Assembly (NCBI GenBank): GCA_947631865.1
Contig: CANRNF010000003.1
Coordinates: 16,595 to 80,594 of the forward strand
Direction of reading: 5' to 3'
Source of the DNA: an uncultured Oscillospiraceae bacterium
Lineage (GTDB): Bacteria > Bacillota > Clostridia > Oscillospirales > Oscillospiraceae
DNA length: 64,000 nt
Shown here: positions 1 through 64,000 of the stretch, one piece after another
Numbering within the stretch: position 1 is the stretch's first letter
Layout of the letters: every line of letters starts with the position of its first letter
The notes under the pieces: model-generated
Databases searched by the model: none
Told to the model about the DNA's origin: nothing
What the model saw: only the letters and a program-made list of their open reading frames with translations
Position numbers and translations under genes: made by a program

Positions 1-1
1 G

Positions 2-574
2 GTGGGGGCGCTGTTCGGGTCTGACGCAGTGTTTTACGCCACCATCCTGTGCATCCCCTTCAACCTGCTGGCATTCACCGTGGGCGTGGATATGCTGGCC
101 GGCGGGGGCAGGCGGGGGAAGATGTCCTGGCGGGACTTTGTGAACCCGGCCATGGTCTCCTCCGTGCTGGCCGTGATCATCACATTTTTGCCGGTGAAGT
201 GGCCCGGGCCCCTGACGGAGGCCGTATCCATCCTGGGCGATATGATACTGCCCCTGTCCATGATCATCATCGGCGCCACCCTGGGGGAGCAGAAGCTGTC
301 CCAGGTTTTTCTGGACTGGCGGGTATACCTGTTTGCCCCGGTGAAGCTGCTGCTGGCCCCGGCCCTGCTGTGGGCCGTGATGGGACTGTTCATAAAAGAC
401 AAGCTCCTGCTGGATACCATCACCGTCCTGGGCGGCATGCCCTGCGCGGCGGTGGCGGCCATGCTGTCCATCCAGTACGGGGCCGACGAACGGCTGGCCA
501 GCCGGGCGGTGGTGCTCACCACGGTGCTGAGCGTGGGGACCATCCCGCTGGTGTGCTGGCTGCTTCTAAGGTGA
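2..574 (+). CDS. AEC (auxin-efflux-carrier/malate-permease-like) family transporter, C-terminal fragment; 5' end outside window
   Basis: The frame is open from the window edge. It contains several hydrophobic TM-like segments and resembles the C-terminal half of AEC permeases. rsmA follows 3 nt later. Confidence 0.55.
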   Translation: MGALFGSDAVFYATILCIPFNLLAFTVGVDMLAGGGRRGKMSWRDFVNPAMVSSVLAVIITFLPVKWPGPLTEAVSILGDMILPLSMIIIGATLGEQKLSQVFLDWRVYLFAPVKLLLAPALLWAVMGLFIKDKLLLDTITVLGGMPCAAVAAMLSIQYGADERLASRAVVLTTVLSVGTIPLVCWLLLR

Positions 575-577
575 GCT

Positions 578-1426
578 ATGGACCTTTGCGACTACAACGA
601 GATGCGCGCCCTTCTGGCGGACGCGGGGTTCCGGTTTTCAAAAAGCAAGGGCCAGAACTTCCTCACCGCCCGCTGGGTGCCGGAGCGCATCGCCGGCGAG
701 GCGGACCTGGGGCCCGGCGACGGGGTGGTGGAGATCGGCCCCGGGGTGGGCTGCCTTACCGAACAGCTGGCCGCCCGAGCGGGCAAAGTGCTGGCCTACG
801 AGGTGGACGAGGCGCTGAAGCCCGTGCTGGCCAGAACGCTCCGAGGCCTTGACAACGTGGAGGTCCTGTTCGCCGACGTGATGGGCCGGGACCTGGCCGC
901 GGACACGGCGGAACTGCTGCCCGGGCTGCGGCACACGGTATGCGCCAATCTGCCCTACAGCATCACCACGCCGGTGTTGACGAAGCTGTATCAGGCGAAA
1001 TGCTTTGACGCTATAATAGTCATGGTGCAAAAAGAGGTGGCCCGGCGGATGTGCGCGGGGGCGGGGGACGGCGATTACGGCGCGTTCACCCTGCTGACCC
1101 AGTGGTATGCTGAGCCGGAGATGCTCTTTGATGTGGGGCCGGAGTGCTTCGTGCCACGGCCGAAGGTGCACAGCGCCGTGGTGAAGCTCACCATGCGCAA
1201 AACGCCCCCTGCGGACGTGGACGAGGCCGTCTTTTTCAAGGTGGTCCGGGCGGCCTTCAACATGCGGCGCAAGACGCTTTCCAACGCCTTGGACGGGCTA
1301 TGCGGCCGGGAGCGGGCCGCCGCGGCCATCGCACACTGCGGCTTTGACGGGAATATCCGCGGCGAAGCACTGAGTTTGGCGCAGTTCGCCGCGCTCACAA
1401 ACGAGATATATTCGAGGGACCTATAA
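578..1426 (+). CDS. rsmA: 16S rRNA (adenine1518/adenine1519-N6)-dimethyltransferase RsmA/KsgA
   Basis: 282 aa with the GQNFL motif, SAM-binding EIGPGVGCLT and the NLPY motif. Confidence 0.92.
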   Translation: MDLCDYNEMRALLADAGFRFSKSKGQNFLTARWVPERIAGEADLGPGDGVVEIGPGVGCLTEQLAARAGKVLAYEVDEALKPVLARTLRGLDNVEVLFADVMGRDLAADTAELLPGLRHTVCANLPYSITTPVLTKLYQAKCFDAIIVMVQKEVARRMCAGAGDGDYGAFTLLTQWYAEPEMLFDVGPECFVPRPKVHSAVVKLTMRKTPPADVDEAVFFKVVRAAFNMRRKTLSNALDGLCGRERAAAAIAHCGFDGNIRGEALSLAQFAALTNEIYSRDL

Positions 1427-1439
1427 GGAGGATGGACAA

Positions 1440-3206
1440 ATGGCATTGACGACCAACAAGCACGTATTGGACTGGGTGCAGCGGTGCGCCGACCTGTGCA
1501 AGCCGGACGAGGTGGTCTGGCTAACCGGGGAAGAGGACGAATTGGAGGCCCTGCGGAAGCAGGCCGTGGAGGAGGGCATCCTCATCAAGCTCAACGAGGA
1601 GAAGCTCCCCGGCTGTTACTATCACCGCAGCGACCCCAACGATGTGGCCAGGGTGGAGGGGCGCACCTTCATCTGCTGCCCCAAACAGGAGGACGCCGGC
1701 CCCACCAACAACTGGATGGACCCGGACGAGATGAAGGAAAAGCTGCGCAAGATCTACAACGGCTCCATGGTGGGCCGGAAGATGTACGTGGTGCCCTATT
1801 CCATGTCCGTGATGGGCTCCCCCTTCGCCAAATACGGCTTTGAGCTGACCGACAGTATCTACGTGGTGCTCAACATGGCCATCATGACCCGCATGGGCAA
1901 GGAGGTCTATGACTACCTGGGCGACAGCCCCGACTTCATCAAGGGCCTGCACGCCTCCGCCGACATGGACCCGGAGAACCGGTACATCGCCCACTTCCCA
2001 CAGGAAAACTACATCATGACCGTGAACTCCGCCTACGGCGGCAACGCCCTGCAGGGGAAGAAGTGCTTCGCCCTGCGCATCGCATCCAACCTGGGCCGGG
2101 CTGAGGGGTGGCTTGCCGAGCACATGCTCATCCTGGGCATCGAAGACCCCAAGGGGGAGGTCACCTATGTCTGCGCCGCGTTCCCCTCCGCCTGCGGCAA
2201 GACCAATCTGGCCATGCTCATCCCGCCGGAGAGCTACCGGAAGAAGGGCTGGAAGTGCTGGACCGTGGGGGACGACATCGCCTGGCTGCGGCCTGGCCCC
2301 GACGGGCGGCTGTGGGCCGTGAACCCGGAGAACGGCTTCTTCGGCGTGGCTCCCGGCACCAGCATGAAATCCAACCCCAACGCCCTGGAGAGCACCAAAA
2401 AGAACACCATCTTCACCAACGTGGTCCTCAAGCCCGACGGCACCGTCTGGTGGGAGGGCATGGACAAGAACCCGCCCACGGATGCCCTGGACTGGAAGGG
2501 CAATCCCTGGGATCCCGCCAGCGGCGTGAAGGGGGCCCATCCCAACTCCCGCTTTACCGCCCCCGCCAAGAACTGCCCCTGTGTCAGCCCCAAGTTCGAC
2601 GACCCCCAGGGCGTGCCTATCTCCGCCATCATCTTCGGCGGCCGCCGGGCCCACACCGTGCCCCTGGTGTACCAGTCGAAGAGCTGGGCCCACGGCGTGT
2701 TCACCGGCTCCATCATGGGCTCGGAGAAGACCGCCGCCGCTGAGGGCCAGGTGGGCGAGCTGCGCCGGGACCCCATGGCCATGCTGCCCTTCTGCGGCTA
2801 CCATATGGCCGACTACTGGCAGCACTGGCTGGACATGGAGAGCAAAATATCCAATCCGCCGAAAATTTTCAACGTCAACTGGTTTCGCATGGACGATCAG
2901 GGCAATTTCATGTGGCCCGGCTTCGGCGAGAACCTGCGGGCCCTGGAGTGGGTCCTGGGCCGCTGCAACGGCACCGCCGGCGCTCAGGAGACCCCGCTTG
3001 GGTATCTGCCCCGGCCGGAGGACATCGACCTGACCGGCCTGGAGGACGAGGTGAGCCCCGAGACCTTGAAGGCCCTGCTCACCGTGGACCCCGCCGACTG
3101 GAAGGAAGAGGTGGAGCTCATCAAGGTCCACTATGCCAAGTTCGGCGACAGGCTGCCCCAAGCCCTCAAGGACTGCCTGGCCGATCTGGAGGCCTGGGTG
3201 GGCTGA
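1440..3206 (+). CDS. pckG: GTP-dependent phosphoenolpyruvate carboxykinase
   Basis: 588 aa with the P-loop FPSACGKTNLAM, colinear with PEPCK-GTP enzymes. SD AAGGAGG lies upstream. Confidence 0.92.
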   Translation: MALTTNKHVLDWVQRCADLCKPDEVVWLTGEEDELEALRKQAVEEGILIKLNEEKLPGCYYHRSDPNDVARVEGRTFICCPKQEDAGPTNNWMDPDEMKEKLRKIYNGSMVGRKMYVVPYSMSVMGSPFAKYGFELTDSIYVVLNMAIMTRMGKEVYDYLGDSPDFIKGLHASADMDPENRYIAHFPQENYIMTVNSAYGGNALQGKKCFALRIASNLGRAEGWLAEHMLILGIEDPKGEVTYVCAAFPSACGKTNLAMLIPPESYRKKGWKCWTVGDDIAWLRPGPDGRLWAVNPENGFFGVAPGTSMKSNPNALESTKKNTIFTNVVLKPDGTVWWEGMDKNPPTDALDWKGNPWDPASGVKGAHPNSRFTAPAKNCPCVSPKFDDPQGVPISAIIFGGRRAHTVPLVYQSKSWAHGVFTGSIMGSEKTAAAEGQVGELRRDPMAMLPFCGYHMADYWQHWLDMESKISNPPKIFNVNWFRMDDQGNFMWPGFGENLRALEWVLGRCNGTAGAQETPLGYLPRPEDIDLTGLEDEVSPETLKALLTVDPADWKEEVELIKVHYAKFGDRLPQALKDCLADLEAWVG

Positions 3207-3242
3207 GAAAAGCAAGTTCACTTTCTTAACAATAAAGAAAAG

Positions 3243-3272
3243 CCCCGTGACCGCAATGGTCACGGGGTTTAT
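3243..3272 (+). terminator. Rho-independent terminator after PEPCK gene
   Basis: Stem CCCCGTGACC/GGTCACGGGG with a 5-nt loop, followed by TTTAT. Confidence 0.7.
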
Positions 3273-3561
3273 ACCTGGGCTCCTGTGGGAAAAAGGAGAA
3301 TCAAAGTGTTCTCCCGTATCCCGAAACAGGTTGGCAGCGAAACAAAGCCGCGGCGAGGGCGCTTGCAACTGAGCCGGCGACTTGAGCGTGACCTGTTTCG
3401 GAAAAGAAGAAAGGCCTCTGACCGATGGAGGAGCCTCGCTTGCGAGGATCTGACATCTTCAGAGGTCTTTCGGCGTGGTGGGGGTGTTCTTATAGGATCT
3501 CGTAAGAAATTCCCTATTTTCAAGGGCTTGCGGGCAGGCACACAGCGATATTTACCGATTA

Positions 3562-3855
3562 TCAGCCCACATTCTCCGCCAGAATGCCCTCTTCATAGAG
3601 AGCCTCCGGGGCGATATCTATATCCCCGTCGCACCACACTGCCGTGCCATAGTCGATATAAACGCCTTTAAACACGTCCATATCCGCCAGCGGCGCAAAG
3701 GCAGGCATTTTCAGCAAGGGCTTAAAGTCGAACACTTTTGCCTCGCCTGTGCTGAACCGGACCCACAGCTGGTGATCGTCCATTGGCCGGACGCCGGATA
3801 CGCTCACTGTATGCGAGGGCACACCAGCATAGGCGATCCCATCCATAATATACAT
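3562..3855 (-). CDS. DUF2442-like small protein
   Basis: 97 aa. SD AAGGAG lies 6 nt upstream. It is paired with a DUF4160-like gene, an arrangement typical of this two-gene cassette. Confidence 0.55.
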   Translation of the reverse strand: MYIMDGIAYAGVPSHTVSVSGVRPMDDHQLWVRFSTGEAKVFDFKPLLKMPAFAPLADMDVFKGVYIDYGTAVWCDGDIDIAPEALYEEGILAENVG

Positions 3856-3866
3856 ATCGATCTCCT

Positions 3867-4133
3867 TTACTGCAGCGGCGCTATCTTGCCAAACGGGATA
3901 CCGCGTACCGCGTTGTTCCAGGCGGCATAGAGTTCATCCTCGTGGATAGCTGCCCATGCCTGAACAAGTTTGAGCTGCTTCACGGGCAAACTGCCAGCCA
4001 GAAGCTCCCCATCTATACCAACAGACGCCTCATATTCCGCGTACAACACATGAAAGTGAGGCTTGTTGTGCTGTCCGTCGTCCATGTAGATCATCTTGAT
4101 GACAATGTTGTAGAACCGGCAGAGCTCTGGCAT
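3867..4133 (-). CDS. DUF4160-like small protein
   Basis: The sequence MPELCRFYNIVIKMIYMDDGQHNKPHFHV matches the DUF4160 N-terminal signature. ATG at 4133 follows SD AGAGGTGG. The track ORF starts 3 codons earlier at a GTG. Confidence 0.6.
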   Translation of the reverse strand: MPELCRFYNIVIKMIYMDDGQHNKPHFHVLYAEYEASVGIDGELLAGSLPVKQLKLVQAWAAIHEDELYAAWNNAVRGIPFGKIAPLQ

Positions 4134-4250
4134 CACGACCACCTCTTTGATTTATATCCTGCCGCAGTATTGCCGTTTTCCCAGATATCGTATAAGCCAG
4201 ATGAACCGATTATAAGGTAAATGCCCGGGAACTGTAAGTTCCCGGGCATT

Positions 4251-4339
4251 TGGTGCGCGAGGCGGGAGTTGAACCCGCACGCCCGAAATGAGCACTAGAA
4301 CCTGAATCTAGCGAGTCTGCCAATTCCACCACTCGCGCA
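4251..4339 (-). tRNA. tRNA-Leu, anticodon CAG, CCA encoded
   Basis: The reverse complement folds as a cloverleaf. The acceptor stem is TGCGCGA/TCGCGCA and the anticodon stem CTAGA/TCTAG carries loop TTCAGGT. There is a long variable arm and a T-arm GCGGG-TTCAACT-CCCGC. Confidence 0.93.
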
Positions 4340-4564
4340 TATATCTGGGGCGCTTTCCTGAGCGCCCAGTAATAATACCATCAATTCAGGGGATTGTCAA
4401 TCAAAATTTGCGATTTTTCCGTTTTTGGTGGCGCATCGGAAAAGCGCGGGGACATATCCTTGCCGGCCGGGTGACGAAGACGCTCCTGATAAGGCGGGGC
4501 AGACTCTGTCAGTGGACCGACAGCCCATGGATGGGGCCTTTTCTCCAGCGGCGCGGATAGCGAG

Positions 4565-4632
4565 AAAGTCAGGTTTGGTTTCGTAAAAGTCAGTGCGCAC
4601 CCGTTGCGGAAAGCAGACTGGCATAGTAAAAT
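4565..4632 (+). promoter_or_regulatory. LytTR-type direct-repeat box R1 plus -10 (TAAAAT) upstream of M13 peptidase 1
   Basis: AAAGTCAG occurs at 4565-4572 and again at 4586-4593, a 21-bp phasing. TAAAAT lies 33 nt downstream of the second repeat. Confidence 0.6.
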
Positions 4633-4681
4633 GATCACAGTAGGGCGGCGGCCATCCGCTGCAGAAGGGAGAACATAGATC

Positions 4682-6700
4682 ATGAGAGCAAAGCGCATAC
4701 TGTCCCTTGTCCTGGCGCTGGTGATGGCGCTGGGGTGCAGCGGTACGGCTTTCGCCGCGGAGGAGGACGACGGCGTCCTGAACTTTTTGCCGGAGACCAA
4801 GCCCGCGCCGGAGGACGACCTGTACGGGTATGTGAACTTCGACATCCTGCAGGGCAAGGAGATACCGGTGGGCCATTCCTCCTGGGATGGGTTCACTGAA
4901 AACGACCTGGAGATCACTGAAGAACTCAACGCGATGCTGGACGAGTATGTGGCCAACGCCAGGACCTACGAGAAGGGGACGCCGGAGCAGAAGATCGCGG
5001 ACCTGTACCTGTCCTATGTGGACGAGGAAAGCCGCAACGCCACCGGCATCGAGCCCCTGCGGCCCTATCTGGACGCCATCAATAACGCCGGGACCGTTCA
5101 GGAGTATGTGGAGGCCATCGCCACGCTGGACGGAGAGCTGGGCTATGGAAGCCTGCTGTCCACCAGCATGGAAACGGACCTTTACGATTCCACCCGCTAC
5201 GCCGCTATTATAAGACAGGCGGACCTGGGACTGGGAAAGGCATACCTGGAGGACGAGAGCATGTCCTCCTACTGGGATATCTATAAGACCTTGGTCACGA
5301 AGCTGTTCGTGCTGTACGGCCTGAGCGAAGAGGAGGCCGCCGAAAAGGCCGGGGACGTCTTCACCCTGCAGACAAAGCTGGCCGCGTCCACGCTGTCCGA
5401 GGCGGAACTGTACGACTATTCCAAGTCGTACCAGCCCAAAAGCCTGGACGAGGTGGCCGCGCTGCTGCCCACCGTCGATATGGGGCCGGTGCTGGAGGCC
5501 TTCGGGCTGAGCGGGACAGAGCGGTTCCTGGTGATGGACGTGGGGCAGCTGGAGGCCGTCGGCCAGGTGCTCACGGAGGAGAACCTGCAGCTTTTGAAGG
5601 ATTTCTCCACCGCCACGCTGCTGAAGGATATGGCATCTTACCTTAGCATGGACTACCGGCAGGCAAAGCAGGATTACTCCTCAGCCCTGAATGGCGTCAC
5701 TCCCAAGGAACTGTCGGAGGCGGCCAAGGACTCGGTGGAGTCGAACCTGAAATGGGAGTTTGCCAAGCTCTACGTGGAGAAATACTTCCCCGAGGAGAGC
5801 AAGCAGGAGGTCCTGGATATCGTCGATGAGATCGTGGCCTGGTTCTACGGGCGCATCGACGAGCTGGACTGGATGGGCGATGAGACGAAGGCGGCCGCCA
5901 AGAAGAAGCTGGACACCCTGACGGTGAAGATCGGCTACCCCGATAGCTATGATTTCGTGGCGTATCTGGATGATGTGGAGTATGTCTCCCCGGCGGACGG
6001 CGGCAGCCTCATCGAGAACAAGATGGCTCAGTGGCGTACCGAGGCTGCGTTCAGCCACAGCCAGGTGGGCCAGGAGGTGGACAAGTCCGCCTGGGGCATG
6101 ACGCCTCAGACCGTGAACGCCTACTATGACCCCGCCGCCAACGAGATCGTATTCCCCGCGGGAATCCTCCGGGGCGTGTTCTTCGATCCGGACGCCAGCC
6201 GGGCGGCCCATCTGGGCTCCATCGGCGCGGTCATAGGCCATGAGCTGACCCATGCCTTCGACAGCTCCGGCGCCCAGTTTGACGAGAACGGCAACCTGAA
6301 TATGTGGTGGACCGAGGAGGACTACGCCAACTTCACGGCTCTGCAGCAGAAGGTCATCGACTACTATGACGCTTTTGAGGTGATGGACGGCGTCACTGTC
6401 AACGGCGAACTGACCCTTGGGGAGAACATCGCCGACCTGGGCGCGGTGCACTGCGTTACGGAGCTGTGCGGGGACGACCCGGAGGCCCTGCGGGAGCTGT
6501 TCACCGCCTGGGCCAGGTCTTGGGTCCTCGTGGAGACCCGCGAGAAATTTGATAAGCTGATCCGCACGGACGTCCATTCCCCCAAGGTGGCCCGCGTCAA
6601 CGCGGTGGTCAGCGCCACCGACGCCTTCTATACGGCCTATGACGTGCAGGAGGGCGACGGCATGTACGTGGCCCCTGCCGACCGGGTGGGCATCTGGTAA
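4682..6700 (+). CDS. M13 family zinc metallopeptidase (PepO/neprilysin-like) lipoprotein, copy 1
   Basis: 672 aa with lipobox MALGC, HELTHAF (HExxH) and GENIADLG (ExxxD). Confidence 0.88.
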   Translation: MRAKRILSLVLALVMALGCSGTAFAAEEDDGVLNFLPETKPAPEDDLYGYVNFDILQGKEIPVGHSSWDGFTENDLEITEELNAMLDEYVANARTYEKGTPEQKIADLYLSYVDEESRNATGIEPLRPYLDAINNAGTVQEYVEAIATLDGELGYGSLLSTSMETDLYDSTRYAAIIRQADLGLGKAYLEDESMSSYWDIYKTLVTKLFVLYGLSEEEAAEKAGDVFTLQTKLAASTLSEAELYDYSKSYQPKSLDEVAALLPTVDMGPVLEAFGLSGTERFLVMDVGQLEAVGQVLTEENLQLLKDFSTATLLKDMASYLSMDYRQAKQDYSSALNGVTPKELSEAAKDSVESNLKWEFAKLYVEKYFPEESKQEVLDIVDEIVAWFYGRIDELDWMGDETKAAAKKKLDTLTVKIGYPDSYDFVAYLDDVEYVSPADGGSLIENKMAQWRTEAAFSHSQVGQEVDKSAWGMTPQTVNAYYDPAANEIVFPAGILRGVFFDPDASRAAHLGSIGAVIGHELTHAFDSSGAQFDENGNLNMWWTEEDYANFTALQQKVIDYYDAFEVMDGVTVNGELTLGENIADLGAVHCVTELCGDDPEALRELFTAWARSWVLVETREKFDKLIRTDVHSPKVARVNAVVSATDAFYTAYDVQEGDGMYVAPADRVGIW

Positions 6701-6721
6701 AGGCAGGAGAACTTTCATCGG

Positions 6722-6757
6722 AAGAGGCCATTCCTGTACGGGGACGGCCTCTTTTCG
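6722..6757 (+). terminator. Rho-independent terminator after M13 peptidase 1
   Basis: Stem AAGAGGCC/GGCCTCTT followed by a T-run. A near-identical structure follows copy 2. Confidence 0.6.
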
Positions 6758-6780
6758 CCCGGGCCGGATGGGGATCGCGT

Positions 6781-6849
6781 AAAAGTCAGGTTTGATTACG
6801 AAAATGTCGGCCCTGCCGCATTGAGAAACTCCGTCGGGTATGATAAAAT
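6781..6849 (+). promoter_or_regulatory. LytTR-type direct-repeat box R2 plus -10 upstream of the response regulator/kinase operon
   Basis: AAAAGTCAG at 6781-6789 and AAAATGTCGG at 6801-6810; the GTCAG/GTCGG cores are 21 bp apart. TAAAAT at 6844-6849 lies 33 nt after the second repeat. Confidence 0.6.
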
Positions 6850-6975
6850 TAACTTGGAGAGATGTTTTGAAGAGAACGGTGTGTATGTGCGGCCGGTTCA
6901 TTGATCCTTTATGGCCCTAATGGAGCGCAGGTGGTATTCATTAGGACATAAGGCCCGCTGTGAGGAGGTATGTCT

Positions 6976-7707
6976 ATGCGGATCGCGGTCTGCGACGATG
7001 ACCTGCGGGAGATGGAACAATTTGAGGACGCCCTGCAGGGATGGGACCCGACCAGGAAAGCGGAGAAGTTTATGGACGGCGCTTCGCTGCTGGAGGCGGC
7101 CAAAGACGTACCCGGCTTCGATATCGTGTTTTTGGACATCTACATGCCAGGAGAAAACGGCGTTGACATCGCGAAGCGGCTGCGGGAGATATCGCCTGAG
7201 ACGGGTATCGCCTTCGTCACCACCAGCACGGAGCACGCGGTGGAGGCGTTTTCCCTGCACGCGCTGCATTATCTTGTCAAGCCGGTGACGACCAGGGGCG
7301 TGGTGGAGGCCTTCCGGCGGCTGACGGAGATCCGGAAAAGTCAGCGGGAGCGGATATCGTTCGCTGTCGGCACGAACCGGATCACGGTGTTTCTGGATCA
7401 AATCTGCCTGCTTGAAAACGACAACCATGTGGTGAACGTCTCCCTGTCCGACGGACGGCGGCTGAAGGTATGGATGAGCTTTGGCGAGCTGGAGCGAAAG
7501 CTGAGCGGGAGCTTTTTGCGTATCAACCGGGGGATCATCGTCAATATGGACTATATCGCCCAAATGGGGGCTGACACCTGTACCCTGCGGGACGGGAGCC
7601 GGCTGCCCATCGCCGTACGGCAGAGCGCTGCCATCCGCGCGGCCTATGACGACTATGTGTTCGACCAGCTCTCCCGGCGAAAGAGCTTTTCGGAGGTACA
7701 GCCATGA
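6976..7707 (+). CDS. LytTR-family (AgrA/ComE-like) response regulator
   Basis: The receiver domain shows CDDD, FLDIYMPGENG and LVKP. A C-terminal LytTR DNA-binding domain follows. ATG 6976 lies 7 nt after GAGGAGG; an alternative ATG is at 6970. Confidence 0.88.
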   Translation: MRIAVCDDDLREMEQFEDALQGWDPTRKAEKFMDGASLLEAAKDVPGFDIVFLDIYMPGENGVDIAKRLREISPETGIAFVTTSTEHAVEAFSLHALHYLVKPVTTRGVVEAFRRLTEIRKSQRERISFAVGTNRITVFLDQICLLENDNHVVNVSLSDGRRLKVWMSFGELERKLSGSFLRINRGIIVNMDYIAQMGADTCTLRDGSRLPIAVRQSAAIRAAYDDYVFDQLSRRKSFSEVQP

Positions 7708-9089
7708 GCGTGGGCGTGTATCTGCGTAACGCGGCAGGCTTCTTTCTCGAGATATTCCCCTGCGTGATGTTGGTCTTCCTGCCCTTTTCGGAGGAGTCGT
7801 TCCGCTTTCACAGAAAGCGCGTCCTTCTCGGGGAGGCGGCCGCGGTAACGGTGCTGTCGGCTCTGTTCCCGGCGGCGATGTACGCCGCGGCGCAGCGGGA
7901 CATGGCGGTGGCCGCCAATATCTTCATGGGCGCCGTCATATTGCTCACGCTCATCGCGCAGGGCTGGCTGATACGGGAGGCCCCGATCAAGAAGACCATG
8001 GCCGTGTTCGCGGTGGTATTTTACGGCGTGACACAGTACTGGCTGGTGAACATGCTGATCGGCGCCGTGTCCGGGCTGGTCCCGCTGTCTCAGGAACTGG
8101 AGAACTGGTCGGTATATTCCCCCTGCGGGCTGGCGATGTACGCGGTCACGACGGTGATCCTGCTGCCGCTGATGCTCCTTCTGGTGATCCAGCCGCTGAG
8201 CGAGTATCTCCAGGAGATAGAGACAAAAAAGATGCGCCAGGAGTTCTTTATCCTGGCGGCGACCACGGTGGTATTCCTTCTGCTGGTCATGGCGGCTGAC
8301 ATCAGCTACTATCGTGTGGGGTACCGGGCGTATCACCGGGAACTGCCCCAGCTTCTGGTGGCGCTGATGGACCAGCTGGCCATCTATTGGCTGATCTTCC
8401 GGGAGTCCGTGTGGCGCAAACGGGACAGCGACCACCAGCGGGCTCTGGAGATACAGCAGCTCCAATATGAAAAGATCGTCAGCGATATGGAGAACACCCG
8501 GCGGATGAGCCATGACCTGCGCCACCACTACAGCTCTCTGAACGAGATGCTTCAGGACGGCAGGCTGGATGAGATGAAGCGCTATCTCTCCCAGGTGCTG
8601 GACGACAACGCCAAGCGGATGAACGAGGTCTACTGTGAGGACATGGCGGTCAACGGGCTTTTGCAGTACTACGCGGGCGTCGCCCGGGCGGAGGGGATAC
8701 GCTGCGACATCCAGGCCCAGTGCGACAACGTGACCATCGCCCCCACGGATCTGACGGTGGTGTTCGGCAACGCCATGGAAAACGCCGTCAACGCCTGCCG
8801 GAAGTGCGGCCAGGACCGGTGGATCCTCGTGCGCGTCGGCACGGTGCAGGGTTCGCTGGCCATCGAGATATCCAACGCCTGCAGCGGCGTGTGCATCAGC
8901 CGCCGGGAGCAGACCGAGGATGGCTTCCTGCCCGCGGAGGCGTTTTTGAGTGAGCGGGCCAACGGCGGGTACGGCCTGCGCAGTATCGCCCAGACCGCCC
9001 AGAAATACGGCGGCAGCGCCAGGTTCCGGTATGACGCCGGGGAGGATACGTTCACATCCCGTATCCGGTTGAATATGCCCACGGAATGA
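7704..9089 (+). CDS. AgrC/ComD-like (HPK10-type) membrane sensor histidine kinase
   Basis: 461 aa with about 6 N-terminal TM segments. It has an H-box SHDLRHH, an N-box FGNAMENAVNA and a G-box GGYGLRSI. An ATGA overlap couples it to the regulator gene. Confidence 0.85.
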   Translation: MSVGVYLRNAAGFFLEIFPCVMLVFLPFSEESFRFHRKRVLLGEAAAVTVLSALFPAAMYAAAQRDMAVAANIFMGAVILLTLIAQGWLIREAPIKKTMAVFAVVFYGVTQYWLVNMLIGAVSGLVPLSQELENWSVYSPCGLAMYAVTTVILLPLMLLLVIQPLSEYLQEIETKKMRQEFFILAATTVVFLLLVMAADISYYRVGYRAYHRELPQLLVALMDQLAIYWLIFRESVWRKRDSDHQRALEIQQLQYEKIVSDMENTRRMSHDLRHHYSSLNEMLQDGRLDEMKRYLSQVLDDNAKRMNEVYCEDMAVNGLLQYYAGVARAEGIRCDIQAQCDNVTIAPTDLTVVFGNAMENAVNACRKCGQDRWILVRVGTVQGSLAIEISNACSGVCISRREQTEDGFLPAEAFLSERANGGYGLRSIAQTAQKYGGSARFRYDAGEDTFTSRIRLNMPTE

Positions 9090-9115
9090 GCGCTAAAAAA
9101 TTTTTTCGCAGGTGT

Positions 9116-9152
9116 CGGCCCTTTCGCCGCGCTGGATCGTATAAAGAGACAG
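9116..9152 (+). promoter_or_regulatory. Conserved bipartite promoter-like element P1 (CGGCCCTTT-N13-CGTATAAAGAGACAG)
   Basis: One of five copies with an invariant 13-nt spacer and an upstream A/T tract. It lies 68 nt upstream of the A1 start. Confidence 0.55.
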
Positions 9153-9205
9153 CACGGCAGTTCGGAGCCGTAAAATAAACACCAATTTTTAAGGAGGAAA
9201 AAACC

Positions 9206-9388
9206 ATGTCCGAAGAGAAGAAGAACGAAGTCCAGGAGCAGAACGAGCTGAACGAGAACGATCTGGACGGCGTGTCCGGCGGCGCCTTTGCCGAGGTAAA
9301 CCCGCTGAGCATGGGCCGTAATGTCCTCAGGACCACTGAAGACGGAAGGGCTGACGGCCCCATGACCAGCCGCTCCAACATTCGGTGA
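9206..9388 (+). CDS. A1: GG-leader peptide, Cys-free 34-aa core; candidate signalling peptide
   Basis: MSEEKKNEVQEQNELNENDLDGVSGG|AFAEV... SD AAGGAGG lies upstream. The gene sits directly downstream of the kinase. Confidence 0.7.
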   Translation: MSEEKKNEVQEQNELNENDLDGVSGGAFAEVNPLSMGRNVLRTTEDGRADGPMTSRSNIR

Positions 9389-9422
9389 AAAACAGCAGCC
9401 GGAGGGGTCCGACGGGAGGAAC

Positions 9423-9629
9423 ATGATGAACGTAAACACCATGGACACCCGGCTCAGGGCGCTTTTTGACCGCCAGAGGAAGGTCAGCGATCCGCGCATG
9501 GCGCGGCTCATCGGGGAGACAGAGACCCGGTGGGGCGCGCCCATCGCGGACGACGACCTGGGATCGGTGGCGGCGGCGGGCGACCCGGACGCAGGCCAGA
9601 GAAAAACACCCTGGGATGAGCGCAGATGA
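9423..9629 (+). CDS. Hypothetical 68-aa protein translationally coupled to the sigma factor gene
   Basis: SD GGGAGGA lies upstream. Its stop overlaps the sigma start (ATGA). No family was recognised. Confidence 0.5.
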   Translation: MMNVNTMDTRLRALFDRQRKVSDPRMARLIGETETRWGAPIADDDLGSVAAAGDPDAGQRKTPWDERR

Positions 9630-10099
9630 TGGACGGGGAAGAGCTGTACCTGCGGTACAGGGATAAGGTCCTGGCCTATATCCGCGCCAGGGTGGAAAAC
9701 GAACAGGACGCGGAGGACCTTTGCTCCACCGTCTTTATGAAGGCGTGGGCAAACCTGCCGGATTATGACGGGCAGAGGTCCTCTGTCTCCACATGGCTTT
9801 TTTCCATCGCCCACAACGCGATCATCGACTTTTACCGCGGCCGGCGGCCGGCGGCCGAATTGGACGAGACGGTGCCGGCCCCGGAGCGGGACCCGGAACT
9901 GGAGGCCCTGGCGGAGGCGCTGGAGGCCCTGCCGGAGCGGGAGCGGGACGTGATCGTGCTGTACTACTACCACGGACTGACCCTGAAGGAGATCGCGGTC
10001 CACATGCGCCTTGCCTACAGCACGGTGAAGCTCTGCCACAGCCGGACGCTGGAGGCGCTCAGACAGATGATGGGCGGAACAGAGGCCCTGAAGATATGA
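9626..10099 (+). CDS. Sigma-70 family, ECF-like RNA polymerase sigma factor
   Basis: 157 aa containing only region 2 (DAEDLCSTVFMKAW, STWLFSIAHNAIIDFYR) and region 4 (LPERERDVIVLYYYHGLTLKEIA). Confidence 0.85.
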   Translation: MMDGEELYLRYRDKVLAYIRARVENEQDAEDLCSTVFMKAWANLPDYDGQRSSVSTWLFSIAHNAIIDFYRGRRPAAELDETVPAPERDPELEALAEALEALPERERDVIVLYYYHGLTLKEIAVHMRLAYSTVKLCHSRTLEALRQMMGGTEALKI

Positions 10100-10132
10100 C
10101 CGGAAACGACAGTTTTTGAAGGAGATACGACC

Positions 10133-10429
10133 ATGGAGCAGAAAGTGATCGAGGAATTCCTGGAAAAGGCGAAGCAGGCAAAGAGCCCGGAGGAGATCAA
10201 GGCCGCCGCGAGGGCGTGCGGTCTGGAGCTGACGGCGGAGAAGCTCACGAAGCTGGACGGCGCGCTTTGTGGAGCGAAGGGCGAGCTGTCCGACGAGGAC
10301 CTGGACGGCGTCGCCGGCGGGAAGCAGAACCTGGAGTATGGCACCCCTGAGTTTTGGCACTATGTAGACGAACAGATCCAAAAATACGGACCGAGTGTCG
10401 TCCCCGCTTTGATGGCGACCTATATGTAA
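10133..10429 (+). CDS. N1: Nif11-like-leader GG precursor, Cys-free core
   Basis: MEQKVIEEFLEKAKQAKSPEEIKAAARACGLELTAEKL...ELSDEDLDGVAGG|KQNLEYG... matches the Nif11 leader architecture. Confidence 0.8.
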   Translation: MEQKVIEEFLEKAKQAKSPEEIKAAARACGLELTAEKLTKLDGALCGAKGELSDEDLDGVAGGKQNLEYGTPEFWHYVDEQIQKYGPSVVPALMATYM

Positions 10430-10482
10430 TAAACGCAGAAGACGCTAGCGGGGGACATACATAGTAAAGGGGAGGCACTATC

Positions 10483-10716
10483 GTGGACGACAACGAGAAC
10501 AAAAAGAGCGGTGAAGAGCTGGCCGACGAGGCCCTGGACAAGGTGGCCGGCGGCGGGTTAATGCGTAAGCCATGCTGCTTTATATGCGGTCGGGACGACA
10601 TTCCCCTGGGAGAGGGTTCCTACCGTGCGGCGGATTATGGAAGATCCATTTCCTATATCTGCGAGGCTTGCTTAAAATCCAACTACGGCCCGGAATGGAC
10701 ATGGCGCAAACTTTGA
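10483..10716 (+). CDS. A2: short-GG-leader precursor, zinc-ribbon-like core (class i)
   Basis: GTG start after AAAGGGGAGG. Leader (M)DDNENKKSGEELADEALDKVAGG; core has CFIC...YICEAC. Confidence 0.8.
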   Translation: MDDNENKKSGEELADEALDKVAGGGLMRKPCCFICGRDDIPLGEGSYRAADYGRSISYICEACLKSNYGPEWTWRKL

Positions 10717-10749
10717 TGGCCGGGTGACCCGGCAGAGAGGAGAATTATC

Positions 10750-11055
10750 ATGGAGCAGAAGAAGATCGAGGAATTCGTGGAAAAAGCGAAGCAGGCCAAG
10801 AGCCCGGAGGAAGTGGAGGCCGCAGCGAAGGCGTGCGGGGTGGAGCTGACGGCGGAGAAGCTCGCGAAGCTGGAGAAATCCCTCCGCGGAAAGAAGGGCG
10901 AGCTGTCCGACGAGGAGCTGGCCGGCGTTTCCGGCGGGGCGGTGGATCCGAGCACGACCGATTGGCTCGCTGAGCAGCTCGTTGAGCAGTTCAAAGAGCA
11001 GATCAAAGACCTCGACCCGGAATTCTTGGAATTGCTGAAGCTGGCTTTGTCCTGA
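10750..11055 (+). CDS. N2: Nif11-like-leader GG precursor, Cys-free amphipathic core
   Basis: Its leader is nearly identical to N1. ...ELSDEELAGVSGG|AVDPSTTDWLAEQLVEQFKEQI... Confidence 0.8.
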   Translation: MEQKKIEEFVEKAKQAKSPEEVEAAAKACGVELTAEKLAKLEKSLRGKKGELSDEELAGVSGGAVDPSTTDWLAEQLVEQFKEQIKDLDPEFLELLKLALS

Positions 11056-11078
11056 AAGACGGGAACAGGAGAAACGAC

Positions 11079-11345
11079 ATGGACAACAGCGAGAACAAAA
11101 AGAGCTACGAGGAACTGGCCGACGAGGCATTGGACAAGGTGGCCGGCGGTGGCTGGGAATGGCTATGGGGAGACTCATCGCCCAGAGTGACCCCATGCGG
11201 CATTTGCCGCGGAACTGAGGAGCAAGCTATATTATATACGATCGATTTCGGCAACGGCGGCAGCTCCGGGATGTACTTGTGTTCCAAGTGCCTCGCGGAC
11301 GAAAGGAAAAAATATAAAGTGACCGAAGGCTGGGGCGGGAAATGA
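11079..11345 (+). CDS. A3: short-GG-leader precursor, zinc-ribbon-like core (class i)
   Basis: Leader MDNSENKKSYEELADEALDKVAGG; core has PCGIC...YLCSKC. Confidence 0.82.
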   Translation: MDNSENKKSYEELADEALDKVAGGGWEWLWGDSSPRVTPCGICRGTEEQAILYTIDFGNGGSSGMYLCSKCLADERKKYKVTEGWGGK

Positions 11346-11399
11346 CGTGCGCGGAATTGTCCGAAGGCTGCCATTGCTGACGAAAGGAAAGGAAGAGCT

Positions 11400-11618
11400 A
11401 TGAATCAAGACGAAAATAAAAAAAGCGTTGAAGAACTGGCGGACGAGGCCTTGGACGCGATAACGGGCGGGAAGAGGGATGAATACGTACGCCCCACGGT
11501 CACCTGTCCCAAGTGCCATCAGCAAAAAGAGAGGCTGGTGACATGCCGTGACCCGAAGGATCCGACAAAGCGTGAGTCCATGTGCCCCGACTGTGCCCGC
11601 GATCTCGGGTATGTGTGA
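11400..11618 (+). CDS. A4: short-GG-leader precursor, zinc-ribbon-like core (class i)
   Basis: Leader MNQDENKKSVEELADEALDAITGG; core has CPKC...MCPDC. Confidence 0.8.
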   Translation: MNQDENKKSVEELADEALDAITGGKRDEYVRPTVTCPKCHQQKERLVTCRDPKDPTKRESMCPDCARDLGYV

Positions 11619-11650
11619 TGACCGTCCCGGACGGAGAAAGGAGAGACATC

Positions 11651-11863
11651 ATGGAAAACAGCGAGAACAAAAAGACCCCGGAAGAGCTGGCCGACGAGGC
11701 GTTGGACAAGGTGGCCGGGGGGGAGTACGGTGGGGATTTTGTTGTACTCAACTGCAGATCCTGCCGCCACCATAACAATGACTGTCCCTACGGAACTCCG
11801 CTGGGTGCCGTGTTAGAATTGAAACCATCGTATTGGACACTGTGCCCAAGCAAGGAGGCTTGA
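11651..11863 (+). CDS. A5: short-GG-leader precursor, class ii Cys core
   Basis: Leader MENSENKKTPEELADEALDKVAGG; core has NCRSC...DCPY...LCP. The internal ATG is preferred over the track start 11582 because of the SD and the leader alignment. Confidence 0.78.
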   Translation: MENSENKKTPEELADEALDKVAGGEYGGDFVVLNCRSCRHHNNDCPYGTPLGAVLELKPSYWTLCPSKEA

Positions 11864-11866
11864 CCG

Positions 11867-12112
11867 ATGAACGACAGCGAGAACAAAAAGAGCGGTGAGG
11901 CCTTGGCCGACGAGGCGCTGGAAAATGTGTCCGGGGGGAGCGACGATGTTTTTTTTACAATTATAAGTTTTAGGAACAATTTTAAAAGCAGAAACAATTG
12001 CACGTCCTGCAACAGCTATTACAGGAGCAACTGTCTGCTAAAGCTTACTGTTGAAGGACTCTACGATAAGTTTAGCGGGGACAATAACGCGATGTGCCCT
12101 TACAAGACGTAA
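11867..12112 (+). CDS. A6: short-GG-leader precursor, class ii Cys core
   Basis: Leader MNDSENKKSGEALADEALENVSGG; core has NNCTSC...NC...AMCPYKT. The core DNA is locally AT-rich. Confidence 0.78.
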   Translation: MNDSENKKSGEALADEALENVSGGSDDVFFTIISFRNNFKSRNNCTSCNSYYRSNCLLKLTVEGLYDKFSGDNNAMCPYKT

Positions 12113-12138
12113 GACAGGGCCGAAAGGAGAAAACGGAC

Positions 12139-12378
12139 ATGAGCGACAGCGAGAACAAAAAGACCCCGGAGGCCCTGGCCGACGAGGCGCTGGACGCGGT
12201 GGCCGGCGGGAGCAGCAGATTTGACGCGCTCCTTAAGGGGGGAGCCTGCGCGGACTGCCCACGGATCGACGAGAGCGTTCATATGTATGATGTGATATTC
12301 GACGGCAGCAGCATGTCCATCTATCTCTGTCCCGATTGCGTTGCCAAACGCCGCCAAAGAGGACAAGTGGTTCGGTAA
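12139..12378 (+). CDS. A7: short-GG-leader precursor, zinc-ribbon-like core (class i)
   Basis: Leader MSDSENKKTPEALADEALDAVAGG; core has CADC...YLCPDC. The start at ATG 12139 is chosen by SD and leader alignment. Confidence 0.8.
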   Translation: MSDSENKKTPEALADEALDAVAGGSSRFDALLKGGACADCPRIDESVHMYDVIFDGSSMSIYLCPDCVAKRRQRGQVVR

Positions 12379-12406
12379 GCGCGCAGACAGCGGAAAGGAG
12401 AGCGAC

Positions 12407-12682
12407 ATGAACGATAGCGAGAATAAAAAGACCCCGGAGGAGCTGGCCGACGAGGCGCTGGAGAAGGTGTCCGGAGGCGGGCTCTCCTGGGGCGGCCTTG
12501 TACTACCGGACCCGCTGGAGGACATTTTCGCTGAGAAGTGCCATAAGTGCGGGAAAAAGCCCGGTCGGCAGTATACCCTGTACTATCCGACGCCGTTCGG
12601 CCCCAGGATCGAGACCTGCTGCGACGACTGCGCCGAACTGTTCAGACAAACGTATGGAGGCGAAGCGATCCCCGTCGACTGA
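12407..12682 (+). CDS. A8: short-GG-leader precursor, zinc-ribbon-like core (class i)
   Basis: Leader MNDSENKKTPEELADEALEKVSGG; core has CHKC...CCDDC. Confidence 0.8.
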   Translation: MNDSENKKTPEELADEALEKVSGGGLSWGGLVLPDPLEDIFAEKCHKCGKKPGRQYTLYYPTPFGPRIETCCDDCAELFRQTYGGEAIPVD

Positions 12683-12709
12683 CGGCAGACAGCGGAAAGG
12701 AGAACGACT

Positions 12710-12961
12710 ATGAATGATAACGAGAACAACAAGAGCATGGAGGCTCTGCCCGACGAGGCCCTGGACAAGGTGACCGGCGGTGATGGATTGACATATCTGC
12801 CTTTCAAGATCCCATGCCACAGGTGCCCCAGATGTGACGAGACCGTGATGTATTATACGATCAAAGACGAAAGCGGTGGGTACGGGATGAACCTGTGTCC
12901 CGACTGCGTCGCGGAACTCAGGAAAGATCATACGGTGTACGAAGGCTTTCATCTATTCTGA
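12710..12961 (+). CDS. A9: short-GG-leader precursor, zinc-ribbon-like core (class i)
   Basis: Leader MNDNENNKSMEALPDEALDKVTGG; core has CHRCPRC...NLCPDC. Confidence 0.82.
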   Translation: MNDNENNKSMEALPDEALDKVTGGDGLTYLPFKIPCHRCPRCDETVMYYTIKDESGGYGMNLCPDCVAELRKDHTVYEGFHLF

Positions 12962-12981
12962 CGCCGGGAAAGAGGACGACA

Positions 12982-13172
12982 GTGAATAACGAACGCAAAC
13001 GTGTACCCCCCGAAGCGCTGGACGACGATGCCATGGACAGGGTCGCCGGGGGAGGATCACTCTCAGACGGACAGGGGTTCTACCACTGTAAAAACTGCGG
13101 TGCGCAGTTCACAAAAACCAGATCGTGTATGGCCGCCGTCTCAGCTGCCCCAGCTGCGGGGCATGGCTGTGA
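12982..13172 (+). pseudogene. A10: frameshifted GG-leader precursor (class i); single-A deficit in A5 run at 13113-13117
   Basis: GTG start, (V)NNERKRVPPEALDDDAMDRVAGG...FYHCKNCGAQFTK. With one more A the frame reads NQIVYGRRLSCPSCGAWL-stop at 13172, parallel to A11. As written the frame runs on into A11. Confidence 0.65.
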
Positions 13173-13202
13173 TATAAATGATTATATAAGGGGAGAACGA
13201 AC

Positions 13203-13391
13203 ATGGATAACAACGAGGACAAAAAGAGCGGTGAAGAGCTGGTGGACGAGGCGCTGGACAGGGTCGCCGGCGGGAGAATATACCAAGACAGACACGGGAT
13301 CCTCTACTGCGATAGCTGCGGTGCGTCTTTCCTGGCAGAACACCTCCAGACTATGCGCCGTCTCCACTGCCCCTACTGCGGGGCGGAATAA
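13203..13391 (+). CDS. A11: short-GG-leader precursor, zinc-ribbon-like core (class i)
   Basis: Leader MDNNEDKKSGEELVDEALDRVAGG; core has YCDSC...HCPYC. Confidence 0.8.
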   Translation: MDNNEDKKSGEELVDEALDRVAGGRIYQDRHGILYCDSCGASFLAEHLQTMRRLHCPYCGAE

Positions 13392-13424
13392 CATTCACAA
13401 ACTGCTGTGGTAAGGAGATATGAC

Positions 13425-14201
13425 ATGAAGCGGAGCGCGGGATACTTTATGGCGCTGGCCCTGACGGCGGCGCTCATCCTGGGCGCGGCCACGCCGGCGC
13501 TGGCGGCGGAGAATTTTTCCGACGAGATGAAATTCGACGACGGGGCCGATATCAGCCCCGCTGACGGCGCGGACAGCGTGGAGCGGGCGGGGGACCACGA
13601 GGACAGCCCCTACTTCCGCCACCCGGATTTTTATAACATGACCTCCACCGACAGTCTGACCATCCTGACGAACTTCAAGACCATACAGCAGTCCAGCGAG
13701 TGGAGCTGCGGCGTGGCCTGCGTGCTGATGACGCTGGAGTGGTACGGCCTGCGGGGGGACTACGACGAGGAGAGCCTGGCTCAGCTGCGGCCCCAGGGGA
13801 TGGAGCCCGTGGCTACCACCATGAGCCAGATGGTGGGCCTTTTTGATTCAGTAGGCGGCTTTGATTGCTACTCCGCCATCGACGCGGGGGAGGACGCGGC
13901 GGATATCTTCACTTTTGATTACATCCAGGAGACCCTGGCGAACGGCGACCCCATCATCATCGGCTGGAACGACTGGGGCGCCCACTGGCAGATCATCATC
14001 GGCTACGACGACATGGGCACCGAGGTGACCCAGGACGACGTGATCATCGTGGCCGACCCCTATGACACCACCGACCATGACCAGGACGGCTACGGCATCT
14101 ATCCCGCCGAGCGGTTCCTGTATAACTTTACATTCTACGATTACTTTGACGAGGGCGAGCTGAACGACATGTGCTTCCTCGTCGCCAGACCCGCGGCCTG
14201 A
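13425..14201 (+). CDS. Secreted papain-fold, C39-like cysteine peptidase
   Basis: Signal peptide MKRSAGYFMALALTAALILGAATPALA. The order Q..SSEWSCGVACVLM ... GAHWQIIIGYDD ... ADPYD matches the Gln/Cys/His/Asp layout of C39-type peptidases. SD AAGGAG lies 7 nt upstream of ATG 13425. Confidence 0.6.
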   Translation: MKRSAGYFMALALTAALILGAATPALAAENFSDEMKFDDGADISPADGADSVERAGDHEDSPYFRHPDFYNMTSTDSLTILTNFKTIQQSSEWSCGVACVLMTLEWYGLRGDYDEESLAQLRPQGMEPVATTMSQMVGLFDSVGGFDCYSAIDAGEDAADIFTFDYIQETLANGDPIIIGWNDWGAHWQIIIGYDDMGTEVTQDDVIIVADPYDTTDHDQDGYGIYPAERFLYNFTFYDYFDEGELNDMCFLVARPAA

Positions 14202-14258
14202 CGGGGAGAGCAAGATACATATAGGGACCGCCTCGGTCCCCACAGGAGAGGAGACCGG

Positions 14259-17222
14259 ATGATGAAAAGGAACATTTCCAAGGTACTGAGCGCGCTGCTG
14301 CTGGCGGCGCTGCTTGTCAGCGTATGTCCCTTGGCGGGACTGGCGGCGGAGCCCGCGCCCGCGGCTACGGCAGAGCCGGAGGCCACGGCGGGACCCGAGG
14401 CCACGGATGAGCCTGAGGAGACAGCGGAACCTGAGGCCACGGACGGACCCGAAGCTACGGATGAGCCGGAGGCCACGGATGAGCCCGAGGAGACGGCAGA
14501 ACCGGAGGTCACGGACGAACCCGAATCCACGGATGGACCCGAAGCTACAGATGAGCCCGAGGCCACGGATGAGCCCGAGGTCACAGACGAACCTGAAGCC
14601 ACGGATGAGCCGGAACCCGCCGCGGCCGGTGATCCCGCGGTGCGGATCACGGCGGGCGGCGAGAGCCGGGAGTATGCCTCCATCGACGAGGCGTGGGCGG
14701 CGGCCGTCCAGGCCGGAACGGCCACGGTGACCCTTCTGGCGGATGTGACGGCCCAGGATGTACTTACCGTCCCGGCGGGCGCCTCCATCACCCTTGCCGG
14801 CGGGGAAAACACGCTGACGACGGCCTGTATCCGTGTGGACGGCGGCGCGCTGACGGTGGCCAGCGGCACGGTCCAGGATGCGGGCGACGGCTCCACCGAC
14901 AAAATGGGCGCGATCAATATCCAGGCCGGCCGCCTCACGGTGAACGGCGGCACGATGCGCGGGCTCAATGCCGGCGTCTATTGCTATGGCGGTGAGACGA
15001 CCGTCAACGGCGGCGTGATCTGCGGTGAAAACGGCGGTCTCGCCGTCACGGACGCGGACAGCCTCACGGTGAACGGCGGCGACATCTCCGGCGGTTTCGC
15101 CGGCATCGCCACTACGGGCGATAACAGACCTACTATCAACGGCGGCAGCATCAGCGGCAAGGGCGGGAGCGGCGTGAGCATGGGCTTCGGGGTCATTGCC
15201 TATAGCGGCTTGGTGCTCACCGGCGGCGAGATCAGCGGCGGCGACGCCGGCGTCCTGAGCATGGGCGATACGACGGTCACGGGCGGCAGCGTCACCGGTA
15301 CGGATGGCTTCGGCCTGCTGATAGGGGAGGAGGGCTCGGCGTCTCTGTCCGGCGGCACATACGCCGGCGTGAGCGGCGCCGTGAGCTGCGGCGGCTCCGT
15401 GCTGGGCGAGGACTTCCAGTCGGACCTGACGGTGAATGACCTGCTGGCCGATGGGTACGGCTGGTACGGCGCGGACGGCGCGCGTCTGACCCCGGCGGCG
15501 GACGAGAAGGCCCTGGAAGGGCCTGTGACGGTGCGCCCCCTGCCCGTGACGCCGGTGCTGAAGGTGGCGGGGGAGAACGTGCTTTTGTCCTCCGACCCCA
15601 CGGATATCGATCATGAATATGACGCGCCTCTTACGGACGGGGCGCTGATCGAGGGCGGCGCGGGCCGCATCGTGGTCCCGGCGGAATATGTGGTACAGTT
15701 CCCCGGCGAGGGCGTGGAGGCCACCGAACGCTACAGGTACGACAACCGCTATGAGCCGGACACGCTCATCTACCACCGGTACACCTTTGAGATCACCGAC
15801 CCCACGCTGACGGAGGTCACCGTGACTGTGTCCCCCAACCCAGACCCGCCCATGTGGACGAAGGTCATCTCCCATACATACGCCGATTTCTCCTGGAGCG
15901 TGACCGACTGCGCCAACAATAGGCACACCTACAACCACGCCGACGACGAGAGCACGATCTACGCGGCGGAGGACGCGGGCGGCGTGACCCTGAACCTGAG
16001 CAAGACGGAGGGCGCGGAGCCCCTGATGAAGATAGGCACAGCGACAGACATCGGCGGCGGCAAGTATACCCTTTACAGCGAGAACGGCGTGATCGAGTTC
16101 ACGCTGGCGCCCGGCAGCATCCGGGTCAACGTCACCGGCGAGACGGAGGGGCTTATCCGGGCCTCCGAATACGTGATGGACAGATACGGCGAGAACTACT
16201 TCCGGGTATATGTCAAGCCGGGCTACACCGTGGTCCCTGCGGATGAGAATACCCAGGTGACCGCGGGCTATACCAGCGAGAACGACGACGGATCGGATCG
16301 CCTCCACTACCATGTGAACGCGGACGCGGCGGCGGAAAAGGGCCTTGACAGCGTCACGGTGCGCCTTGAGAAGATCACCTCTGCCACCCTCTCTGTCAAT
16401 GAGCCGGACGTTCTGCTGGCGGCGGACCCCAACGGCAGCGGCAAAAGCCCCATCCTCACCGACGGGGACGTCATCCCGCCGGAGGGCGGGTGGCTGCTCA
16501 CCAGGTCGGACTGGTGGTTCAGCGGCGACAACGACGAGTATGCCTATGATTGGCGGGACGCGGCCTACGGTGAGCCCGGCAGCGAGATATACGATTGGAC
16601 CTATATCTATCCCCTGAAAAACGGCGTGGTGAACGTCACGATGGAATCGGTCGACGAACCGGCCCATTGGGCGGAAGTGACCGTTGATAACCCCGGCCTC
16701 AGGGACCTTTACATGCACGCTTATACCGGCGGTCAGGGAGCGCAGTTCAATTCCGATACGTATCATGCGTCGATGATCGTGTCGTACTATTTGTATATCG
16801 AAAACACAGATGGCTCGCTCCGTAAAGCCGCCGATATCACCGATATGGTTGGTATCCAGAGTGTAGAGGAACACTCCGACTATCTCATGCTGTACGTGGA
16901 CCCGGCGGCGGAGAAGATATCCTTCACCGTGAAGGCTCCCGCGGGCACTATCACACCCATACCGGGACCCACGGCGACGGCTGCCCCGACCGCGACGGCA
17001 GCACCCACGGCGACGGTTGCGCCCACGGCGACGGCAGCGCCCACGGCGACGGCAGCACCCACCACGGCGCCCGCCGCCACGGCGGCGCCCACCACGGCCC
17101 CCGGGGCAACCAGCCCCGCGACGGGAGATGAGACGGCATTTATCCCCTGGCTGCTGGCGCTTCTCGGCTGCGGCGCCGCCCTCGCGGTGGTGACGGCCTG
17201 CCGGCGGCGGGAGAGAAGATAA
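14259..17222 (+). CDS. Cell-wall-anchored surface protein with acidic EPEATD repeats, parallel beta-helix-like Gly-rich repeats and a sortase-type sorting signal
   Basis: 987 aa with a signal peptide. It has periodic NGG-x-I-x-GG repeats. The C-terminus is SPATG + hydrophobic segment + RRRERR, as in (S/P)PxTG sorting signals. Confidence 0.7.
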   Translation: MMKRNISKVLSALLLAALLVSVCPLAGLAAEPAPAATAEPEATAGPEATDEPEETAEPEATDGPEATDEPEATDEPEETAEPEVTDEPESTDGPEATDEPEATDEPEVTDEPEATDEPEPAAAGDPAVRITAGGESREYASIDEAWAAAVQAGTATVTLLADVTAQDVLTVPAGASITLAGGENTLTTACIRVDGGALTVASGTVQDAGDGSTDKMGAINIQAGRLTVNGGTMRGLNAGVYCYGGETTVNGGVICGENGGLAVTDADSLTVNGGDISGGFAGIATTGDNRPTINGGSISGKGGSGVSMGFGVIAYSGLVLTGGEISGGDAGVLSMGDTTVTGGSVTGTDGFGLLIGEEGSASLSGGTYAGVSGAVSCGGSVLGEDFQSDLTVNDLLADGYGWYGADGARLTPAADEKALEGPVTVRPLPVTPVLKVAGENVLLSSDPTDIDHEYDAPLTDGALIEGGAGRIVVPAEYVVQFPGEGVEATERYRYDNRYEPDTLIYHRYTFEITDPTLTEVTVTVSPNPDPPMWTKVISHTYADFSWSVTDCANNRHTYNHADDESTIYAAEDAGGVTLNLSKTEGAEPLMKIGTATDIGGGKYTLYSENGVIEFTLAPGSIRVNVTGETEGLIRASEYVMDRYGENYFRVYVKPGYTVVPADENTQVTAGYTSENDDGSDRLHYHVNADAAAEKGLDSVTVRLEKITSATLSVNEPDVLLAADPNGSGKSPILTDGDVIPPEGGWLLTRSDWWFSGDNDEYAYDWRDAAYGEPGSEIYDWTYIYPLKNGVVNVTMESVDEPAHWAEVTVDNPGLRDLYMHAYTGGQGAQFNSDTYHASMIVSYYLYIENTDGSLRKAADITDMVGIQSVEEHSDYLMLYVDPAAEKISFTVKAPAGTITPIPGPTATAAPTATAAPTATVAPTATAAPTATAAPTTAPAATAAPTTAPGATSPATGDETAFIPWLLALLGCGAALAVVTACRRRERR
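14349..14618 (+). repeat. In-frame 18-nt tandem repeats encoding (E/G)PE(A/E/V/S)T(D/A) x ~15
   Basis: Direct reading of repeated gagcc[c/g]gaggccacggat units. Confidence 0.85.
16968..17100 (+). repeat. In-frame 18-nt tandem repeats encoding PTATAA linker
   Basis: cccacggcgacggc[a/t]gc[a/g/c] units repeated about 5 times, followed by PTTAP variants. Confidence 0.8.
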
Positions 17223-17248
17223 ACAGATGGTTGAAAAGGAGAAAAGAC

Positions 17249-17413
17249 ATGAACGATAAAGAGAACAAAAAGACCCCGGAGGAACTGACCGACGAGGCGG
17301 TGGACACCGTCGCGGGCGGCGCGCTCGGCCTCGTCACCCCGCAGACACTGACCCAGGAGGAGATCGACGCCCTGCTGGCGGGGCAGAAAGAGGACAGCCA
17401 GAAGAAGCGGTAA
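17249..17413 (+). CDS. A12: short-GG-leader precursor, Cys-free 30-aa core
   Basis: MNDKENKKTPEELTDEAVDTVAGG|ALGLVTPQTLTQEEIDALLAGQKEDSQKKR. It lies immediately upstream of the giant Sel1 gene. Confidence 0.72.
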   Translation: MNDKENKKTPEELTDEAVDTVAGGALGLVTPQTLTQEEIDALLAGQKEDSQKKR

Positions 17414-17462
17414 ACACATATCCCGCCCCATGCCGGGCGGACAGCGAAAGGGAGGTACATTT

Positions 17463-20400
17463 ATGAGCATCAAAAAGACGTTGGCGCTGCTTTTGGCGGC
17501 GGTCATGCTGCTGGCAGTGTGCGCGGGCTGCGGAAAGACGCCCGAGCAGATGGTGGACGAGGCGGCGAAGGCCCTGGCAGAGGGCGACGGCGAGAAGGCC
17601 GTGAAGCTGCTGACAAAGGCCGGGGACAAGGACTACGCTCCCGCCGACGCGGTGCTGGGCGGCCTGTATGTTACCGGCGAGGGCGTGGAACAGGACTACG
17701 CCAAGGCCATGGAGCTGTACCAGTCGGCCGCGGACGGCGGCGATGCCGCGGGTCTGACCGGCATGGGCGATCTGTACGCCAATGGCATGGGCGTGGAAGT
17801 GGACAAGGCGAAGGCCTTCGAACTGTACTCCCAAGCGGCGGAGCAGGGCGACATAGCCGGCCAGACGGCCGTGGGCCGGTTCTATGACTACGGCTACGAC
17901 GTGGTGGATGTGGATTATACCGAGGCGGCCCGGCTGTACGAGCTGAGCGCGGAGGCGGGCGACCCCATGGCCGCGCTGTCGCTGGCCTGGCTTTATGACC
18001 AGGGCCAGGGCATGGAAGAGGACCACGACAAGGCCGGGGAGTACTTTGCCCAGGCCCTGGCGGGCGTCACGGAGAGCGGCGGCCCGTACGAGGGCGAGCC
18101 CTATATCCTGGGCCAGCTCTACTTCGGCGGCTACAGCGTGGAGCAGGACTACGACAAGGCGCTTGAATACTTTACCACCGCGATGGAGCAGGGCTCCTTC
18201 GAGGCGGAGCGGATGCTGGCTATGATGTACGTGTACGGCTACGGCGTGGACGTGGACATGGATAAGGCCGTCGAGCTTCTCACCGACGCCGCGTCCCACG
18301 GGGTGTATGATACCGCTTACGTGCTGGGCATGAACTGCCTGGGCCTGGTGAACGAGACCGGCGAGGGGTTTGAGCCTGACTACGCCGAGGCGGTCAAGTG
18401 GCTGGAAATGGACGCGGCGCTGGACCATCCGGCGGCGGAAACCTGGCTGGGCGACATGTATATGTACGCCAACGGCGTGGAGATGGACAAGGCAAAGGCC
18501 CTGGAGTACTACACCCAGGCGGCGGAACAAGATGACGCCTATGGCCAGTACATGATGGGCAACATCTATGACGCCGGCTACGGCGTGGTGGACGTGGACG
18601 AGGCCACGGCCGTGGAGTGGTATGAAAAGGCCGCGGCGCAGAATGAGGCGGAGGCCATGTATCAACTGGCCGCTCATTACGAGGAAGGCCTGGGCGTGGA
18701 GAAGGACGAGGCCAAGGCCCAGGAGCTCTTTGACAGCCTTGCCGCCCAGCTCACCGCGAAAGACGAGAGCGAGCTGTACTCCGCCGAAAAGCGGGTCCTG
18801 GGCTATCTGTACGGGGAGGGCCAGGGCGTAGAGGAGGACGACGTCCGTGCCGCGGAGCTTATGACCGCCGCGGCGGAGAAGGGCGAGGCGCGGGCCATGT
18901 ACGACCTGGGCTGGCTGTATGAAGAAGGCGAGGGCGTGGAACAGGACTACGCCAAGGCCATGGAATGGTACGGCAAGGCGGCGGAGCACGGCGTGCGCAA
19001 GGCGATGTACTCTCTGGGCCTGATGTACCTCTACGGCGAAGGCGTGGAGGTGGACTACGATCAGGCGATGCAGTGGTTTGAAAAGTCAGCGGAGCAGGAG
19101 GACTCCTACGCGCTGTACGCCGTGGGCTGGATGTACGGTCAGGGCTACGGTGTGGAGAAGGACCCGGACAAGACCGTGGAGTACTATACCCAGGCGGCGG
19201 AGCTGGATAACCCCCAGGCGCTGGTGGCTTTGGGCCGCATGTACTACTCCGGCGATGATGTCGAACAGGACTATGACAAGGCCAGGGCGCTCTTTGAGCA
19301 GGGCGTAGAGCTGGACGATCCCTACAGCGAGGTGTATCTGGCCGATATGTACATGTACGGCGAAGGCGTGGAGGAGGATTATACCCAGGCGCGAGAGCTG
19401 TACGAGCAAATCCTGACCCATGAGGACGCCGATGACGACCTTATAGGCTACGCGGCGGAGAACGACGGCTGGTTCTATGAGTACGGCATGGGCGTGGAGA
19501 TGGATAAGGCCAAGGCCTTTGAACTTTACACCCAGTCCGCGGAGCTGGGCTATGTGGACGGCCAGACCTCTCTGGGCCGGTTCTACGACTATGGCTACGG
19601 CGTGGTGGACAGAGACTATGCCCAGGCCGCGGAGTGGTACCAGAAGGCCGCGGACCAGGGCGACGCCGAGGCGATGCTGTATCTGGCCTGGCTCTATGAG
19701 CAGGGCGATGGCGTTGAGCAGGACGAGGCCAAGGCCGAGGAACTCTATACCCAGGCCTTCGAGGCTGCCTCGGAGGACGAGGACTACAGCTACAACCAGC
19801 TGGTGCTGGGCTACCTTTATCTGGACGGCACCGGTGTGGAGCAGGACTATGCCAAGGCCCTGGAATACCTCACCGCGGCGGCGGAGGACGATATCTTCGA
19901 GGCCGGGAGTGAGCTGGGCATGATGTACCTCAATGGTCTCGGCACGGAAAAGGACGAGGCCAAGGGCCTGGAGCTGCTGGAAGACGCGGCGGCTCACGGC
20001 GTGCCTGTGGCATACAACTACCTGGGCCACGCCTATGCGGACGGCACCGGCGTGGAGCTTGACTATGAAAAGGCCCGGGAGCTCCTGGAACAGGGCGAGG
20101 CCCTGGGGGACCCCTACGTGTGCTACTATCTGGCCGACATGTACATGTACGGTCTGGGCGGAGATGAGGACTATGCCAAGGCGCGGGAGTACTATGAGCA
20201 GGTCCTGGCACTCCCCGAGCAGGACGACGACGATCTGGGCTACGCCGCGGAGAGCGACGGCTGGTTCTACGAGTACGGCATGGGCGTGGAGATGGATAAG
20301 GCAAAGGCCTTTGAGCTTTACACCCAGTCCGCGGAGCTGGGCTATGTGGACGGCCAGACCTCTCTGGGCCGGTTCTACGACTACGGCTACGGCGTAGTGG

Positions 20401-22781
20401 ATAAGGATTACGCCAAGGCCGCGGAGTGGTACCAGAAGGCCGCGGACCAGGGCAACGCCGAGGCGATGCTGTATCTGGCCTGGCTCTATGACCAGGGCGA
20501 GGGCGTTGAGCAGGATCAGGCCAAGGCCGAAGAGCTCTACGCTCAGGCTTTCGAGGCCGCCTCGGAGGATGAGGACTACAGCTACAACCAGCTGGTGCTG
20601 GGCTATCTCTATTATGACGGCGTCGGCGGCGTGGAGCAGGACTATGCCAAGGCCCTGGAATACTTCACCGCGGCGGCGGAGGACGATATCTTCGAGGCCG
20701 AGGATATGGCGGGCATGATGTACGTCATGGGTTTCGGCACGGAAAAGGACGAGGCCAAGGGTATAGAGATGCTGGAGGACGCGGCGGCCCATGGCGTGCC
20801 CGAGGCCTACGATTACCTGGGCCAGTTCTACGAACTGGGCTACGGCGTGGAGCAGGACAAGGCCAAGGCGAAGGAGTATTACGAGAAGGGCGCGGCCCTG
20901 GGCGATATATGGTCCCCGGTGGCCCTGGGTGACATGTATAACTACGCCGACGGGGTGGAGCTGGACAAGGCCAAGGCCTTTGAGTACTACGCCCAGGCCG
21001 CAGAGCTGGGCGAGCCGGACGCCGTTTACATGGTGGGCGAGTTCTATGACTGCGGCTACGGCGCGGTGGACATAGACGAGGCCAAGGCCGTGGAGCAGTA
21101 CGAAAAGGCGGCGGCGCTGGGCCAGCCGGACGCCATCTATTTTCTGGGCTGCCACTATCAGAACGGCGACGGCGTGGAAAAGGACGAGGCCAAGGCCCAG
21201 GAGCTCTTTGAAAGCCTGTACGCCCAGCTCACCGCGAAAGACGAGAGCGAGCTTTACTCCGACGAAAAGCGGGTCCTGGGCTATCTGTACGAGAATGGCC
21301 TGGGCGTGGAGGAGGATTACGCCAAAGCCGTGGCGCTCTTCCAGCAGGCCATAGACGAGGGGTCTTATAAGGCCCTGTACGATCTGGGCTGGTGCAGCGT
21401 CTACGGCATGGGCATGGATGAGGACAAGGCCGGGGCCGTGGAGCTCTTTGCTCAGGCGGCGGAACGCGGCGACTGCATGGCGATGGCCTCCCTGGGCGTC
21501 GCGTATATTAACGGCGACGGCGTGGAGCAGGACTACGACAAGGCTCTGGAGTGGCTTGAAAAGTCCGCGGAGCAGGACTATTACTATGCGTATTACCTCC
21601 TGGGCTGTATGTATGAATACGGCGACGGGGTGGACCAGGACTACGACAAGGCTCTGGAGTACTTCACCAAGTCGGCAGACCAGAATTACGCCGGCGCGCT
21701 GGCCATGCTGGGCTATAAGTATGACGCGGGCGAGGGCGTGGAGGCAGACAGCGCCAAGGCCGTGGAGTATTACACCAGGGGTATGGACTGGGGCGACGCC
21801 ATGTCCGCCCAAAATCTGGCGGTCATGTACGGCGCCGGCGACGGCGTGGAGGTAGACCTGGACAAGAGCTTCGAGCTTTATAACAAGGCCCTGGAGCTGA
21901 ACGGGGAGTACGACCTTGCCATGGAGGCCCTGGGAGAGTATTACATGACCGGCAAGGGCTCTGTGGAGGTGGACTACGCTCAGGCGATGGAGTGGTTTGA
22001 AAAGGCCGCCCAGTACGACAACGTGGAGGCCATCTACTACATAGGCGTCCTGTACGCCAACGGCCTGGGCGTGGAGACGGACGAGGCGAAGGCCCAGGAG
22101 TACTATAAAGACGTGGCCGCCATCCTCACCCAGAAGGAGGAAGAGGGCACGATGGACTCCGCCGACAAGCGCATCCTTGGCTTCCTCTACCGGGACGGCA
22201 AGGGCCTGGAACAGGACGAGGTCCGGGGCGCTGAGCTTCTGACCGCCGCCTCGGAGGAGGGCAACTTCCAGGCGACCTACTCCCTGGGCAACTGCTATCT
22301 GGACGGCCAGGGCGTGGAGCAGGATCCCGCCAAGGCGGTGGAGCTCCTTTCGCTGGCCGCGGCCCACGGCGAGACCGGCGCCGCCGGCAAGCTGGGATAC
22401 ATATACTTCTACGGCGAAGGCGTGGACCAGGACTATGAGGAAGCGTTCCGTTGGCTGCAGATGGGCGCGGATATGGGCGACGCCTACTGCCAGCTGCTCC
22501 TGGGGGGTATGTATGTCACCGGCATCGGCGTGGAACAGGACGGCGAAAAGGGCGTCGCCCTGCTGGAGGAGTCCGTGGACGAAAGGGCCGATGGCTGGTA
22601 TCTCCTGGGCGCGGTCTATGAGACCGGCGAGGGCGTGGAGCCGGATATGGATAAGGCCCTGGAATACTACGCCAAGGCCGCGGAGGCCGGGGACGCGGAC
22701 GCGGCCCAGCGGCTGGAGGAGCTGACGGCGGGACCGGAAACGGAGGAGCCCGCCGCCAGCGAGCCTCCCGCTGAGGATTAA
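17463..22781 (+). CDS. Giant Sel1-repeat (SLR/TPR-like) lipoprotein, ~1772 aa
   Basis: Lipobox LAVCAGCG. Dozens of ~36-aa units follow the pattern A..WY.KAAEQGd..A...LG.MY..G.GVEQDY.KA. ATG 17463 follows SD GGGAGG. Confidence 0.88.
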   Translation: MSIKKTLALLLAAVMLLAVCAGCGKTPEQMVDEAAKALAEGDGEKAVKLLTKAGDKDYAPADAVLGGLYVTGEGVEQDYAKAMELYQSAADGGDAAGLTGMGDLYANGMGVEVDKAKAFELYSQAAEQGDIAGQTAVGRFYDYGYDVVDVDYTEAARLYELSAEAGDPMAALSLAWLYDQGQGMEEDHDKAGEYFAQALAGVTESGGPYEGEPYILGQLYFGGYSVEQDYDKALEYFTTAMEQGSFEAERMLAMMYVYGYGVDVDMDKAVELLTDAASHGVYDTAYVLGMNCLGLVNETGEGFEPDYAEAVKWLEMDAALDHPAAETWLGDMYMYANGVEMDKAKALEYYTQAAEQDDAYGQYMMGNIYDAGYGVVDVDEATAVEWYEKAAAQNEAEAMYQLAAHYEEGLGVEKDEAKAQELFDSLAAQLTAKDESELYSAEKRVLGYLYGEGQGVEEDDVRAAELMTAAAEKGEARAMYDLGWLYEEGEGVEQDYAKAMEWYGKAAEHGVRKAMYSLGLMYLYGEGVEVDYDQAMQWFEKSAEQEDSYALYAVGWMYGQGYGVEKDPDKTVEYYTQAAELDNPQALVALGRMYYSGDDVEQDYDKARALFEQGVELDDPYSEVYLADMYMYGEGVEEDYTQARELYEQILTHEDADDDLIGYAAENDGWFYEYGMGVEMDKAKAFELYTQSAELGYVDGQTSLGRFYDYGYGVVDRDYAQAAEWYQKAADQGDAEAMLYLAWLYEQGDGVEQDEAKAEELYTQAFEAASEDEDYSYNQLVLGYLYLDGTGVEQDYAKALEYLTAAAEDDIFEAGSELGMMYLNGLGTEKDEAKGLELLEDAAAHGVPVAYNYLGHAYADGTGVELDYEKARELLEQGEALGDPYVCYYLADMYMYGLGGDEDYAKAREYYEQVLALPEQDDDDLGYAAESDGWFYEYGMGVEMDKAKAFELYTQSAELGYVDGQTSLGRFYDYGYGVVDKDYAKAAEWYQKAADQGNAEAMLYLAWLYDQGEGVEQDQAKAEELYAQAFEAASEDEDYSYNQLVLGYLYYDGVGGVEQDYAKALEYFTAAAEDDIFEAEDMAGMMYVMGFGTEKDEAKGIEMLEDAAAHGVPEAYDYLGQFYELGYGVEQDKAKAKEYYEKGAALGDIWSPVALGDMYNYADGVELDKAKAFEYYAQAAELGEPDAVYMVGEFYDCGYGAVDIDEAKAVEQYEKAAALGQPDAIYFLGCHYQNGDGVEKDEAKAQELFESLYAQLTAKDESELYSDEKRVLGYLYENGLGVEEDYAKAVALFQQAIDEGSYKALYDLGWCSVYGMGMDEDKAGAVELFAQAAERGDCMAMASLGVAYINGDGVEQDYDKALEWLEKSAEQDYYYAYYLLGCMYEYGDGVDQDYDKALEYFTKSADQNYAGALAMLGYKYDAGEGVEADSAKAVEYYTRGMDWGDAMSAQNLAVMYGAGDGVEVDLDKSFELYNKALELNGEYDLAMEALGEYYMTGKGSVEVDYAQAMEWFEKAAQYDNVEAIYYIGVLYANGLGVETDEAKAQEYYKDVAAILTQKEEEGTMDSADKRILGFLYRDGKGLEQDEVRGAELLTAASEEGNFQATYSLGNCYLDGQGVEQDPAKAVELLSLAAAHGETGAAGKLGYIYFYGEGVDQDYEEAFRWLQMGADMGDAYCQLLLGGMYVTGIGVEQDGEKGVALLEESVDERADGWYLLGAVYETGEGVEPDMDKALEYYAKAAEAGDADAAQRLEELTAGPETEEPAASEPPAED
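19446..21029 (+). repeat. Internal tandem duplication (2 x 792 bp, 264 aa) within the Sel1 gene
   Basis: GYAAE(N/S)DGWFYEYGMGVEMDKAKAFELYTQSAELGYVDGQTSLGRFYDYGYGVVD... recurs at 19446 and 20238 with near identity. Looser copies occur elsewhere in the gene. Confidence 0.8.
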
Positions 22782-22800
22782 CACTTATTTCCGGGGCCGC

Positions 22801-22837
22801 CGGCCCTTTGGGCTTTCTGAAACGTATAAAGAGACAG
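22801..22837 (+). promoter_or_regulatory. Conserved bipartite promoter-like element P2
   Basis: CGGCCCTTT-N13-CGTATAAAGAGACAG, 37 nt upstream of the A13 ATG. Confidence 0.55.
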
Positions 22838-22859
22838 AAGACCGGAAAGGAGAACCGCT

Positions 22860-23120
22860 ATGAATAGCAGCAAAAACGAAAAGAATTTTGAAGAGCTGTC
22901 CGACGAAGCCCTTGACAAGGTGGCCGGAGGCTGGGACGAGGACGAGGTATTGGAGGCTGGGCCATGGGTAGCGAAGGCTCCCCTGACCGATGATGAAAGA
23001 TACGGCGATCACGAGTGCGGCAACTGCCACAGAAGGCATATCAACGCCTCGAACGGCATGTTGAGAGACGACAACGTATGGTTTTGCAACGGCTGCTGGT
23101 ACACGATCAGCGGTTGGTAA
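22860..23120 (+). CDS. A13: short-GG-leader precursor, zinc-ribbon-like core (class i)
   Basis: Leader MNSSKNEKNFEELSDEALDKVAGG; core has ECGNC...FCNGC. Confidence 0.8.
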   Translation: MNSSKNEKNFEELSDEALDKVAGGWDEDEVLEAGPWVAKAPLTDDERYGDHECGNCHRRHINASNGMLRDDNVWFCNGCWYTISGW

Positions 23121-23138
23121 AGATGAAGGGAGGCAGAG

Positions 23139-23405
23139 ATGATAGACAACAAGGACAAAAGGGAGCTGTCCGACGAGGCCATGGATGAGGTGGTGGGCGG
23201 TTCGATCCGACTCCCCACTTCTGTGACGGCCGCTTATTTGAGCGATCCGTCTCAACCGCATACCGTGTGCGACAGATGCCACGGTACATTTGCCGCGGGC
23301 GTGGTCACAGAGCACGCGGTGAGCTCCGGCTATCTTTGGCTCTGCCCGGCTTGCGTCCAGGCTTACAAGGACGCCGGTCTGTACTTTCACAAAGCCGATA
23401 TATAA
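23139..23405 (+). CDS. A14: short-GG-leader precursor, zinc-ribbon-like core (class i)
   Basis: Leader MIDNKDKRELSDEAMDEVVGG; core has VCDRC...LCPAC. Confidence 0.78.
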   Translation: MIDNKDKRELSDEAMDEVVGGSIRLPTSVTAAYLSDPSQPHTVCDRCHGTFAAGVVTEHAVSSGYLWLCPACVQAYKDAGLYFHKADI

Positions 23406-23433
23406 GAAGGAGCAGCGGTAAAAGGAGAAGGCT

Positions 23434-23700
23434 ATGAACGACAACGAGAACAGGAAGAGCATGGAAGAGCTGGCCGACGAGGCGCTGGACGCCGTGTCCG
23501 GGGGAGCGGTATCAAAAGAGACTCTAGATGAGGAGAAATGGTATTGCTTTTTTCAGGGATTTCAGTCGCTGAATAATTGCTGCAATTGTCAGTCAGACTG
23601 GGATTTCACCTGTCAGCTCTTCGATATGGATCCAGAGGCGAGATACAATATGTTCGGCGGGAACCAGTTCGCGAAGTGCCCGTATTTCAGGAGCATGTAA
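23434..23700 (+). CDS. A15: short-GG-leader precursor, class ii Cys core
   Basis: Leader MNDNENRKSMEELADEALDAVSGG; core has NNCCNC...TC...AKCPYFRSM. Confidence 0.8.
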   Translation: MNDNENRKSMEELADEALDAVSGGAVSKETLDEEKWYCFFQGFQSLNNCCNCQSDWDFTCQLFDMDPEARYNMFGGNQFAKCPYFRSM

Positions 23701-23723
23701 GGCCTGGACCAAAGGGGGGGCCT

Positions 23724-23756
23724 GTGAACGACAGCGGGAACAAAAGAGCAGCGTAG
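23724..23756 (+). pseudogene. Truncated leader remnant (VNDSGNKRAA-stop)
   Basis: gtgaacgacagcgggaacaaaaga matches the 5' end of A19 (atgaacgacagcggaaacaaaagg) but stops after 10 codons. Confidence 0.5.
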
Positions 23757-23782
23757 AAACAAATCAAAAAGGAGCAGACACC

Positions 23783-25045
23783 ATGAAGCGGAGCACGAGA
23801 TACTGGCTTGCGCTGGCCCTGACGGCGGCGCTGATCCTGGGCGCGGCGATGCCTGCGCTGGCGGCGGAGGAGGCGGCCACAGCAGAGGAAGCCTTCGATA
23901 TGGCCGTGGCGTATATGTACGGCGACGGGGTGGAGCAGGACTCTGAAAAGGCCTTCCAGCTCTTCAGCCAGGCGGCGGAGCAGGACTATCCCGACGCCTA
24001 CGAGTACCTGGCCTATCTGTACTATGCCGGCGAGGGCGTGGAGCAGGATTACGCCGAGGCGATGGAGTGGTACAAAAAGGCCGCGGAGAATGGAAACGCC
24101 AGAGCGGCCTTCGACGTGGGCGCGATGTACGACTTCGGCGACGGCGTGGATCAGGATCATGCCATGGCGAAGGAGTGGTACGAAAAGGCCTCGGAGATGG
24201 GCGACGACGACGCGCTCAACAACCTGGGCTGCCTGTACGAATACGGCGACGGCGTGGAGCGGGACTACGCCAAGGCGGCGGAGTATTACACCCAGGCCTC
24301 GGAGATGGGCGACGGCATGGCCTCGGCGAACCTGAGCTGGCTGTATGCCTGCGGTCTGGGCGTGGAGCGGGACGAGGCAAAGGCCTTCGAGCTGGCCGGC
24401 AAGGCGGCGGAGGCAGGCGAGAGCGGTGGCATGTATTTGATGGGCCAGTTCTATGACTACGGCTACGGCGTGGTGGAGAAAGACCACGCCCAGGCGGCCC
24501 AGTGGTATGAAAAGGCCATCGAGGCGGACGGCGAGAACGCGGCGGCCTTGATGGAGCTGGGCACTCTTGTCAAAGACGGCGAGGGCACGGAAAAGGACGA
24601 GGCGCGGGCCGAAGAGCTCTTCCAGGAGGCCGCGGAGATCCTTCTGGCGTGGGAGGCCGAGGATGCGCTGGACATCTCCGAAAAGCGGACCCTGGGCCAG
24701 CTGTACTATACGGGCATGGGCGTGGAACAGGACTATGAAAAGGCCGCGGAACTGCTGGCCGACGCCGCTGGAGACAACGACCGGGACGCCCTGTATGTTC
24801 TGGGCGCCTGCTATCTCTTCGGCCAGGGCGTGGAGCAGGATATGGCCAAGGCCATGGAGCTGATCACCGGCGCGGCGGAACAGGGGCTACCCGTTGCCAT
24901 GGCGACGCTGGGCACGATGTATGAGCAGGGCTTGGGCGTGGACGCGGACCCGGATATGGCCCGGCAATTCTATGAAGAGGCCGCCTCCCTGGGCATGGAC
25001 ACCTCCAGGGAGCTGGAGCATCTGGCGGAGACGCCCGCCGCCTGA
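23783..25045 (+). CDS. Secreted Sel1-repeat protein (420 aa)
   Basis: Signal peptide ...AAMPALAAEE. It has about 10 Sel1 units of the same type as the giant paralog. Confidence 0.88.
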   Translation: MKRSTRYWLALALTAALILGAAMPALAAEEAATAEEAFDMAVAYMYGDGVEQDSEKAFQLFSQAAEQDYPDAYEYLAYLYYAGEGVEQDYAEAMEWYKKAAENGNARAAFDVGAMYDFGDGVDQDHAMAKEWYEKASEMGDDDALNNLGCLYEYGDGVERDYAKAAEYYTQASEMGDGMASANLSWLYACGLGVERDEAKAFELAGKAAEAGESGGMYLMGQFYDYGYGVVEKDHAQAAQWYEKAIEADGENAAALMELGTLVKDGEGTEKDEARAEELFQEAAEILLAWEAEDALDISEKRTLGQLYYTGMGVEQDYEKAAELLADAAGDNDRDALYVLGACYLFGQGVEQDMAKAMELITGAAEQGLPVAMATLGTMYEQGLGVDADPDMARQFYEEAASLGMDTSRELEHLAETPAA

Positions 25046-25061
25046 GAAATTTAGAAGCGTT

Positions 25062-25098
25062 CGGCCCTTTCGGCGGACTGGAACGTATATAGATACAC
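25062..25098 (+). promoter_or_regulatory. Conserved bipartite promoter-like element P3
   Basis: CGGCCCTTT-N13-CGTATATAGATACAC, 37 nt upstream of the A16 ATG. Confidence 0.5.
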
Positions 25099-25120
25099 AC
25101 CGGCGAGCGGAGGTATCATC

Positions 25121-25363
25121 ATGAACAACAACGAAAACAGAAAGGCTCCCCAGGAGCTGACAGACGAGATGCTGGACGCGGTGGCCGGAGGCGGGCGCCA
25201 GGCCGATAGCTCTGACGCGTATTTTTGGCAGCAGTTTCGGAACAACAACGACTGCCTGCATTGCAAGAACAGCTGCCCGTATATTTTCATGTCGCCCGAG
25301 GAGAGGAGCATTACCTTTGGCAGAGACCCCAACGCGAAGTGCCAGTATTACAAGAGCATGTGA
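25121..25363 (+). CDS. A16: short-GG-leader precursor, class ii Cys core
   Basis: Leader MNNNENRKAPQELTDEMLDAVAGG; core has NDCLHC..SCPY...AKCQYYKSM. Confidence 0.8.
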   Translation: MNNNENRKAPQELTDEMLDAVAGGGRQADSSDAYFWQQFRNNNDCLHCKNSCPYIFMSPEERSITFGRDPNAKCQYYKSM

Positions 25364-25383
25364 GACCGAAGGGAGAGCAAACT

Positions 25384-25629
25384 ATGGAAAACAGCGAGAA
25401 CAAAAAAGCTCCGGAAGAGCTGACGGACGAGATGCTGGACAAGATCGTCGGCGGAGCCGATACACCAGATAAGGATGCCATTCTGGCGTGGGCCATGCAG
25501 TTTGGTATGAACAACTGCTTGCGATGCAAGGGCATGACGACCAGCCAGTGCAGTTACTATCATGGGCCGGTGGACGTCTACCTGATGGGGTTGAAGGCCT
25601 CCGACACCTGCCCCGGATTCATATCCTGA
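25384..25629 (+). CDS. A17: short-GG-leader precursor, class ii Cys core
   Basis: Leader MENSENKKAPEELTDEMLDKIVGG; core has NNCLRC...QC...DTCPGFIS. The internal ATG 25384 is chosen by leader alignment. Confidence 0.78.
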   Translation: MENSENKKAPEELTDEMLDKIVGGADTPDKDAILAWAMQFGMNNCLRCKGMTTSQCSYYHGPVDVYLMGLKASDTCPGFIS

Positions 25630-25645
25630 TGAAGGAGGCGCCGTC

Positions 25646-25915
25646 ATGAGCGACAACGAGAACAGGAAGAACAGCGAAGAACTGGCGGACGAGGCGCTGG
25701 ACAATGTCGCGGGAGGCATCACGCCCGAGCAATGGGAGCAGGCGCGGCAGCAGGCGCTTGCGCAGTATAAGGATCCATGCATCGTGTGCAAGACGACGGA
25801 AGGCGTGAAGTACTACGCCTACAGGAACAAGGTGGGATGCTACGGCGCTCAGTATTTCTGCCCGGCCTGCCGTGATCTGAAGATCCAGCAGGGATATGAG
25901 GTGTGGGAATACTGA
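25646..25915 (+). CDS. A18: short-GG-leader precursor, zinc-ribbon-like core (class i)
   Basis: Leader MSDNENRKNSEELADEALDNVAGG; core has PCIVC...FCPAC. Confidence 0.8.
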   Translation: MSDNENRKNSEELADEALDNVAGGITPEQWEQARQQALAQYKDPCIVCKTTEGVKYYAYRNKVGCYGAQYFCPACRDLKIQQGYEVWEY

Positions 25916-25936
25916 CGGCCGTGCCCGCCAAAGAAA

Positions 25937-25958
25937 GCTGGACAATGTCGCCGGGGGA
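25937..25958 (+). pseudogene. Orphan fragment of a leader 3' end (..LDNVAGG)
   Basis: gctggacaatgtcgccggggga duplicates the A18 leader segment ctggacaatgtcgcgggaggc. It has no start codon or SD. Confidence 0.4.
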
Positions 25959-25993
25959 ATGATGGATATTAGTGATCTTAAGGAGGAACATCC

Positions 25994-26233
25994 ATGAACG
26001 AGGAACTGATCGGGAAGCTGAAGGAGGCCAAGTCCGTGGAGGACGTGGTCGCCGTTGCCAAGCAGTACGGCAAGAAGTTGACCCTGGAGCAGGCCAAGGT
26101 CCTTCTGGACCGGGTGAAGGCCGCTGTGACCGGCGAGTTGTCCGACGAGGACCTGGCCGCCGTCGCCGGCGGCGCCGTCGACCCGAAGAAGTTCGGGGAG
26201 GCCATGGGCGCTGACAAGCATTGGCTGGGCTGA
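25994..26233 (+). CDS. N3: Nif11-like-leader GG precursor, 19-aa Cys-free core
   Basis: MNEELIGKLKEAKSVEDVVAVAKQYGKKLTLEQAKVLL...ELSDEDLAAVAGG|AVDPKKFGEAMGADKHWLG. Confidence 0.75.
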   Translation: MNEELIGKLKEAKSVEDVVAVAKQYGKKLTLEQAKVLLDRVKAAVTGELSDEDLAAVAGGAVDPKKFGEAMGADKHWLG

Positions 26234-26245
26234 TCCGGACAACGA

Positions 26246-26279
26246 GCAAGGGGCTCCCCCACGCGGGGGAGCCCCTTGC
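26246..26279. terminator. Bidirectional terminator hairpin between N3 and fic-like gene
   Basis: A perfect 15-bp stem GCAAGGGGCTCCCCC/GGGGGAGCCCCTTGC with loop ACGC. Confidence 0.75.
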
Positions 26280-26298
26280 TGTATATTAGAGCGGCCGG

Positions 26299-26904
26299 TC
26301 ACAGCTCTTCGATCTTGAAGGCGGAATATCCCTCGTAATAATAGCTGTGGTCGATGCCCTTCATGTATATTTCCCGGTCATTGACCTTGTCGGTCAGGGC
26401 CGCTTTCAGCAGGTGCTTGATCTCTATATCGCGGATGGGGCTGCGCTCCATGGCCAGAAGGTAGTCCTCCTTGTCCACCAGGCTCCAGTCCACTACCATG
26501 CCCAACTCCTTTTTGAAGATGTGGTCCAGCCAGATGCGGGCGCTGCGGCCGTTGCCCTCCCGGAACGGATGGGCGATGTTCATCTCCACATACTTCTCCA
26601 CGATCTGGTCAAAGGTCGACTGGGGCATGCATTCGATGTTTTTCAAAGAGGTCTCCAGATACATGAGGGGGGCGAAGCGGAAATTGCCCTTGGCCAGATT
26701 GACATCCCGCATTTTCCCGGCAAACTCGTAAATGTCCTCAAAGAGGAAGCGATGGATCTCCGCCAGCGTGGCATAAGTTCCCGGCATCAGCGTATCCAGA
26801 CGGCCGCTGTCATAGAGCTGGGCTGCCTTTTTCTTGCTGATACGCTCCTCCTCACGGGCCAACTCCGAAGAGTCCGTGATCCCCAGCTTGTTTTCCAACG
26901 CCAT
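26299..26904 (-). CDS. Fic-domain protein (AMPylase-type)
   Basis: 201 aa with the Fic motif HPFREGNGRSARIW. Confidence 0.85.
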   Translation of the reverse strand: MALENKLGITDSSELAREEERISKKKAAQLYDSGRLDTLMPGTYATLAEIHRFLFEDIYEFAGKMRDVNLAKGNFRFAPLMYLETSLKNIECMPQSTFDQIVEKYVEMNIAHPFREGNGRSARIWLDHIFKKELGMVVDWSLVDKEDYLLAMERSPIRDIEIKHLLKAALTDKVNDREIYMKGIDHSYYYEGYSAFKIEEL

Positions 26905-26993
26905 CGCACGCGCTCCCTTTCATTGCATTTACCTATGAAGTATACCACATCGATCATTGGCGTGCAACAGACCGCCCCGGCGGAGCGGAAGCT

Positions 26994-28463
26994 CTATTCC
27001 TTGGCGGCCGGTTCCCGGATGAGTCCGGAGGCCCGTTTCCAGCGGCCGGACAGCAGCCGGGCGGAGAAGAGGATAGAGCGCAGGGCCCAGTCGGAGCACA
27101 TGCCAATCCAGTAGCCCATAGCGCCCAGCTGCGGCATGCCGGGGATGCGGTCCGTGGTGAGGAAGAACGCCAGGGTCACCCGCATGATGAACATGGACAG
27201 CACCGAGCCGTACATCACGTATTTTACGTCGCTGGTGGCCTTCAGGATCCCCGGGGCGGTGAAGGAGAGGGGGTAGGTGAAGAACTGGACGAACAGGCAG
27301 AAATAAAGGCACTGCCGCCCAATGGCCTTCGCCTCGGCCCCGTAGCCGTAGAGCTGGGTCAAAAACGGCATGAGCGCCAGGAACGTGCCCACGCAGACGG
27401 CGTTGGTCACGTAAGATATGACCAGCATCCGCTTCATGTAATACTTGACCTGGTCCGGGTCGCCCGCGCCCACCGACTGGCCGATGACCGTGAGACAGGA
27501 GGTGCCCACGCCGCCGCCCACCACCGAGGCGAAGTTGTTGATCTGGTTGGCGATGGTGTTGCCGTTGGCCTGGATGTTGACGTGGATGAGCCTGCCGGCT
27601 TCGTCCAGGGCCGTGACGCTCTTGGGGCCGGTGGCGTACACGGCGGCGTTCACGAAGGTGTTGGTCATGAGCTTGCCCAGCTGGAACAGCGCCGACTCCA
27701 CGCCGCTGGGGATGGCCAGCTTCAGGATGCTCCTGACCATGGCGCCGTCGAAGCGGAACCGCTCGAAGACCCGCACCCGCACGGTGTTGCCCTTTTGGCT
27801 CAGCAGCGCCAGCATGAACAGCGCCGGGATGGCCCGGCAGAAGAGGGTAGCCAGCCCCGCGCCCAGAACGCCCATGCGGAGAACAAACAGAAACACCGCG
27901 TTCAGCCCGATGTTGACCACGCAGCTCATGGCCGCGCTGGCCATGGTGGAAAAGCTCTTCCGCTGGGCGCGCAGGAGCGCCGCGCAGGCGTTGAACAGGC
28001 CGATGAAGGGGAAGGAGGCGGCGGTCACGTAGAAGTAGGTCCGCTGGTAGGCGAAGGTGGAGCTGTCCACGTTCCCGTAGAAAAGCCCCAGGATGGGCTT
28101 GTTGAGGGCCAGGCAGAGAAGACCCACCCCCAGGGAGATGCACACAACCAGGGCCAGCAGCTGCTTGGCCACCTTGTTGGCACGGGGCCGGTCGCCTGCG
28201 CCCAGGGCCTGAGAGGTGACGATGGCGCCGCCGGTGGCGAAGGCGGAGAAGAGCTGGATGATGAGGTTGTTGATGTAATCCACGTTGCCGATGGCGTTGC
28301 TGGCGTTGCTCCGTACGGCCTGGGCGGCGTCGATGTTGGAGACCATCAGCGAGTCGAAAAAGCCCAGCGAGGTGGAGAATATCTGCTCTATCACGATGGG
28401 CAGCACCAGCCAGAGAAGCTGCCGCGCCGTGAAGAGCGTATATCGCTTTTTTGCCTTTCCCAT
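26994..28463 (-). CDS. MATE family efflux transporter
   Basis: About 12 TM segments with an N-terminal LPIVIEQIFSTSLGFFDSLMV MATE signature. ATG 28463 follows GGGAGGG; the track ORF starts 7 codons earlier. Confidence 0.82.
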   Translation of the reverse strand: MGKAKKRYTLFTARQLLWLVLPIVIEQIFSTSLGFFDSLMVSNIDAAQAVRSNASNAIGNVDYINNLIIQLFSAFATGGAIVTSQALGAGDRPRANKVAKQLLALVVCISLGVGLLCLALNKPILGLFYGNVDSSTFAYQRTYFYVTAASFPFIGLFNACAALLRAQRKSFSTMASAAMSCVVNIGLNAVFLFVLRMGVLGAGLATLFCRAIPALFMLALLSQKGNTVRVRVFERFRFDGAMVRSILKLAIPSGVESALFQLGKLMTNTFVNAAVYATGPKSVTALDEAGRLIHVNIQANGNTIANQINNFASVVGGGVGTSCLTVIGQSVGAGDPDQVKYYMKRMLVISYVTNAVCVGTFLALMPFLTQLYGYGAEAKAIGRQCLYFCLFVQFFTYPLSFTAPGILKATSDVKYVMYGSVLSMFIMRVTLAFFLTTDRIPGMPQLGAMGYWIGMCSDWALRSILFSARLLSGRWKRASGLIREPAAKE

Positions 28464-28604
28464 GGTAATGCCCTCCCGCGTCATGGCGGAAATGTCCCTG
28501 TTTCACCGGGGCCACCGATATGTTACAACTATTTTGCTTGATTTTCCATTGTTTTCGCTCTAAAATTACAAATAATTGAATTTTCTCAGGAAGGGAAGGA
28601 TCCA

Positions 28605-29987
28605 ATGAAGCTCCGGGAGCTTTTTACAGCCAGGGACATGACCGAGGGGGCGCCCTGGAAACGTATCATGGAATTCGCCGTGCCCATGCTCATCGGCAAC
28701 CTGGCCCAGCAGCTGTATAACACGGTGGACTCTATCGTGGTGGGCAAGTACGTGGGGGACAACGCCCTGGCGGCGGTGGGTACCTGCATGCCCATCTTCA
28801 ATCTGCTGCTGGCCGTGTTCGTGGGCGTGTCCACCGGCGCGGGCATCGTGATAAGCCAGCGCTTCGGCGCGGACGACCGGGAAGGCCTTTCCCGGGCCAT
28901 CGGCAACTGTATCACCCTCGCGGCTATCACCTCCGTGGCCACCATGGTCATCGGCGTGGTCATCACGGAACCGCTGCTGCGGCTTTTGAGCACGCCGGAG
29001 TCCGTGTTCGACTGGTGCGCGCAGTACCTCAAGATATTCTTCCTGGGGGCGGCGGGCTTTACGTATTACAACATCCTCTCCGGCATCCTCCGGGGCCTGG
29101 GGGACTCCTTCTCCGCCCTGGGGTTCCTGCTGCTGGCGACTATCCTGAACATCTTCCTGGACGTGTGGTTCGTGGCCAGCTTCGGGCTGGGCGTGCCCGG
29201 CGTGGCCCTGGCCACCATCATCGCCCAGGCCATCTCCGCGGCGTTGTGCTTCGTGAAGCTGCTGCACATGCGGGAGGTGTTCGACCTCAACTGGCATACG
29301 CTGCGCATGCGCAAGGACACGGCCTGGCGCATCATCAAGCTGGGCGTCCCCTCCGGCATCACCCAAGGCATCATGTCCGTGGCCATGCTGGTGGTGCAGT
29401 CTCTCACCAACAGCATGGGGGAGATGGTGATGGCCTGCAACGTGATCATCATGCGGGTGGACGGCTTCGCCATGATGCCCAACATGAGCTTCGGCCAGGC
29501 CATGAGCGTCTTCGCCGGGCAGAACGTGGGCGCGGGCCGCCTGGACCGGGTGGAGCAGGGGACGAAGCAGGGCGGCGCCATGGCCCTGGCCACCTCCGCC
29601 ACCATCACGGCCATACTGCTGTTCGCCGGACGGTATCTCTTTGACCTGTTCACCGACACCCCGGAACTGATGGACATGGCGGTGCGCATGATGCGTATCC
29701 TTGCGGTGGGCTATATCTGCGTCGCTGTGACCCAGGTGCTGGGCGGCGTGATGCGGGGCGCGGGGGACACCGCCACGCCCATGTGGATCACCATGATCAG
29801 CACCATCGTGCTGCGGGTGCCTATCGCCTACGGCATGGCTTTTCTCACCCGCACAGAGGCCTTCCCCAAGGGCCAGCCCCAGGCGCTGTTCGGCTCCCTT
29901 CTCATCTCCTGGGCCGTGGGCGCGCTGCTCACCTGGATCGCCTACCGCCGGGGCGCCTGGCGGAAGAAGGCTCTGATCACCAACTGA
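28605..29987 (+). CDS. MATE family efflux transporter
   Basis: 460 aa with FAVPMLIGNLAQQLYNTVDSIVVG, typical of MATE/NorM-like pumps. It is divergent from the other MATE gene. Confidence 0.85.
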   Translation: MKLRELFTARDMTEGAPWKRIMEFAVPMLIGNLAQQLYNTVDSIVVGKYVGDNALAAVGTCMPIFNLLLAVFVGVSTGAGIVISQRFGADDREGLSRAIGNCITLAAITSVATMVIGVVITEPLLRLLSTPESVFDWCAQYLKIFFLGAAGFTYYNILSGILRGLGDSFSALGFLLLATILNIFLDVWFVASFGLGVPGVALATIIAQAISAALCFVKLLHMREVFDLNWHTLRMRKDTAWRIIKLGVPSGITQGIMSVAMLVVQSLTNSMGEMVMACNVIIMRVDGFAMMPNMSFGQAMSVFAGQNVGAGRLDRVEQGTKQGGAMALATSATITAILLFAGRYLFDLFTDTPELMDMAVRMMRILAVGYICVAVTQVLGGVMRGAGDTATPMWITMISTIVLRVPIAYGMAFLTRTEAFPKGQPQALFGSLLISWAVGALLTWIAYRRGAWRKKALITN

Positions 29988-30009
29988 ACTGGCCTGGGCG
30001 AGGTTGCGC

Positions 30010-30078
30010 AAAAGTCAGGTTTGACAGCGAAAATGTCGGAGCCTGCGTGTTGAACGCACCGTTGTGGTGTGATATTAT
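30010..30078 (+). promoter_or_regulatory. LytTR-type direct-repeat box R3 plus -10 upstream of M13 peptidase 2
   Basis: AAAAGTCAG at 30010-30018 and AAAATGTCGG at 30030-30039. TATTAT at 30073-30078 lies 33 nt after the second repeat. Confidence 0.6.
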
Positions 30079-30140
30079 AAAACAGAAAACAGCTATTGGA
30101 TAGGCGGCGGTCATCCGCCGCAGAAGGGAGAACATCGACT

Positions 30141-32159
30141 ATGAAGATAAACCGTGTATTGGCCCTTATCCTGGCGCTGGTGATGGCGCTGGGGTGCTGC
30201 GGCACGGCCTTTGCCGCGGAGGAGGACGACGGCATCCTGGATTTTTTGCCGGAGACAAAGCCCGCGCCGGAGGACGACCTGTACGGGGCCGTGAATTTTG
30301 ATACGCTAAAGGAGAATGAGGTCCCCGCCGGCCGTAAGAGGTGGTCCCCCGATGTGGCCAACGACCTGGAGATCACCGAAGAACTCAACGAGATGCTGGA
30401 CGAGTATGTGGCCAACGCCGGGACTTACGAGAAGGGGACGCCGGAGCAGAAGATCGCGGACCTGTACCTGTCCTACGTGGACGAGGAGAGCCGTAACGCC
30501 ACCGGCATTGAGCCCATCCGTCCCTATCTGGACGCCATCAACAGCGCTTCGACCATCCAGGAGTATGTGGAGGCCATCGCCGCCATGGGCGGTGAGATCA
30601 GTTTTTACAGCCTGCTGTATTTCAGCGTGAGCGTGGATCTTTACGATTCCACCCACTATGCCCTCTATGCGAACCAGGCGGACCTGGGCCTGGGAAAGGC
30701 ATACCTGGAGGACGAGAGCATGTCCTCTTACTGGGATATCTATAAGACCCTGGTCACGAAGCTGTTCGTGCTGTACGGCCTGAGCGAGGAAGAGGCCGCC
30801 GAAAAGACCGAAAACGTCGTCAGCCTGCAGACCAAGCTGGCCGCGTCCACGCTGTCCGAGGCGGATATGTACGACTATTCCAAGGCGTACCAGCCCATGA
30901 GCATGGACGAGATGACGGCGCTGCTGCCTACCGTCGATATGGGGCCGGTGCTGGAGGCCTTCGGGGTATCCGGGGCCGAGCAGGTCGTGGTGACGGATAG
31001 AGGTCAGCTGGAGGCCATCGGCCAGGTGCTCACCGAGGAGAATCTGCCGCTTTTGAAGGACTTCTCCACCGCCACGCTGCTGAAGGATATGGCGCCTTAC
31101 CTGGGCATGGACTACCGGCAGGCGTCGCAGGATTACTCCACAGCCATGAACGGCGTCACCCCCAAGGAGCTGCCGGAGGCGGCCAAGGACTCGGTGGAGT
31201 CGACCCTGGAGTGGGATTTTGCCAAGCTCTATGTGGAGAAGTATTTCCCCGAGGAGAGCAAGCAGTATGTGCTGGACATGACGGACGAGATCATTGCCTG
31301 GTTCGAGCAGCGCATCGACGAGTTGGACTGGATGGGCGACGAGACAAAGGCGGCCGCCAAGAAGAAGCTGGACACCCTGAACGTGAAGATCGGCTACCCT
31401 GACAGCTATGATTTCGTGTCGTATCTGGACGATGTGGAGTACGTCTCCCCGGCGGACGGCGGCAGCCTCATCGAAAACAAGCTGAATGAGTCCAGGGTCT
31501 ACGCCGCGTACAGCCACAGCCTACTGGGGCAGGAGGTGGATAAGTCCGCCTGGGGCATGACGCCTCAGACTGTGAACGCCTACTATAGCCCCACCGCCAA
31601 CGAGATCGTGTTCCCCGCGGGCATCATCCGGGGCGCGTTTTACGATCCCGACGCCAGCCGGGCGTACAACCTGGGCGGCATCGGCGCGGTCTTCGCCCAC
31701 GAGCTGACCCACGCCTTCGACAGCTCCGGCGCCCAGTTTGACGAGAACGGCAACCTGAACATGTGGTGGACCGAGGAGGACTACGCCAACTTCACGGCGC
31801 TGCAGCAGGATGTCATCGACTATTATGAGGCTTTCGAGCTGACGGACGGCATCGACCTCAACGGCGAGCTGACCCTGACGGAGAATATCGCCGACCTGGG
31901 CTCGCTGCACTGCGTGGCGGAGCTGTGCGGGGACGACCCGGAGGCCCTGCGGGAGCTGTTCGAGGCCTATGCCGCGTCCTGGGCCGAGAAGGCGCCCCGG
32001 GAGGTGTACGACAATTGGAGCCGCACGGACACCCACGCTCCCGGCATAGCCCGGACCAACGCGGTGGCCAGCTCCACCGAAGAGTTCTACGAGGCCTATG
32101 ACGTGCAGGAGGGCGACGGCATGTACGTGGCCCCCGAGGACCGGGTCTGCATCTGGTAA
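30141..32159 (+). CDS. M13 family zinc metallopeptidase lipoprotein, copy 2
   Basis: 672 aa from ATG 30141, with lipobox MALGC, HELTHAF and TENIADLG. It is colinear and roughly four-fifths identical by eye to copy 1. Confidence 0.88.
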   Translation: MKINRVLALILALVMALGCCGTAFAAEEDDGILDFLPETKPAPEDDLYGAVNFDTLKENEVPAGRKRWSPDVANDLEITEELNEMLDEYVANAGTYEKGTPEQKIADLYLSYVDEESRNATGIEPIRPYLDAINSASTIQEYVEAIAAMGGEISFYSLLYFSVSVDLYDSTHYALYANQADLGLGKAYLEDESMSSYWDIYKTLVTKLFVLYGLSEEEAAEKTENVVSLQTKLAASTLSEADMYDYSKAYQPMSMDEMTALLPTVDMGPVLEAFGVSGAEQVVVTDRGQLEAIGQVLTEENLPLLKDFSTATLLKDMAPYLGMDYRQASQDYSTAMNGVTPKELPEAAKDSVESTLEWDFAKLYVEKYFPEESKQYVLDMTDEIIAWFEQRIDELDWMGDETKAAAKKKLDTLNVKIGYPDSYDFVSYLDDVEYVSPADGGSLIENKLNESRVYAAYSHSLLGQEVDKSAWGMTPQTVNAYYSPTANEIVFPAGIIRGAFYDPDASRAYNLGGIGAVFAHELTHAFDSSGAQFDENGNLNMWWTEEDYANFTALQQDVIDYYEAFELTDGIDLNGELTLTENIADLGSLHCVAELCGDDPEALRELFEAYAASWAEKAPREVYDNWSRTDTHAPGIARTNAVASSTEEFYEAYDVQEGDGMYVAPEDRVCIW

Positions 32160-32180
32160 ACACAGGAAAACTTACATCGG

Positions 32181-32216
32181 AAGAGGCCATCCCGGTATGG
32201 GGACGGCCTCTTTTTT
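32181..32216 (+). terminator. Rho-independent terminator after M13 peptidase 2
   Basis: Stem AAGAGGCC/GGCCTCTT followed by a T6 run. Confidence 0.65.
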
Positions 32217-32239
32217 GCCCGGGCCGGGAAGGATTACGT

Positions 32240-32308
32240 AAAAATCAGGTTTGATTACGAAAACGTCAGAGCCTCCTTGTTGAGGAGGGCATTTTGTTAT
32301 GATAAAAT
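32240..32308 (+). promoter_or_regulatory. LytTR-type direct-repeat box R4 plus -10 upstream of the partner-switching/export operon
   Basis: AAAAATCAG at 32240-32248 and AAAACGTCAG at 32260-32269. TAAAAT at 32303-32308 lies 33 nt after the second repeat. Confidence 0.55.
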
Positions 32309-32542
32309 ATATCAATAACTATTATGGGGGAGAGCGGGGAGATGGAGAAGACACGGGTGTCCTCTGTTGTCCATAAGCTGCCATCCCCGGGGCGTGCGAA
32401 ATAGTGATATTGACTATAAAATCATCGTTGCGGTATGAGCAAAATTGATGTAAAATAATATTAAAGTGACTTCCGGCTGGATGTACAGCCTGGACAGGCC
32501 GGAAGACGGAAACAAAGTTATAATCATTAGGAGGCAACAACA

Positions 32543-32839
32543 ATGACCATCACGAAAAACCAGAACGGGACCCATCTTGATCTGGCCCTGGAGGGCCGGC
32601 TGGATACCACCACCGCGCCCCAGCTGGAGGCGGAGCTGAAGCAGAGCGTGAACGGCGTCACGGAGCTGGCGCTGGATTTCAGCAAGCTGGAGTATCTGTC
32701 CTCGGCCGGCCTGCGCGTGCTTTTGAGCGCCCAGAAGGTCATGAACCGGCAGGGGTCCATGGTGATCAAGAACGTGAACGAGACCATCATGGAGATCTTT
32801 GAGGTCACCGGCTTCTCGGATATTTTGACCGTCGAGTAA
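32543..32839 (+). CDS. STAS-domain anti-sigma-factor antagonist (SpoIIAA/RsbV-like)
   Basis: 98 aa with the LEYLSSAGLRVLL phosphorylation-loop motif. Confidence 0.85.
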   Translation: MTITKNQNGTHLDLALEGRLDTTTAPQLEAELKQSVNGVTELALDFSKLEYLSSAGLRVLLSAQKVMNRQGSMVIKNVNETIMEIFEVTGFSDILTVE

Positions 32840-32851
32840 GAACGAGCAAGC

Positions 32852-34600
32852 GTGTCAACGACGATGGAAGACGAGAACATCCTGATACAGAACGAGGAGT
32901 TTCTGGAAAAAACATACCGCGCGGCGCTGTGGCCGGGGATGTTGTCGATCTTGAGCGGCTGCGTAAATATCATTGCGGACGGGGTCCTGGTCGGCCAGAA
33001 GATCGGTGCGGGAGGCCTTGCGGCCATCAACCTCTGCGTGCCGGTCTATCTGGCTCTGTGCATCGTGGGCTCCTTCTTCGTGTCCGGCGCGGCGATCTGC
33101 AGCTCCAGGGAGATCGGCGCCAACCGCCGGGACAAGGCGGGCCTGTATTACCGCTATGCAGTGACGCTCTGTTTGATCGCCTCTGTCTTCATGACAGCCG
33201 TGGGCATTCTGCTGATCGATCAGATCGCGGCTTTTCTGTGCCGCGACAGCGAGATCCTTCCGATGGTGAAGGACTATGCGCTGGTCACGCTGGCGGGCGC
33301 GTTCCCAAAGATCTTTCTGTATGTCCCGTTCTGGTATCTGCGCCTGGACGGGCGGAACAAGACCGTGACCGTGATGATGACGATCATGGGCGCGGGGAAC
33401 GTGGCGCTGGACTTCGCCTTCCTGTACGGACTCGATATGGGCGTCTTTGGCGCGGCGCTGGCCAGCGTCATCGCGACGGCCGTGGCGTGCGTGATCGGTT
33501 TCGCGGGCCTTCACCGTGGGACCTTCCATTTCAAGCCGGGTCCGGCGCTCCCGGGGAGAGAGGAATTCCGGGAGATGTCTGTGGCGGGAAGCCCTGCCGC
33601 GATGAACAACCTGGTCCAGACACTGCGCCTTCTGTGCGTGAACGGCCTGCTGCAGAAATACGGCGGCAGCATGATGCTGGCGGAGTTTTCCGTGCTGAAC
33701 GGGATCAGCGCCTTTGCTGAGGCCGTGACGGTGGGCGTTCCCCAGGCAGGCACGGCGATGATGGGTGTCTACCGGGGCGAGAGGGACAACGAGAGCATCT
33801 GCATCCTGCTGAAGCTGGAGCTGAAAAAGGGCGTCCTGTACAGCCTGGTATTCAGCGCGGTCATCGTGCTGGGGGCAGACATCATCGCGGCGGCCTACGG
33901 CCTGGCGCAGCCCATGCGCTTCCCCATGCTGTGCCTTGCCATCAGCCTGATCCCCTCCCTGTGGAACAACGTGCTGTCTTCCTATTACAGCGTTTCGGGC
34001 CACGCGGGGCTGTCCAACCTGATCATCATCCTCAAGTCCTATGTGTTCGCGGCGCTGAGCCTGCTGGCTCTGCTGGCGTCCGGGATAACGCCGTGGCTGT
34101 TCCTCACGGCGGGCGAACTGCTCACGGTGTGTGTGTGGTATCTCATCACCGGGATCCTGCACCGCCGGAGCGAGATGACCAGCCGGTATTTTCTCATGGA
34201 TCAGACGCTGGAAAAGGCGGGCCAGGTCATCAACTTCTCCATGATCAGCGATAACGAGAAGATCTGCGAGGCCAGTGAGAGGATCACGGATTTCTGCCAG
34301 GAAAACGGGATGCAGGCCAAGCAGGTGATGCGGGTGAGTCTGGCGCTGGAGGAGATGATGACGCTCATCACGAGCATCAACGACCCCCAGCGGATCCTGT
34401 TTGACATCCGGGTGTACGCCGTGCCCAGCGAGACCGGCATCCGCATCCGCTATAACGGGAAAAAGTTTGACCCGCTCCTGTCCGGGGATGGCGGGGACGA
34501 CGACATGCTCTATATGGGCATGCGGATGCTGCAAAAGCTGGTGAAGAAGGTGGATTACCAGGACACGTTTGGGATGAACACGCTTCTGATCGTGCTGTGA
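32852..34600 (+). CDS. MATE-like polytopic transporter fused to a C-terminal RsbW/SpoIIAB-like (HATPase_c_2-type) domain, apparently degenerate
   Basis: The first ~440 aa hold about 12 TM segments. The C-terminal ~130 aa align with the C-terminal domains of the genes at 36266 and 47330 but lack a clear N-box Asn and G-box. The start is GTG 32852 or ATG 32864. Confidence 0.6.
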   Translation: MSTTMEDENILIQNEEFLEKTYRAALWPGMLSILSGCVNIIADGVLVGQKIGAGGLAAINLCVPVYLALCIVGSFFVSGAAICSSREIGANRRDKAGLYYRYAVTLCLIASVFMTAVGILLIDQIAAFLCRDSEILPMVKDYALVTLAGAFPKIFLYVPFWYLRLDGRNKTVTVMMTIMGAGNVALDFAFLYGLDMGVFGAALASVIATAVACVIGFAGLHRGTFHFKPGPALPGREEFREMSVAGSPAAMNNLVQTLRLLCVNGLLQKYGGSMMLAEFSVLNGISAFAEAVTVGVPQAGTAMMGVYRGERDNESICILLKLELKKGVLYSLVFSAVIVLGADIIAAAYGLAQPMRFPMLCLAISLIPSLWNNVLSSYYSVSGHAGLSNLIIILKSYVFAALSLLALLASGITPWLFLTAGELLTVCVWYLITGILHRRSEMTSRYFLMDQTLEKAGQVINFSMISDNEKICEASERITDFCQENGMQAKQVMRVSLALEEMMTLITSINDPQRILFDIRVYAVPSETGIRIRYNGKKFDPLLSGDGGDDDMLYMGMRMLQKLVKKVDYQDTFGMNTLLIVL

Positions 34601-34610
34601 CAGACGCGAT

Positions 34611-36269
34611 ATGGTGGGAAAGGAAAGTATGACAGAAGAAACAGGGCTCCGGCGCATGGAGGCCGTGTGCGGCGACGCCGTCCGTGTGCAGGAGCGGTTC
34701 CTGATGGAGCTGCTGGAGCGCAACGCGCAGACAGAATACGGAAAGAAGTGGGGCTTTTCCGGCCTTCGCACCGTAGAGGACTACCGAAAGCAGGTGCCCC
34801 TGTCCCGGTATGACGACTATGAACCGCTTATAGAGCGCCAGATCGGGGGAGAAAAAGGGCTTCTGACAGCCGATGAGCCGGTGTTCTACTGCATCAGCGC
34901 GGGCAGCACCTCCCAGCCGAAGTATGTGCCCATCACCCAGCGGGATGTGACGGTCCACCGGATATACCTGTTGGATGCAGTGCAGGACGTCATCTGGAAA
35001 GAGCTGGCGGGCCTCCCGGACGAGAAGCTGTTTGGCAGGATCTTTGAGACCGGCGAGTTTTACCGCACCGCCATGCCGGACGGCACCATGAACGGCGTGC
35101 GCTCCGGCGTGCTGATGCGGTGGCTGGAATCGAGAGACGAGATCGACTTCTCCGAATATACCTCACCCCGAAAGGTGATGTTCCCGGAGAAGATGGAGAA
35201 TATGCTCTACGTGAAGCTGCGCTTCGCTCTGGCCTGCCGGGATATCACCGCGATCCACGGCGTTTTCGTGCATGGGATGGTGCAGATGTTCCAGTACCTT
35301 CAGGAGCGCTGGGACGGGTTCGTGGAGGACATTGCCAGCGGAGAGGTCAGCGATCGCTTCCAGATCAGCGAACAGTGGAAGCGCTACATAAAAGAGCGCC
35401 TGGCGCCGGACCCCGGGCGGGCGGAGGAACTGCGGTCCGCGACGAAGGACGGCGCTTCGGGGCTCGTGCGCCGGATATGGCCGGAGCTTCGGTATATCCG
35501 CATGGCAGGGGGCAGCATCTTCCAGGGGTACATGGATGAGCTGCGGGTATTCATCGGCGATCTGCCCATCCACTTCTACGCCTACGCCTCCTCGGAGAGC
35601 ACCTTGGGCGCGGTCTACACGCTGCAGGAGGAGGATGCCCGCTATGTGCTGATCCCGGAGTCCTGCTTCTTTGAGTTCCTTCCGGAGGGAGAGACTGGAG
35701 AGCGGGCGCTGACGTTCCGGGAGGTGGAGGCCGGGAAGAGCTACGAGCTTGTCGTTACCACCCTGTCCGGCCTTTACCGATACATGATGGGGGATGTCGT
35801 GGAGGTGACGGGTTTCTACGGCGAGGCGCCGATCATTCGCATGAGCCGCCGGAAGAGTCAGGTGCTCAACGTGGCGGACGAGAAAATGGATATGCGGCAG
35901 ATGGAAAGGGCGATGCGGCGGTTTGAGCGGCTTTCGGGTTGTCTCCTGGAGGGCTACTGCGCGGACACGGGCTTTCGTGGATCTACGCCGTACTATTCGG
36001 TGTATCTGGAGCCGAAGACAGGAGCGCTGCCAGCGGATGCAGAAACACTACTGGACGACTGCCTCCGTGACAGCTGCTTCGGATACAAAGGCGCCCGGGA
36101 ACTGGGGCAGATCGGCGACGTGCGGGTGCTGCCCTTACAAAAAGGCGCTTTCGCGGCGTACCGTGAATTCCTGGCGGGGAAGGGATTCCGCATGGAACAG
36201 AATAAACCCATTCATATCCTTCAGACCGAGGAGCAGAAAGACTTTTTTAAGGGAGAGGCAGTGAGATGA
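34611..36269 (+). CDS. GH3 family (acyl-acid amido synthetase-like, adenylating) protein
   Basis: The N-terminus FL.ELL.RNAQTEYGKKWGF...VEDYRKQVPLSRYDDYEPLI and SAGSTSQPKYVPIT are characteristic of bacterial GH3 proteins. An alternative start is at 34629. Confidence 0.7.
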   Translation: MVGKESMTEETGLRRMEAVCGDAVRVQERFLMELLERNAQTEYGKKWGFSGLRTVEDYRKQVPLSRYDDYEPLIERQIGGEKGLLTADEPVFYCISAGSTSQPKYVPITQRDVTVHRIYLLDAVQDVIWKELAGLPDEKLFGRIFETGEFYRTAMPDGTMNGVRSGVLMRWLESRDEIDFSEYTSPRKVMFPEKMENMLYVKLRFALACRDITAIHGVFVHGMVQMFQYLQERWDGFVEDIASGEVSDRFQISEQWKRYIKERLAPDPGRAEELRSATKDGASGLVRRIWPELRYIRMAGGSIFQGYMDELRVFIGDLPIHFYAYASSESTLGAVYTLQEEDARYVLIPESCFFEFLPEGETGERALTFREVEAGKSYELVVTTLSGLYRYMMGDVVEVTGFYGEAPIIRMSRRKSQVLNVADEKMDMRQMERAMRRFERLSGCLLEGYCADTGFRGSTPYYSVYLEPKTGALPADAETLLDDCLRDSCFGYKGARELGQIGDVRVLPLQKGAFAAYREFLAGKGFRMEQNKPIHILQTEEQKDFFKGEAVR

Positions 36270-38293
36270 AAAAGAAGAACCGCAGACTGGCGGTAGTGAT
36301 GGTCGCGAGCATCGTGGCAGTCATCGTGATCCTGAGCGTGATCGTGGCGATGACGGGCTACCAGCAGTTCACCAATGTGCTGGAGCAGCAGTACAACGAC
36401 ACCGCCTATGAGGTGGCGGAGACGGCGCTGACCTATCTGAACCCGGACAAACTGGAGGGGTACCTGCAGACGGGGCAGACGGACGAGGAGTACGACGCCA
36501 TCCTGGCGCGTCTCGACGATCTGGTGGTGAGCAGCAACTGTAATTTCATCTACGTGGCGAAGATAGACGAGACGGATTACATGACGACCACCTACATCTA
36601 CGATTCCGTTAACCCTGCCACAGGCTTCAGCCGCTATGAATTCGGCTATGTCTCCCGGGACGTTGACCCGAACTATGTGGACGACCTGAAGCATATCCTG
36701 ACCACGGGCGGCCGCGCGGAGAAGTATCTGTACTCTTATACCGAGTCCGGCGCGCACACCACGGCGGGTCTTGCGGTGAAGGATTCCACTGGCAAAGTAG
36801 TGGCTGTGATCGGCGTGGAGAAATCCATGACCGTCCTCTACGGCGCACGGAGCACCTATATCCTCTGGGTCGCATCCATCGCGGCGGCGATTGTGGTCCT
36901 GACCCTGCTGGTCTACCTGCTGTGGCTGAACGGCAAGGTGATCCGGCCTATCGCGGAGATCACCGGCGAGGCACAGCGTTTCGCCATCGACGGAGAGAAC
37001 CCGGCGACGAGTCTGAAGGCCACGGAAAACCGTTACGAGATCGGTGTGCTGGCGTCCTCTATCCTGAAGATGGAGGCGGAGATCAAACAGTATATCGACA
37101 ACCTGACCGCCGTGACAGCGGAGAAGGAGCGCATCGGCGCGGAGCTGGACATCGCCACCCACATCCAGGCCTCCATGCTGCCCTGCATCTTCCCGCCCTT
37201 CCCTGATAAGCCGGAGGTGGATATCTACGCCTCCATGAACCCGGCCAAGGAGGTGGGCGGCGACTTCTACGACTTCTTCATGGTGGACGACACCCACCTG
37301 GCCATCGTCATGGCGGACGTGTCCGGCAAGGGCGTGCCCGCGGCTCTGTTCATGGTCATCGGAAAGACCCTCATCAAGGACCACACCACCCCGGGCCGGG
37401 ACCTGGGCGAGGTATTTATGGAGGTCAACAAGCTCCTGTGCGAGGGCAACGGCGAGGAGCTGTTCATCACCGCCTTCGAGGGCGTGCTGGACCTGGAGAC
37501 CGGCCAGTTCAACTTTGTGAACGCCGGGCATGAGATGCCCTTCATCCGCCGGAAGGGGAAGTATACGCCGGAGAAGATACGGGCCGGATTCGTCCTGGCA
37601 GGCATGGATATGACCCGCTACCGCATGGGTTCCCTGCAGATGGAGCCTGGGGACGCGATCTTCCAGTACACGGATGGCGTGACCGAGGCGACGAACGGCC
37701 AAAACGAGCTGTACGGCATGGAGCGGCTGGAGGCGGTGCTGAACAGGAACGCGGATGCCTCCCCCGATAAGCTGCTGCCGGCGGTGAAGGCGGACATCGA
37801 CGCCTTCGTGGGCAGCGCGCCCCAATTCGACGACATCACCATGCTGTGCTTGGAGTATAAGAAAATGATGAATGCATCCGATCCCAACGAGATGACCGTG
37901 GAGGCCACCTTGGAGAACATCCCCGCCGTGACGGCCTTTGTGGACGAGCGGCTGGAGGCCCTGGACTGCCCCATGAAGGCCCAGATGCAGATCGACGTGG
38001 CCATCGACGAGCTGTTCAGCAACATCGCCCGGTACGCCTACGACCCCTCCGGCCCGGCGACTGTACGGGTGGACGTGGACCAGAATCCCCTGGCGGTGCG
38101 CATCACCTTCATCGACCACGGCAAGCCCTACGACCCCCTGGCCAAGGAGGACCCGGACGTGACCCTCTCCGCGGAGGATCGCCAGATCGGCGGCCTGGGC
38201 ATCTTCATGGTGAAGAAGTCCATGGACGATGTGCGCTACGAGTACAAGGACGGCCAGAACATCCTGACCGTGGAAAAACGCCTGGAGACGTGA
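36266..38293 (+). CDS. Membrane sensor PP2C (SpoIIE/RsbU-type) phosphatase with C-terminal RsbW-like kinase domain
   Basis: An N-terminal TM, an extracytoplasmic domain and a second TM are followed by ELDIATHIQASMLP...EVGGDFYDFF...MADVSGKG (PP2C). The C-terminal domain has DELFSNIARYA and GGLGIFMVKK boxes. Confidence 0.8.
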   Translation: MKKKNRRLAVVMVASIVAVIVILSVIVAMTGYQQFTNVLEQQYNDTAYEVAETALTYLNPDKLEGYLQTGQTDEEYDAILARLDDLVVSSNCNFIYVAKIDETDYMTTTYIYDSVNPATGFSRYEFGYVSRDVDPNYVDDLKHILTTGGRAEKYLYSYTESGAHTTAGLAVKDSTGKVVAVIGVEKSMTVLYGARSTYILWVASIAAAIVVLTLLVYLLWLNGKVIRPIAEITGEAQRFAIDGENPATSLKATENRYEIGVLASSILKMEAEIKQYIDNLTAVTAEKERIGAELDIATHIQASMLPCIFPPFPDKPEVDIYASMNPAKEVGGDFYDFFMVDDTHLAIVMADVSGKGVPAALFMVIGKTLIKDHTTPGRDLGEVFMEVNKLLCEGNGEELFITAFEGVLDLETGQFNFVNAGHEMPFIRRKGKYTPEKIRAGFVLAGMDMTRYRMGSLQMEPGDAIFQYTDGVTEATNGQNELYGMERLEAVLNRNADASPDKLLPAVKADIDAFVGSAPQFDDITMLCLEYKKMMNASDPNEMTVEATLENIPAVTAFVDERLEALDCPMKAQMQIDVAIDELFSNIARYAYDPSGPATVRVDVDQNPLAVRITFIDHGKPYDPLAKEDPDVTLSAEDRQIGGLGIFMVKKSMDDVRYEYKDGQNILTVEKRLET

Positions 38294-38306
38294 AAGGGGA
38301 GACACC

Positions 38307-39488
38307 ATGAGCTTAGCAGAGGGGAAGTTTGAAAACGGCGTTCTGACGGCATCTCTCATCGGACACATCGACTCCGGCAACGCCGCCCAGGCGGAGCGGG
38401 AGCTGAACGAACTGCGCCAAAAGACCCCGGAAGCGGCGGCCGTGGTGCTGGACTTCGAGCGGCTCCAGTACATATCCAGCGCGGGCCTGCGGATCATTCT
38501 GCGGCTGCGGAAGGACCGGCCTGAGCTGAAGATCGTGAACGTGTCGCCCGAGGTATATGAGATCCTGGACATGACCGGCTTCACAGAGATGATGCCGGTA
38601 GAGAAGGCCTACCGGCGGCTGAGCGTGGATGGCTGTGAGGTCATCGGTCAGGGCGCCAACGGCCAGGTCTATCGCCTGGACCCGGATACCATCATCAAGG
38701 TGTACCTGAATCCGGACAGCCTGCCGGACATCCACCGGGAGCGGGAACTGGCCCGCCGGGCCTTCGTGCTGGGCATCCCTACCGCCATCCCCTACGACGT
38801 TGTAAAGGTGGGGGAGGGCTATGGCTCCGTGTTCGAGCTTCTGAACGCCAAGAGCCTGGCCAAGCTCATCATCGCCGAGCCGGAGAAGCTGGACGAGTAC
38901 GTGCAGGTCTATGTGGACCTGCTGAAAAAGATCCACAGCACCGAGGTGCAGCCCGGAGACATGCCGGATATGAAGGCGGTGGTCCTTGGCTGGACGGATT
39001 ATCTGAAGGATCACCTGCCGCCGGCGCAGTATGAAAAGCTCCACGGGCTGATCGAGGCGGTGCCGGAGGACCACCACATGCTCCACGGCGACTACCATAT
39101 AAAAAACGTCATGGTCCAGAACGGCGAGGTGCTGCTCATCGACATGGACACCCTGTGCATGGGTCACCCCGTGTTTGAGTTCGCGTCCATATTCCTGGCC
39201 TACCAGGGCTTCGGGGAGCTGGACCACAGTGAGACGGAGCGGTTTTTGGGCGTGAGCCATGAGACGGGCGCGGCCATCTGGAACAAGACCCTCCGGCTCT
39301 ACTTTGGCACAGAGGACCAGGCCGAGCTGGACGCCGTCGCCGACAAGGCCAAGGTCGTTGGCTACACCCGGCTCCTGCGGCGGACCCTCCGCCGGAAGAG
39401 CGGCACCGCCGACGGTCAGGCCATCGTCGCCAACTGCAAGGCCCGGCTGGCGGAGCTTTTGGAGCGGGTCGATGCGCTGACATTCTGA
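38307..39488 (+). CDS. STAS domain fused to an aminoglycoside-phosphotransferase/choline-kinase-like (APH fold) kinase domain
   Basis: The N-terminus has LQYISSAGLRIILRL (STAS). The C-terminus has HGDYHIKNVMV...LIDMD (HxDxxxxN...D kinase motifs). Confidence 0.7.
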   Translation: MSLAEGKFENGVLTASLIGHIDSGNAAQAERELNELRQKTPEAAAVVLDFERLQYISSAGLRIILRLRKDRPELKIVNVSPEVYEILDMTGFTEMMPVEKAYRRLSVDGCEVIGQGANGQVYRLDPDTIIKVYLNPDSLPDIHRERELARRAFVLGIPTAIPYDVVKVGEGYGSVFELLNAKSLAKLIIAEPEKLDEYVQVYVDLLKKIHSTEVQPGDMPDMKAVVLGWTDYLKDHLPPAQYEKLHGLIEAVPEDHHMLHGDYHIKNVMVQNGEVLLIDMDTLCMGHPVFEFASIFLAYQGFGELDHSETERFLGVSHETGAAIWNKTLRLYFGTEDQAELDAVADKAKVVGYTRLLRRTLRRKSGTADGQAIVANCKARLAELLERVDALTF

Positions 39489-39527
39489 GCATAACACTAA
39501 TAACAACACTGCAGGGGGAGAACTGAT

Positions 39528-40004
39528 ATGGACAACGGACTGTTTCGTCAAAAGAGCCTGGACAAGGTGTCCAGCCCAGAGCAGATGAACGACTATATCC
39601 GGGTGACCAGTCCCGGGGTGTGGCTGATCCTGGCCGCGGTGATCGCGATCCTGGCCGGACTGCTCATCTGGTCCGTGCTGGGCCGGCTGGAGACCACGGT
39701 GCCGGCGGCGGCGGTGGCCGGGCCGGACGGAGCGGCGGTGTGCTACATCGATGAGGGAGACCTCTCCTCCGTGCACGCGGGCCAGACGGTGCATATCGCA
39801 GGGATCGATTATGCTCTGTCCGAGGTGGCGGCCAAGCCTGTGGTCGTAGACGAGAGTTTCGACGCCTACGCCCTGCACGTGGGCGGCCTGGAGGCCGGCC
39901 AGTGGGTGTACCCTGCGGAGCTGGACGGGACGCTGGACGAGGGGATCTACGAGGCGAAGGTCGTGGTGGACAGCGTTTCTCCCATCTCGTTCCTGCTGAA
40001 TTGA
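39528..40004 (+). CDS. Short HlyD-like/NHLM-type bacteriocin secretion accessory protein
   Basis: The N-terminus FRQKSLDKVSSPEQMNDYIRVTSPGVWLIL plus a single TM resembles the start of NHLM-system HlyD homologues. It is only 158 aa. Confidence 0.55.
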   Translation: MDNGLFRQKSLDKVSSPEQMNDYIRVTSPGVWLILAAVIAILAGLLIWSVLGRLETTVPAAAVAGPDGAAVCYIDEGDLSSVHAGQTVHIAGIDYALSEVAAKPVVVDESFDAYALHVGGLEAGQWVYPAELDGTLDEGIYEAKVVVDSVSPISFLLN

Positions 40005-40011
40005 GGCGCCC

Positions 40012-42186
40012 ATGAAGAAGCAAGAGATCAAAAAGCCCGTTACCAAGGGCGTGGCCAAAGTGCCGGTGGTCATGCAGATGGAGGCGCTGGAGTGCGGCGC
40101 CGCCAGCCTGACCATGGTGCTGGCCTATTATGAGAAATGGATACCGCTGGAGCAGGTGCGCGCCGACTGCGGCGTGAGCCGGGACGGCTCCAACGCCAAA
40201 AACGTGCTGAAGGCCGCGAGGAGCTACGGCCTCACGGCGAAGGCATACCGCTTTGAGCCGGATGACCTGCGGGAGCGGGGAACGTTCCCCTGCATCATCC
40301 ACTGGAACTTCAACCACTTCGTGGTGCTGGACGGGTTCAAGGGCGGCAAAGCCATATTGAACGACCCGGCCCGGGGCGTGACCCCGGTGAGCATGGAGAC
40401 CTTTGACGAGTCCTTCACCGGCATCTGCATGATGTTCGAGCCGGGGGAGGGGTTCCAGCCCGGCGGCAGCCCCAAGAGCATGCTGGGCTACGCGAAAAAG
40501 CGGCTCACCGGCGCCGGGGCGGCGCTGGTGTTCGTGACGCTGACCACGCTCATCAGCTCCCTTTTCGGCGTGATCAGCCCCGCCTTCTCCCGGATATTTA
40601 TGGACCGTCTGCTCACGAGGCAGAACCCGGAGTGGCTGTGGCCGTTTTTGGCGGCCCTGGCCGGCGTGAGCATTTTGCAGCTCGTCGTGGCATGGGTCCA
40701 GGCGGTTTGGTCCCTTCGCATCACAGGCAAGCTGGCTTCCGTGGGTTCGGCAACGTTCCTGTGGAAGGTGCTGCACATGCCCATGGAGTTTTTCTCCCAG
40801 CGCATGGCCGGCGACATCCAGCAGCGGCAGACCACCAACGCCAACATCGCCCAGGAACTGGTGAATACCATAGGGCCGCTGGTGCTGAACGCCATCATGA
40901 TGGTGTTCTACCTGGTGGTCATGCTCCGGTATTCCTGGATATTGACCCTGGTAGGACTGGCCTCCGTGGTCATCAACCTGGGCGTGAGCCGCCTTATATC
41001 CAAAAAGCGTGTGAACATCATGCGCGTGCAGATGCGCGACGCGGGCAAGCTCGCCTCCTCCACCATGGCGGCCATCGAAATGATCGAGACCATCAAGGCC
41101 GCCGGCGCGGAGAACGGCTACTTCGAGCGCTGGGCGGGCTACCAGGCCAGCGTGAACACCCAGCAGATGCGCTTTACCAAGACAGACGCGTATCTCGGCC
41201 TTATCCCCTCCATCGTCAGCGTCATCAGCGACATGGCCATCCTGTTCCTGGGCGTGCTGTTCGTCATGCAGGGCAGCTTCACCATCGGTATGGTCATGGC
41301 CTTCCAGGGCTTCCTCATGAGCTTCACCGCCCCGGCCACTACCCTCATCGGCGCGGGCCAGACCATCCAGGAGATGCGTACGGAGATGGAGCGCGTGGAG
41401 GACGTGATGGAGTACCCCGAGGACAGCAATATGGTCGAGGGGGAGGAGCAGGAAAGCTACGACAAGCTCTCCGGCGCTCTGGAGATGAAGCACGTCACCT
41501 TCGGCTACTCCAAGCTGGCGGAACCCCTCATCGAGGACTTCAATCTGAGCCTGAAGCCGGGCAGCCGGGTGGCCTTCGTGGGAGGCTCCGGCTGCGGCAA
41601 GAGCACCCTTTCCAAGCTCATATCGGGCCTTTACCAGCCCTGGAGCGGGGAGATCCTCTTCGACGGCAAGCCCATCCGGGAGATCGACCGGAGCGTGTTC
41701 ACCGGCTCACTCGCGGTGGTGGATCAGGACGTCATCCTCTTTGAGGACACCATTGCTGAAAATATCAAGATGTGGGATAAGTCCATCGAGGACTTCGAGA
41801 TGATCATGGCGGCCCGGGACGCTGGTATCCACAGCGACATCGTCCAGCGTGAGGGCGGCTACAACCACAAGCTGACAGAGGGCGGCCGTGACTTCTCCGG
41901 CGGCCAGCGCCAGCGCATGGAGATCGCCCGTGTCCTGGCCCAGGACCCCACCATCATCATCCTGGACGAGGCCACCTCCGCCCTGGACGCCAAGACGGAG
42001 TACGAAGTGGTCAAGTCCATCAAGGACCGGGGCGTCACCTGTATCGTGGTGGCCCACCGGCTCTCCACCATCCGGGACTGCGACGAGATCATCGTCCTGG
42101 ACCAGGGCAAAGTGGTGGAGCGGGGGACCCACGACGAGCTATACGCCAAGGGCGGATATTACACCCGCCTGGTGTCCAATGACTGA
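40012..42186 (+). CDS. Peptidase-containing ABC transporter (PCAT): C39 peptidase + permease + ATPase
   Basis: The C39 domain shows QMEALECGAASL, NHFVVL and NDP. It has 6 TM segments, Walker A GGSGCGKST, signature FSGGQRQR and Walker B IILDEATSALD. Confidence 0.9.
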   Translation: MKKQEIKKPVTKGVAKVPVVMQMEALECGAASLTMVLAYYEKWIPLEQVRADCGVSRDGSNAKNVLKAARSYGLTAKAYRFEPDDLRERGTFPCIIHWNFNHFVVLDGFKGGKAILNDPARGVTPVSMETFDESFTGICMMFEPGEGFQPGGSPKSMLGYAKKRLTGAGAALVFVTLTTLISSLFGVISPAFSRIFMDRLLTRQNPEWLWPFLAALAGVSILQLVVAWVQAVWSLRITGKLASVGSATFLWKVLHMPMEFFSQRMAGDIQQRQTTNANIAQELVNTIGPLVLNAIMMVFYLVVMLRYSWILTLVGLASVVINLGVSRLISKKRVNIMRVQMRDAGKLASSTMAAIEMIETIKAAGAENGYFERWAGYQASVNTQQMRFTKTDAYLGLIPSIVSVISDMAILFLGVLFVMQGSFTIGMVMAFQGFLMSFTAPATTLIGAGQTIQEMRTEMERVEDVMEYPEDSNMVEGEEQESYDKLSGALEMKHVTFGYSKLAEPLIEDFNLSLKPGSRVAFVGGSGCGKSTLSKLISGLYQPWSGEILFDGKPIREIDRSVFTGSLAVVDQDVILFEDTIAENIKMWDKSIEDFEMIMAARDAGIHSDIVQREGGYNHKLTEGGRDFSGGQRQRMEIARVLAQDPTIIILDEATSALDAKTEYEVVKSIKDRGVTCIVVAHRLSTIRDCDEIIVLDQGKVVERGTHDELYAKGGYYTRLVSND

Positions 42187-42200
42187 GGGGGTGCGCTGCA

Positions 42201-44399
42201 ATGGGATGGTTTGACGAACAAATAAGAGAACGCCGGCGCCAGGACCAGCAGGCATTCGAGGAGAGTTTCGCCTCCATCGCGGGGGCCGTGCTGGGCCGCC
42301 GGGTCATGCCCGGCGACGACAGCCAGCAGGCCAGAAGCGCCATGGAGGAGATCCTGCGCTACTACCACGCCAAACCCCGGGAGATGCCCGACACGGTGAA
42401 GGACTTCAACGAACAGCTGGAGTTCATGCTGCGGCCCTACGGCATCATGCGCCGGACGGTGACGCTGGAGAAGGGGTGGTACAAGGACGCCATCGGGGCC
42501 ATGCTGACCCGCCGGAAGGAGGACGGCGCCCTCACGGCCATGATCCCCACGGGCCTCACCGGCTACACCTACGCCGACCCGGCCACAGGCAAGCGGCAGC
42601 GGGTGAATGCCCGGACAGAGGAGCTTTTTGAAAGAGAGGCCATCGCCTTCTATAAGCCATTCCCCCAGGGGAAGATCGGCATCCCCGGCCTCATGCGGTA
42701 TATAGCCGCCTGCACCTCTTGGGCGGACCGGATCTTCTTCGCCCTGTCCGCGCTGGCGGTGTCTCTGGTGGGACTGCTGCTGCCCCGGCTCAATAACCTC
42801 CTGTTCTCCCGGGTCACGGACAGCGGGAGCGTGGTGGTTCTGGCGGCGCTCATCTCCTTCATGCTGCTGGTGACCGTGAGTTCCAGGATCCTGGAGGTAG
42901 TGAAGCAGCTGCTCACCACACGGATGAACACAAAGGTCTCCGTGTCGGTGGAGGCCGCGGGTATGATGCGGCTTTTCTCCCTGCCTGCCAACTTCTTTAA
43001 ACAGTACAGCACCGGCGAGATCGCCACCCGCTGCATGAATATCAAGCAGCTGGCCTCCTTGCTGGTGTCCTCGGTGGCCGCGGTGGGGCTGACCAGCCTG
43101 TTCTCCCTGCTGCAGATCACCCAGATCTTTGCTTATGCACCGGCGCTGGTGGTGCCGGCGCTGGCCATCGTGGCCGTGACGATGGTGTTCTCGGTGCTCA
43201 CGTCCATCCGCCAGAAGGGCATCACCCAGCAGATGATGGAGCAGAGCGCCAAGGAGACCGGCCTTACCTACGCCCTCGTCAGCGGCGTGCAGAAGGTGAA
43301 GCTCTCCGGCGCGGAGAAGCGGGCCTTCGCCAAGTGGAGCGAGCAGTACGCCAAGGTGGCGCGGCTGCAATATGACCCGCCCATGTTCTTGAAGGTGAAC
43401 AGCGTCATCAGTACGGCCATCACCCTCGTCGGCACACTGGTGATGTACGCTGTGGCGGTGGAGAGCGGCGTGTCCGTTTCGGAATACTACGCCTTCAACT
43501 CCTCCTACGCCATGATCAGCGGCGCTTTTATGTCCCTGGCCGGCATCGCCTCCATGGTGGGCCAGATCATCCCCATCCTCAATATGGCCAAGCCCATACT
43601 GGACACGGAGCCGGAGATCAGCTCCGACAAGCAGGTGGTGGAGCGCATCAGCGGCGGCATCGAACTCAATAACGTCTCCTTCCGCTACTCGGAGGATATG
43701 CCCAACGTGGTGGACGACATGAGCCTCAAGATCCGGCCGGGCCAGTACGTGGCCATCGTGGGCCGGACCGGCTGCGGCAAGAGCACGCTCATGCGGCTGC
43801 TGCTTGGTTTCGAGACGCCCCAGAAGGGCGCCATCTACTACGACGGCCGGGACATGGCCGGTCTGGACCTGAAGAGCCTGCGCCGGCGCATGGGTGTGGT
43901 GATGCAGGACGGGAAGCTCTTCCAGGGCGATATCTACTCCAACATCACTATCTCCGCGCCCTGGCTCACCATGGACGACGCCTGGGAGGCGGCGGAAATG
44001 GCGGGCATCGCCGAGGACATCCGGCGCATGCCCATGGGGATGCACACCCTGATCTCCGAGGGAAGCGGCGGCATCTCCGGCGGCCAGCGCCAGCGGCTGC
44101 TCATCGCCCGGGCCATCGCTCCCAAGCCCCGCATCCTCATGTTCGACGAGGCCACCTCGGCCCTGGACAATATCACCCAGCGGGTGGTGTCCGAGTCTTT
44201 GGATCAGCTGAAATGCACCCGTATCGTCATAGCCCACCGGCTCAGCACCATCCGCCACTGCGACCGGATCATCGTCCTGGAGGGCGGCCATATCGTGGAG
44301 GACGGCACATACGAGGAGCTCATCGCCAAACACGGCTTCTTCGCCGAGCTGGTGTCCCGGCAGCGCTTGGACACGGATACATCCTCGGACGGCAAATAA
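42201..44399 (+). CDS. Second bacteriocin-export ABC permease/ATPase lacking the peptidase domain (NHLP/NHLM-type partner)
   Basis: 732 aa with a non-peptidase N-terminal domain, a TMD, GRTGCGKST, ISGGQRQR and LMFDEATSALD. Confidence 0.85.
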   Translation: MGWFDEQIRERRRQDQQAFEESFASIAGAVLGRRVMPGDDSQQARSAMEEILRYYHAKPREMPDTVKDFNEQLEFMLRPYGIMRRTVTLEKGWYKDAIGAMLTRRKEDGALTAMIPTGLTGYTYADPATGKRQRVNARTEELFEREAIAFYKPFPQGKIGIPGLMRYIAACTSWADRIFFALSALAVSLVGLLLPRLNNLLFSRVTDSGSVVVLAALISFMLLVTVSSRILEVVKQLLTTRMNTKVSVSVEAAGMMRLFSLPANFFKQYSTGEIATRCMNIKQLASLLVSSVAAVGLTSLFSLLQITQIFAYAPALVVPALAIVAVTMVFSVLTSIRQKGITQQMMEQSAKETGLTYALVSGVQKVKLSGAEKRAFAKWSEQYAKVARLQYDPPMFLKVNSVISTAITLVGTLVMYAVAVESGVSVSEYYAFNSSYAMISGAFMSLAGIASMVGQIIPILNMAKPILDTEPEISSDKQVVERISGGIELNNVSFRYSEDMPNVVDDMSLKIRPGQYVAIVGRTGCGKSTLMRLLLGFETPQKGAIYYDGRDMAGLDLKSLRRRMGVVMQDGKLFQGDIYSNITISAPWLTMDDAWEAAEMAGIAEDIRRMPMGMHTLISEGSGGISGGQRQRLLIARAIAPKPRILMFDEATSALDNITQRVVSESLDQLKCTRIVIAHRLSTIRHCDRIIVLEGGHIVEDGTYEELIAKHGFFAELVSRQRLDTDTSSDGK

Positions 44400-44417
44400 A
44401 AAGTTTTCTCCGGCTGC

Positions 44418-44454
44418 CGGCCCTTTTGGCGGGGAGAAACGTATAAAGAGACAG
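44418..44454 (+). promoter_or_regulatory. Conserved bipartite promoter-like element P4
   Basis: CGGCCCTTT-N13-CGTATAAAGAGACAG, 38 nt upstream of the A19 ATG. Confidence 0.55.
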
Positions 44455-44477
44455 AACGGCAGACAGGAGGTATCCCC

Positions 44478-44708
44478 ATGAACGACAGCGGAAACAAAAG
44501 GATCGATGAAGAGCTGGCCGAGGAGACGCTGGACGCAGTGACGGGTGGTATCGGCATCAGCGTCACGCCGGAGGACGGCGTCGTGGGCATCGACTGTAAC
44601 TGCGGAACGATCATAAGTGTGCCGAAGGGCGCCACCAGCGTGCAATGCCCCGGGTGCGGCAGGAAATGGCGCATCAACGGCAAAGTGGTGACCCCGGCTA
44701 TCCTCTGA
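44478..44708 (+). CDS. A19: short-GG-leader precursor, class iii core (CxCG...CPxC)
   Basis: Leader MNDSGNKRIDEELAEETLDAVTGG; core has DCNCGT...QCPGCGRKW. Confidence 0.8.
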   Translation: MNDSGNKRIDEELAEETLDAVTGGIGISVTPEDGVVGIDCNCGTIISVPKGATSVQCPGCGRKWRINGKVVTPAIL

Positions 44709-44751
44709 CGGCTCTTGCCGGCGGATGACAGGCCCTGAAAGGAGAACAGCC

Positions 44752-44976
44752 ATGGAGAACAAAGGGAATAGGAAGAACGTTGACGAGCTGGCCGACGAGG
44801 CCCTGGACGCCGTGGCGGGGGGTCTCCCCGACATCGTCACCACCGCTGAAAATGGAGTGATCACCTGTACCTGCGGCACGGTCATAAACGTGAAGGGCGT
44901 CAGTGACGTGCGTTGCCCTCAGTGCAAGCAGCGTTGGCATCGATTTTTGGGACAGGCTGGCTGGGGCGTTTTTTAA
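44752..44976 (+). CDS. A20: short-GG-leader precursor, class iii core
   Basis: Leader MENKGNRKNVDELADEALDAVAGG; core has TCTCGT...RCPQCKQRW. The internal ATG 44752 follows GAAAGGAGAA. Confidence 0.8.
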   Translation: MENKGNRKNVDELADEALDAVAGGLPDIVTTAENGVITCTCGTVINVKGVSDVRCPQCKQRWHRFLGQAGWGVF

Positions 44977-45023
44977 AAGGAATGTGCATGTGGCGCTGAT
45001 AGCTGCAAAGGAGGAAAAGAGCC

Positions 45024-45242
45024 ATGAGCGAAGATAAGAAAATAAGCGAAGAAAAGGCCCTGCCCGACGAGACTCTGGAGGGCGTCGCGGGGGGCGCCGT
45101 GGCACCCTCGCTGCAGGCTGCCAAATGCTCTGTCTGCCACGAGATCGTGATGGTACAGGCTGCCTGTTTGCCGTCGTTTGGCAGGTGCCCTAAGTGTCAG
45201 AAGGAAGCGTACTTCAGCGAGATAGGCTATAACTTCAGCTGA
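45024..45242 (+). CDS. A21: GG-leader precursor, class iii-like core
   Basis: MSEDKKISEEKALPDETLEGVAGG|AVAPSLQAAKCSVCHE...GRCPKCQKE. Confidence 0.75.
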   Translation: MSEDKKISEEKALPDETLEGVAGGAVAPSLQAAKCSVCHEIVMVQAACLPSFGRCPKCQKEAYFSEIGYNFS

Positions 45243-45304
45243 CAGACGGATGACCCCGCCCGGGAAGGGCAAATCATATTTTAATAGTAAGTGACGGAAA
45301 GCAT

Positions 45305-46603
45305 ATGGAAACGACAAAATTGGCGCCGGTGAGTCTCGCCATGTTTTACGGGGCGAACCGGGACTTTGCAAACGCGTTCAGCGTCCGGGTGACGCTGAAA
45401 AACCCCATCGAGCCGGAGGCGCTGCGCCGGGCCGTGGACAAGGCCATGGAGCGGTACCCCTATTTTGCCGTGCGCCTGACGGCGCAGGGCGAGGCGCTGG
45501 TGCTGGAGGACAACCCCCTGCCGGTGACCATCGTGAAGGGACCGGAGCTGGCGAAGCTGAATACGGCGGCGTCCAACTACCACCTGGTGGGTGTGAGCTA
45601 CGAGCGCACCAGCGTCATCTTCGGGGCGTTCCACGCCCTGACGGACGGGGCCGGCGCCTTCCACTGGATCAAGACGACGCTCTATTATTACCTCTGCGAG
45701 ACCGAGGGACGGACCCTTGACCCGGCGGGCGTGCGCCTGGCGGGAGAAGAGATCCCCGAGGGGGAGATGGAGGACCCGTTCAATACGGAGATACCGGAGA
45801 CGGAGGAGCCCATGCTGCCCAAGTGGAGCGGCGCCTTCTCCATCACGGACCACACCCCCGTGAGCAGGCAGCGCTGCTGGCATATCCGCATCGGGGAGAC
45901 ATCCTTCATGAAGTACACCCGCACCCAGGACGGCAGCCCCGCCACCATCACCTCGGCCTTCATGGCCAAGGCGTTGCACACCCTGTACCCGGACATGACA
46001 GAGCCGGTGGTGTGCGGCATGGCCCACAACATCCGGGACGTGATCCGTAAGCCCCTGGCCCACCAGAGCATGGTCAAGCTCATAGAGCTCTCCTACCCGC
46101 CCCGGCTGAAGGGGTCGGACATCGAGCGGCTGGCTATCTGCAGCCGCGGCATGGTGATGCTCCAGAGCCAGCCGGAGACGGTGTGGGACACGGTAAAGAA
46201 GCAGCTTGCCCTGGAAAAGGAGCTGGAGGGGCTGACGCTGCAGGAGAAGTTCGACCTGCTGCGGCCCATCGTCACCGGCGCCCGGACAGGCATCGGCAAT
46301 CTGCCCGCCTCCGCCCCCGTGAGCTTCAAGGTCAGCTATGTTGGCCGGACGGACTGGGGCAGTATGGCCAATATGATCGAATCCGTGCACTGCTCCGTGA
46401 CCACGGACGGCAGCGGCATCTGCATCGAGATCAACACCTGCAACGGGTACTTCGACTACTGCTTCATGCAGGAGTTCGAGGACGACAAGTACGTGAACAC
46501 CTTCGTGGACCTGCTGGAGCAGGAGGGCATCTACTGCACGGTCAGCGGGCCCTACGACGTACATGTGCCCAAGATGCGCCTGCCGGACGATCCGGAGGAA
46601 TAA
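45305..46603 (+). CDS. Free-standing condensation/CAT-superfamily-like acyltransferase (HxxxDG)
   Basis: 432 aa. GAFHALTDGAGAFHW resembles the HHxxxDG active-site motif. Size and layout fit a stand-alone C-domain/PapA5-like enzyme. The assignment is tentative. Confidence 0.45.
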   Translation: METTKLAPVSLAMFYGANRDFANAFSVRVTLKNPIEPEALRRAVDKAMERYPYFAVRLTAQGEALVLEDNPLPVTIVKGPELAKLNTAASNYHLVGVSYERTSVIFGAFHALTDGAGAFHWIKTTLYYYLCETEGRTLDPAGVRLAGEEIPEGEMEDPFNTEIPETEEPMLPKWSGAFSITDHTPVSRQRCWHIRIGETSFMKYTRTQDGSPATITSAFMAKALHTLYPDMTEPVVCGMAHNIRDVIRKPLAHQSMVKLIELSYPPRLKGSDIERLAICSRGMVMLQSQPETVWDTVKKQLALEKELEGLTLQEKFDLLRPIVTGARTGIGNLPASAPVSFKVSYVGRTDWGSMANMIESVHCSVTTDGSGICIEINTCNGYFDYCFMQEFEDDKYVNTFVDLLEQEGIYCTVSGPYDVHVPKMRLPDDPEE

Positions 46604-46619
46604 ACGTTTTTTCGCCGGC

Positions 46620-46656
46620 CGGCCTTTTTGGCCGGCCGGAACGTATATAGGGGCAG
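46620..46656 (+). promoter_or_regulatory. Conserved bipartite promoter-like element P5 (variant) upstream of idi
   Basis: CGGCCTTTT-N13-CGTATATAGGGGCAG, 35 nt upstream of GTG 46677. The left half also forms a perfect palindrome CCGGCCGGCC-TTTTT-GGCCGGCCGG. Confidence 0.45.
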
Positions 46657-46676
46657 TAAGCGGAAGGAGGACGGCC

Positions 46677-47255
46677 GTGAGCGGTGAGCGGGACATCATC
46701 CTGGTGGACGAACAGGACCAGGTCGTGGGCTTTGGGGAGAAAATGGAGGTCCACCGGAAGGGGCTGCTGCACCGGGCGTTCTCCATCTTTATCTATGACC
46801 GGGAGAACGACCGGATGCTGCTGCAGCAGAGGGCCCCGGGAAAGTACCATTCCGGCGGCCTTTGGACCAACGCCTGCTGCTCCCATCCACGGAAGGGCAT
46901 GACCATGGAGGCGTGCCTGAACCGGCGTCTGGGGGAGGAGCTGGGCCTGCGGACGGACCTTCCCATCGCGGCGGCGGCCAGGGACGGGTTCCGCCCCTGC
47001 GGGAGGTTCCTCTATGAGATGCGCCAGGGCGATACCGGCGAGCACGAGATGGACCACGTGTTCCTGTACTGCCCTGCTGAGACGATCGATATCGACGCGC
47101 TGGACTTTGACCGGTCGGAGATCGGAGCGCTCAAATGGGCCGGCAGGGAGGAACTGCACGCCTGGCTGGAGGAGCGGCCGGAGGATTTCACCGCATGGTT
47201 CGCCCCGGCGCTGGCGCTGGCTGAGCGGGCCATAGAACAGGAAAAGGGCGCTTAG
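46677..47255 (+). CDS. idi: Isopentenyl-diphosphate delta-isomerase, type 1 (Nudix)
   Basis: HRAFSIFIY, GGLWTNACCSHP and GEHEMDHVF are present. GTG 46677 lies 6 nt after GGAAGGAGG. The track ORF extension overlaps the previous gene. Confidence 0.85.
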   Translation: MSGERDIILVDEQDQVVGFGEKMEVHRKGLLHRAFSIFIYDRENDRMLLQQRAPGKYHSGGLWTNACCSHPRKGMTMEACLNRRLGEELGLRTDLPIAAAARDGFRPCGRFLYEMRQGDTGEHEMDHVFLYCPAETIDIDALDFDRSEIGALKWAGREELHAWLEERPEDFTAWFAPALALAERAIEQEKGA

Positions 47256-47270
47256 TGCGCTGATGGAGCA

Positions 47271-47300
47271 AGAAGGCTCCCCCGGATGGGGGAGCCTTCT
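47271..47300. terminator. Bidirectional terminator hairpin
   Basis: AGAAGGCTCCCCC-GGAT-GGGGGAGCCTTCT between convergent genes. Confidence 0.75.
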
Positions 47301-47329
47301 CATATGTGTTTTTAAGGGCTTTGCCGGAC

Positions 47330-50300
47330 TCAAATGGTGAAGATGAGCCGGTTCACGCCGTCGGAATAGGCGTGCTCATAGCCCTGGATGGCTGCCTTCA
47401 CCAGCTTCACGGACAGCTCGTCGCCCTCCTGCATGGGGTCGAAGTCGGTGCCGTTCCAGGTGAAGCGCATCTCAAGCCTATCCTCTTTCTCGGAGTACTC
47501 CACCGAGACCGTGACGGGGAAGGAGGCACCCAGGCAGGGGATGATGCTCTGAGCCAGGATCTCCTCGTACACGCTCTGCATGCCCAGCACCCGCTTTCTG
47601 CCCAGCAGGTTCTTCTCGCCGAACTGGCGGATGCTCTCCGACTGGCCGATGAAGTCGTAATCCGGGGACTGGGCGGAGAGGGAGAGGGTCTTGAGCCGCT
47701 GGACGAAGACGCGGGTCCTGTCCTGCTTGGGGTGGTCGAAGATCTCCTCCGGGGAGCCCTCCTCGAAGATGACGCCCTGGTCCATGTAAAACACACGGGT
47801 GGACACGTCGTGGGCAAACTGCATCTCGTGGGTGACGATGAGCATGGTGAGGCCGTCCGCCGCCAGCTGCTTCATGACGCTCAGCACCTCGCCCACCATG
47901 GTGGGGTCAAGGGCGCTGGTGGGCTCGTCAAAGAGGACCACCTCCGGCTCCATGGCCAAGGTGCGGGCGATGGCTACGCGCTGACGCTGGCCGCCGGACA
48001 GCTCGTCGGGGTAGCGGTCGGCCTTCTCCGCCATGCCCACCAGGCGCAGCAGGCGCATGGCATTGGCCGCCGCGTCCTGCTCCGACACGCCCTTCACCAG
48101 CATGGGGCCCAGGATGATGTTCTCCATCACCGTGAGGTGGCCGAACAGGTTGAAGGACTGGAACACCATGCCCATCTTCCGGCGCACCGCGCTGAGCTGG
48201 GCAGGCTTGGCCGTGGTCATCTCCTGGCCGAAGGCCAGGATGCTGCCCTGAGTGGGTGCCTCCAGCCGGTTCAGACAGCGCAGGAGCGTGCTCTTGCCGG
48301 TGCCGGAGGGACCGATGATGGTGACCACGTCGCCCTTGTGGATCTCGGCGTTCACGTCTGTAAGCGGCGTTGCGTTGGGGAACGCCTTCATGAGGTGAGA
48401 GATGGTGATGACGGGATCGGAGCTGTCCGTACCCGTGAAACGGGCGGGCGCGGGGGCCGCGGCGGCGTTTGCCACATCATAGGTCTTCCTGGGCCTGCGC
48501 TTGGGGTCCAGCCGTCTTTCCAGCAGGCTCAGCACCGAGGTCAGCATCCAGGCCAGCAGGAAATAGATCACCGCCGTGGCGATCAGCGGGAAGAACGCCT
48601 CGAAAGTCCGGCTGCGGATCAGGTCCGTCACCCTCGTCAGGTCCTGTACCGCGATATAGCCGACGATGGAGGTCATCTTCACCAGGGAGATGAACTCGCC
48701 CCGGTAAACGGGAAGGATGTGCCGGGCTGCCTGAGGTGCGATGATCTTCGTGAAGGTCTTCACCCGGTCAAAGCCGATGGCCTCGGCCGCCTCCCACTGG
48801 CCTATGTCCACGGCTTCGATGCCCATGCGCATCATCTCGGACACGTAGGCCGCGAAGTTGATGGCGAAGGCAACGATGGCCACCGCCACGCCGCTGATGC
48901 TCACGCCGGCGAACACGATGTAGAACAGCACCATCAGCAGCACCAGCACAGGCACGCCCTGAATGACGCGCACCAGGCACGCCACGATGGCGGAGAGGAC
49001 GCGGTAGCGGCTCCGGCGCATCATGCACATCGCGAAGCCCAGCACCGTGCCGAACAGGGCGGAGAACAGGGAGATGATGGCCGTGACGCCCAGGCCGGAC
49101 AGGATCATCTCCCACCGGTTTTCCCGAATGAAGGTCTTTTCAAAGCTGCTGGAGAGCCGCTCGAAAAAGCCGCCGCCGGCAGCCTCGTCACCGCCCGCCA
49201 CCGCGACCACCACGCCGCCGATATAGTTGGGCTCAGTGAAGTTCATCTTCTCCGCCCGCTCCTCGGTGACGGTGATGCCGCCGGCGGCCAGGTCGTATTT
49301 GCCGGCCTCAAGACCGGCCAGCATGGCCGAAAAACCAACGATCTGGATATGCAGGCCATAGCCGTGTTCCCTGCAGAAGCGGGTCACGATGTCCACGTCA
49401 TAGCCCATCAGACGGTTGTTCTTCATATAGGATAATGGCTCCATGCCCGGCGCGCCGGCGTATTCTATCGTGCCGTTCGTGGCGGGCAGGTCCGCGGGAT
49501 CCTCCAACGTCTGCAGGGACTCGTCCGTACCGAACCAGATGTCCTCGATCTCGTCCAGGGTCCCGTCGGCGCGGATCTGGGCCAGGTACTCGTTCATCTC
49601 CTCCTGAAGCTTCTTACCCTTGTCCGTCTTGGGCATGGCGATGGCGTAGCTGTCCTCCCGGAGCCTATCGGGCAGGCAGGTGACACCGTCGACCTCCGCG
49701 CACAGCACACGGGCCACGGGCTCGTCGAGCAAAAAGCCGTCCAGCTTGTTCTGTCTGATCGCCTCCGCCATGTCGGAATAGTTTTCGTAGTACAGCTTCT
49801 GGGGGTCTTGGAAGGTGCTGTCTATGATCTCGTCAAAGGAGGAGCCTGTGGCGACGCCGATCCGCTTGCCGTTCAGCTGGTCCAGCTGTGTGATAGCGTC
49901 GGCGGCCGGGGCCGCGCCGCTGGCCCGGACCAGAATGGCCGTCTCCGAGGTATAGATGGGGTCAGAGAAGTCGATGATCTCCTGACGCTCCGGGGTGACG
50001 TTCAGGTTGGACATGATGCAGTCGATGACGCCGGTCTGGGCCGCGGCGATGACGCCGTCAAAATCGTAGAGGCTGAACTCGACCCCTGTCCCCAGCCAGG
50101 CCGCCAGGCGGGTGGCCAACTCGATGTCGAAGCCCCAGATCCGGTTGTCCTTGTAGTAGCTGAAGGGCTGCACGAACCCGGTGGTCCCCACCTTCAGCGT
50201 GACCTCCGGGTCCTCAGGCAGGGGGATGTCGGGCATGGTCTCGTCCGCCTTGTCTATCCACCGGCTCTTCATATCGTCCAGCGTCCCGTCTGCCTCAATG

Positions 50301-50728
50301 GAGTCCAGGAACGCGTTTATCTCCTCCAACAGATCGGGGATGTCCGTCTTGCGGGACACGCCGATGGCGATGTCTGTGATGTCCCCCATGGTCTCGTCCA
50401 GGACCGTGAGACCCGTCAAGCCGTTGGCCAGGGCATAGCGGAGCATGGTGGCGTCGAAGGCGAAGGCGTCCAGCTTCTTCTGCTGCACGGCCAGATAGGC
50501 GGTCGCGCTGTCAGAGTAGCGGTTGATGGTCACGTTGTGGAAGGTCTTGGTCGCGACTACATCGCCGGAAGAGCCCATGGCCACGCCTACGGTGCGCCCA
50601 GGCTGGTCCAGTTCCGCCAGCGTCGTGATGACATCGTCCTTCTCCCCGCAGCCCGCCATCAGGCAGACAAGCAGCATGACCGCCAGCGCCAGCGCAGCCG
50701 CCCGCGCCCATTTGGAATATCCCTTCAT
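47330..50728 (-). CDS. Single-polypeptide polar amino-acid ABC importer: lipoprotein signal + 2 substrate-binding domains + permease + ATPase + C-terminal RsbW-like domain
   Basis: 1132 aa with lipobox LMAGCG and two family-3 SBP domains. The permease has the EAAEAIG loop. The ATPase has [22 protein letters not shown] and [11 protein letters not shown]. The last ~125 aa align with the MATE-fusion C-terminal domain. Confidence 0.85.
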
Positions 50729-50870
50729 ATTTGCCCTCCTTGTTTGCGGCCAGGAAAACGTCCCGGCTCAGGCTCTCGGCGTTCCCTGTCTGGCATGGTG
50801 TTGGAAGTTCCGAACAGAAAACACAAAAATTATAATATAATCATTTCAAATCTTCAATATGATCACGTGG

Positions 50871-51755
50871 CTATTTCCGCTCAAATTGCTTCATATAAGA
50901 GAGATACAGCTGCTCGGCGTGGGTCAGCTCCGCCGGGGGGCGGTGGCCAAGGCCGTAGACGAAAGAGATGGAGGGCTCCAGCTCCACGCAGCGCACGTCC
51001 GGGTCCTCCGCCAGGGCGGCGGCGAACTCCCGGGCGTGCAGGGACACGCCCATCCCCGCCTTCACCAGGTCGATGCAGCCGATGGAGCTGCCCTCGTATA
51101 CCACTTGGGGCACCACGCCAGCCCGCCGGAAGGCCGCTTTGATCAGCGCGGACACGGACCCGCCCCGGGAGGGCAGCAGAAGCCGCTCTCCGCCCAGCCG
51201 CTCCAGGCCCACGCTCCCCGCCGCGGCGCAGGGGTGGTCCCGGCGCAGCAGCGCTACCACAGCGCTCTTCTCCATGGGCATGAACGTGTAGTCCCCGGCC
51301 CCGGCGAAATTGGAATAAGTGGGGAAGATGTTCACCGTCTTTTTCTGGAACATCTCATAGAGGACCAGCTCGTCCGCCTCCACCATGGAGAAGGTGAGCT
51401 CCGGATAGGCCTCCCGGAAGCCGGTGATGTACTTGGCCATGTCATAATACTGGGGGTGCTGCATCACGGCGATGGTCAGGGAGGTGGAGGAGCGGTGCTT
51501 CAAGTCGTCCAGGGCGATCTCCGAGTCCATGCAAAGGGCCGCCAGCTTCTTGGCGTAGGGCAGATACAGCGCCCCCGCCTCGCTGAGGCGGATGCTGCGG
51601 GTTGTGCGGTTGAAAAGGGGCATCCCCAGCTCCTTTTCCATGGCCTGGATGTGCTTGGAGATGGAGGACTGGGAGATGAACAGGCGGGCCGCGGCCTCGC
51701 TGAAACTGCCGCATTCCGCCAGCATCACGAATTCCCGGATGTAGCTGATATCCAT
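50871..51755 (-). CDS. LysR-family transcriptional regulator
   Basis: N-terminal wHTH FSEAAARLFISQSSISKHIQAMEKELG followed by a LysR substrate-binding domain. Confidence 0.88.
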   Translation of the reverse strand: MDISYIREFVMLAECGSFSEAAARLFISQSSISKHIQAMEKELGMPLFNRTTRSIRLSEAGALYLPYAKKLAALCMDSEIALDDLKHRSSTSLTIAVMQHPQYYDMAKYITGFREAYPELTFSMVEADELVLYEMFQKKTVNIFPTYSNFAGAGDYTFMPMEKSAVVALLRRDHPCAAAGSVGLERLGGERLLLPSRGGSVSALIKAAFRRAGVVPQVVYEGSSIGCIDLVKAGMGVSLHAREFAAALAEDPDVRCVELEPSISFVYGLGHRPPAELTHAEQLYLSYMKQFERK

Positions 51756-51789
51756 AGGCGCCTCCCCAAACTGATATATTCCTGGGCAG

Positions 51790-51807
51790 AATAAATCATA
51801 CCTTATT
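51790..51807. promoter_or_regulatory. Interrupted dyad AATAA-N8-TTATT in the divergent LysR intergenic region (candidate LysR box)
   Basis: The inverted repeat is read directly from the sequence. Its position between the LysR gene and the divergent operon fits a T-N11-A-type site. Confidence 0.3.
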
Positions 51808-51902
51808 TGGAATTGTTTTGCAAGCGTGTAAAGGATATATTTGTATCAGACAGTTTTTTGTCGAACTTTAACAAAGAAGAGATCTGCAAGGAGGAAAACA
51901 AC

Positions 51903-52940
51903 ATGCTATTCCAGGTGTATGGAGACAACTCCATCTATCAGGTGATCGGATGGGTGCTGGTGTTCCTGGGCCTCATCCTCACCAACGAGATCCAGCGCCG
52001 CTCCAAGCTGGGCGGCTATGGCTTCTTCGTGGGCATCCTGGGCGCGCTGACGGTGTACTTCATCGCCATCTATGTGGGCGCGGCCAAGGGCGCGGAGTGG
52101 GCCCTGCACAACCCCACCTACATCTACATGAACAGCTGGTTCCATTACGCCAAACTGTACGCCGCCAGCATCGGCTGCATCGGCTTCATGTGGCTGAAGT
52201 ACAAGCACTGCCTGGGGAAGAAGGACTGGTTCAAGTGCTATCCCTTCGTCATCGTGGCCATCAACATCCTCATCGCCGTAGCCAGCGACTTCGAGAGCGC
52301 TGTCAAGGGCTCCATCGCCCTGGCCAACACCGGCAGCCGCTGGTGGCTGTCCAGCGAGGGCGTGTGGCTGTACGGCGGCTGGTGGAACTGGGCCAACGGC
52401 CTGGCCGGCATCATCAACATCCTGTGCATGACCGGCTGGTGGGGCATCTACTCCTCCAAGAAGCACGACGACATGCTCTGGCCCGACATGACCTGGGTCT
52501 ACATCGTGGCCTATGACATCTGGAACTTCGTGTACACCTATCTGAATCTGCCCACTCACTCCTGGTACTGCGGCTTCGCGCTGCTGCTGGCCCCCACCGT
52601 GGCGGCCATCTTCTGGAACAAGGGCGGCTGGATCCAGAACCGGGCCAATACCCTGGCCACTTGGTGCATGTTCGCCCAGGTGTTCCCCATGTTCCAGGAC
52701 TACAGCCGTTTCTCCGTGATCCCCAGCCTGTACGCCGACGGGATCATGGACCCGGCCGTCCATCCCACGCTGGCCGATCCCCGCGCCCAGGGCGTGGTGG
52801 CCGTGCTCAGCATCCTCATCAACTGCGCCGCCCTGGCCCTCATCATCAAGCGGGCCAAGAAGCAGCACATCAACCCCTACAAGCAGGAAGTCTTCAAGGG
52901 CACCCGGGACTTCGAGGAGGCCATGGCCCGCGCCGAGTGA
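51903..52940 (+). CDS. Trp-rich polytopic membrane protein, function unknown
   Basis: About 9-10 TM segments. ATG 51903 follows AAGGAGG. The track ORF begins earlier at a non-ATG codon. Confidence 0.6.
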   Translation: MLFQVYGDNSIYQVIGWVLVFLGLILTNEIQRRSKLGGYGFFVGILGALTVYFIAIYVGAAKGAEWALHNPTYIYMNSWFHYAKLYAASIGCIGFMWLKYKHCLGKKDWFKCYPFVIVAINILIAVASDFESAVKGSIALANTGSRWWLSSEGVWLYGGWWNWANGLAGIINILCMTGWWGIYSSKKHDDMLWPDMTWVYIVAYDIWNFVYTYLNLPTHSWYCGFALLLAPTVAAIFWNKGGWIQNRANTLATWCMFAQVFPMFQDYSRFSVIPSLYADGIMDPAVHPTLADPRAQGVVAVLSILINCAALALIIKRAKKQHINPYKQEVFKGTRDFEEAMARAE

Positions 52941-53028
52941 GCGGCATCTACCGGAATGCGTATCCCCCCAAACATATACCCTATGCCTCCCTCGGGGGGC
53001 ATAGGGCCTGCTAAATGAGGAGAGAATT

Positions 53029-55815
53029 ATGGCTGATATTCATGATCCCAATCCCGATAAAGTCGTGCGGGAGGAGCCCATGCGGGAACCCATCGCCAAG
53101 CTGGGCAAGCTGATCACGGACCGTATCCCCCAGAAGCTGGGCCTCAAGAAGATCACCAAGGACGACCCGGAGTACTGGGCCCTGTCCGCCATCCTCACTG
53201 ACGAGGAGGCGGAGTTCGCCATGAAGCTGGGTGTGCGCAAGCCCAAGACCTTCAAGCAGCTCCAGGAGCTGTCCGGCATGGAGACGGAGAAGCTGGAGAA
53301 GATGCTGGAGCACCTGAGCTGGCTGGGCATCCTGGAGTACAACTGGGAAAACCTGGACGGCAAGAACCCCCAGCATGAAAAGCGCTGGGTCCTGCCCATG
53401 TACGTGCCCGGCAGCGCCGAGTTCACCAACATGAACATGGACGTGATCGGCGAACACCCGGAAATGGGCCGCTTCTTCGAGCGGATGAGCTTCCTGCCCC
53501 TTACGAAGGTCACCCCCATGGTGCCCCCCGGAGGCGCCGGCATCGGCATGCACGTCATCCCCGTTGAGAAGGCCATCGAGATGGAGGACAAGTCCGTCTC
53601 CCTGGAGCATATCTCCCACTGGCTGGATAAATATGACGGCAAGTATGCCGCCAGCCCCTGCTCCTGCCGCCGGTCCCGCCAGACCTATGAGGAGGGCTGC
53701 GCCGACGACTTCATGGACTGGTGCGTGGCCGTGGGCGACATGGCCGACTACGTGGTGGAGACCAACAAGGGCGGCCGCTACATCACCAAGGAGGAGGCCC
53801 TGGCCATCTTCCAGAAGGCCGAGGACAACGGCTTCGTCCACCAGATCACCAACATCGACGGCGAGAACAAGATCTTCGCCATCTGCAACTGCAACGTGAA
53901 CGTGTGCTACGGCCTGCGGACCAGCCAGCTGTTCAACACCCCCAACATGTCCCGCTCCGCCTATGTGGCCCACGTGAACAAGGACGAGTGCGTGGCCTGC
54001 GGCCGGTGCGTGGAGTACTGCCCCGCCGGGGCGGTGAAGCTGGGCCAGAAGCTGTGCAAGGCCGACGGCAGCGAGGTCACCTATCCCCGCCAGCCCCTGC
54101 CCAGCGAGCAGAGCTGGGGCGAGCACATGTGGACCGTGGACTACCGGGACAAGAACCGCATCAACTCCCACGAGTCCGGCACATCTCCCTGCAAGACTGC
54201 CTGCCCGGCCCACATCGCCGTGCAGGGCTATCTGAAGCTGGCGGCCCAGGGCAAGTACACCGAGGCCCTGCAGCTCATCAAGCGGGAGAATCCCTTCCCC
54301 GCGGTGTGCGGCCGCATCTGCAACCGCCGCTGCGAGGACGCCTGCACCCGGGGCACCGTGGACCAGGCCGTGGCCATCGACGAGGTGAAGCGTTTCATCG
54401 CCCAGCAGGACCTGGATGCCAAGACCCGGTTCATCCCCCAGAAGGTCATTCCCAAGGTCCAGGGCGAGTTCGAGGAGAAGATCGCCATCATCGGCGGCGG
54501 CCCGGCGGGCATGAGCTGCGCCTACTATCTGGCGGAGAAGGGCTACCGGCCCACCGTGTTTGAAAAGGAAGCCCGGCCCGGCGGCATGCTCATGAACGGT
54601 ATCCCCTCCTTCCGTCTGGAGAAAGACGTGGTGGAGGCGGAGATCGACGTGCTGCGGGAGATGGGCGTCCAGTTCAAGTGCGGCGTGGAGGTCGGCAGGG
54701 ACGTGACCATCGCCCAGCTCCGGGAGCAGGGCTACAAGGGCTTCTACGTGGCCGTTGGCCTGCAGTCCGGCGGGAAGCTGGGCGTGCCCGGCGACGACGC
54801 TAAGGGCGTGACCGCGGGCATCGACTTCATGCGGGCCGTCAACCTGGAGGGCAAGGTCAGCCTCACCGGCAAGGTCGTGGTCATCGGCGGCGGCAACATC
54901 GCCGCGGACGTGGCCCGTACCGCCGTACGCTGCGGCGCCGAGAGCGTGACCATGTACTGCCTGGAGGGCTATGACGATATGCCCATGGGCGAGGAGGACC
55001 GGTCCGAGTGCGAGCGGGACGGCATCGTCATCCACGCGGGCTGGGGCCAGACCGAGATCGTGGCCAAGGACGGCAAATGCGCCGGCATCAAATTCCGCAA
55101 ATGCCTGTCCGTGAAGAACGCTGAAGGCCGCTTCGCCCCCACCTTTGACGACAGCCAGACCGAGACAGCTGAGTGCACCACTGTTCTTTACTGCATCGGC
55201 CAGAAGGTGGACTGGAAGCAGCTGCTCACCGGCACCAAGGTGGAGTTCAACCCCAACGGCACCGCCAAGGCGGACCCGGTCACCTATCAGACCGCCGAGC
55301 CGGACATCTTCGTGGGCGGCGACGCCTACACCGGCCAGAAGTTCGCCATCGACGCCATCGCCGCCGGCCACCAGGGCGCCGTGAGCCTGCACCGGTTCGT
55401 GCAGCCTCACTCCAGCCTGACCATCGGCCGCAACCCCAACCACTTCGTGGAGCTGAACAAGCAGGACATCAAGATCAACGAGGAGTCCTTCGACAACACG
55501 CCCCGCCAGCGCATCGGCTACAACGAAGCCCTGCGCAAGACCTTCAGGGACGAGCGCATCCCCTTCACCGAGGAACAGGTGAAGAAGGAGACCGCCCGGT
55601 GCCTGGGCTGCGGCGCGTCCATCGTGGACCCCAACAAGTGCATCGGCTGCGGCGTGTGCACCACCAAGTGCGCTTTCGGCGCCATCACATTGCACCGCGA
55701 CCGGCCCGAGTGTACCCACATGATCCCGGCGGAGGATAAGCTGAAGGAGATCCTTCCCTACGCCGCCAAGCAGGCCATCCACATCAAGTTCGGCAAGAAG
55801 AACCAAAATGCATGA
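53029..55815 (+). CDS. Large Fe-S flavoprotein: N-terminal Cys-cluster domain + GltD-like NAD(P)H/FAD oxidoreductase + C-terminal 2x[4Fe-4S] ferredoxin
   Basis: CVACGRCVEYCP, IAIIGGGPAGMSCAYYL..KG (Rossmann fold), VVVIGGGNIAADVA and CLGCGASIVDPNKCIGCGVCTTKC. Confidence 0.75.
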   Translation: MADIHDPNPDKVVREEPMREPIAKLGKLITDRIPQKLGLKKITKDDPEYWALSAILTDEEAEFAMKLGVRKPKTFKQLQELSGMETEKLEKMLEHLSWLGILEYNWENLDGKNPQHEKRWVLPMYVPGSAEFTNMNMDVIGEHPEMGRFFERMSFLPLTKVTPMVPPGGAGIGMHVIPVEKAIEMEDKSVSLEHISHWLDKYDGKYAASPCSCRRSRQTYEEGCADDFMDWCVAVGDMADYVVETNKGGRYITKEEALAIFQKAEDNGFVHQITNIDGENKIFAICNCNVNVCYGLRTSQLFNTPNMSRSAYVAHVNKDECVACGRCVEYCPAGAVKLGQKLCKADGSEVTYPRQPLPSEQSWGEHMWTVDYRDKNRINSHESGTSPCKTACPAHIAVQGYLKLAAQGKYTEALQLIKRENPFPAVCGRICNRRCEDACTRGTVDQAVAIDEVKRFIAQQDLDAKTRFIPQKVIPKVQGEFEEKIAIIGGGPAGMSCAYYLAEKGYRPTVFEKEARPGGMLMNGIPSFRLEKDVVEAEIDVLREMGVQFKCGVEVGRDVTIAQLREQGYKGFYVAVGLQSGGKLGVPGDDAKGVTAGIDFMRAVNLEGKVSLTGKVVVIGGGNIAADVARTAVRCGAESVTMYCLEGYDDMPMGEEDRSECERDGIVIHAGWGQTEIVAKDGKCAGIKFRKCLSVKNAEGRFAPTFDDSQTETAECTTVLYCIGQKVDWKQLLTGTKVEFNPNGTAKADPVTYQTAEPDIFVGGDAYTGQKFAIDAIAAGHQGAVSLHRFVQPHSSLTIGRNPNHFVELNKQDIKINEESFDNTPRQRIGYNEALRKTFRDERIPFTEEQVKKETARCLGCGASIVDPNKCIGCGVCTTKCAFGAITLHRDRPECTHMIPAEDKLKEILPYAAKQAIHIKFGKKNQNA

Positions 55816-56176
55816 GCTTGGCGTGGTGTTCCATGTGATCGACAGTCTGAAGAAGGTGGCTGCCGAGAACGGCGTGGAGCAGATCAGCAAGGTGACCCTC
55901 CAGCTGGGCGAGGTGTCCACCGTCATCCCCAGCTACCTGGCCGACTGCTGGAAATGGGCGTCGGCCAGGGAGCCGCTGGTGAACGGGGCGGAGCTCCTCA
56001 TTGAGCCCATCAAGGCTATCAGCTGGTGCGAGGACTGCCAAAAGCAGTACGGCACCATAGAGCACGGCCGGGAGTGCCCCTACTGCGGCGGCGGGAACAC
56101 CTACCTCTTGCAGGGCAATGAGTTCATGATAAAAGAGATAGAGGTCCCGGGACCGGAGGAGGAGAGCCATGGATAA
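55808..56176 (+). CDS. hypA: Hydrogenase/Ni-enzyme maturation metallochaperone HypA
   Basis: MHELGV N-terminus and a CEDC...CPYCG zinc site; 122 aa. Confidence 0.85.
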   Translation: MHELGVVFHVIDSLKKVAAENGVEQISKVTLQLGEVSTVIPSYLADCWKWASAREPLVNGAELLIEPIKAISWCEDCQKQYGTIEHGRECPYCGGGNTYLLQGNEFMIKEIEVPGPEEESHG

Positions 56177-56837
56177 GGTGCGGGTCATAGAGGTCAAGCA
56201 GAGCGTTTTTGCCGACAACGACGCTGAGGCGGAGCGCATCCGCCGTCAGCTCAAGGAGAAGAAGACCTTCCTCATCAACCTTATGAGTTCCCCCGGCGCG
56301 GGAAAGACCACCACCCTGAAAAGGACTATCGCCGACCTCAAAGATGAGATACGCATCGGCGTCATGGAGGCGGATATCGACGCCACCGTGGACGCGGAGG
56401 CCATCGCCGCCGCCGGCGCGAAGGCCATCCAGATCCACACCGGCGGCATGTGCCACCTGGACGCGGGCATGACCGAGCAGGGCCTTCAGGAGATAGGCGC
56501 GGAGGACTTCGACCTGGTGGTGCTGGAGAACGTGGGCAACCTGGTGTGCCCCGCGGAGTTCGACACCGGCGCCAGCCGCAACGTGGCCATCCTCTCCGTC
56601 CCAGAGGGGCACGACAAGCCCCTGAAGTATCCCCTCATGTTCCAGGTCTGCCAGGCCCTTGTCATCAACAAGATCGACGTGCTGCCGTATTTTGATTTTG
56701 ACATGGATAAGGTGGTGTCCTACGCCAAAATGCGCAATCCCGCCATCGAGATATTCCCCGTCAGCGCCAAGACAGGGGAGGGGTTCGACGCCTGGGAGAA
56801 CTGGCTTCGGACCGAGACCGCCGCCTGGAACAGCTGA
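56169..56837 (+). CDS. hypB: Ni-insertion GTPase HypB
   Basis: P-loop SSPGAGKTT, ENVGNLVCP and NKID motifs. It overlaps hypA. Confidence 0.88.
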   Translation: MDKVRVIEVKQSVFADNDAEAERIRRQLKEKKTFLINLMSSPGAGKTTTLKRTIADLKDEIRIGVMEADIDATVDAEAIAAAGAKAIQIHTGGMCHLDAGMTEQGLQEIGAEDFDLVVLENVGNLVCPAEFDTGASRNVAILSVPEGHDKPLKYPLMFQVCQALVINKIDVLPYFDFDMDKVVSYAKMRNPAIEIFPVSAKTGEGFDAWENWLRTETAAWNS

Positions 56838-56850
56838 ATACACCAAAAAG

Positions 56851-56886
56851 CAAAGAAGCCGCCGGCTCACGCCGGCGGCTTCTTTG
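56851..56886. terminator. Bidirectional terminator hairpin
   Basis: CAAAGAAGCCGCCGGC-TCAC-GCCGGCGGCTTCTTTG. Confidence 0.8.
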
Positions 56887-56892
56887 CGCTCG

Positions 56893-57633
56893 CTATTCGC
56901 TTTCGGTCAGTATCTTTTGCACACGGGCCAGGTCCATATGCTCAAGCACATAGTCCGCTTGGGGGAGGGGCTCCCGGGGGGAGATGTTGGAGCGGATGTA
57001 CACGGTGGAAAGGCCCACGGCCTGGGCGCCCCGGATGTCGCAGACCCCGTCGTTGCCCACCATGACGGCGTCCTCCGGGCGGATGCCCTGCTGGTGCAGA
57101 AGAAGCTGGAAAAACCGCCGGTCCGGCTTTTTGACGCCGTAGTCAGAGGAGAGGTATATGGCGTCGAAGTACTGCTCCAGCCCCAGGCTCCGCAGTTCAT
57201 ACATGGTGAAGATGCGCTGGGCGTTGGACAGCAGCCATACCCGCCGGCCGCTGGCCCGCAGGGCTTTTAAGAGCTCCTCCGCGCCCTCATAGAGGCGGAT
57301 GTAGTCCAATGAACACTTGCGGAAATACTCCCCCGTGCGGACGGCCAGGGCCATGTCGGCCCGGACGCCCTTGTCCTGAAAAAGCCCCAGAAAGACCTTC
57401 TCGATCTGTATTTCCGGGTGTGCCTCATGGGCGTCGCCGGGGCGGCCCGGGGCCTGCTCCAACTGATGGATGAGATCAAAATAGCCGTCCCGCAGCGCCT
57501 CCGGCGTGTATTCCGCGTCCTGTGCCCCGTACCAGCGGGCCATTTCTTCCCACAGTCGGGGCGACTGTTCGTCGGTGCGGATGTCCACCAGCGTGCCGTA
57601 GAGGTCAAAAATGCAATCGTGCCAGCGGCTCAT
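56893..57633 (-). CDS. HAD-superfamily hydrolase
   Basis: Motif I IFDLYGTLVD, a C-terminal VGND motif, 246 aa. Confidence 0.75.
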   Translation of the reverse strand: MSRWHDCIFDLYGTLVDIRTDEQSPRLWEEMARWYGAQDAEYTPEALRDGYFDLIHQLEQAPGRPGDAHEAHPEIQIEKVFLGLFQDKGVRADMALAVRTGEYFRKCSLDYIRLYEGAEELLKALRASGRRVWLLSNAQRIFTMYELRSLGLEQYFDAIYLSSDYGVKKPDRRFFQLLLHQQGIRPEDAVMVGNDGVCDIRGAQAVGLSTVYIRSNISPREPLPQADYVLEHMDLARVQKILTESE

Positions 57634-59582
57634 TCCGTCGCCCCCTCGATATGCTCCAAGGCCTCGTATACCCGCAGCAGCTCGCCCACGCTCCAGGCTT
57701 GGGCAAAGCAGCCCTTGGAGGGGCCGGGCTCGCCGCCGTCGTATATCTCAGGAAGCTGCCCCAGACAGCCTTCCCGTAGCAGGGCGGGCATGTTGGCCAG
57801 CATCCGCCGGACCTGGGCCGCCGCCTGGGGCGTACTGCCGTGGACCTTGAGATAAGCCAGGTACCAGGCGCCCAGGGGGTAGGGCCACACTGTCCCCTGG
57901 TGGTAGGCCATGTCCCGCTCCCGCTGGGGGCCGCCGTAGAAGGGATGGAACTGGGGGTCCTCCGGGGACAGGGTCCGCAGACCATAGGGGGTGTAGAGAT
58001 GACGGTATACCGCGTCCACGACCCGCCGCTCCTGGTCGGGGGAGAGCATGGTGAAGGGCATGGTCACCGCCCATATCTGGTTGCAGCGGAGCTGCTCATC
58101 CGCTTTTGTGCCGGAGAGCACGTCCCTGAGGTAACCCCGGTCCTCCATCCAGAACTTTTCCACGAAGGACCGGCGGACCTTTTCCGCCAGCGCCGCGTAT
58201 TCACTGCCGCTGACCCCAACGATGGGGGCCAGACGGGCCAGGACCCGCAGGGCGCTGTACCAGTAGGCGTTGATCTCCACTGGCTTTCCGTGGCGGGGGG
58301 TGGGGAGGATATCGCCGATGCGAACGTCCATCCATGTGACCTGGTCCAGGCCTTCCCCGGCCCGGATGAGGCCGTCCGCGTCCATGGCGATGGCGAAACG
58401 GGTCCCGGTCTCATAGGCCCGGACGATGCGCTCCAGCACGGGCCATGCCTCCCGGATGAAGGCCTCATCCGCCGTCTTTTGATAATAGAGCCAGACGCAG
58501 TTGATGAGCAGCAGCGGCGCGTCGGCGGAGTTGTACAGGGGCTGGGTCTCACCCTCGGGAAAGAGGTTGGGCACCAGCCCGTCCTTTTCGTAGGCCAGGA
58601 AGGTGCGCAGGATATCCCGGGCCGTGTCGTACTGGCCTCGGGCCAGGACACATCCGGGAAGGGCGATCATGGTATCCCGGCCCCAGTCCCCGAAGAAGGG
58701 GAAGCCCGCCAGGATGGTCTTGCCGCCGGCCCCTGGGCGGTCGGCGATGAAGGCGTCGGCGGCCCGGGCCAGTTCCCGCGCCGCGGGATCCCGGAAGCCG
58801 GAGCGCTCCAGCAGCGCGGCCTGCCGGGCCTCCTCCTCGCGGAGGATGGTTTCAGCGGCTTTGTCTGTAGGTGCGGCAGAGAACGTAAGTTCCAGTTTGC
58901 CCGTTTCTCCGGCGGGCACGGTCAGAGAAGCGGCGCAGCAGATCAACCCCACGCCGCTGGGGGCGCGGCCGTCCTTCTCGTCGTCGGCGTAATAGAGGGC
59001 CTCCCAGCGGGAGGGAACAGCTGCCAGCCTGCCAGTGGGCGTGATATGTACCGTCATGCCGCCGCAGGATACCGCGCCGTCTGCGTACTGAACAGGCCGG
59101 GGTCCCTGGGGCGGTTCGCCCTTGGGGGCAAACTGGAACACCGGCGTCACCTGCAATGTGCAGGGCGCGTCCGAGCAGTTCTCCACCGTGTAGACGAACG
59201 CCGTGGTGTTGGCCCCGTGCTCCATGGCGCACCGGCGGGTGACGAGGACGCCGCCCGTCTCATACTCCCAGCGGGGAAGGCCGTCCCAGACGAATGTACG
59301 CAGCCAGCGGTAGCCGTCCTCGTCGGGCGCGCCGTCACGAAAGCGCTGGGAGGAGAGAAAGGCCGGGCCAGACCCCGTGTCCAGCGTCTCCGACAGCCGG
59401 TGGACGAGGCATGTCCGCCTGTTGGGAGAGCGAGCGGCCAGGAGCATCCCCTGGTCGCAGCGGGAGACGGAAAAGGCAGCCGAGGCGGAGGCAAAGCCGC
59501 CCAAGCCGTTGGCCAGCAGCCAGCAGGTCGCCTCCGCCTGGGGCAGGGCGGCCATATCCGTTTGGTCAAAAGTAAATCGCAT
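57630..59582 (-). CDS. Amylo-alpha-1,6-glucosidase / glycogen debranching enzyme (GDE_C type)
   Basis: 650 aa with FPFFGDWGRDTMIALPG, typical of bacterial/archaeal GDE proteins. Confidence 0.8.
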   Translation of the reverse strand: MRFTFDQTDMAALPQAEATCWLLANGLGGFASASAAFSVSRCDQGMLLAARSPNRRTCLVHRLSETLDTGSGPAFLSSQRFRDGAPDEDGYRWLRTFVWDGLPRWEYETGGVLVTRRCAMEHGANTTAFVYTVENCSDAPCTLQVTPVFQFAPKGEPPQGPRPVQYADGAVSCGGMTVHITPTGRLAAVPSRWEALYYADDEKDGRAPSGVGLICCAASLTVPAGETGKLELTFSAAPTDKAAETILREEEARQAALLERSGFRDPAARELARAADAFIADRPGAGGKTILAGFPFFGDWGRDTMIALPGCVLARGQYDTARDILRTFLAYEKDGLVPNLFPEGETQPLYNSADAPLLLINCVWLYYQKTADEAFIREAWPVLERIVRAYETGTRFAIAMDADGLIRAGEGLDQVTWMDVRIGDILPTPRHGKPVEINAYWYSALRVLARLAPIVGVSGSEYAALAEKVRRSFVEKFWMEDRGYLRDVLSGTKADEQLRCNQIWAVTMPFTMLSPDQERRVVDAVYRHLYTPYGLRTLSPEDPQFHPFYGGPQRERDMAYHQGTVWPYPLGAWYLAYLKVHGSTPQAAAQVRRMLANMPALLREGCLGQLPEIYDGGEPGPSKGCFAQAWSVGELLRVYEALEHIEGATE

Positions 59583-59595
59583 GCTGTTCTCCTTC

Positions 59596-61530
59596 TCAGC
59601 GCTGGCCCAGGATCAGGGCGGACACCGGCGCCAGGGGAGCGGTGCCCGTCACGACTTGAGGCGAGCGCCAGAGGAAACTGGACGATCCGTCTGCGAGTAT
59701 ATCCCATTCTCCCGAGGGCAAAGGCAGCTCGACAGCGTCCTCCCGGACGCTATAGGCCAGCAGGAGACGCCGCCAGATGCTGCCCTCTCCGGTGTTGTCC
59801 AGCAGCACGGCTGCGCAGCACTCCACAGGCGCCGCGACCGAGAGGACGCGCGCAGCCGCCCGGGGCGTCTTGTCCTGGAGGCCGGGCAGCTGCATCCGCA
59901 GGGCGATGAGGCCCCGGTAGTAGTCCACCAGTTCCTGGTTCTCCCAGGCCCGGGACCAGTCCAGCCGGTTGAGGTCAGGCGGGGCATTATAGGAGTTTTT
60001 CAAACCCTGTTTCGTGCGGGCGAACTCCTCGCCGGCCAGGAAAAAGAGATGCCCTTGGCAAGTGAAGAGCATGGCCGCCGCCAGGCGGTTCTGGCGCAGT
60101 AATTCCGGCGGACAGGTCTGGGCGGCGGGGTCCTGACCGGCGGCCAGGACCAGCTTATCCCACAGCGTCCAGTCATCGTGGCAGGAGAGGTAGCAGACCG
60201 TCTGGGAGGGGGCCTTCACAGTGGCGCCCGGACAGCCGGACCAGCCCTTGATGCAGTTGGCCAGGCTCTCCAGATCCAGCCCGCCGCCGTTGGCGAATCC
60301 CTTGTCCTCCGGCTGTCCCAGGCCGCCCTTGACGGCATCCCGGATGTTGTCGCAAAAGGCGGCGACATGGGGGTCGAGCTGGGTCAGATCCCCCTTGTGG
60401 GCCAGCGCTGTTCCCGGCCGGGCCGCGGTGTCCCCGGCGGACCAGGGCTCGCCCAGCATCAGCTTTTCGCCGGGACCGAAGCGCCGGTCCAGCTCCCATC
60501 GGATGCGGTTCATCAGCGGCACGTCCAGCAGGCCCATCAGGTCGAAGCGGAAGCCGTCTATGTGGTATTCCTCCGCCCAGTAGAGGACGGAATCCAGGAT
60601 GTATTTGGCGCACATGCTCCGCTCGGAGGCAAGGTCGTTGCCGCAGCCGGAGCCGTTGGAGGGCGTGCCGTCCTCGTTCTGCCGGTAGTAATACCAGGGC
60701 ACGGTGCGCCACAGCCAGGAGTCCAGGCGGTAGGTGTGGTTGTACACCACATCCATGATGACCCGAAAGCCGCTTTTGTGCAGGGCCTGCACCGCCTGCT
60801 TCAGCTCCCGGATGCGGATCTCGCCCCGGGTGGGGTCGGTGGCGTAGGAGCCCTCCGGGACATTGTAGTTCACCGGGTCATAGCCCCAGTTATATTGGTC
60901 GGGGGCGCCGGCCTCATCCACGGAGCCGGAGTCGAACACGGGCATCAGCTGTACATGGGTCACGCCCAGCTGCCGCAGATAGGCAAGGCACGTGGGATGC
61001 TCCCCGTCGCCGTTGAGCGTGGTGTCCTCCAGACACAGAGCCAGATATTTGCCGCGATATTCTTCAGGCACCCCGGAGGCAGGGTCCCAGGAGAAGTCCT
61101 TCACGTGCAGCTCGTATATCGCCGTCTCCGGCGGGAGGGGAGGGGCCTTGTCCTCTTCCCAGCCATCCGGGTCGGTGCGTCGCATGTCCAGGACCATGCT
61201 CCGAGCGCCGTTGACGCCGCAGGCCCGGGCATAGGGGTCCGCGGTGGCGCGGGCCGTGCCGTCCACCGTGACCATGTAGTCGTAGTAAAGCCCGGCAAGG
61301 TTTTCTGCCGTGGCATAGCGCCACAGGCCCCTGTCCTCGCGTTGGAGGGGGACCTGCCGCAGGCAGGCGCTGTCCGCGCCGGTGGGATAGAGCCGAAGGG
61401 TCACATCCCGGGCCGTGGGAGCCCACAGGCGGAATTCCGTGCCCAGGGGCGAGCAGAAGCAGCCCAGGGGCGTGTCGCAGTGATATTTCTCCTGAAACTC
61501 GGGGGAGTCGAATAGCTGTTTTTCCGTCAT
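59596..61530 (-). CDS. pulA: Type I pullulanase (GH13)
   Basis: YNWGYDP signature, DVVYNH, GFRFDLM and HD regions; 644 aa. Confidence 0.85.
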   Translation of the reverse strand: MTEKQLFDSPEFQEKYHCDTPLGCFCSPLGTEFRLWAPTARDVTLRLYPTGADSACLRQVPLQREDRGLWRYATAENLAGLYYDYMVTVDGTARATADPYARACGVNGARSMVLDMRRTDPDGWEEDKAPPLPPETAIYELHVKDFSWDPASGVPEEYRGKYLALCLEDTTLNGDGEHPTCLAYLRQLGVTHVQLMPVFDSGSVDEAGAPDQYNWGYDPVNYNVPEGSYATDPTRGEIRIRELKQAVQALHKSGFRVIMDVVYNHTYRLDSWLWRTVPWYYYRQNEDGTPSNGSGCGNDLASERSMCAKYILDSVLYWAEEYHIDGFRFDLMGLLDVPLMNRIRWELDRRFGPGEKLMLGEPWSAGDTAARPGTALAHKGDLTQLDPHVAAFCDNIRDAVKGGLGQPEDKGFANGGGLDLESLANCIKGWSGCPGATVKAPSQTVCYLSCHDDWTLWDKLVLAAGQDPAAQTCPPELLRQNRLAAAMLFTCQGHLFFLAGEEFARTKQGLKNSYNAPPDLNRLDWSRAWENQELVDYYRGLIALRMQLPGLQDKTPRAAARVLSVAAPVECCAAVLLDNTGEGSIWRRLLLAYSVREDAVELPLPSGEWDILADGSSSFLWRSPQVVTGTAPLAPVSALILGQR

Positions 61531-61545
61531 AATCGTTTTGATACC

Positions 61546-63144
61546 TCACGCGCAGCCCAGCACCACGCTGGTCTGTCCGTCCAGGGTGAGGGCAGTGCCG
61601 TCCAGGGAGGCGCCGCCCATGCCGATGGCGGCGTTGATGCCGGTGATCTCCAGGCCCGTGATGTCTGCCAGCTCCAGGGTGACGGCGTCGGGGGCAGTGT
61701 TATGAAGCACCATCACGATGGTATCCTCCCAGCTCGCCATGAAACCGCCCACGCTGGTGCCCTCCAGGGCCAGGGCTGTATAGGTCCCCCGGGCGATGGC
61801 GGGGTCGGCCTTGCGGATCATGATGAGCTTTTTGTAATAGGAATAGAGGCTGTCCTCATCCGCCATCTGCTCCACGGCGGTGGCGGAGACCCGCTCGTGG
61901 TCATAGCTCGCGCCCTCCGGGTCGGTCACCGTGTCCCCGTCGCCCCACTCCATTTTGAGCCGGCGGTTGGCGTCGGTGGTGGCCCCGCCCCGGGAGCCCT
62001 TCATGCCCAGCTCCTCGCCGTAGTAGATGAAGGGGGAGCCGGAGGAGAGAAGATACAGGTTCGCGGCCATCTTCATATACCCGCTGGGGGTCAGATAGCC
62101 CGCCGCCCGGTCTGTGTCGTGGTTGGCGATGAAGGGGACGATCATGGCATCCTCGTTCAGGCTGTGTATCCGGTCCAGATAGGTCTGCACATAGGCGGTG
62201 TACTTGTTCACGCTGCCGCCCTTGGCTACCTGGGCGATGGAGCCGTTGGCCTGGGAGGTAGTGAAGTCGAAGCAGTTGAGGGCGGGGACGTACTCGTCCG
62301 TGACGGTGTCGGAGTCCCAGACCTCCGCCACGGCGTACACCTCCGGGTCGATGGCCCGCAGCTGGTCCATATACCACACCCAGAACTCGGCGCTGCGCTC
62401 ATTATCCCCAAAATAGATGTACTTGGCCGCGTCGAAGCGGAAGCCGTCCACGCCCAGGTCCATGTAGTATTTGGCCACGTCCAGCACCGCCTGGCGCACA
62501 GCCTCGTTATCGTAGTTCAGTTCCGGCATAGCGGGGGAGAAGTTGCTCTCGTAATAGATATCCGTGCCGTCCAGCTTCGTGAAGGTCATGCCCGCAGGCA
62601 CAGGCTCTCCCTCGGTGTAATAGGAGTAGAAATCATAATAGGGATCCTCCGTGGCGCCGCTGCGGTGAGCGTCGGCAAACGCCTGGAACCAGGGGTTGCC
62701 CGTGCCGGTGTGGTTCAGGACCAGGTCCAGTATCACCTTCACGCCCCGCTCATGGCACAGGGCTGTCAGCTCCCGCAGGTCCTCCTCCGTGCCGAAGGCG
62801 GGATCGATGGCGTAGTAGTCGTCCACGTCGTATTTATGGTAGCTGGCGGAGGTGAAGATGGGGGACAGCCACAGGCCTTCCACCCCCAGGCTGAGACCAG
62901 AGGCGGGGTCGCCGTCATTTAAGTAATCCATCCTGTTGATGATGCCCCGCAGGTCGCCGACGCCGTCCCCGTTGGAGTCGGAGAAGGAGCCTACGAATAT
63001 CTCGTAGAAGACCCGGTAGTTGTCATCCGGGTCGGGCGCCGGCAGGAGGGTTGGGTCATCGACGACCGCCTCGCCGGCCGCCAGGGCCGCTGTGCCCGGA
63101 AGCAGCAGGCACAGGGCCAGAAGAAGGGAAAATATACGTTTCAT
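61546..63144 (-). CDS. Secreted GH13 alpha-amylase family enzyme
   Basis: Signal peptide, then GH13 regions DLVLNHTG, GVDGFRFDAAKY, EVWD and FIANHD. Confidence 0.85.
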   Translation of the reverse strand: MKRIFSLLLALCLLLPGTAALAAGEAVVDDPTLLPAPDPDDNYRVFYEIFVGSFSDSNGDGVGDLRGIINRMDYLNDGDPASGLSLGVEGLWLSPIFTSASYHKYDVDDYYAIDPAFGTEEDLRELTALCHERGVKVILDLVLNHTGTGNPWFQAFADAHRSGATEDPYYDFYSYYTEGEPVPAGMTFTKLDGTDIYYESNFSPAMPELNYDNEAVRQAVLDVAKYYMDLGVDGFRFDAAKYIYFGDNERSAEFWVWYMDQLRAIDPEVYAVAEVWDSDTVTDEYVPALNCFDFTTSQANGSIAQVAKGGSVNKYTAYVQTYLDRIHSLNEDAMIVPFIANHDTDRAAGYLTPSGYMKMAANLYLLSSGSPFIYYGEELGMKGSRGGATTDANRRLKMEWGDGDTVTDPEGASYDHERVSATAVEQMADEDSLYSYYKKLIMIRKADPAIARGTYTALALEGTSVGGFMASWEDTIVMVLHNTAPDAVTLELADITGLEITGINAAIGMGGASLDGTALTLDGQTSVVLGCA

Positions 63145-63286
63145 GAGGTGTTCCTCCGTTCATATCAACGTATCTCCTATGCTACCGAAAAACGACAAAA
63201 AGTCAATAGGAAATCGGATAGATATTGTATGCTTTGCTTGTATATCACAGCAAATTATGATATGTTTAAGAGGAGGTGAGGAGAGG

Positions 63287-63778
63287 ATGAACGGCCAGAT
63301 CACAGAGCTGTACAGCGACGCCGATATGGCGGGGATGGCGGGACGCATCAAACGCTGCAAGGTCTTTTGCTGGGCCCTGGCGTTGGCGGCGCTGGCGGCC
63401 TGCATCACCATGATCGCTCTGACGAACACCGCCAACGCCCCGCGCATGGAAGGGGCAACCGTCGCGGTGAGCACCCTGGCGGGCTGGGTCGTGTTATACG
63501 TGTTTCTGTTCATGCAGACCCCGGCCAGGCGGGAGCTTGCCCACGCCCGGATGCTCCATCAGGAGGAGCGGGAGCGGGTGGAGGGCGCCGTGGCCGTGAA
63601 GGAGGAGCGGTTCACCATCCGCAAGAGCGTGGCGGTCCGGCGGGTGGAGGTGACCGTCGGAGACGAGACCCAGCGGCTGCTGGTTTGTGACAGCCGGGCT
63701 GGGGCTCTCGCGGCGGCGAACGCGACGGTCCTGTATGCGTGCCACGGCTATGTGGCCGCCTATGAGGTGACGGCATGA
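63287..63778 (+). CDS. Hypothetical membrane protein (2 TM)
   Basis: ATG 63287 follows AGGAGGTGAGGAGAGG. It has two hydrophobic segments. The track ORF start 63020 is rejected. Confidence 0.5.
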   Translation: MNGQITELYSDADMAGMAGRIKRCKVFCWALALAALAACITMIALTNTANAPRMEGATVAVSTLAGWVVLYVFLFMQTPARRELAHARMLHQEERERVEGAVAVKEERFTIRKSVAVRRVEVTVGDETQRLLVCDSRAGALAAANATVLYACHGYVAAYEVTA

Positions 63779-64000
63779 GAGCGTTAAAAAACATTTTGTC
63801 CCAGCTGCACACCTTCGTGCTGTGGCTGCTGGCCTCGGCCATCTTCTGGGGCTGGATATTCACCTTCGTCACCGACACCTCTGTGGAGAAGAAGATCACG
63901 GTCTACTGCGAGGTGCCTCAGATGGAGGACCGGCTCCTGGCGGCGGCCCTGGAGGAGGATATGCCGGAGGGCCTTTCCATGATCAAGGTCCACCCCTTCA
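63775..64000 (+). CDS. Hypothetical membrane protein, N-terminal fragment (3' end outside window)
   Basis: ATG 63775 overlaps the previous stop (ATGA). The frame is open to the window end and has one TM (FVLWLLASAIFWGWIFTFV). Confidence 0.4.
   Translation, partial: MRALKNILSQLHTFVLWLLASAIFWGWIFTFVTDTSVEKKITVYCEVPQMEDRLLAAALEEDMPEGLSMIKVHPF

Follow-up and report, generated by a model that had tools for sequence, protein, structure and literature searches.

The window, i.e. the whole stretch of 64,000 nucleotides that was analysed, contains about 24 genes for small precursors with a double-glycine (GG) leader, spread over four arrays. Five of them, A5, A6, A15, A16 and A17, carry the type of core considered here (class 2). 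These genes and the relevant neighbours are:

6970-7707, + strand: LytTR response regulator (Pfam)
7704-9089, + strand: GHKL histidine kinase (Pfam)
10100..13391, + strand: array 1, ~12 GG-leader precursors (leader HMM scan)
11651..11863, + strand: A5 precursor, GG leader and 46-aa core (independent core HMM, E 1.7e-10)
11651-11722, + strand: A5 leader, MENSENKKTPEELADEALDKVAGG
11723-11860, + strand: A5 core, 46 aa, EYGGDFVVLNCRSCRHHNNDCPYGTPLGAVLELKPSYWTLCPSKEA
11867..12112, + strand: A6 precursor, 24-aa GG leader followed by a 57-aa core at 11939-12109 (independent HMM, E 7.6e-8)
22860..23700, + strand: array 2, three precursors with A15 as the last
23434..23700, + strand: A15 precursor, GG leader and 64-aa core (independent HMM, E 4.6e-3)
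25121..26233, + strand: array 3, consisting of A16, A17, one zinc-ribbon-like precursor and one weakly Nif11-like precursor
25121..25363, + strand: A16 precursor, GG leader and 56-aa core (independent HMM, E 2e-3)
25384..25629, + strand: A17 precursor, GG leader and 57-aa core (independent HMM, E 5.9e-8)
39528..40004, + strand: 158-aa membrane protein (TIGR03794, positions 1-47, E 3e-11, below cut-off)
40012..42186, + strand: peptidase-containing ABC exporter with C39 peptidase, permease and ATPase (Pfam, NCBIfam)
42201..44399, + strand: partner ABC permease/ATPase without peptidase domain (TIGR03797, 731 bits versus a cut-off of 709)

All five ORFs were found on the + strand at the coordinates given in the preliminary description, and the peptide strings quoted there are right. 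The class-2 precursors are 70-88 aa long with cores of 46-64 residues, and the A6 ORF begins 3 nt past the stop codon of A5. The classes had been described as intermixed, with class 2 in three of the four arrays. This holds: class-2 members are present in arrays 1, 2 and 3, with array 3 here counted as 25121-25915, and there are none in array 4 (44478-45242). In array 1, A5 and A6 lie amid zinc-ribbon-like cores (class 1) and two precursors with Nif11-like leaders; the array-1 precursor at 10750-11055 scores above the cut-off of TIGR03798. Also in the locus are the genes of a partner-switching module (STAS, SpoIIE, HATPase_c_2) and one gene resembling a sigma factor.

The leader comprises 24 residues, is acidic and has a double-glycine end; its stretch ...EELADEALDKVAGG is visible in all five precursors. 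According to the leader HMM scan it is common to about 24 precursors with unrelated cores in the window, and ends exactly at GG. With TIGR01847 the A17 leader reaches 14.5 bits, just under the cut-off of 15.7, and neighbouring precursors give weak ComC and Bacteriocin_IIc matches. The class-2 leaders reach the cut-off of neither the NHLP nor the Nif11 models (12-14 bits with the NHLP leader model TIGR03793, versus a cut-off of 50.9).

The product of 40012..42186 matches Peptidase_C39 (1.8e-32) as well as ABC_membrane and ABC_tran, and scores 951 bits with TIGR03796 (cut-off 853). It contains the segments ECGAASL and NHFVVL, which we take to be the parts of the C39 domain with the catalytic Cys and His. 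The match of the 158-aa protein to the export system's HlyD-like secretion protein is confined to the N-terminus of the latter; a homologue of the same length precedes the exporter in the foreign locus L006. A cassette of the TIGR03794/TIGR03796/TIGR03797 type has been defined as the exporter of GG-leader precursors (Haft et al. 2010, PMC2887384). In the window its three genes are recognizable, TIGR03796 and TIGR03797 above their cut-offs and TIGR03794 in part. Since TIGR03794 is matched over its first 47 positions only and below cut-off, the NHLP/Nif11 cassette is partly atypical here. The LytTR/GHKL pair likely regulates the arrays; such a regulator/kinase pair is also found beside arrays in the foreign loci L001, L006 and L023.

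For the assignment of the five cores to one family, an HMM was trained solely on foreign cores that stand behind a different leader. It was then run against every stop-to-stop ORF in the six frames of the window, 833 in total. The five best hits were A5, A17, A6, A16 and A15, in this order and with the E-values listed above; the next-best ORF reached 0.14, and zinc-ribbon-type cores did not score. The weaker subgroup of A15, A16 and A6 was aligned with the foreign group by hhalign; the probability is 98.4% (E 8.8e-15), and the four cysteines all stay in register. In contrast, class 2 versus class 1 gave a probability of 0.17%, i.e. no relation. It is thus confirmed that the five ORFs share homologous cores and form one genuine family, the distinct subfamily that had been proposed.

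The family motif is a hydrophobic/aromatic helix followed by F-x3-4-N-C-x2-C-x3-10-C-(P-Y-G)...G-x3-5-C-P. In the alignment of the five window cores, F, C-x2-C, C and C are invariant. Across 51 diverse family members the four cysteines do not vary, so that the motif stands up to proper alignment, and both the F and the Asn preceding Cys1 are kept in >90%. The cysteine spacing is C-x2-C-x3-10-C-x16-26-C. Pro directly follows the fourth cysteine in 71 of the 86 cores scored for it, and Pro-Tyr-Gly directly follows the third in 35 cores. Some details of the preliminary description have to be adjusted. Its C-terminal motif (K/M/T)-C-(P/Q)-(Y/G) fails for A5, where the residues are L-C-P-S. The helix of A5 is short and hydrophobic only. 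A15 has six cysteines in total, two more than the four conserved ones. The A17 core belongs to the subtype AW..QF..NNC.RC...C.YY.GP...TCPG.

The family is not restricted to this locus. A profile search of 1.84 billion proteins recovered 41 representatives at E<=1e-3, every one 63-95 aa long, which bears out the expectation that the subfamily would be found elsewhere. The queries of the genome scan were sequences with their leaders included, the cores alone being insufficiently conserved. In MAGs of uncultured Oscillospiraceae from rabbit gut, foreign members form tandem arrays with as many as 17 genes. An orthologue of A16 in the foreign locus L010 is 94% identical, and between the window and the closest MAG the substitutions are too few for an estimate of selection. 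The same core type is also found behind a second, different GG leader; core and leader are therefore separable modules. Pfam and NCBIfam contain no family for the window members, the foreign members or all 51 cores, a profile search of PDB sequences gave only noise, and literature searches returned no account of such cargo. Export machinery and leader are of a known kind, and the cargo is an undescribed conserved domain of ~50 residues.

The five AlphaFold models have pLDDT values of 92, 89.5, 70, 68 and 68, and two of the five are confident. The A5 core is predicted by AlphaFold2 as a helix-loop-helix (helices 2-11 and 26-33; pLDDT 92.2, pTM 0.70); the A16 core, modelled on a shallow alignment, reached a pLDDT of 69.5. 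Foldseek found no match in the PDB for either model, which has no bearing either way on a metal site, and none in BFVD for the better model.

With moderate confidence we propose that the class-2 peptides are unmodified, exported miniproteins braced by their four cysteines, with a metal ion as the most likely centre of the brace. Each gene would be translated as a precursor of 70-88 aa with the shared 24-residue leader. The C39 domain of the 40012-42186 exporter, with its partner (42201-44399), would bind this leader, cleave after Gly-Gly and export the core; both steps are deduced from the genes present and from established knowledge of this transporter class. The freed core of 46-64 residues would presumably receive no further enzymatic tailoring and would fold as a small helix-loop-helix. 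Its N-terminal hydrophobic/aromatic helix would end at Asn-Cys1, with Cys2 and Cys3(-Pro-Tyr-Gly) in the loop and Cys4(-Pro) in the C-terminal tail. The four invariant cysteines would then brace the fold, most probably as a tetrathiolate Zn2+ or Fe2+ site that is loaded after export in the anoxic gut. The product could serve as a diversified secreted ligand by which bacteria compete or signal, and the adjacent LytTR two-component system would control its expression. A diversified ligand is suggested by the scaffold (F, N, four C, P-Y-G, G and P), which is fixed while the rest varies among the tandem paralogues.

The most serious alternative to a metal site is a disulfide-braced secreted bacteriocin, in which two disulfides formed after export staple the two helices and the product kills related bacteria. 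We regard this as possible, but clearly less probable. A GG leader together with a C39-ABC exporter and a LytTR regulator/kinase pair is the classic layout of class II bacteriocins, and the predicted helix-loop-helix as well as the diversified array paralogues would fit. However, the number of cysteines is odd in 23 of 90 unique cores (26 of the 90 have extra cysteines). The cores are hydrophilic with a median net charge of -1, unlike membrane-active class II bacteriocins. The co-arrayed class 1 cores resemble zinc ribbons, not disulfide peptides: they have CPxCG knuckles, and for some of them zf-LSD1 and Zn_ribbon_FGT1_2 score above cut-off. Genes for thioredoxin, Dsb or VKOR were found neither in the scanned ORFs of the window nor in the contexts L001, L005/L007, L006 and L023, and the host genomes are those of gut Oscillospiraceae, presumed anaerobes of a reducing habitat. 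All these features favour metal over disulfides, although they point only weakly to a metal brace. A simple Cys4 metal site is a plausible candidate. The bacteriocin reading is further weakened by the lack of an identified immunity gene, since neither a small hydrophobic immunity-like ORF nor an Abi/CPBP gene was recognized in the arrays, and the four foreign contexts likewise yielded no immunity-like gene.

Class II bacteriocins, pheromones and cargo of the PCAT1/CtA type share with class 2 the 24-residue acidic GG leader, the C39-ABC transporter, the LytTR/kinase pair and tandem paralogues. The class-2 cores differ as hydrophilic, slightly acidic four-cysteine domains that are not cationic or hydrophobic and membrane-active; their leader stays just under the TIGR01847 cut-off, no immunity gene was recognized, and their arrays comprise up to 17 genes elsewhere. 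Glycocins such as sublancin and glycocin F likewise have a GG leader, C39-ABC export and a four-cysteine helix-loop-helix, which in class 2 is a prediction. Glycocins contain two C-x6-C pairs with nested disulfides and an S- or O-linked sugar attached by a SunS-type glycosyltransferase, and rely on dedicated thiol-disulfide oxidoreductases. Membership in this group was rejected on the basis of the class-2 cysteine spacing and of the gene content, as neither glycosyltransferase nor thioredoxin-fold genes were found in the scanned ORFs of the window or in the L001, L006 and L023 contexts.

The metal-site reading can be extended to the neighbouring cores. Class 1 shares with class 2 the leader, the arrays, the length range and four conserved cysteines; both classes are probably exported by the same route, and their cross-bracing may follow the same logic. 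Class 1 cores, unlike class 2, have two CxxC knuckles, often CPxCG, and beta-hairpin character. A zinc ribbon identity of class 2 itself was rejected, given one CxxC plus two single cysteines, the helical predicted fold and the hhalign result against the ribbon-like cores. Tentatively, the two classes might represent two folds of secreted Cys4 metalloproteins in which the metal takes the place of disulfides as an extracellular cross-link in an anoxic habitat. If so, one exporter would be devoted to dozens of small metal-using domains and class 2 would be a new metal-binding mini-fold. The peptides might then serve in metal sequestration or in competition; with iron as the metal, extracellular redox chemistry would be a further possible role.

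It is also conceivable, but unlikely, that class 2 represents precursors of RiPPs whose cysteines are modified (thioether, sactionine/ranthionine, lanthionine or heterocycle) by an enzyme whose gene lies in another part of the genome. The core is rich in cysteine, Nif11-like leaders are present in the same arrays, and the export cassette corresponds to that reported for natural-product precursors of the NHLP/Nif11 kind, where the modifying genes may be distant (PMC2887384). Nevertheless, the scanned long ORFs of the window (Pfam, NCBIfam) yielded no gene for LanM, a cyclodehydratase, YcaO or a SPASM radical SAM protein, and no tailoring enzyme was found within 10 kb in the four foreign contexts L001, L005/L007, L006 and L023. 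The sole Radical_SAM gene seen, in L001, encodes 254 aa and lies 5 kb off on the other strand, adjoining a MarR gene. Moreover, no NCBIfam RiPP core model was matched, and RiPP cores, typically short and of low complexity, differ from the fixed hydrophobic scaffold with its confident predicted fold. Compared with NHLP/Nif11 systems including the prochlorosins (PMC2887384), the export cassette, the many hypervariable cores per leader and the co-arrayed Nif11-like precursors are shared. The class-2 leaders, however, comprise 24 aa against about 70-83, the HlyD-like component is reduced to 158 aa, enzymes of the LanM, cyclodehydratase or radical SAM type were not found, and the cores are predicted to be conserved folded domains, in contrast to short peptides of low complexity.

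The resemblance to Fe-S or metal-binding motifs noted in the preliminary description stays a resemblance. An Fe-S miniprotein of ferredoxin or HiPIP type, its [4Fe-4S] or [2Fe-2S] cluster bound by the 3+1 cysteines of the Cys-Pro pattern, is a reading that we consider very improbable. The four invariant cysteines, the Pro after Cys4, the Pro-Tyr-Gly after Cys3 and the small size are compatible with it, and single-cluster ferredoxins and HiPIP share the 3+1 arrangement. Sub-threshold matches were obtained for LdpA_Fe-S-bd in 2 of 51 cores (best E 2.2e-4) and for Fer4_21 in 1 of 51 (0.065); ten candidate cores were checked as the source of the LdpA_Fe-S-bd near-match, and none was identified as such. 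On the other hand, no zinc-finger or Fe-S model reached its threshold on class-2 cores, and there is no structural match. Canonical spacings are C-x2-C-x2-C...C-P in ferredoxins and C-x2-C-x16-C-x13-C in HiPIP, from which the class-2 spacing differs. In addition, the C39-peptidase ABC (PCAT) route takes unfolded cargo. Export of unfolded cores, away from cytoplasmic cluster assembly, would make a true Fe-S cluster unlikely.

Even less probable is an action of the peptides inside the cell as small regulators or zinc-finger-like factors, with the GG N-terminus unused for export: four-cysteine metal sites are typical of intracellular domains and the partner-switching and sigma factor-like genes lie in the locus, but the leader is kept in front of about 24 unrelated cores and its end falls precisely on GG, the same core also occurs with the second GG leader type, and the arrays always lie beside a C39-ABC cassette or in genomes having one.

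Class 2 is an undescribed domain of which uncultured Oscillospiraceae of the gut carry large, amplified tandem arrays. If the cysteines hold metal, the peptides would be unusual metal-stabilised miniproteins that leave the cell through a peptidase-ABC transporter, and would provide protein design with a new small scaffold. If they are bacteriocins or signals, a new family would join the means by which a poorly known clade of the gut competes and communicates. Peptides of this length can be synthesised, so direct testing is possible.

Two further candidates were considered and rejected. Assignment of the cores to SCIFF/ranthipeptides or sactipeptides was discarded, as no SPASM radical SAM maturase adjoins the arrays and no NCBIfam precursor model was matched. 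A 432-aa protein (45305-46603) was considered as a tailoring enzyme for its HxxxDG-like motif and has no known domain. One distant homologue adjoins a STAS gene without nearby peptide genes, and another has neither neighbour. Judged by its gene neighbourhoods, the 432-aa protein appears to go with STAS genes and not with the peptides.

The five class-2 precursor ORFs named in the preliminary description are all present, and the peptide strings quoted there match the window ORFs exactly. With a leader HMM, about 24 precursors with a 24-residue double-glycine (GG) or Nif11-like leader were found in the window.

11651-11863, forward strand: A5 precursor ORF, inside the interval 11651-12112
11867-12112, forward strand: A6 precursor ORF, inside the same interval
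23434-23700: A15 ORF
25121-25363: A16 ORF
25384-25629: A17 ORF
10100-13391: precursor array 1
22860-23700: precursor array 2
25121-26233: precursor array 3
44478-45242: precursor array 4
17249-17413, forward strand: lone precursor, found with the leader HMM

The ORFs of A5 and A6 are separated by 3 nt, and each starts with a leader of 24 residues that follows the pattern M(E/N)(N/D)SENKKxxE(E/A)LADEAL(D/E)xV(A/S)GG. Behind the leaders, the five cores align with an invariant Phe, C-x2-C and two further Cys; A15 carries two Cys beyond these four. The C-terminal motif (K/M/T)-C-(P/Q)-(Y/G) had been assigned to all five, but A5 does not fit it and reads L-C-P-S.

A profile of the five full precursors retrieved metagenome proteins with the same core. 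The core-only profile matched 41 of 1.84 billion representative proteins with E<=1e-3, eight of them with E<=1e-10, and every match is 63-95 residues long. Many of the 41 carry a second GG leader, M(N/S/T)(D/E)EK(K/R)LD(D/E)xxLExVSGG. Since the same core occurs behind a different leader, it forms a module of its own, not tied to the leader. All four Cys are conserved without exception in 51 diverse cores, and a Phe four to five residues before Cys1 and an Asn directly before it are each conserved in more than 90%. In 90 unique cores the spacing is x2 between Cys1 and Cys2, x3-10 (6-7 in most) between Cys2 and Cys3, and x16-26 between Cys3 and Cys4. Asn precedes Cys1 in 76 of 84 cores, Pro follows Cys4 in 71 of 86, and Pro-Tyr-Gly is the commonest tripeptide after Cys3 (n = 35). 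Class 2 combines a fixed scaffold with a variable surface in a small conserved domain, and its cleavable-type leader is common to many unrelated cores.

For a non-circular test, an HMM was built exclusively from cores that stand behind the other leader and run against all 833 six-frame window ORFs. The top five places went to the five proposed ORFs (E-values of 1.7e-10, 5.9e-8, 7.6e-8, 2e-3 and 4.6e-3), the sixth ORF followed at 0.14, and the zinc-ribbon-like class-1 cores of the same arrays obtained no score. A6, A15, A16 and their relatives form a weaker subgroup with the C-terminal sequence MFGGxxNAxCP. In a profile-profile comparison this subgroup matched the other-leader group with 98.4% probability (E 8.8e-15) and the four Cys in register, whereas class 2 and class 1 gave 0.17%, i.e. 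no relation. Together with the invariant Cys, these results confirm the five ORFs as a distinct subfamily.

In other contigs, class 2 makes up the bulk of tandem arrays. Contigs L005 and L007-L009 contain six to eight class-2 genes immediately behind a gene for a 2804-aa protein without known domain, L006 has a 14-gene array with six class-2 genes, and the 17-gene array of L023 is headed by nine. Zinc-ribbon-like cores are mixed into these foreign arrays too; hence the intermixing of classes described for the window is a conserved property. The genome matches are without exception MAGs with the title 'uncultured Oscillospiraceae bacterium', their samples bear the label Lapin (French for rabbit), and Lapin-001 bin25 has near-identical orthologues of all five genes. 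The remaining occurrences are ENA and Logan metagenome contigs, short for the most part. A further group of array members (L023 4582-5095, L026 1410-1817) has the pattern W.EY...HCG.C...C.YG...C; it looks like a distant class-2 relative by sequence, and gave no match to the class-2 HMM.

Neither Pfam nor NCBIfam provides a family model for the window or foreign members, weak leader matches being the only significant features. The 51 cores gave scattered sub-threshold matches only: DUF5651 in four, LdpA_Fe-S-bd in two (best E 2.2e-4), and single matches to Fer4_21 and to different zinc fingers. PDB sequences, searched by profile, gave no match. With AlphaFold2, the A5 core (44-sequence alignment) reached a pLDDT of 92.2 and a pTM of 0.70, with two of its five models being confident, and that of A16 (21 sequences) a mediocre pLDDT of 69.5. 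In the best A5 model, a helix (residues 2-11) ending at Asn-Cys1 is followed by a loop with Cys2 and Cys3-Pro-Tyr-Gly, a second helix (26-33) and a tail with Cys4-Pro. Foldseek detected no analogue in PDB or BFVD.

A dedicated peptidase-ABC exporter and a LytTR two-component system lie near the arrays.

6970-9089: LytTR response regulator and GHKL histidine kinase (Pfam)
32852-39488, forward strand: partner-switching-like set of MatE-HATPase_c_2 fusion, GH3-family adenylating enzyme, SpoIIE-HATPase_c_2 and STAS-APH fusion (Pfam)
39528-40004, forward strand: 158-aa protein, matching TIGR03794 (HlyD-like) over the N-terminal 47 positions only
40012-42186: C39-ABC transporter (NCBIfam TIGR03796, 951 bits, cut-off 853)
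42201-44399: second ABC protein (NCBIfam TIGR03797, 731 bits, cut-off 709)

The peptidase domain of the transporter contains the segments ECGAASL and NHFVVL, which we take to carry the catalytic Cys and His of C39. The 158-aa protein is a reduced HlyD-like component that keeps the N-terminal segment and one transmembrane helix; its length is conserved in another genome (L006 18203-18679). This cassette of a HlyD-like and two ABC proteins has been defined as the system that exports NHLP/Nif11 precursors, whose cleavage sites are Gly-Gly (PMC2887384). In L006, kinase, LytTR regulator, STAS, SpoIIE-HATPase_c_2, 158-aa protein and C39-ABC adjoin the array, and in L023 this module does so in part. 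The partner-switching-like set is located directly upstream of the exporter, and in L006 a similar pair of STAS and SpoIIE-HATPase_c_2 comes before the exporter. No tailoring genes are found nearby: the scanned window ORFs and the 10-kb flanks of four foreign contexts contain no lanthionine synthetase, cyclodehydratase/YcaO, SPASM radical SAM, glycosyltransferase or thiol-disulfide oxidoreductase gene.

Presumably, cleavage behind the GG removes the leader, and the core, exported without modification, adopts a helix-loop-helix fold that the four Cys brace and functions extracellularly. The brace could be two disulfides or a tetrathiolate metal site, and we tentatively favor the latter. The Cys count is odd in a quarter of the cores, the co-arrayed class has zinc-ribbon CPxCG knuckles (some members pass Pfam cut-offs for zinc ribbons or zinc fingers), oxidoreductase genes are absent around the arrays in the contexts examined, and the hosts are gut Oscillospiraceae, whose habitat is reducing; these are weak grounds for preferring a metal site to disulfides. 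The data are at contig level, and the cores may be modified by a maturase encoded elsewhere in the genome. A pore-forming mechanism as in class II bacteriocins is unlikely because the cores are hydrophilic with a median charge of -1; they are more compatible with a receptor-directed or metal-related role. Nor are the cores likely to hold a true Fe-S cluster, since such clusters are assembled in the cytoplasm whereas this exporter class handles unfolded cargo, and the Cys spacing fits no ferredoxin or HiPIP pattern.

The machinery is of a known kind, a double-glycine-leader/PCAT system of the NHLP/Nif11 export type, whereas no description of the cargo family was found in Pfam, NCBIfam, PDB or the literature searched. 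Class II unmodified GG-leader peptides are nearest in their way of working, and glycocins, two helices braced by four Cys, in architecture. Class 2 lacks the defining features of glycocins, of NHLP/Nif11 and radical-SAM RiPPs, and of zinc ribbons and Fe-S proteins. Both the family and its fold are new, with striking amplification, a narrow distribution and a putative function.

Several other genes surround the arrays, the first four below lying between them.

13407-14201, forward strand: secreted C39-like/C70-like peptidase with signal peptide (Pfam)
14259-17222, forward strand: 987-aa surface protein with signal peptide, acidic PE/T repeats and G-rich beta-helix-like repeats
17430-22781, forward strand: 1783-aa protein with 34 Sel1 repeats (Pfam)
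23783-25045, forward strand: 420-aa Sel1 protein (Pfam)
45305-46603, forward strand: 432-aa protein of unknown family, no Pfam, NCBIfam or PDB relative
56169-56837, forward strand: CobW/HypB/UreG-family metal-chaperone GTPase

The 987-aa protein ends in an SPATG motif followed by a hydrophobic, basic tail, which reads as a sortase-type anchor. Giant proteins without known domain also abut foreign arrays (2804 aa in L005/L007; 956, 967 and >1647 aa in L001). The 432-aa protein contains the motif FHALTDGAG, shares 91% identity with a copy in L023 (8453-9751) beside an array using the other leader type, and is a member of a large family of unnamed proteins, each about 420 aa long, with one named match, from a Clostridia MAG. 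It was considered as a tailoring enzyme and rejected: one distant homologue adjoins a STAS gene with no peptide genes near, another has neither, and we therefore assign it to signalling rather than peptide modification. The last array is followed, about 11 kb further downstream, by the GTPase gene, which adjoins the gene for a large Fe-S flavoprotein.

Array 1 is immediately preceded by a 157-aa ORF (9626-10099, forward strand) that, by its sequence, resembles a sigma-70/ECF-type sigma factor. Three precursors (10100-10429, 10750-11055 and 25982-26233, forward strand) have long Nif11-like leaders with a terminal GG, share arrays with the short-leader ones and have helical cores without Cys; the product of 10750-11055 exceeds the TIGR03798 cut-off (NCBIfam) as a Nif11-like leader precursor. 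The ORF 12895-13413 (forward strand) combines a leader-like DDDAMDRVAGG and a CxxC core with about 130 further codons that traverse the following precursor gene in a different frame, and may be a frameshifted or decayed precursor. The class-1 precursor 22860-23120 (forward strand) has HECGNCH in its core and just passes the Pfam threshold for Paired_CXXCH_1 (21.0 versus 20.6 bits), probably by chance. The lone GG-leader precursor 17249-17413, between the genes for the 987-aa surface protein and the Sel1 giant, has a Cys-free core of 30 residues, ALGLVTPQTLTQEEIDALLAGQKEDSQKKR. It has close relatives recurring in many contigs (P0027, P0036, P0044, P0049, P0055, P0064), and its product is a candidate pheromone for the LytTR/kinase pair.

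Follow-up and report, generated by a model that had tools for sequence, protein, structure and literature searches.

The peptidase gene considered here lies on the plus strand at 13425..14201 of the window, by which we mean the whole stretch of 64,000 nucleotides that was analysed. It encodes 258 amino acids plus a stop codon, and its product is a secreted, papain-fold cysteine peptidase of the Pfam family Peptidase_C39_2. When the sequence was read directly, a Shine-Dalgarno motif, AAGGAG, was found at 13412..13417 (plus strand), 7 nt before the ATG at 13425. The N-terminus is a classical Sec signal, in which MKRS is followed by a hydrophobic core and ALA|AE, as had been proposed in the initial annotation, and the lipobox Cys is absent from this signal peptide. 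The mature protein of approximately 231 aa has a pI of 4.05, with 47 D+E against 8 K+R.

Directly upstream of the peptidase, on the same strand, is an array of double-glycine (GG) leader peptide genes (10133..13391), and the ATG of the peptidase is found 33 nt past the stop codon of the last of them (13391). The position immediately after an array, noted previously, was therefore confirmed; the size of the array was not, as it has approximately 12-13 members instead of ten. The array is preceded by genes for a LytTR response regulator at 6970, a GHKL kinase at 7704, a GG-leader peptide at 9206 and a factor of the sigma-70 family at 9626. After the peptidase, the operon continues with the gene for a secreted surface protein of 987 aa (14259..17222, plus strand), which is missing at the equivalent position in another genome with such an array, G024, and is therefore not a constant partner. 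A conserved, Cys-free GG-leader peptide of 54 aa follows (17249..17413, plus strand; in the ORF listing it starts 6 codons earlier, at the TTG at 17231, and has 60 aa), and after it a Sel1 protein of 1783 aa. A Sel1-repeat protein of 420 aa is encoded at 23783..25045 (plus strand), and the first 87 nt of this gene are the same signal-peptide cassette as in the peptidase gene. Approximately 26 kb beyond the peptidase is the peptidase-containing ABC exporter (40012..42186, plus strand), followed by a second ABC half-transporter with no recognisable C39 domain (42201..44399, plus strand). The C39 domain of the exporter scores 112 bits and has Q22, C28, H102 and D118 intact, which agrees with the earlier description of it as apparently active; judged by its sequence, this exporter is the island's main peptidase for GG leaders.

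On the plus strand, no promoter-like site was found from 11204 to 23550, and all of the terminator-like matches were within coding sequence. A GC-rich hairpin with a perfect 7 bp stem but no U-tract is present between the peptidase stop codon and the next gene (14220..14244, plus strand) and fails the intrinsic-terminator pattern; it may serve in RNA processing or stability within the operon. No riboswitch or known RNA was found upstream of the peptidase gene in the window. From this gene organisation, the peptidase is probably co-transcribed with the GG-leader array. Its embedding in the cargo operon, which the initial annotation had also claimed, is supported by the 33-nt gap, by the absence of a promoter-like site and by the same embedding in every close relative examined. 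A search for transcript or protein of the peptidase found none; all runs that contained its sequence were DNA runs, of gut metagenomes from rabbits and other sources.

For the domain assignment, two models had been named initially, PF13529 and PF03412, and only the former was matched. In hmmscan, Peptidase_C39_2 (PF13529) scored 27.1 bits (cut-off 24, E 7.1e-6), aligning residues 83-213 of the peptidase with model positions 2-143, which places the protein in this family, and the precomputed assignment of its homologues is also PF13529. Peptidase_C39 (PF03412) scored 20.5 bits, under its cut-off of 22, and was aligned over residues 84-148 (model positions 2-61) only, so that the cut-off was not reached over the whole domain; furthermore, the protein is not the N-terminal domain of an ABC exporter. 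Peptidase_C70 (PF12385) was matched with 24.2 bits against a cut-off of 19. There was no match among NCBIfam and PHROGs, no Pfam match to the CHAP, NlpC/P60 and amidase models even at E values up to 10, and no cell-wall-binding module in Pfam.

The papain-type Gln/Cys/His/Asp layout seen previously was verified when 48 homologues, with identities as low as 29%, were aligned. The oxyanion-hole Gln88 (codon 13686..13688, plus strand) is invariant, while the nucleophile Cys95 (13707..13709, plus strand), the general base His187 in a GAHWQ motif (13983..13985, plus strand; alignment and model) and Asp211 in an ADP motif (14055..14057, plus strand) are each at least 90% conserved. Asp211 is followed by a family-specific loop, YDTTDHDQDGY, and in the same alignment the loop pattern ADPYDTTDHxQDGY is at least 90% conserved. 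In the AF2 model (pLDDT 92.6, pTM 0.86), C95 lies at the N-terminal end of helix 95-107, H187 is at the beginning of strand 187-195 and D211 comes just past strand 206-210; as modelled, the arrangement of the three residues is papain-like and in keeping with clan CA. A Foldseek search against the PDB returned papain-clan structures only, including UfSP, a papain-like toxin, staphopain, the C39 domain of PCAT1 (E 1.2e-4), PeiR, cathepsins and calpains, with modest TM-scores of 0.33-0.46. With phmmer there were 0 matches to PDB sequences, and a profile of the peptidase gave marginal matches only, to Alr0975 and ComA (E approximately 2e-3). By phmmer, profile, Foldseek, NCBIfam and PHROGs, there is thus no close solved structure or characterised homologue. 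From the fold and the intact Q/C/H/D, the peptidase is predicted to be an active enzyme. On sequence criteria it is a stand-alone, Sec-exported peptidase of the PF13529 type and not a true C39 bacteriocin peptidase. It is also not a duplicate of the C39 domain of the exporter, because BLASTP finds no similarity between them.

No other copy of this peptidase subfamily was found in the window genome. The same genome (G000) has a second, more canonical PF13529 ORF of 203 aa (79 bits) in L039 (G000:C6), at 4220-4828 (G000:C6:19219-19827); it has no signal peptide, lies directly 3' of a 594-aa ORF and is unrelated to the island.

All copies of the peptidase with more than 90% identity lie within arrays of GG peptides; they come from three species and three metagenome contigs and differ in their arrangement. 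In L007 the downstream genes are as in the window, and the contig breaks at the array. In L012 the peptidase is in the middle of the array, with 10 peptide genes before it and at least 7 after it, and in L036 likewise, with at least 2 before and at least 7 after; in both, the gaps are 11 nt on either side. G012 has the same mid-array position, the gene being split by a contig end. In G024 the peptidase lies between peptide genes, again with 11 nt on each side, approximately 6 kb downstream of the exporter, and the order on one strand is exporter, second ABC transporter, peptides, a 432-aa protein, peptides, peptidase, 54-aa peptide and Sel1 protein. The Cys-free GG-leader peptide of 54 aa is there directly 3' of the peptidase and 5' of the Sel1 protein. 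This island (L019, G024:C10, 375-13048) is compact, with 13 kb on one strand that also hold a STAS-kinase and a 158-aa protein, and would lend itself to reconstitution in a heterologous host.

With the leader HMM, arrays were detected in 3 of 31 genomes of the genus, namely G000 (27 matches), G012 (35) and G024 (9), and in no other of the 134 genera of the family. These are exactly the genomes with the copies of more than 90% identity. However, the arrays of the three species may go back to a single island inherited in common, so that the co-occurrence of array and peptidase is not independent.

More than 1,300 homologues of the peptidase were found in a collection clustered at 90% identity, forming 640 clusters at 50% identity. 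The peptidase gene is present in 4 of 25 species of the genus and in 12 of 134 genera of the family, and the ten family-level loci from other genera have 47-70% identity. Relatives at 47-80% identity are secreted, scattered and mostly monocistronic with unrelated neighbours, and those at 70-80% identity, which come from gut metagenomes and MAGs, are each a lone gene at an unrelated site. The stand-alone sites include those between a tRNA and an ABC gene, between GGDEF and dehydrogenase genes, between GlyRS and an M20 peptidase, between HTH and LPG synthase genes, between DUF3089 and MatE, and next to CstA. Over 16 non-array contexts (6 metagenome or MAG and 10 family-level loci), no conserved partner gene was found, and no GG-leader peptide gene was found at the 6 metagenome or MAG loci, where small ORFs were screened. 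Among the distant relatives, large surface proteins are frequent, in which the domain occurs in tandem copies together with SLH, Big_2, Big_3 or Listeria-Bacteroides repeats.

One relative differs in its architecture. The copy in G020 (75% identity; L022, G020:C108, 835-2478, minus strand) combines a signal peptide with a VanX-like Peptidase_M15 domain (132.8 bits) and this peptidase domain in one protein, and the fusion, observed at this locus and in proteins P0273-P0276, recurs in 4 metagenome clusters. The fusion to a VanX-like D-Ala-D-Ala dipeptidase hints that the peptidase family handles peptides derived from the cell wall.

The stand-alone orthologues have a conserved 5' leader of approximately 300 nt (about 7560-8000 in each of L001 and L004), which may act as a cis-regulatory RNA on these genes. 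Within this leader, L006 3758-3812 matches Rfam RF02440 (SpF59/ldcC RNA) with 50.3 bits. Upstream of the stand-alone orthologue in L001, 2-3 tandem copies of a segment of approximately 120 nt (6801-7290) adjoin a tRNA gene (6821-6893, minus strand); these repeats may be tRNA-derived or the remnant of an integration site. The window copy of the peptidase does not have the leader of approximately 300 nt.

A general link between the family and peptidase-containing exporters was rejected by a survey of 301 genomes of the order. PF13529 was present in 94 of them and true PCATs in about 28, and no linkage of PF13529 to C39 exporters was found across the order; among the 13 genomes with both, only the window genome and G327 had them within 30 kb, and in G327 there are no GG peptides near the pair. 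From the distribution of sequences, the recruitment into the array is a lineage-specific variant and not a general PF13529-exporter link.

By maximum likelihood, all array copies group in one clade (support 100/100) that branches from within the stand-alone sequences. The internal branch leading to it is the longest in the ingroup (0.37), and the M15 fusions form a separate clade, called the sister, at approximately 75% identity. This topology is most simply explained by one recruitment event, in which a stand-alone secreted peptidase entered the island. For the array clade, dN/dS is 0.11-0.23, indicating purifying selection, while the neighbouring cores are hypervariable; by these comparisons, the peptidase is kept while the surrounding cores turn over. 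The more than 1,300 homologues, together with these dN/dS values, show that this is a real and constrained gene. Between the array clade and the stand-alone sequences there are approximately 10 fixed substitutions, all of them conservative (e.g. S99C, L133M, V190I and N219D), and the catalytic motifs are identical. A check for respecification of the active site in the array clade showed conservative changes only.

The recruited gene differs from its stand-alone relatives at its 5' end. Its Sec signal peptide (MKRSAGYFMALALTAALILGAATPALA|AE) is encoded by a cassette of 87 nt (13425..13511, plus strand), and this DNA is common to non-homologous genes of the island. The regions compared were 13395-13511 and 23753-23869 in the window, 3343-3468 in L019 (G024) and 2702-2827 in L020 (G012). 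The cassette of the window peptidase is identical at 77 of 87 nt to that of the Sel1 gene at 23783 and at 81 of 87 nt to that of a surface-protein gene in G012. Between the G024 peptidase and the same G012 gene, 85 of 87 nt are identical, as are 27 of 30 nt in the ribosome-binding region upstream. Against the stand-alone copy in L010, only 43 of 72 nt match, and the L010 signal peptide is unrelated. Therefore, one Sec signal cassette is common to non-homologous island genes, which resembles, by analogy, the one GG leader common to the island peptides. Reading these alignments as history, the recruited peptidase received the ribosome-binding site and signal cassette of the island and lost the 5' leader of approximately 300 nt. 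The shared cassette points to gene conversion among the export tags of the island. We found no earlier description of a recruitment into a GG-peptide cargo array together with the signal cassette of the island.

The PF13529 family has been described as a single catalytic domain with extra decorations in the papain clan CA (PMC10318531). The peptidase shares with it the score above the cut-off, the Q/C/H/D residues, the papain fold and the single, decorated catalytic domain; it differs as a divergent subfamily, with 27 bits as against 79 for the canonical ORF of the genome, a conserved N-terminal extension and the ADPYDTTDHxQDGY loop. In the literature on YvpB, PF13529 and Peptidase_C39_2, we found no functional study and no demonstrated substrate. 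The C39 domains (PF03412) of ComA, PCAT1 and LahT are of the same clan, with the same catalytic layout and the 'DP' motif of the Asp, and there are GG substrates in the same island here. However, they are fused to transporters and act at the cytoplasmic face, whereas the peptidase is a stand-alone protein and, because it is exported by Sec, works outside.

A comparable setting is the two-step maturation in which Sec-exported proteases such as CylA, LicP, CerP, AprE and MfuP are found alongside a PCAT (PMC10885120). Like CylA, LicP and CerP, the peptidase bears a signal peptide and is encoded with PCAT cargo. Those enzymes, however, belong to the subtilisin-like serine proteases and take a defined hexapeptide off modified peptides, whereas here there is a cysteine peptidase, the peptides are apparently unmodified and, compared with CylA and LicP, there is no second-site motif. 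In the fap amyloid operon of Pseudomonas, FapD is a Sec-exported, C39-like peptidase which is required in its operon and needs its active-site Cys (PMC5557850). Compared by description, both are stand-alone C39-like cysteine peptidases in an operon with exported proteins, although FapD is periplasmic, in a Gram-negative host, and serves amyloid secretion through an outer-membrane pore, while the cargo here consists of GG-leader peptides. A further likeness is with CbpD and LytF in being a secreted papain-clan enzyme that is encoded or expressed with bacteriocin-like peptides under peptide-signalling control. CbpD and LytF are CHAP-domain cysteine-peptidase murein hydrolases, induced by competence or quorum sensing and deployed together with bacteriocins. 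The peptidase differs from them by its very acidic pI and by having no CHAP or NlpC match and no wall-binding domain.

In this rabbit-gut bacterium, the peptidase is placed in the middle of an operon of exported peptides, and therefore probably works outside the cell with or on these mini-peptides. Of the following proposal, these elements are shown by the data above: the fold, catalytic residues and export signal of the peptidase, its embedding in the operon, its recruitment in a single event and the purifying selection on it. In the proposal, an ancestral stand-alone secreted peptidase was recruited once into the cargo operon of a peptide-export island, gained the ribosome-binding site and signal-peptide cassette of the island and is now probably transcribed together with the GG-leader peptide genes. 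The ABC exporter would cut the leader and release the peptides outside the cell, where the peptidase could meet and cleave them. Some of them could thereby be trimmed or activated, or the peptides could be cleared; the second step of CylA and LicP would be the analogue, with a cysteine in place of a serine active site. Extracellular action on the co-encoded peptides, as trimming, activation or clearance, is the reading we prefer, at somewhat less than an even chance. The case for it is made by the conserved and tight operon membership, unlike that of all other family members, and, by analogy, by the precedents of FapD and of a PCAT together with a Sec-exported protease.

No positive evidence was obtained for the second extracellular processing step suggested in the initial annotation. 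After the GG, the 13 cores of the window have no cleavage motif, no spacer and no common charge, and their first residues all differ; net charges range from -6 to +3, so that a second-site motif or charge complementarity was rejected for these 13 peptides. The few conservative substitutions, together with catalytic motifs equal to those of the stand-alone relatives, mean that a new specificity is not evident, and since the exporter C39 is intact, no processing step is obviously missing. That PF13529 genes and C39 exporters proved unlinked across the order also counts against an action on the peptides. By operon logic and the CylA and LicP precedent (PMC10885120), such a step is nevertheless a plausible, and the leading, candidate. 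More specifically, and rather doubtfully, the array clade could be the first case of a Peptidase_C39_2 acting as a dedicated extracellular maturation or turnover protease of PCAT-exported, unmodified cysteine-knuckle mini-proteins.

The peptidase could instead be an envelope enzyme that cleaves peptidoglycan stem peptides or other wall peptides, either as a lytic or wall-loosening helper or in remodelling of its own wall; the cysteine-peptidase fratricins of streptococci are co-regulated with bacteriocins. This is consistent with the sister clade at approximately 75% identity, in which the VanX-like M15 fusion recurs in G020 and 4 metagenome clusters, and with wall-anchoring SLH domains in 12 of 53 multidomain relatives. 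PF13529 is also a catalytic domain in lysins of phages with Gram-positive hosts (PMC8223927), and the Foldseek matches included viral proteins, among them cyanophage lysozyme or endolysin proteins, as well as PeiR in the PDB. However, the mature protein is extremely acidic (pI 4.05) for such a role and has no wall-binding module, LysM, SH3 and PG_binding domains occur in 0 of the 53 multidomain relatives, the NlpC/P60, CHAP and amidase HMMs and PHROG gave no match, and PF13529 is classified beside C39 and C70, outside the NlpC/CHAP cluster (PMC10318531). We consider a role in the envelope rather unlikely. A passenger that has kept its ancestral job, as a general secreted peptidase degrading nutrient peptides or proteins with no action on the island products, is unlikely. 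It would fit with the patchy (12 of 134 family genera) and monocistronic relatives, with their unrelated neighbours, which include the CstA peptide transporter, MatE, oligopeptide-binding proteins and housekeeping genes, and with catalytic motifs that are unchanged in the array clade. It is more difficult to envisage for a gene that is kept under purifying selection in every array-bearing genome and contig examined, in at least three arrangements, with 11-nt spacers in three of them, that took over the signal-peptide cassette of the island, and of whose subfamily the window genome has no other copy.

Another possibility, and a very unlikely one, is a back-up leader peptidase which removes the GG leaders of precursors left uncleaved, for example after export by the second, peptidase-less ABC transporter. 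The leader with its GG is the sole element common to all peptides of the array, the fold is near to those of the Gly-Gly cutters (the PCAT1 C39 domain and UfSP), and the second transporter has no C39. Against this, export cassettes of this kind usually contain a pair of ABC transporters of which one has a degenerate peptidase. The score of PF03412 below its cut-off, over residues 84-148 only, and the lack of BLASTP similarity to the island C39 also argue against such a back-up, as do the stand-alone relatives, which share the motifs but have no GG peptides nearby.

To return to the preferred reading, in which the peptidase acts on the island peptides, the enzyme is locked inside an operon of approximately 12 exported peptides, and its candidate substrates are therefore defined. 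PF13529 proteins are common in gut Firmicutes, and the array clade offers a defined and testable candidate substrate set for the family. If the peptidase cuts the island peptides, a cysteine-protease type would join the two-step maturation systems as the counterpart of CylA and LicP, with possible use as a sequence-specific tool, and this would be the first biochemical function for the very large PF13529 family, found in 94 of 301 genomes of the order. If the island peptides are not cut, the VanX fusion in the sister clade would point to cell-wall peptide chemistry. Either outcome would inform the annotation of thousands of genes. The shared signal-peptide cassette shows how an island can domesticate an incoming gene and, should the proposal be true, it would mean that both export tags of the island are made uniform by recombination.

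Follow-up and report, generated by a model that had tools for sequence, protein, structure and literature searches.

In the RRNPP pairs PlcR-PapR and NprR-NprX, a TPR receptor is encoded next to a small peptide gene; these receptors reside in the cytoplasm and have HTH or phosphatase output domains, and their peptides are exported by Sec or PptAB and then re-imported. LanI lipoproteins (NisI, SpaI), encoded in the bacteriocin locus, are anchored at the surface, where they bind the exported peptide and thereby protect the producer. Exported members of the Sel1-repeat family (SLR; PF08238) include the structurally solved EsiB/c5321 (PDB 4bwr), O. formigenes Sel1 (6ok3, 6ork), LceB (8sxq), LpnE (6deh) and HcpC (1ouv), as well as ExoR, which regulates a sensor kinase, AlgK, a lipoprotein scaffold, and MotX and MerG. 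Since the conserved surface of LceB is the convex one, groove binding does not hold for all SLR proteins. Binding of proteins and peptides is nevertheless established for the family, and some members neutralise toxins: K. pneumoniae Sel1E is an SLR immunity protein that neutralises the T6SS effector VgrG4, probably by binding (PMC7108748). In such T6SS systems (Sel1E/VgrG4; P. aeruginosa PA5087, PDB 5jkp) the SLR gene sits beside genes for exported antagonistic products, with one immunity protein per toxin.

The window analyzed here, a stretch of 64,000 nucleotides from an uncultured Oscillospiraceae bacterium, contains a gut-bacterial island in which two Sel1-repeat genes lie among genes for about 24 small peptides, its predicted export cargo. 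The features surrounding the larger Sel1 gene are as follows:

6970-9089: LytTR response regulator and GHKL histidine kinase encoded in the island
13425-14201, + strand: Sec-secreted papain-like peptidase (Peptidase_C39_2; Pfam PF13529, E 7.5e-6)
14259-17222, + strand: 987-aa surface protein; its translation shows a signal peptide, linkers rich in Pro/Thr/Glu and a TM anchor at the C-terminus
17249-17413, + strand: A12, a 54-aa Cys-free double-glycine (GG)-leader peptide, mature part ALGLVTPQTLTQEEIDALLAGQKEDSQKKR, 49 nt upstream of the giant Sel1 gene
22860-23120, 23139-23405 and 23434-23700, + strand: three genes for GG-leader peptides whose cores are Cys-rich, located between the two Sel1 genes
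23783-25045, + strand: 420-aa Sel1-repeat protein of 10-11 repeats (Pfam Sel1, 10 stretches, E 6.6e-80)
25121-25363, 25384-25629, 25646-25915 and 25994-26233 (the last with a Nif11-type leader), + strand: four more GG-leader peptide genes, 3' of the 420-aa Sel1 gene
26263-26279, + strand: terminator-like hairpin just past the last peptide gene, the best-scoring on this strand within 9000-26500
39528-40004, + strand: short HlyD-like protein of the GG-peptide export machinery
40012-42186, + strand: PCAT (C39 peptidase and ABC transporter) of the same machinery
42201-44399, + strand: second ABC protein of the same machinery
44478-45242, + strand: three further GG peptide genes, 3' of the export machinery

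Genes from 10133 to 26233 form a co-directional train with intergenic gaps of less than 90 nt, and the hairpin at 26263-26279 is its probable end. GG-leader genes (starting at 17249, 22860, 23139, 23434, 25121, 25384, 25646 and 25994) flank both Sel1 genes on either side, in agreement with the first-pass annotation, which had described them as interleaved with peptide arrays. Its further statement that the 420-aa gene closes the second array has to be revised, as four peptide genes follow and the hairpin comes only after them. The 987-aa protein, for which Pfam and NCBIfam gave no match, occurs between peptidase and A12 only in the lineage of the window, with an ortholog in L135, L136 and L009 and none in L129, L134 or L092.

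Both Sel1 products have Pfam Sel1 matches and N-terminal hydrophobic Sec-type signal peptides, as expected of the two secreted proteins proposed earlier. The gene for the larger one and its immediate 5' flank have the following features:

17422-17441, + strand: GC-rich hairpin that follows the A12 stop codon and precedes the Sel1 ribosome-binding site; this strand shows no T-run
17463-22781 (ORF from 17430), + strand: giant Sel1-repeat protein, 1772 aa, about 45 repeats (Pfam Sel1 and our own repeat HMM)
17463-17531, + strand: its signal peptide MSIKKTLALLLAAVMLLAVCAGC, ending in a non-canonical lipobox with Cys23
17535-17588, + strand: GG-leader-like segment KTPEQMVDEAAKALAEGD, directly after the putatively lipidated Cys
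19263-21017, + strand: tandem array of a 264/265-aa block (792/795 nt, 7 Sel1 units) in about 2.2 copies

The start codon is most likely ATG 17463, placed 7 nt after a GGGAGG ribosome-binding site, which yields the length of about 1770 aa given earlier; position 17249, previously taken as the start, belongs to A12, the Cys-free GG peptide correctly placed ahead of the giant gene. The hairpin at 17422-17441 could have a role in attenuation or in mRNA stability. Pfam Sel1 (PF08238) matches the giant protein in 38 stretches (E 1.2e-292), and both our repeat HMM and a regex count 45-46 units; its pI is 4.05, with Asp and Glu making up 21% of residues. The 420-aa paralog is equally acidic (pI 4.05), has an SPase-I type signal peptide (ALA-AEE, residues 1-27) and is modeled by AlphaFold2 as an all-alpha solenoid (pLDDT 93.8, pTM 0.84), whose top PDB matches in Foldseek are EsiB (4bwr), O. 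formigenes Sel1 (6ok3) and LceB (8sxq). The predicted alpha-solenoid fold resembles those of the solved SLR proteins (Foldseek E 1e-11 to 3.5e-21, 27-34% identity), which have far fewer repeats than the 45 in one chain of the giant protein; unlike them, the window proteins belong to a monoderm (Firmicutes) host and a PCAT/GG-peptide island, with a conserved small-peptide partner gene and a leader-like N-terminal segment. Assignment as an ExoR, AlgK, MotX or MerG equivalog was rejected, since all four NCBIfam scores fall far short of the curated cutoffs (270.7 against 350, 256.5 against 700, 216.5 against 330 and, for ExoR, 113.8 against 450) and indicate repeat-level similarity only.

The giant protein had also been called a lipoprotein, an assignment that is uncertain. 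A Cys does stand at the end of its signal peptide, but LLAVCAGC-GK does not fit the strict lipobox [LVI][ASTVI][GAS]C because a Cys sits at position -3, and the anchor Cys is replaced in relatives of 12-16 units; the protein is probably Cys-anchored at the membrane in the window genome. With a leader HMM built from 17 leaders of the window, the segment behind this Cys scores 6.3 bits (1 of 500 shuffles as high), and those of the orthologs in L092 and L094 score 17.2 and 9.7 bits, values reached by none of 500 shuffles. L092 keeps an intact GG where the window reads AEGD. All three large Sel1 proteins whose signal peptide contains a Cys have a leader-like segment right behind it, and the DNA of the window segment is collinear with leader DNA, showing that these Sel1 genes and the peptide genes have exchanged sequence. 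The C-terminal 15-repeat module (residues ~1166-1772) is common to short orthologs.

Nested duplications were rightly recognized in this gene: identity of the best 100-aa windows in the self-comparison reaches 93% when they are offset by 264 aa, 71% at 826 aa and 50-60% at other offsets. The 2 x 792-bp duplication is not near-perfect, as first thought, since the block is 82% identical over 19446-21029 (654/801 nt) and only a core of 360 nt (~19440-19800) reaches 88-97%, against 60-80% in the flanks; a 3-nt indel accounts for the 792/795 spacing. Nor is the suggested ongoing expansion borne out, because dS is 0.41 between the copies (core 0.32) versus 0.15 between window and L135, whose ortholog is also 1772 aa long and 94% identical with no indel, and copy number is unchanged across three near-identical metagenome contigs. 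By these estimates the duplication is old, and it is shared by the window and L135. Judging from dN/dS, both Sel1 genes are under purifying selection (0.14-0.45, a range spanned by the 420-aa gene; 0.20 for the giant gene versus L135).

Synteny between Sel1 genes and peptide arrays, set beforehand as the test of a link between them, was found in at least four further species-level genomes (MAGs) of Oscillospiraceae, whose GG-peptide arrays contain Sel1 genes in differing gene orders. L129, L131 and L134 share the contiguous order HlyD-like protein, PCAT, ABC protein, peptides, peptidase, A12, Sel1, peptides. A genome-wide leader-pattern scan placed Sel1 units in 7 of 26 blocks with at least two leader motifs and in 0 of 91 others (Fisher p = 1.3e-5, for blocks that are not independent), the seven including L092, which has no peptide gene, its two motifs both falling within the Sel1 gene region (the leader-like N-terminus of the Sel1 protein itself accounts for one), and L081, where the only Sel1 protein has 2 units and no signal peptide. 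No Sel1 gene was seen beside same-leader arrays in Agathobacter, Ruminococcus bromii, Anaerotignum, Lachnospiraceae or other blocks, all of at most 8 kb, so that a gene farther from those arrays would be missed; the generic Sel1 homologs examined elsewhere do not adjoin peptide arrays.

The closest association is with A12. For 7 of 7 distinct variants among the bona fide A12 homologs looked up, a signal-peptide Sel1 protein of 12, 15, 26 or 46 units is encoded 16-60 nt downstream, and by this count A12 and a large Sel1 constitute a conserved two-gene module. In the family alignment L34, E38, L43 and Q46 are invariant and the C-terminal QKKR is conserved; dN/dS is 0.37 over the last 24 codons and 1.38 for the six freely varying residues after the GG, values that place the C-terminal core under purifying selection. 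Mature A12 is hydrophilic with a net charge of about -1, unlike a membrane-active bacteriocin. No A12 gene precedes the 420-aa paralog or the large orthologs of L092 and L009, which means that A12 is not the sole partner.

The synteny with arrays elsewhere and the tight pairing of large Sel1 and A12 support a functional connection of the Sel1 proteins to the peptide island. Because the larger protein is inherited with one conserved small peptide, it probably binds an exported peptide, and the most likely role of the Sel1 proteins is that of an extracytoplasmic binder of a PCAT-exported peptide, with A12 as prime candidate ligand. We assign a probability of roughly 40% to the full reading, in which both genes encode Sec-exported SLR alpha-solenoids that are dedicated parts of a clade-specific GG-peptide PCAT-export island and the large one captures an exported peptide, A12 being the first candidate. 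We infer binding, ligand and physiological outcome as follows. After Sec export the solenoid would be kept at the outer face of the membrane, where it would bind short peptide segments as other TPR/SLR proteins do, its ligands being peptides sent out by the PCAT of the same island. To the very acidic solenoid, mature A12 would present a conserved short helix and, at the C-terminus, an invariant basic tail (...GQKKR), the KKR being its only part suited to an acidic groove. The peptide would be captured or held on the producer's own surface (sequestration), for self-protection or signal buffering, and binding units would have been multiplied through block duplications of 2-7 repeats. This arrangement recalls RRNPP pairs in setting a TPR-like repeat protein beside a small secreted peptide that is conserved in its C-terminal part, but here the repeat protein is exported and lacks an output domain, and a GG leader precedes the peptide. 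LanI proteins differ in their unrelated fold and lack of sequence similarity (Pfam finds Sel1 only), and the lipobox here is non-canonical and not conserved.

By analogy with LanI lipoproteins, which act in this way on lantibiotics, and with Sel1E (PMC7108748), the solenoids might instead confer immunity by binding and neutralising diverse, putatively toxic Cys-rich mini-proteins at the producer surface, each multi-repeat module handling one or a few peptides. Pfam and NCBIfam searches found no other recognisable immunity gene in the island, and in the three clusters that could be counted, which are not independent, more repeats go with more leader-motif peptides (12/7 in L134, 15/10 in L129, 56/19 in the window), although the peptide-to-repeat ratio is inconstant (~0.3-0.7). 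Unlike the T6SS systems, the window has two solenoids for many peptides, and domain searches found no T6SS or effector domains in it, the neighbors being the GG-leader peptides. Immunity is unlikely given that selection on the Sel1 genes is purifying, not diversifying, whereas the cargo cores are hypervariable, that arrays of other taxa lack a Sel1 gene in the retrieved block, and that A12, the sole strictly co-inherited peptide, is not toxin-like. The core charges of the island's GG peptides are mixed (-7 to +3), giving no simple electrostatic match to the acidic solenoid. Of the peptide link first proposed, the association with the island stands, and these points argue against general immunity to hypervariable Cys-rich peptides. 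Multivalent display, in which an anchored solenoid would present the mini-proteins on the cell surface by a cohesin-dockerin logic, would suit a modular protein of 45 units built from blocks resembling the 420-aa paralog (40-44% identity), its putative anchor and the adjacent 987-aa wall- or membrane-anchored surface protein. It is very improbable, as the mature cores have no visible common docking tag, Pfam detects no cohesin or dockerin domains and the anchor Cys is not conserved in 12-16-unit orthologs. The only element that the cargo shares is the leader, and a GG leader is normally removed at export.

It is also doubtful that the two proteins are independent host- or environment-facing SLR proteins (EsiB-, LpnE/LceB- or O. 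formigenes Sel1-like) that share the island without molecular interaction with its peptides. The closest solved structures and the gut commensal source fit such a role, and the C39_2 peptidase, widely conserved, has standalone orthologs (70-77% identical) in other Clostridia whose genomes lack arrays, so this chromosome region may simply collect genes for secreted proteins; the strict A12-Sel1 adjacency, which survives rearrangements, the leader-derived segment within Sel1 genes and the position of Sel1 inside a compact PCAT cluster in L129 and L134 argue otherwise. The same standalone orthologs weigh against a role as envelope regulator or peptidase partner, in which the solenoid would modulate the island's LytTR system from outside the membrane (cf. 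periplasmic ExoR/ExoS) or its leader-like N-terminus would be substrate or tether for a C39-like peptidase that sheds the solenoid from its anchor. Such a role seems improbable with an ExoR score of 113.8 (cutoff 450) and AEGD in place of GG in the window, even though the response regulator and histidine kinase are encoded nearby, the segment lies just behind the anchor Cys, L092 combines an intact GG with a peptidase gene directly upstream, and conservation between the two giant orthologs is highest in their N-terminal 66 aa (67% identity versus 48% overall). The peptidase gene is also directly upstream of A12-Sel1 or of Sel1 in L129, L131 and L134, and in the window a 5' cassette alignment shows about 88% identity between its signal-peptide DNA and that of the 420-aa Sel1 gene.

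The two Sel1-repeat proteins are of a familiar type; what the literature searched does not describe is the partnership, in which a double-glycine (GG) peptide of the A12 type is paired with an exported Sel1 solenoid whose repeat number varies, within an island that encodes a PCAT, a C39 peptidase-ABC transporter exporting GG peptides. PCATs with large double-glycine peptide arrays are common in gut Clostridia, and the locus provides a concrete accessory module to them: a conserved small peptide gene, then an exported Sel1 solenoid of 12 to 46 repeats across related species. In the window (G+C ~62%), a single co-directional gene train with gaps <90 nt occupies 10133-26233 of the + strand. Its ~20 small genes encode leaders of either a shared double-glycine type (consensus MNDxENKKxxEELADEALDxVAGG) or a long Nif11 type (TIGR03798, 33.4 bits, cutoff 32.3), and their cores are diverse, with 4-6 Cys in most. 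Three more peptide genes with such leaders follow the export genes.

Features of the gene train and export genes
13425-14201, + strand: Sec-secreted papain-like Peptidase_C39_2 protein, first in order of those given here
14259-17222, + strand: 987-aa anchored surface protein, second
17249-17413, + strand: Cys-free peptide A12, third
17422-17441: GC-rich hairpin without a T-run, after the A12 stop codon and before the Sel1 ribosome-binding site
17463-22781, + strand: giant Sel1 gene, followed by three peptide genes
23783-25045, + strand: 420-aa Sel1 gene, followed by four peptide genes
26263-26279, + strand: best-scoring terminator-like hairpin of the + strand, at the end of the train
39528-44399: PCAT (C39-peptidase ABC exporter), second ABC protein and short HlyD-like protein
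40012-42186: PCAT alone

Read-through attenuators that follow precursor-peptide genes typically have a hairpin arrangement like that at 17422-17441. With four peptide genes downstream of it, the 420-aa gene does not close the locus, contrary to the claim that it closes the second array. Since Sel1 and peptide genes are contiguous with the PCAT in two related contigs (L129 and L134), a rearrangement in the window lineage appears to have split the system.

Taking several tandem 36-44-aa repeats above the Pfam PF08238 gathering score as the criterion, both proteins are members of the Sel1-like repeat (SLR) family by repeat profile. The giant, whose ORF most likely starts at ATG 17463, 7 nt past a GGGAGG ribosome-binding site, to give 1772 aa, contains 38 matching stretches (934.6 bits, E 1.2e-292, cutoff 30.7); a regular expression plus 72-78-residue double spacings counts ~45 units and an HMM from the window's own repeats 45-46. 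The 420-aa protein has 10 stretches (261.2 bits, cutoff 30.7), 10 units by this HMM and 10-11 units overall. Both are strongly acidic (pI 4.05, Asp+Glu 21%) and consist, by Pfam, of signal peptides plus Sel1 repeats and nothing else, which agrees with the first-pass annotation of two secreted Sel1-repeat proteins among the peptide genes. The AlphaFold2 model of the 420-aa protein is a continuous alpha-solenoid (pLDDT 93.8, pTM 0.84) with 22 helices after the signal peptide, and its closest PDB structures are all SLR proteins (EsiB, Oxalobacter formigenes Sel1 proteins, LceB, LpnE and HcpC); it is thus predicted to have the SLR fold, a right-handed alpha/alpha solenoid of helix pairs.

The signal peptide of the giant ends in VCAG/C, with a Cys at -3, and fits a relaxed lipobox pattern but not the strict one ([LVI][ASTVI][GAS]C at the signal-peptide end). 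Orthologs L092 and L094 end in LCAG/C, the 12-16-unit orthologs have L[CS]AGFGK without the +1 Cys, and the 420-aa protein has an SPase-I site (ALA/AEE). The giant would be a putative lipoprotein with a non-canonical lipobox, whose Cys is absent from the shorter relatives; across Sel1 relatives, judging from these motifs, export appears conserved and lipidation not. In each of the three large Sel1 proteins whose signal peptide contains a Cys, a segment directly after this Cys fits the GG-leader profile.

Leader-like segments of the large Sel1 proteins
window giant, 17535-17588: KTPEQMVDEAAKALAEGD, 6.3 bits, reached by 1/500 shuffles
L092 (Lapin-023), about 7072-7131, - strand: KTPEKMYDEAMEAIAGG/D, 17.2 bits, reached by 0/500 shuffles
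L094, about 2631-2690: 9.7 bits, reached by 0/500 shuffles

The segment is absent from Sel1 proteins without a signal-peptide Cys. Its DNA is collinear with leader DNA, and this N-terminal stretch is the best conserved part of the giants between species (67% vs 48%). In L092 the segment ends in an intact GG (AIAGG/D) and a secreted C39-like peptidase gene lies directly upstream. The segment may mark either a scar left by recombination or a site of shedding. Elsewhere in the train, 87 nt at the start of the 420-aa gene (23783-23869) and of the C39_2 peptidase gene (13425-13511) share ~88% DNA identity with sharp edges, at the ATG and at the ALA/AE cleavage site, and unrelated flanks, and look like a shared signal-peptide cassette. 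Both similarities point to an exchange of sequence among Sel1 genes and genes beside them. The peptidase itself has >1100 homologs and no PDB homolog by sequence. In other Clostridia (L121-L126), its orthologs at 70-77% identity are solitary genes in a housekeeping neighbourhood that holds no GG arrays and no Sel1 genes, and it was therefore rejected as a synteny anchor or marker of the system.

The leader of A12, MNDKENKKTPEELTDEAVDTVAGG, belongs to the same family as the neighbouring cargo leaders, and with this GG leader and a C39-ABC transporter in the genome A12 qualifies as PCAT cargo whose cleavage and export are predicted. The A12-like family is small and rare, with ~21 members in a profile search of 5.8 billion proteins and only ~5 full-length representatives when 1.84 billion cluster representatives were searched without filters. 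While the leader is ordinary, the mature part is conserved as x5-8-PQTLTx[EK]E[LI]xxLL[AG]GQxE[ED]xQ[KR]KR-stop. AlphaFold2 predicts one short helix at residues 36-44 and models the rest of the peptide at low confidence. A signal-peptide Sel1 protein follows 16-60 nt after A12 in 7/7 variants with readable context, with 46 units in the window, 46 in L135/L136, 26 in L094, 15 in each of L055/L131, L129 and L137/L138, and 12 in L134. The whole system is one compact cluster in L129/L131/L134, in the order HlyD-like protein, PCAT, ABC protein, peptides, a 432-aa protein, peptides, C39_2 peptidase, A12, Sel1 and two peptides. The A12-Sel1 partnership is conserved and narrowly distributed.

dN/dS estimates
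giant, window vs L135: 0.20
420-aa gene, window vs Lapin-001: 0.14
420-aa gene, window vs Lapin-011: 0.45
C39_2 peptidase: 0.105
987-aa surface protein: 0.28
A12 leader (pooled, seven variants): 0.44
A12, six residues after GG (pooled, seven variants): 1.38
A12, last 24 residues (pooled, seven variants): 0.37

By these ratios the Sel1 genes are functional and constrained, with no gene-wide sign of an arms race (0.14-0.45).

Association with peptide arrays beyond the window was assessed in one genome per species (GTDB) with a degenerate DNA pattern for L[AT]DE[AMTV]LDx[VIM]xGG, which returned at least 117 blocks of up to 8 kb each, and Sel1 units were sought with the HMM built from the window's repeats. 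Among the matches listed, such units occur in 7/26 blocks with at least two leader motifs and in 0/91 other blocks, which are mostly chance matches in unrelated high-GC genomes (Fisher p = 1.3e-5; the positive blocks are phylogenetically related). One positive block (L081) holds just a 2-unit Sel1 protein without a signal peptide, and the L092 block has no peptide gene, both leader motifs lying inside the Sel1 gene region, one of them as the protein's own leader-like N-terminus. The five solid cases and L092 represent, among the matches listed, four species-level Oscillospiraceae MAGs (Lapin-001_bin25, Lapin-011_bin20, Lapin-022_bin60 and Lapin-023_bin99), of which Lapin-001_bin25 is the window's closest relative at 95-96% identity. 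Lapin-011 has the order peptidase, eight peptides, 389-aa Sel1 protein, peptides, surface protein and 22-unit Sel1 protein, and Lapin-023 has its 46-unit Sel1 gene directly after the peptidase gene; as gene order differs among these MAGs, the component set survives rearrangement, and the expected synteny of Sel1 genes with such arrays in other genomes is borne out. Same-leader-type arrays of Agathobacter, Ruminococcus bromii, Anaerotignum, Lachnospiraceae and other taxa have no Sel1 gene in the retrieved blocks, among the matches listed. The link between Sel1 genes and peptide arrays is real and, among the matches listed, confined to one clade. A direct search with the 420-aa protein gave 1852 matches, all generic repeat-level matches at <=50% identity, many of them fused to TIR, caspase or kinase domains, so that this list is useless for orthology; the two best homologs have no adjacent peptide array. 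Of 498 pattern matches to the A12 alignment in the JGI metagenomes, tblastn confirmed 0, and a stricter leader DNA pattern found 2 contigs only; the window's leader family is essentially absent from that collection.

Nested duplication within the giant, proposed in the first-pass annotation, is real: ~2.2 copies of a 7-unit block of 264/265 aa stand in tandem, an older duplication is offset by 826 aa (71% over 100 aa), several further ones reach 50-60%, and the 420-aa protein matches at least 4 separate positions at 40-44%. The description of one duplication as near-perfect (2 x 792 bp) does not hold, and its reading as a mark of ongoing expansion is not supported. The copies at 19446-21029 are identical in 654/801 columns (82%), with a 360-nt core at 88-97%, flanks at 60-80% and one 3-nt indel. 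They are also old: the copies differ by a dS of 0.41 (core 0.32), whereas dS is just 0.15 when the window is compared with contig L135, which encodes a 1772-aa protein that aligns with the giant at 94% identity and without gaps. Copy number in the giant gene does not vary across three metagenome contigs of 99-100% identity, two of which break inside the repeat. The best alignments of the short Sel1 proteins fall in the last 600 aa of the giant (47-59% identity), which therefore looks as if a 15-unit ancestor had been expanded in its N-terminal and central parts. Collinear orthology of the 46-unit proteins of the window and Lapin-023 (L092) was rejected, since the two are only 48% identical across an alignment that has 302 gap columns, and since the latter lacks the 264-aa duplication. 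As the peptidase genes flanking the two retain 90% DNA identity, Sel1 arrays are remodelled between species and stable within them.

The sole repeat-number difference seen between near-identical contigs is in a different Sel1 gene, upstream of A12, which encodes 567 aa in L137 (3587-5290) and 639 aa in L138 (1791-3710). The difference is a 216-nt indel of two Sel1 units between contigs 98-99% identical at ~3x coverage, and hints at either a recent repeat-number change in this paralog or an assembly collapse at that coverage.

SLR and TPR solenoids are binding scaffolds, and several envelope SLR proteins, including ExoR, act as inhibitory binders. Sel1E neutralises VgrG4 (PMC7108748), and HcpC is cited in PMC10868440 as having peptide-binding sites resembling those of TPR proteins. 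By analogy with such proteins, and from the genomic evidence, the best-supported reading is that the Sel1 proteins would be exported binders of peptides from the same island, with A12 as the cognate partner of the large one, to which we assign a probability of about 0.4. A12 as the sole ligand is disfavored, as its gene is missing for the 420-aa paralog and for two large orthologs. If the solenoid binds exported peptides, it would represent a novel kind of protein for handling bacteriocins or peptides (in immunity, retention or signalling) and a natural case of binding capacity tuned by repeat expansion. It is unlikely that the solenoids provide self-protection against the Cys-rich peptides. 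Core net charges span -7 to +3, a mixture that argues against general immunity and by which an electrostatic match of acidic solenoids with basic cargo was rejected. Immunity is further disfavored by the purifying selection on the Sel1 genes, by arrays outside the clade without a nearby Sel1 gene in the retrieved blocks (among the matches listed), and by A12 itself, which is hydrophilic with a net charge near -1. T6SS-type SLR immunity proteins (Sel1E, PA5087) have an adjacent gene for a cognate toxin effector of the VgrG/Tle type; Pfam finds no effector, VgrG, Rhs or phospholipase domain in 27 window ORFs, and the Sel1 proteins accordingly do not fit that class. Homology to the LanI proteins NisI and SpaI is likewise absent, with only Sel1 and TPR_27 found by Pfam and an all-alpha solenoid predicted for the 420-aa protein. 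Surface display of the Cys-rich peptides is very improbable; in comparison with cohesin-dockerin scaffoldins, Pfam finds no cohesin or dockerin domains here and the mature cargo cores have no common motif.

The absence of any peptide interaction has a small but appreciable chance, in which case these would be ordinary secreted, host-facing SLR proteins of a gut commensal. Both Sel1 proteins score under the curated NCBIfam cutoffs for the ExoR, AlgK, MotX and MerG equivalogs. No TIR, caspase, kinase or other effector domain of an anti-phage Sel1/TPR sensor was found by Pfam, and among PADLOC defence models the sole matches were spurious ones, over 45 residues at the N-terminus of ATPase models. 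In the literature searched, Sel1 proteins are paired with double-glycine peptides or PCATs nowhere except in a general polymorphic-toxin survey. As with RRNPP systems, a small secreted-peptide gene sits beside a repeat-protein gene (A12, 49 nt upstream; 7/7 A12 variants). RRNPP receptors, however, are cytoplasmic TPR proteins with an HTH or phosphatase output, and RRNPP peptides are not known to have a GG leader like that of A12; being exported and without an output domain, the Sel1 proteins are not RRNPP receptors. A more speculative extension of the binder reading, with a rather low probability, is that an A12-type peptide and an exported solenoid form an extracellular ligand-receptor or tag-dock pair, an outside-the-cell counterpart of RRNPP pairs. 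Repeat number would then set the amount of PCAT-exported peptide held on the cell surface, and the leader-like, GG-type segment by the lipid anchor would allow the loaded solenoid to be shed by the island's secreted C39-like peptidase. Such a pair, if real, would give monoderm bacteria a previously undescribed means of retaining, buffering or releasing the peptides they export. A regulatory or shedding circuit built from the leader-like Sel1 N-terminus and the secreted C39-like peptidase is improbable.

Several minor observations concern the surrounding genes. The ORF at 12895-13413 has a GG leader (…ALDDDAMDRVAGG) and then continues for 119 residues, overlapping the next peptide gene (13203-13391), which is read in another frame; it may be an array member that has suffered a frameshift or become a pseudogene. 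The 158-aa protein at 39528-40004, encoded immediately before the PCAT, matches just positions 1-47 of TIGR03794, the model for NHLP-type HlyD secretion proteins, and looks like a truncated accessory protein. Beside the PCAT pair, the 432-aa protein at 45305-46603 has no match in Pfam or NCBIfam; its HxxxDG-like motif (FHALTDGAG) recalls condensation/acyltransferase domains, and it keeps its position between peptide genes in L129/L131/L134. Immediately upstream of the first array, 6970-10099 encodes a LytTR response regulator, a GHKL histidine kinase, a Cys-free GG peptide (9206-9388) and a sigma-70/ECF-like factor (9626-10099), likely a pheromone-type regulatory module of the island. Two M13 metallopeptidase paralogs of ~85% nt identity (4682-6700 and 30096-32159) bracket the region with the two-component system, sigma factor, peptide arrays and Sel1 genes.

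Among the A12-like proteins, P0243, P0245 and P0248 (81 aa, from outside the window) have two complete GG leaders in tandem ahead of the conserved core. P0247 and P0261 have LLGGQ in place of LLAGQ, a potential second GG site that would leave a 9-residue tail, QQEEGQKKR. The idea that the A12 core is a decayed second leader was rejected, as the leader HMM scores cores no better than shuffles (2/21 above the 99th percentile of shuffles), and the resemblance appears to be pattern-level only. P0266, a marginal match, was dismissed as a relative; its core differs, and it is an orphan GG peptide encoded among housekeeping genes. P0270, an unrelated 1000-aa protein from outside the window, has ~20 tandem ATLGQDEIDALLGGGK-like repeats that match the A12 core profile, a motif that we take to recall the FliM N-terminal LSQAEIDALL peptide.
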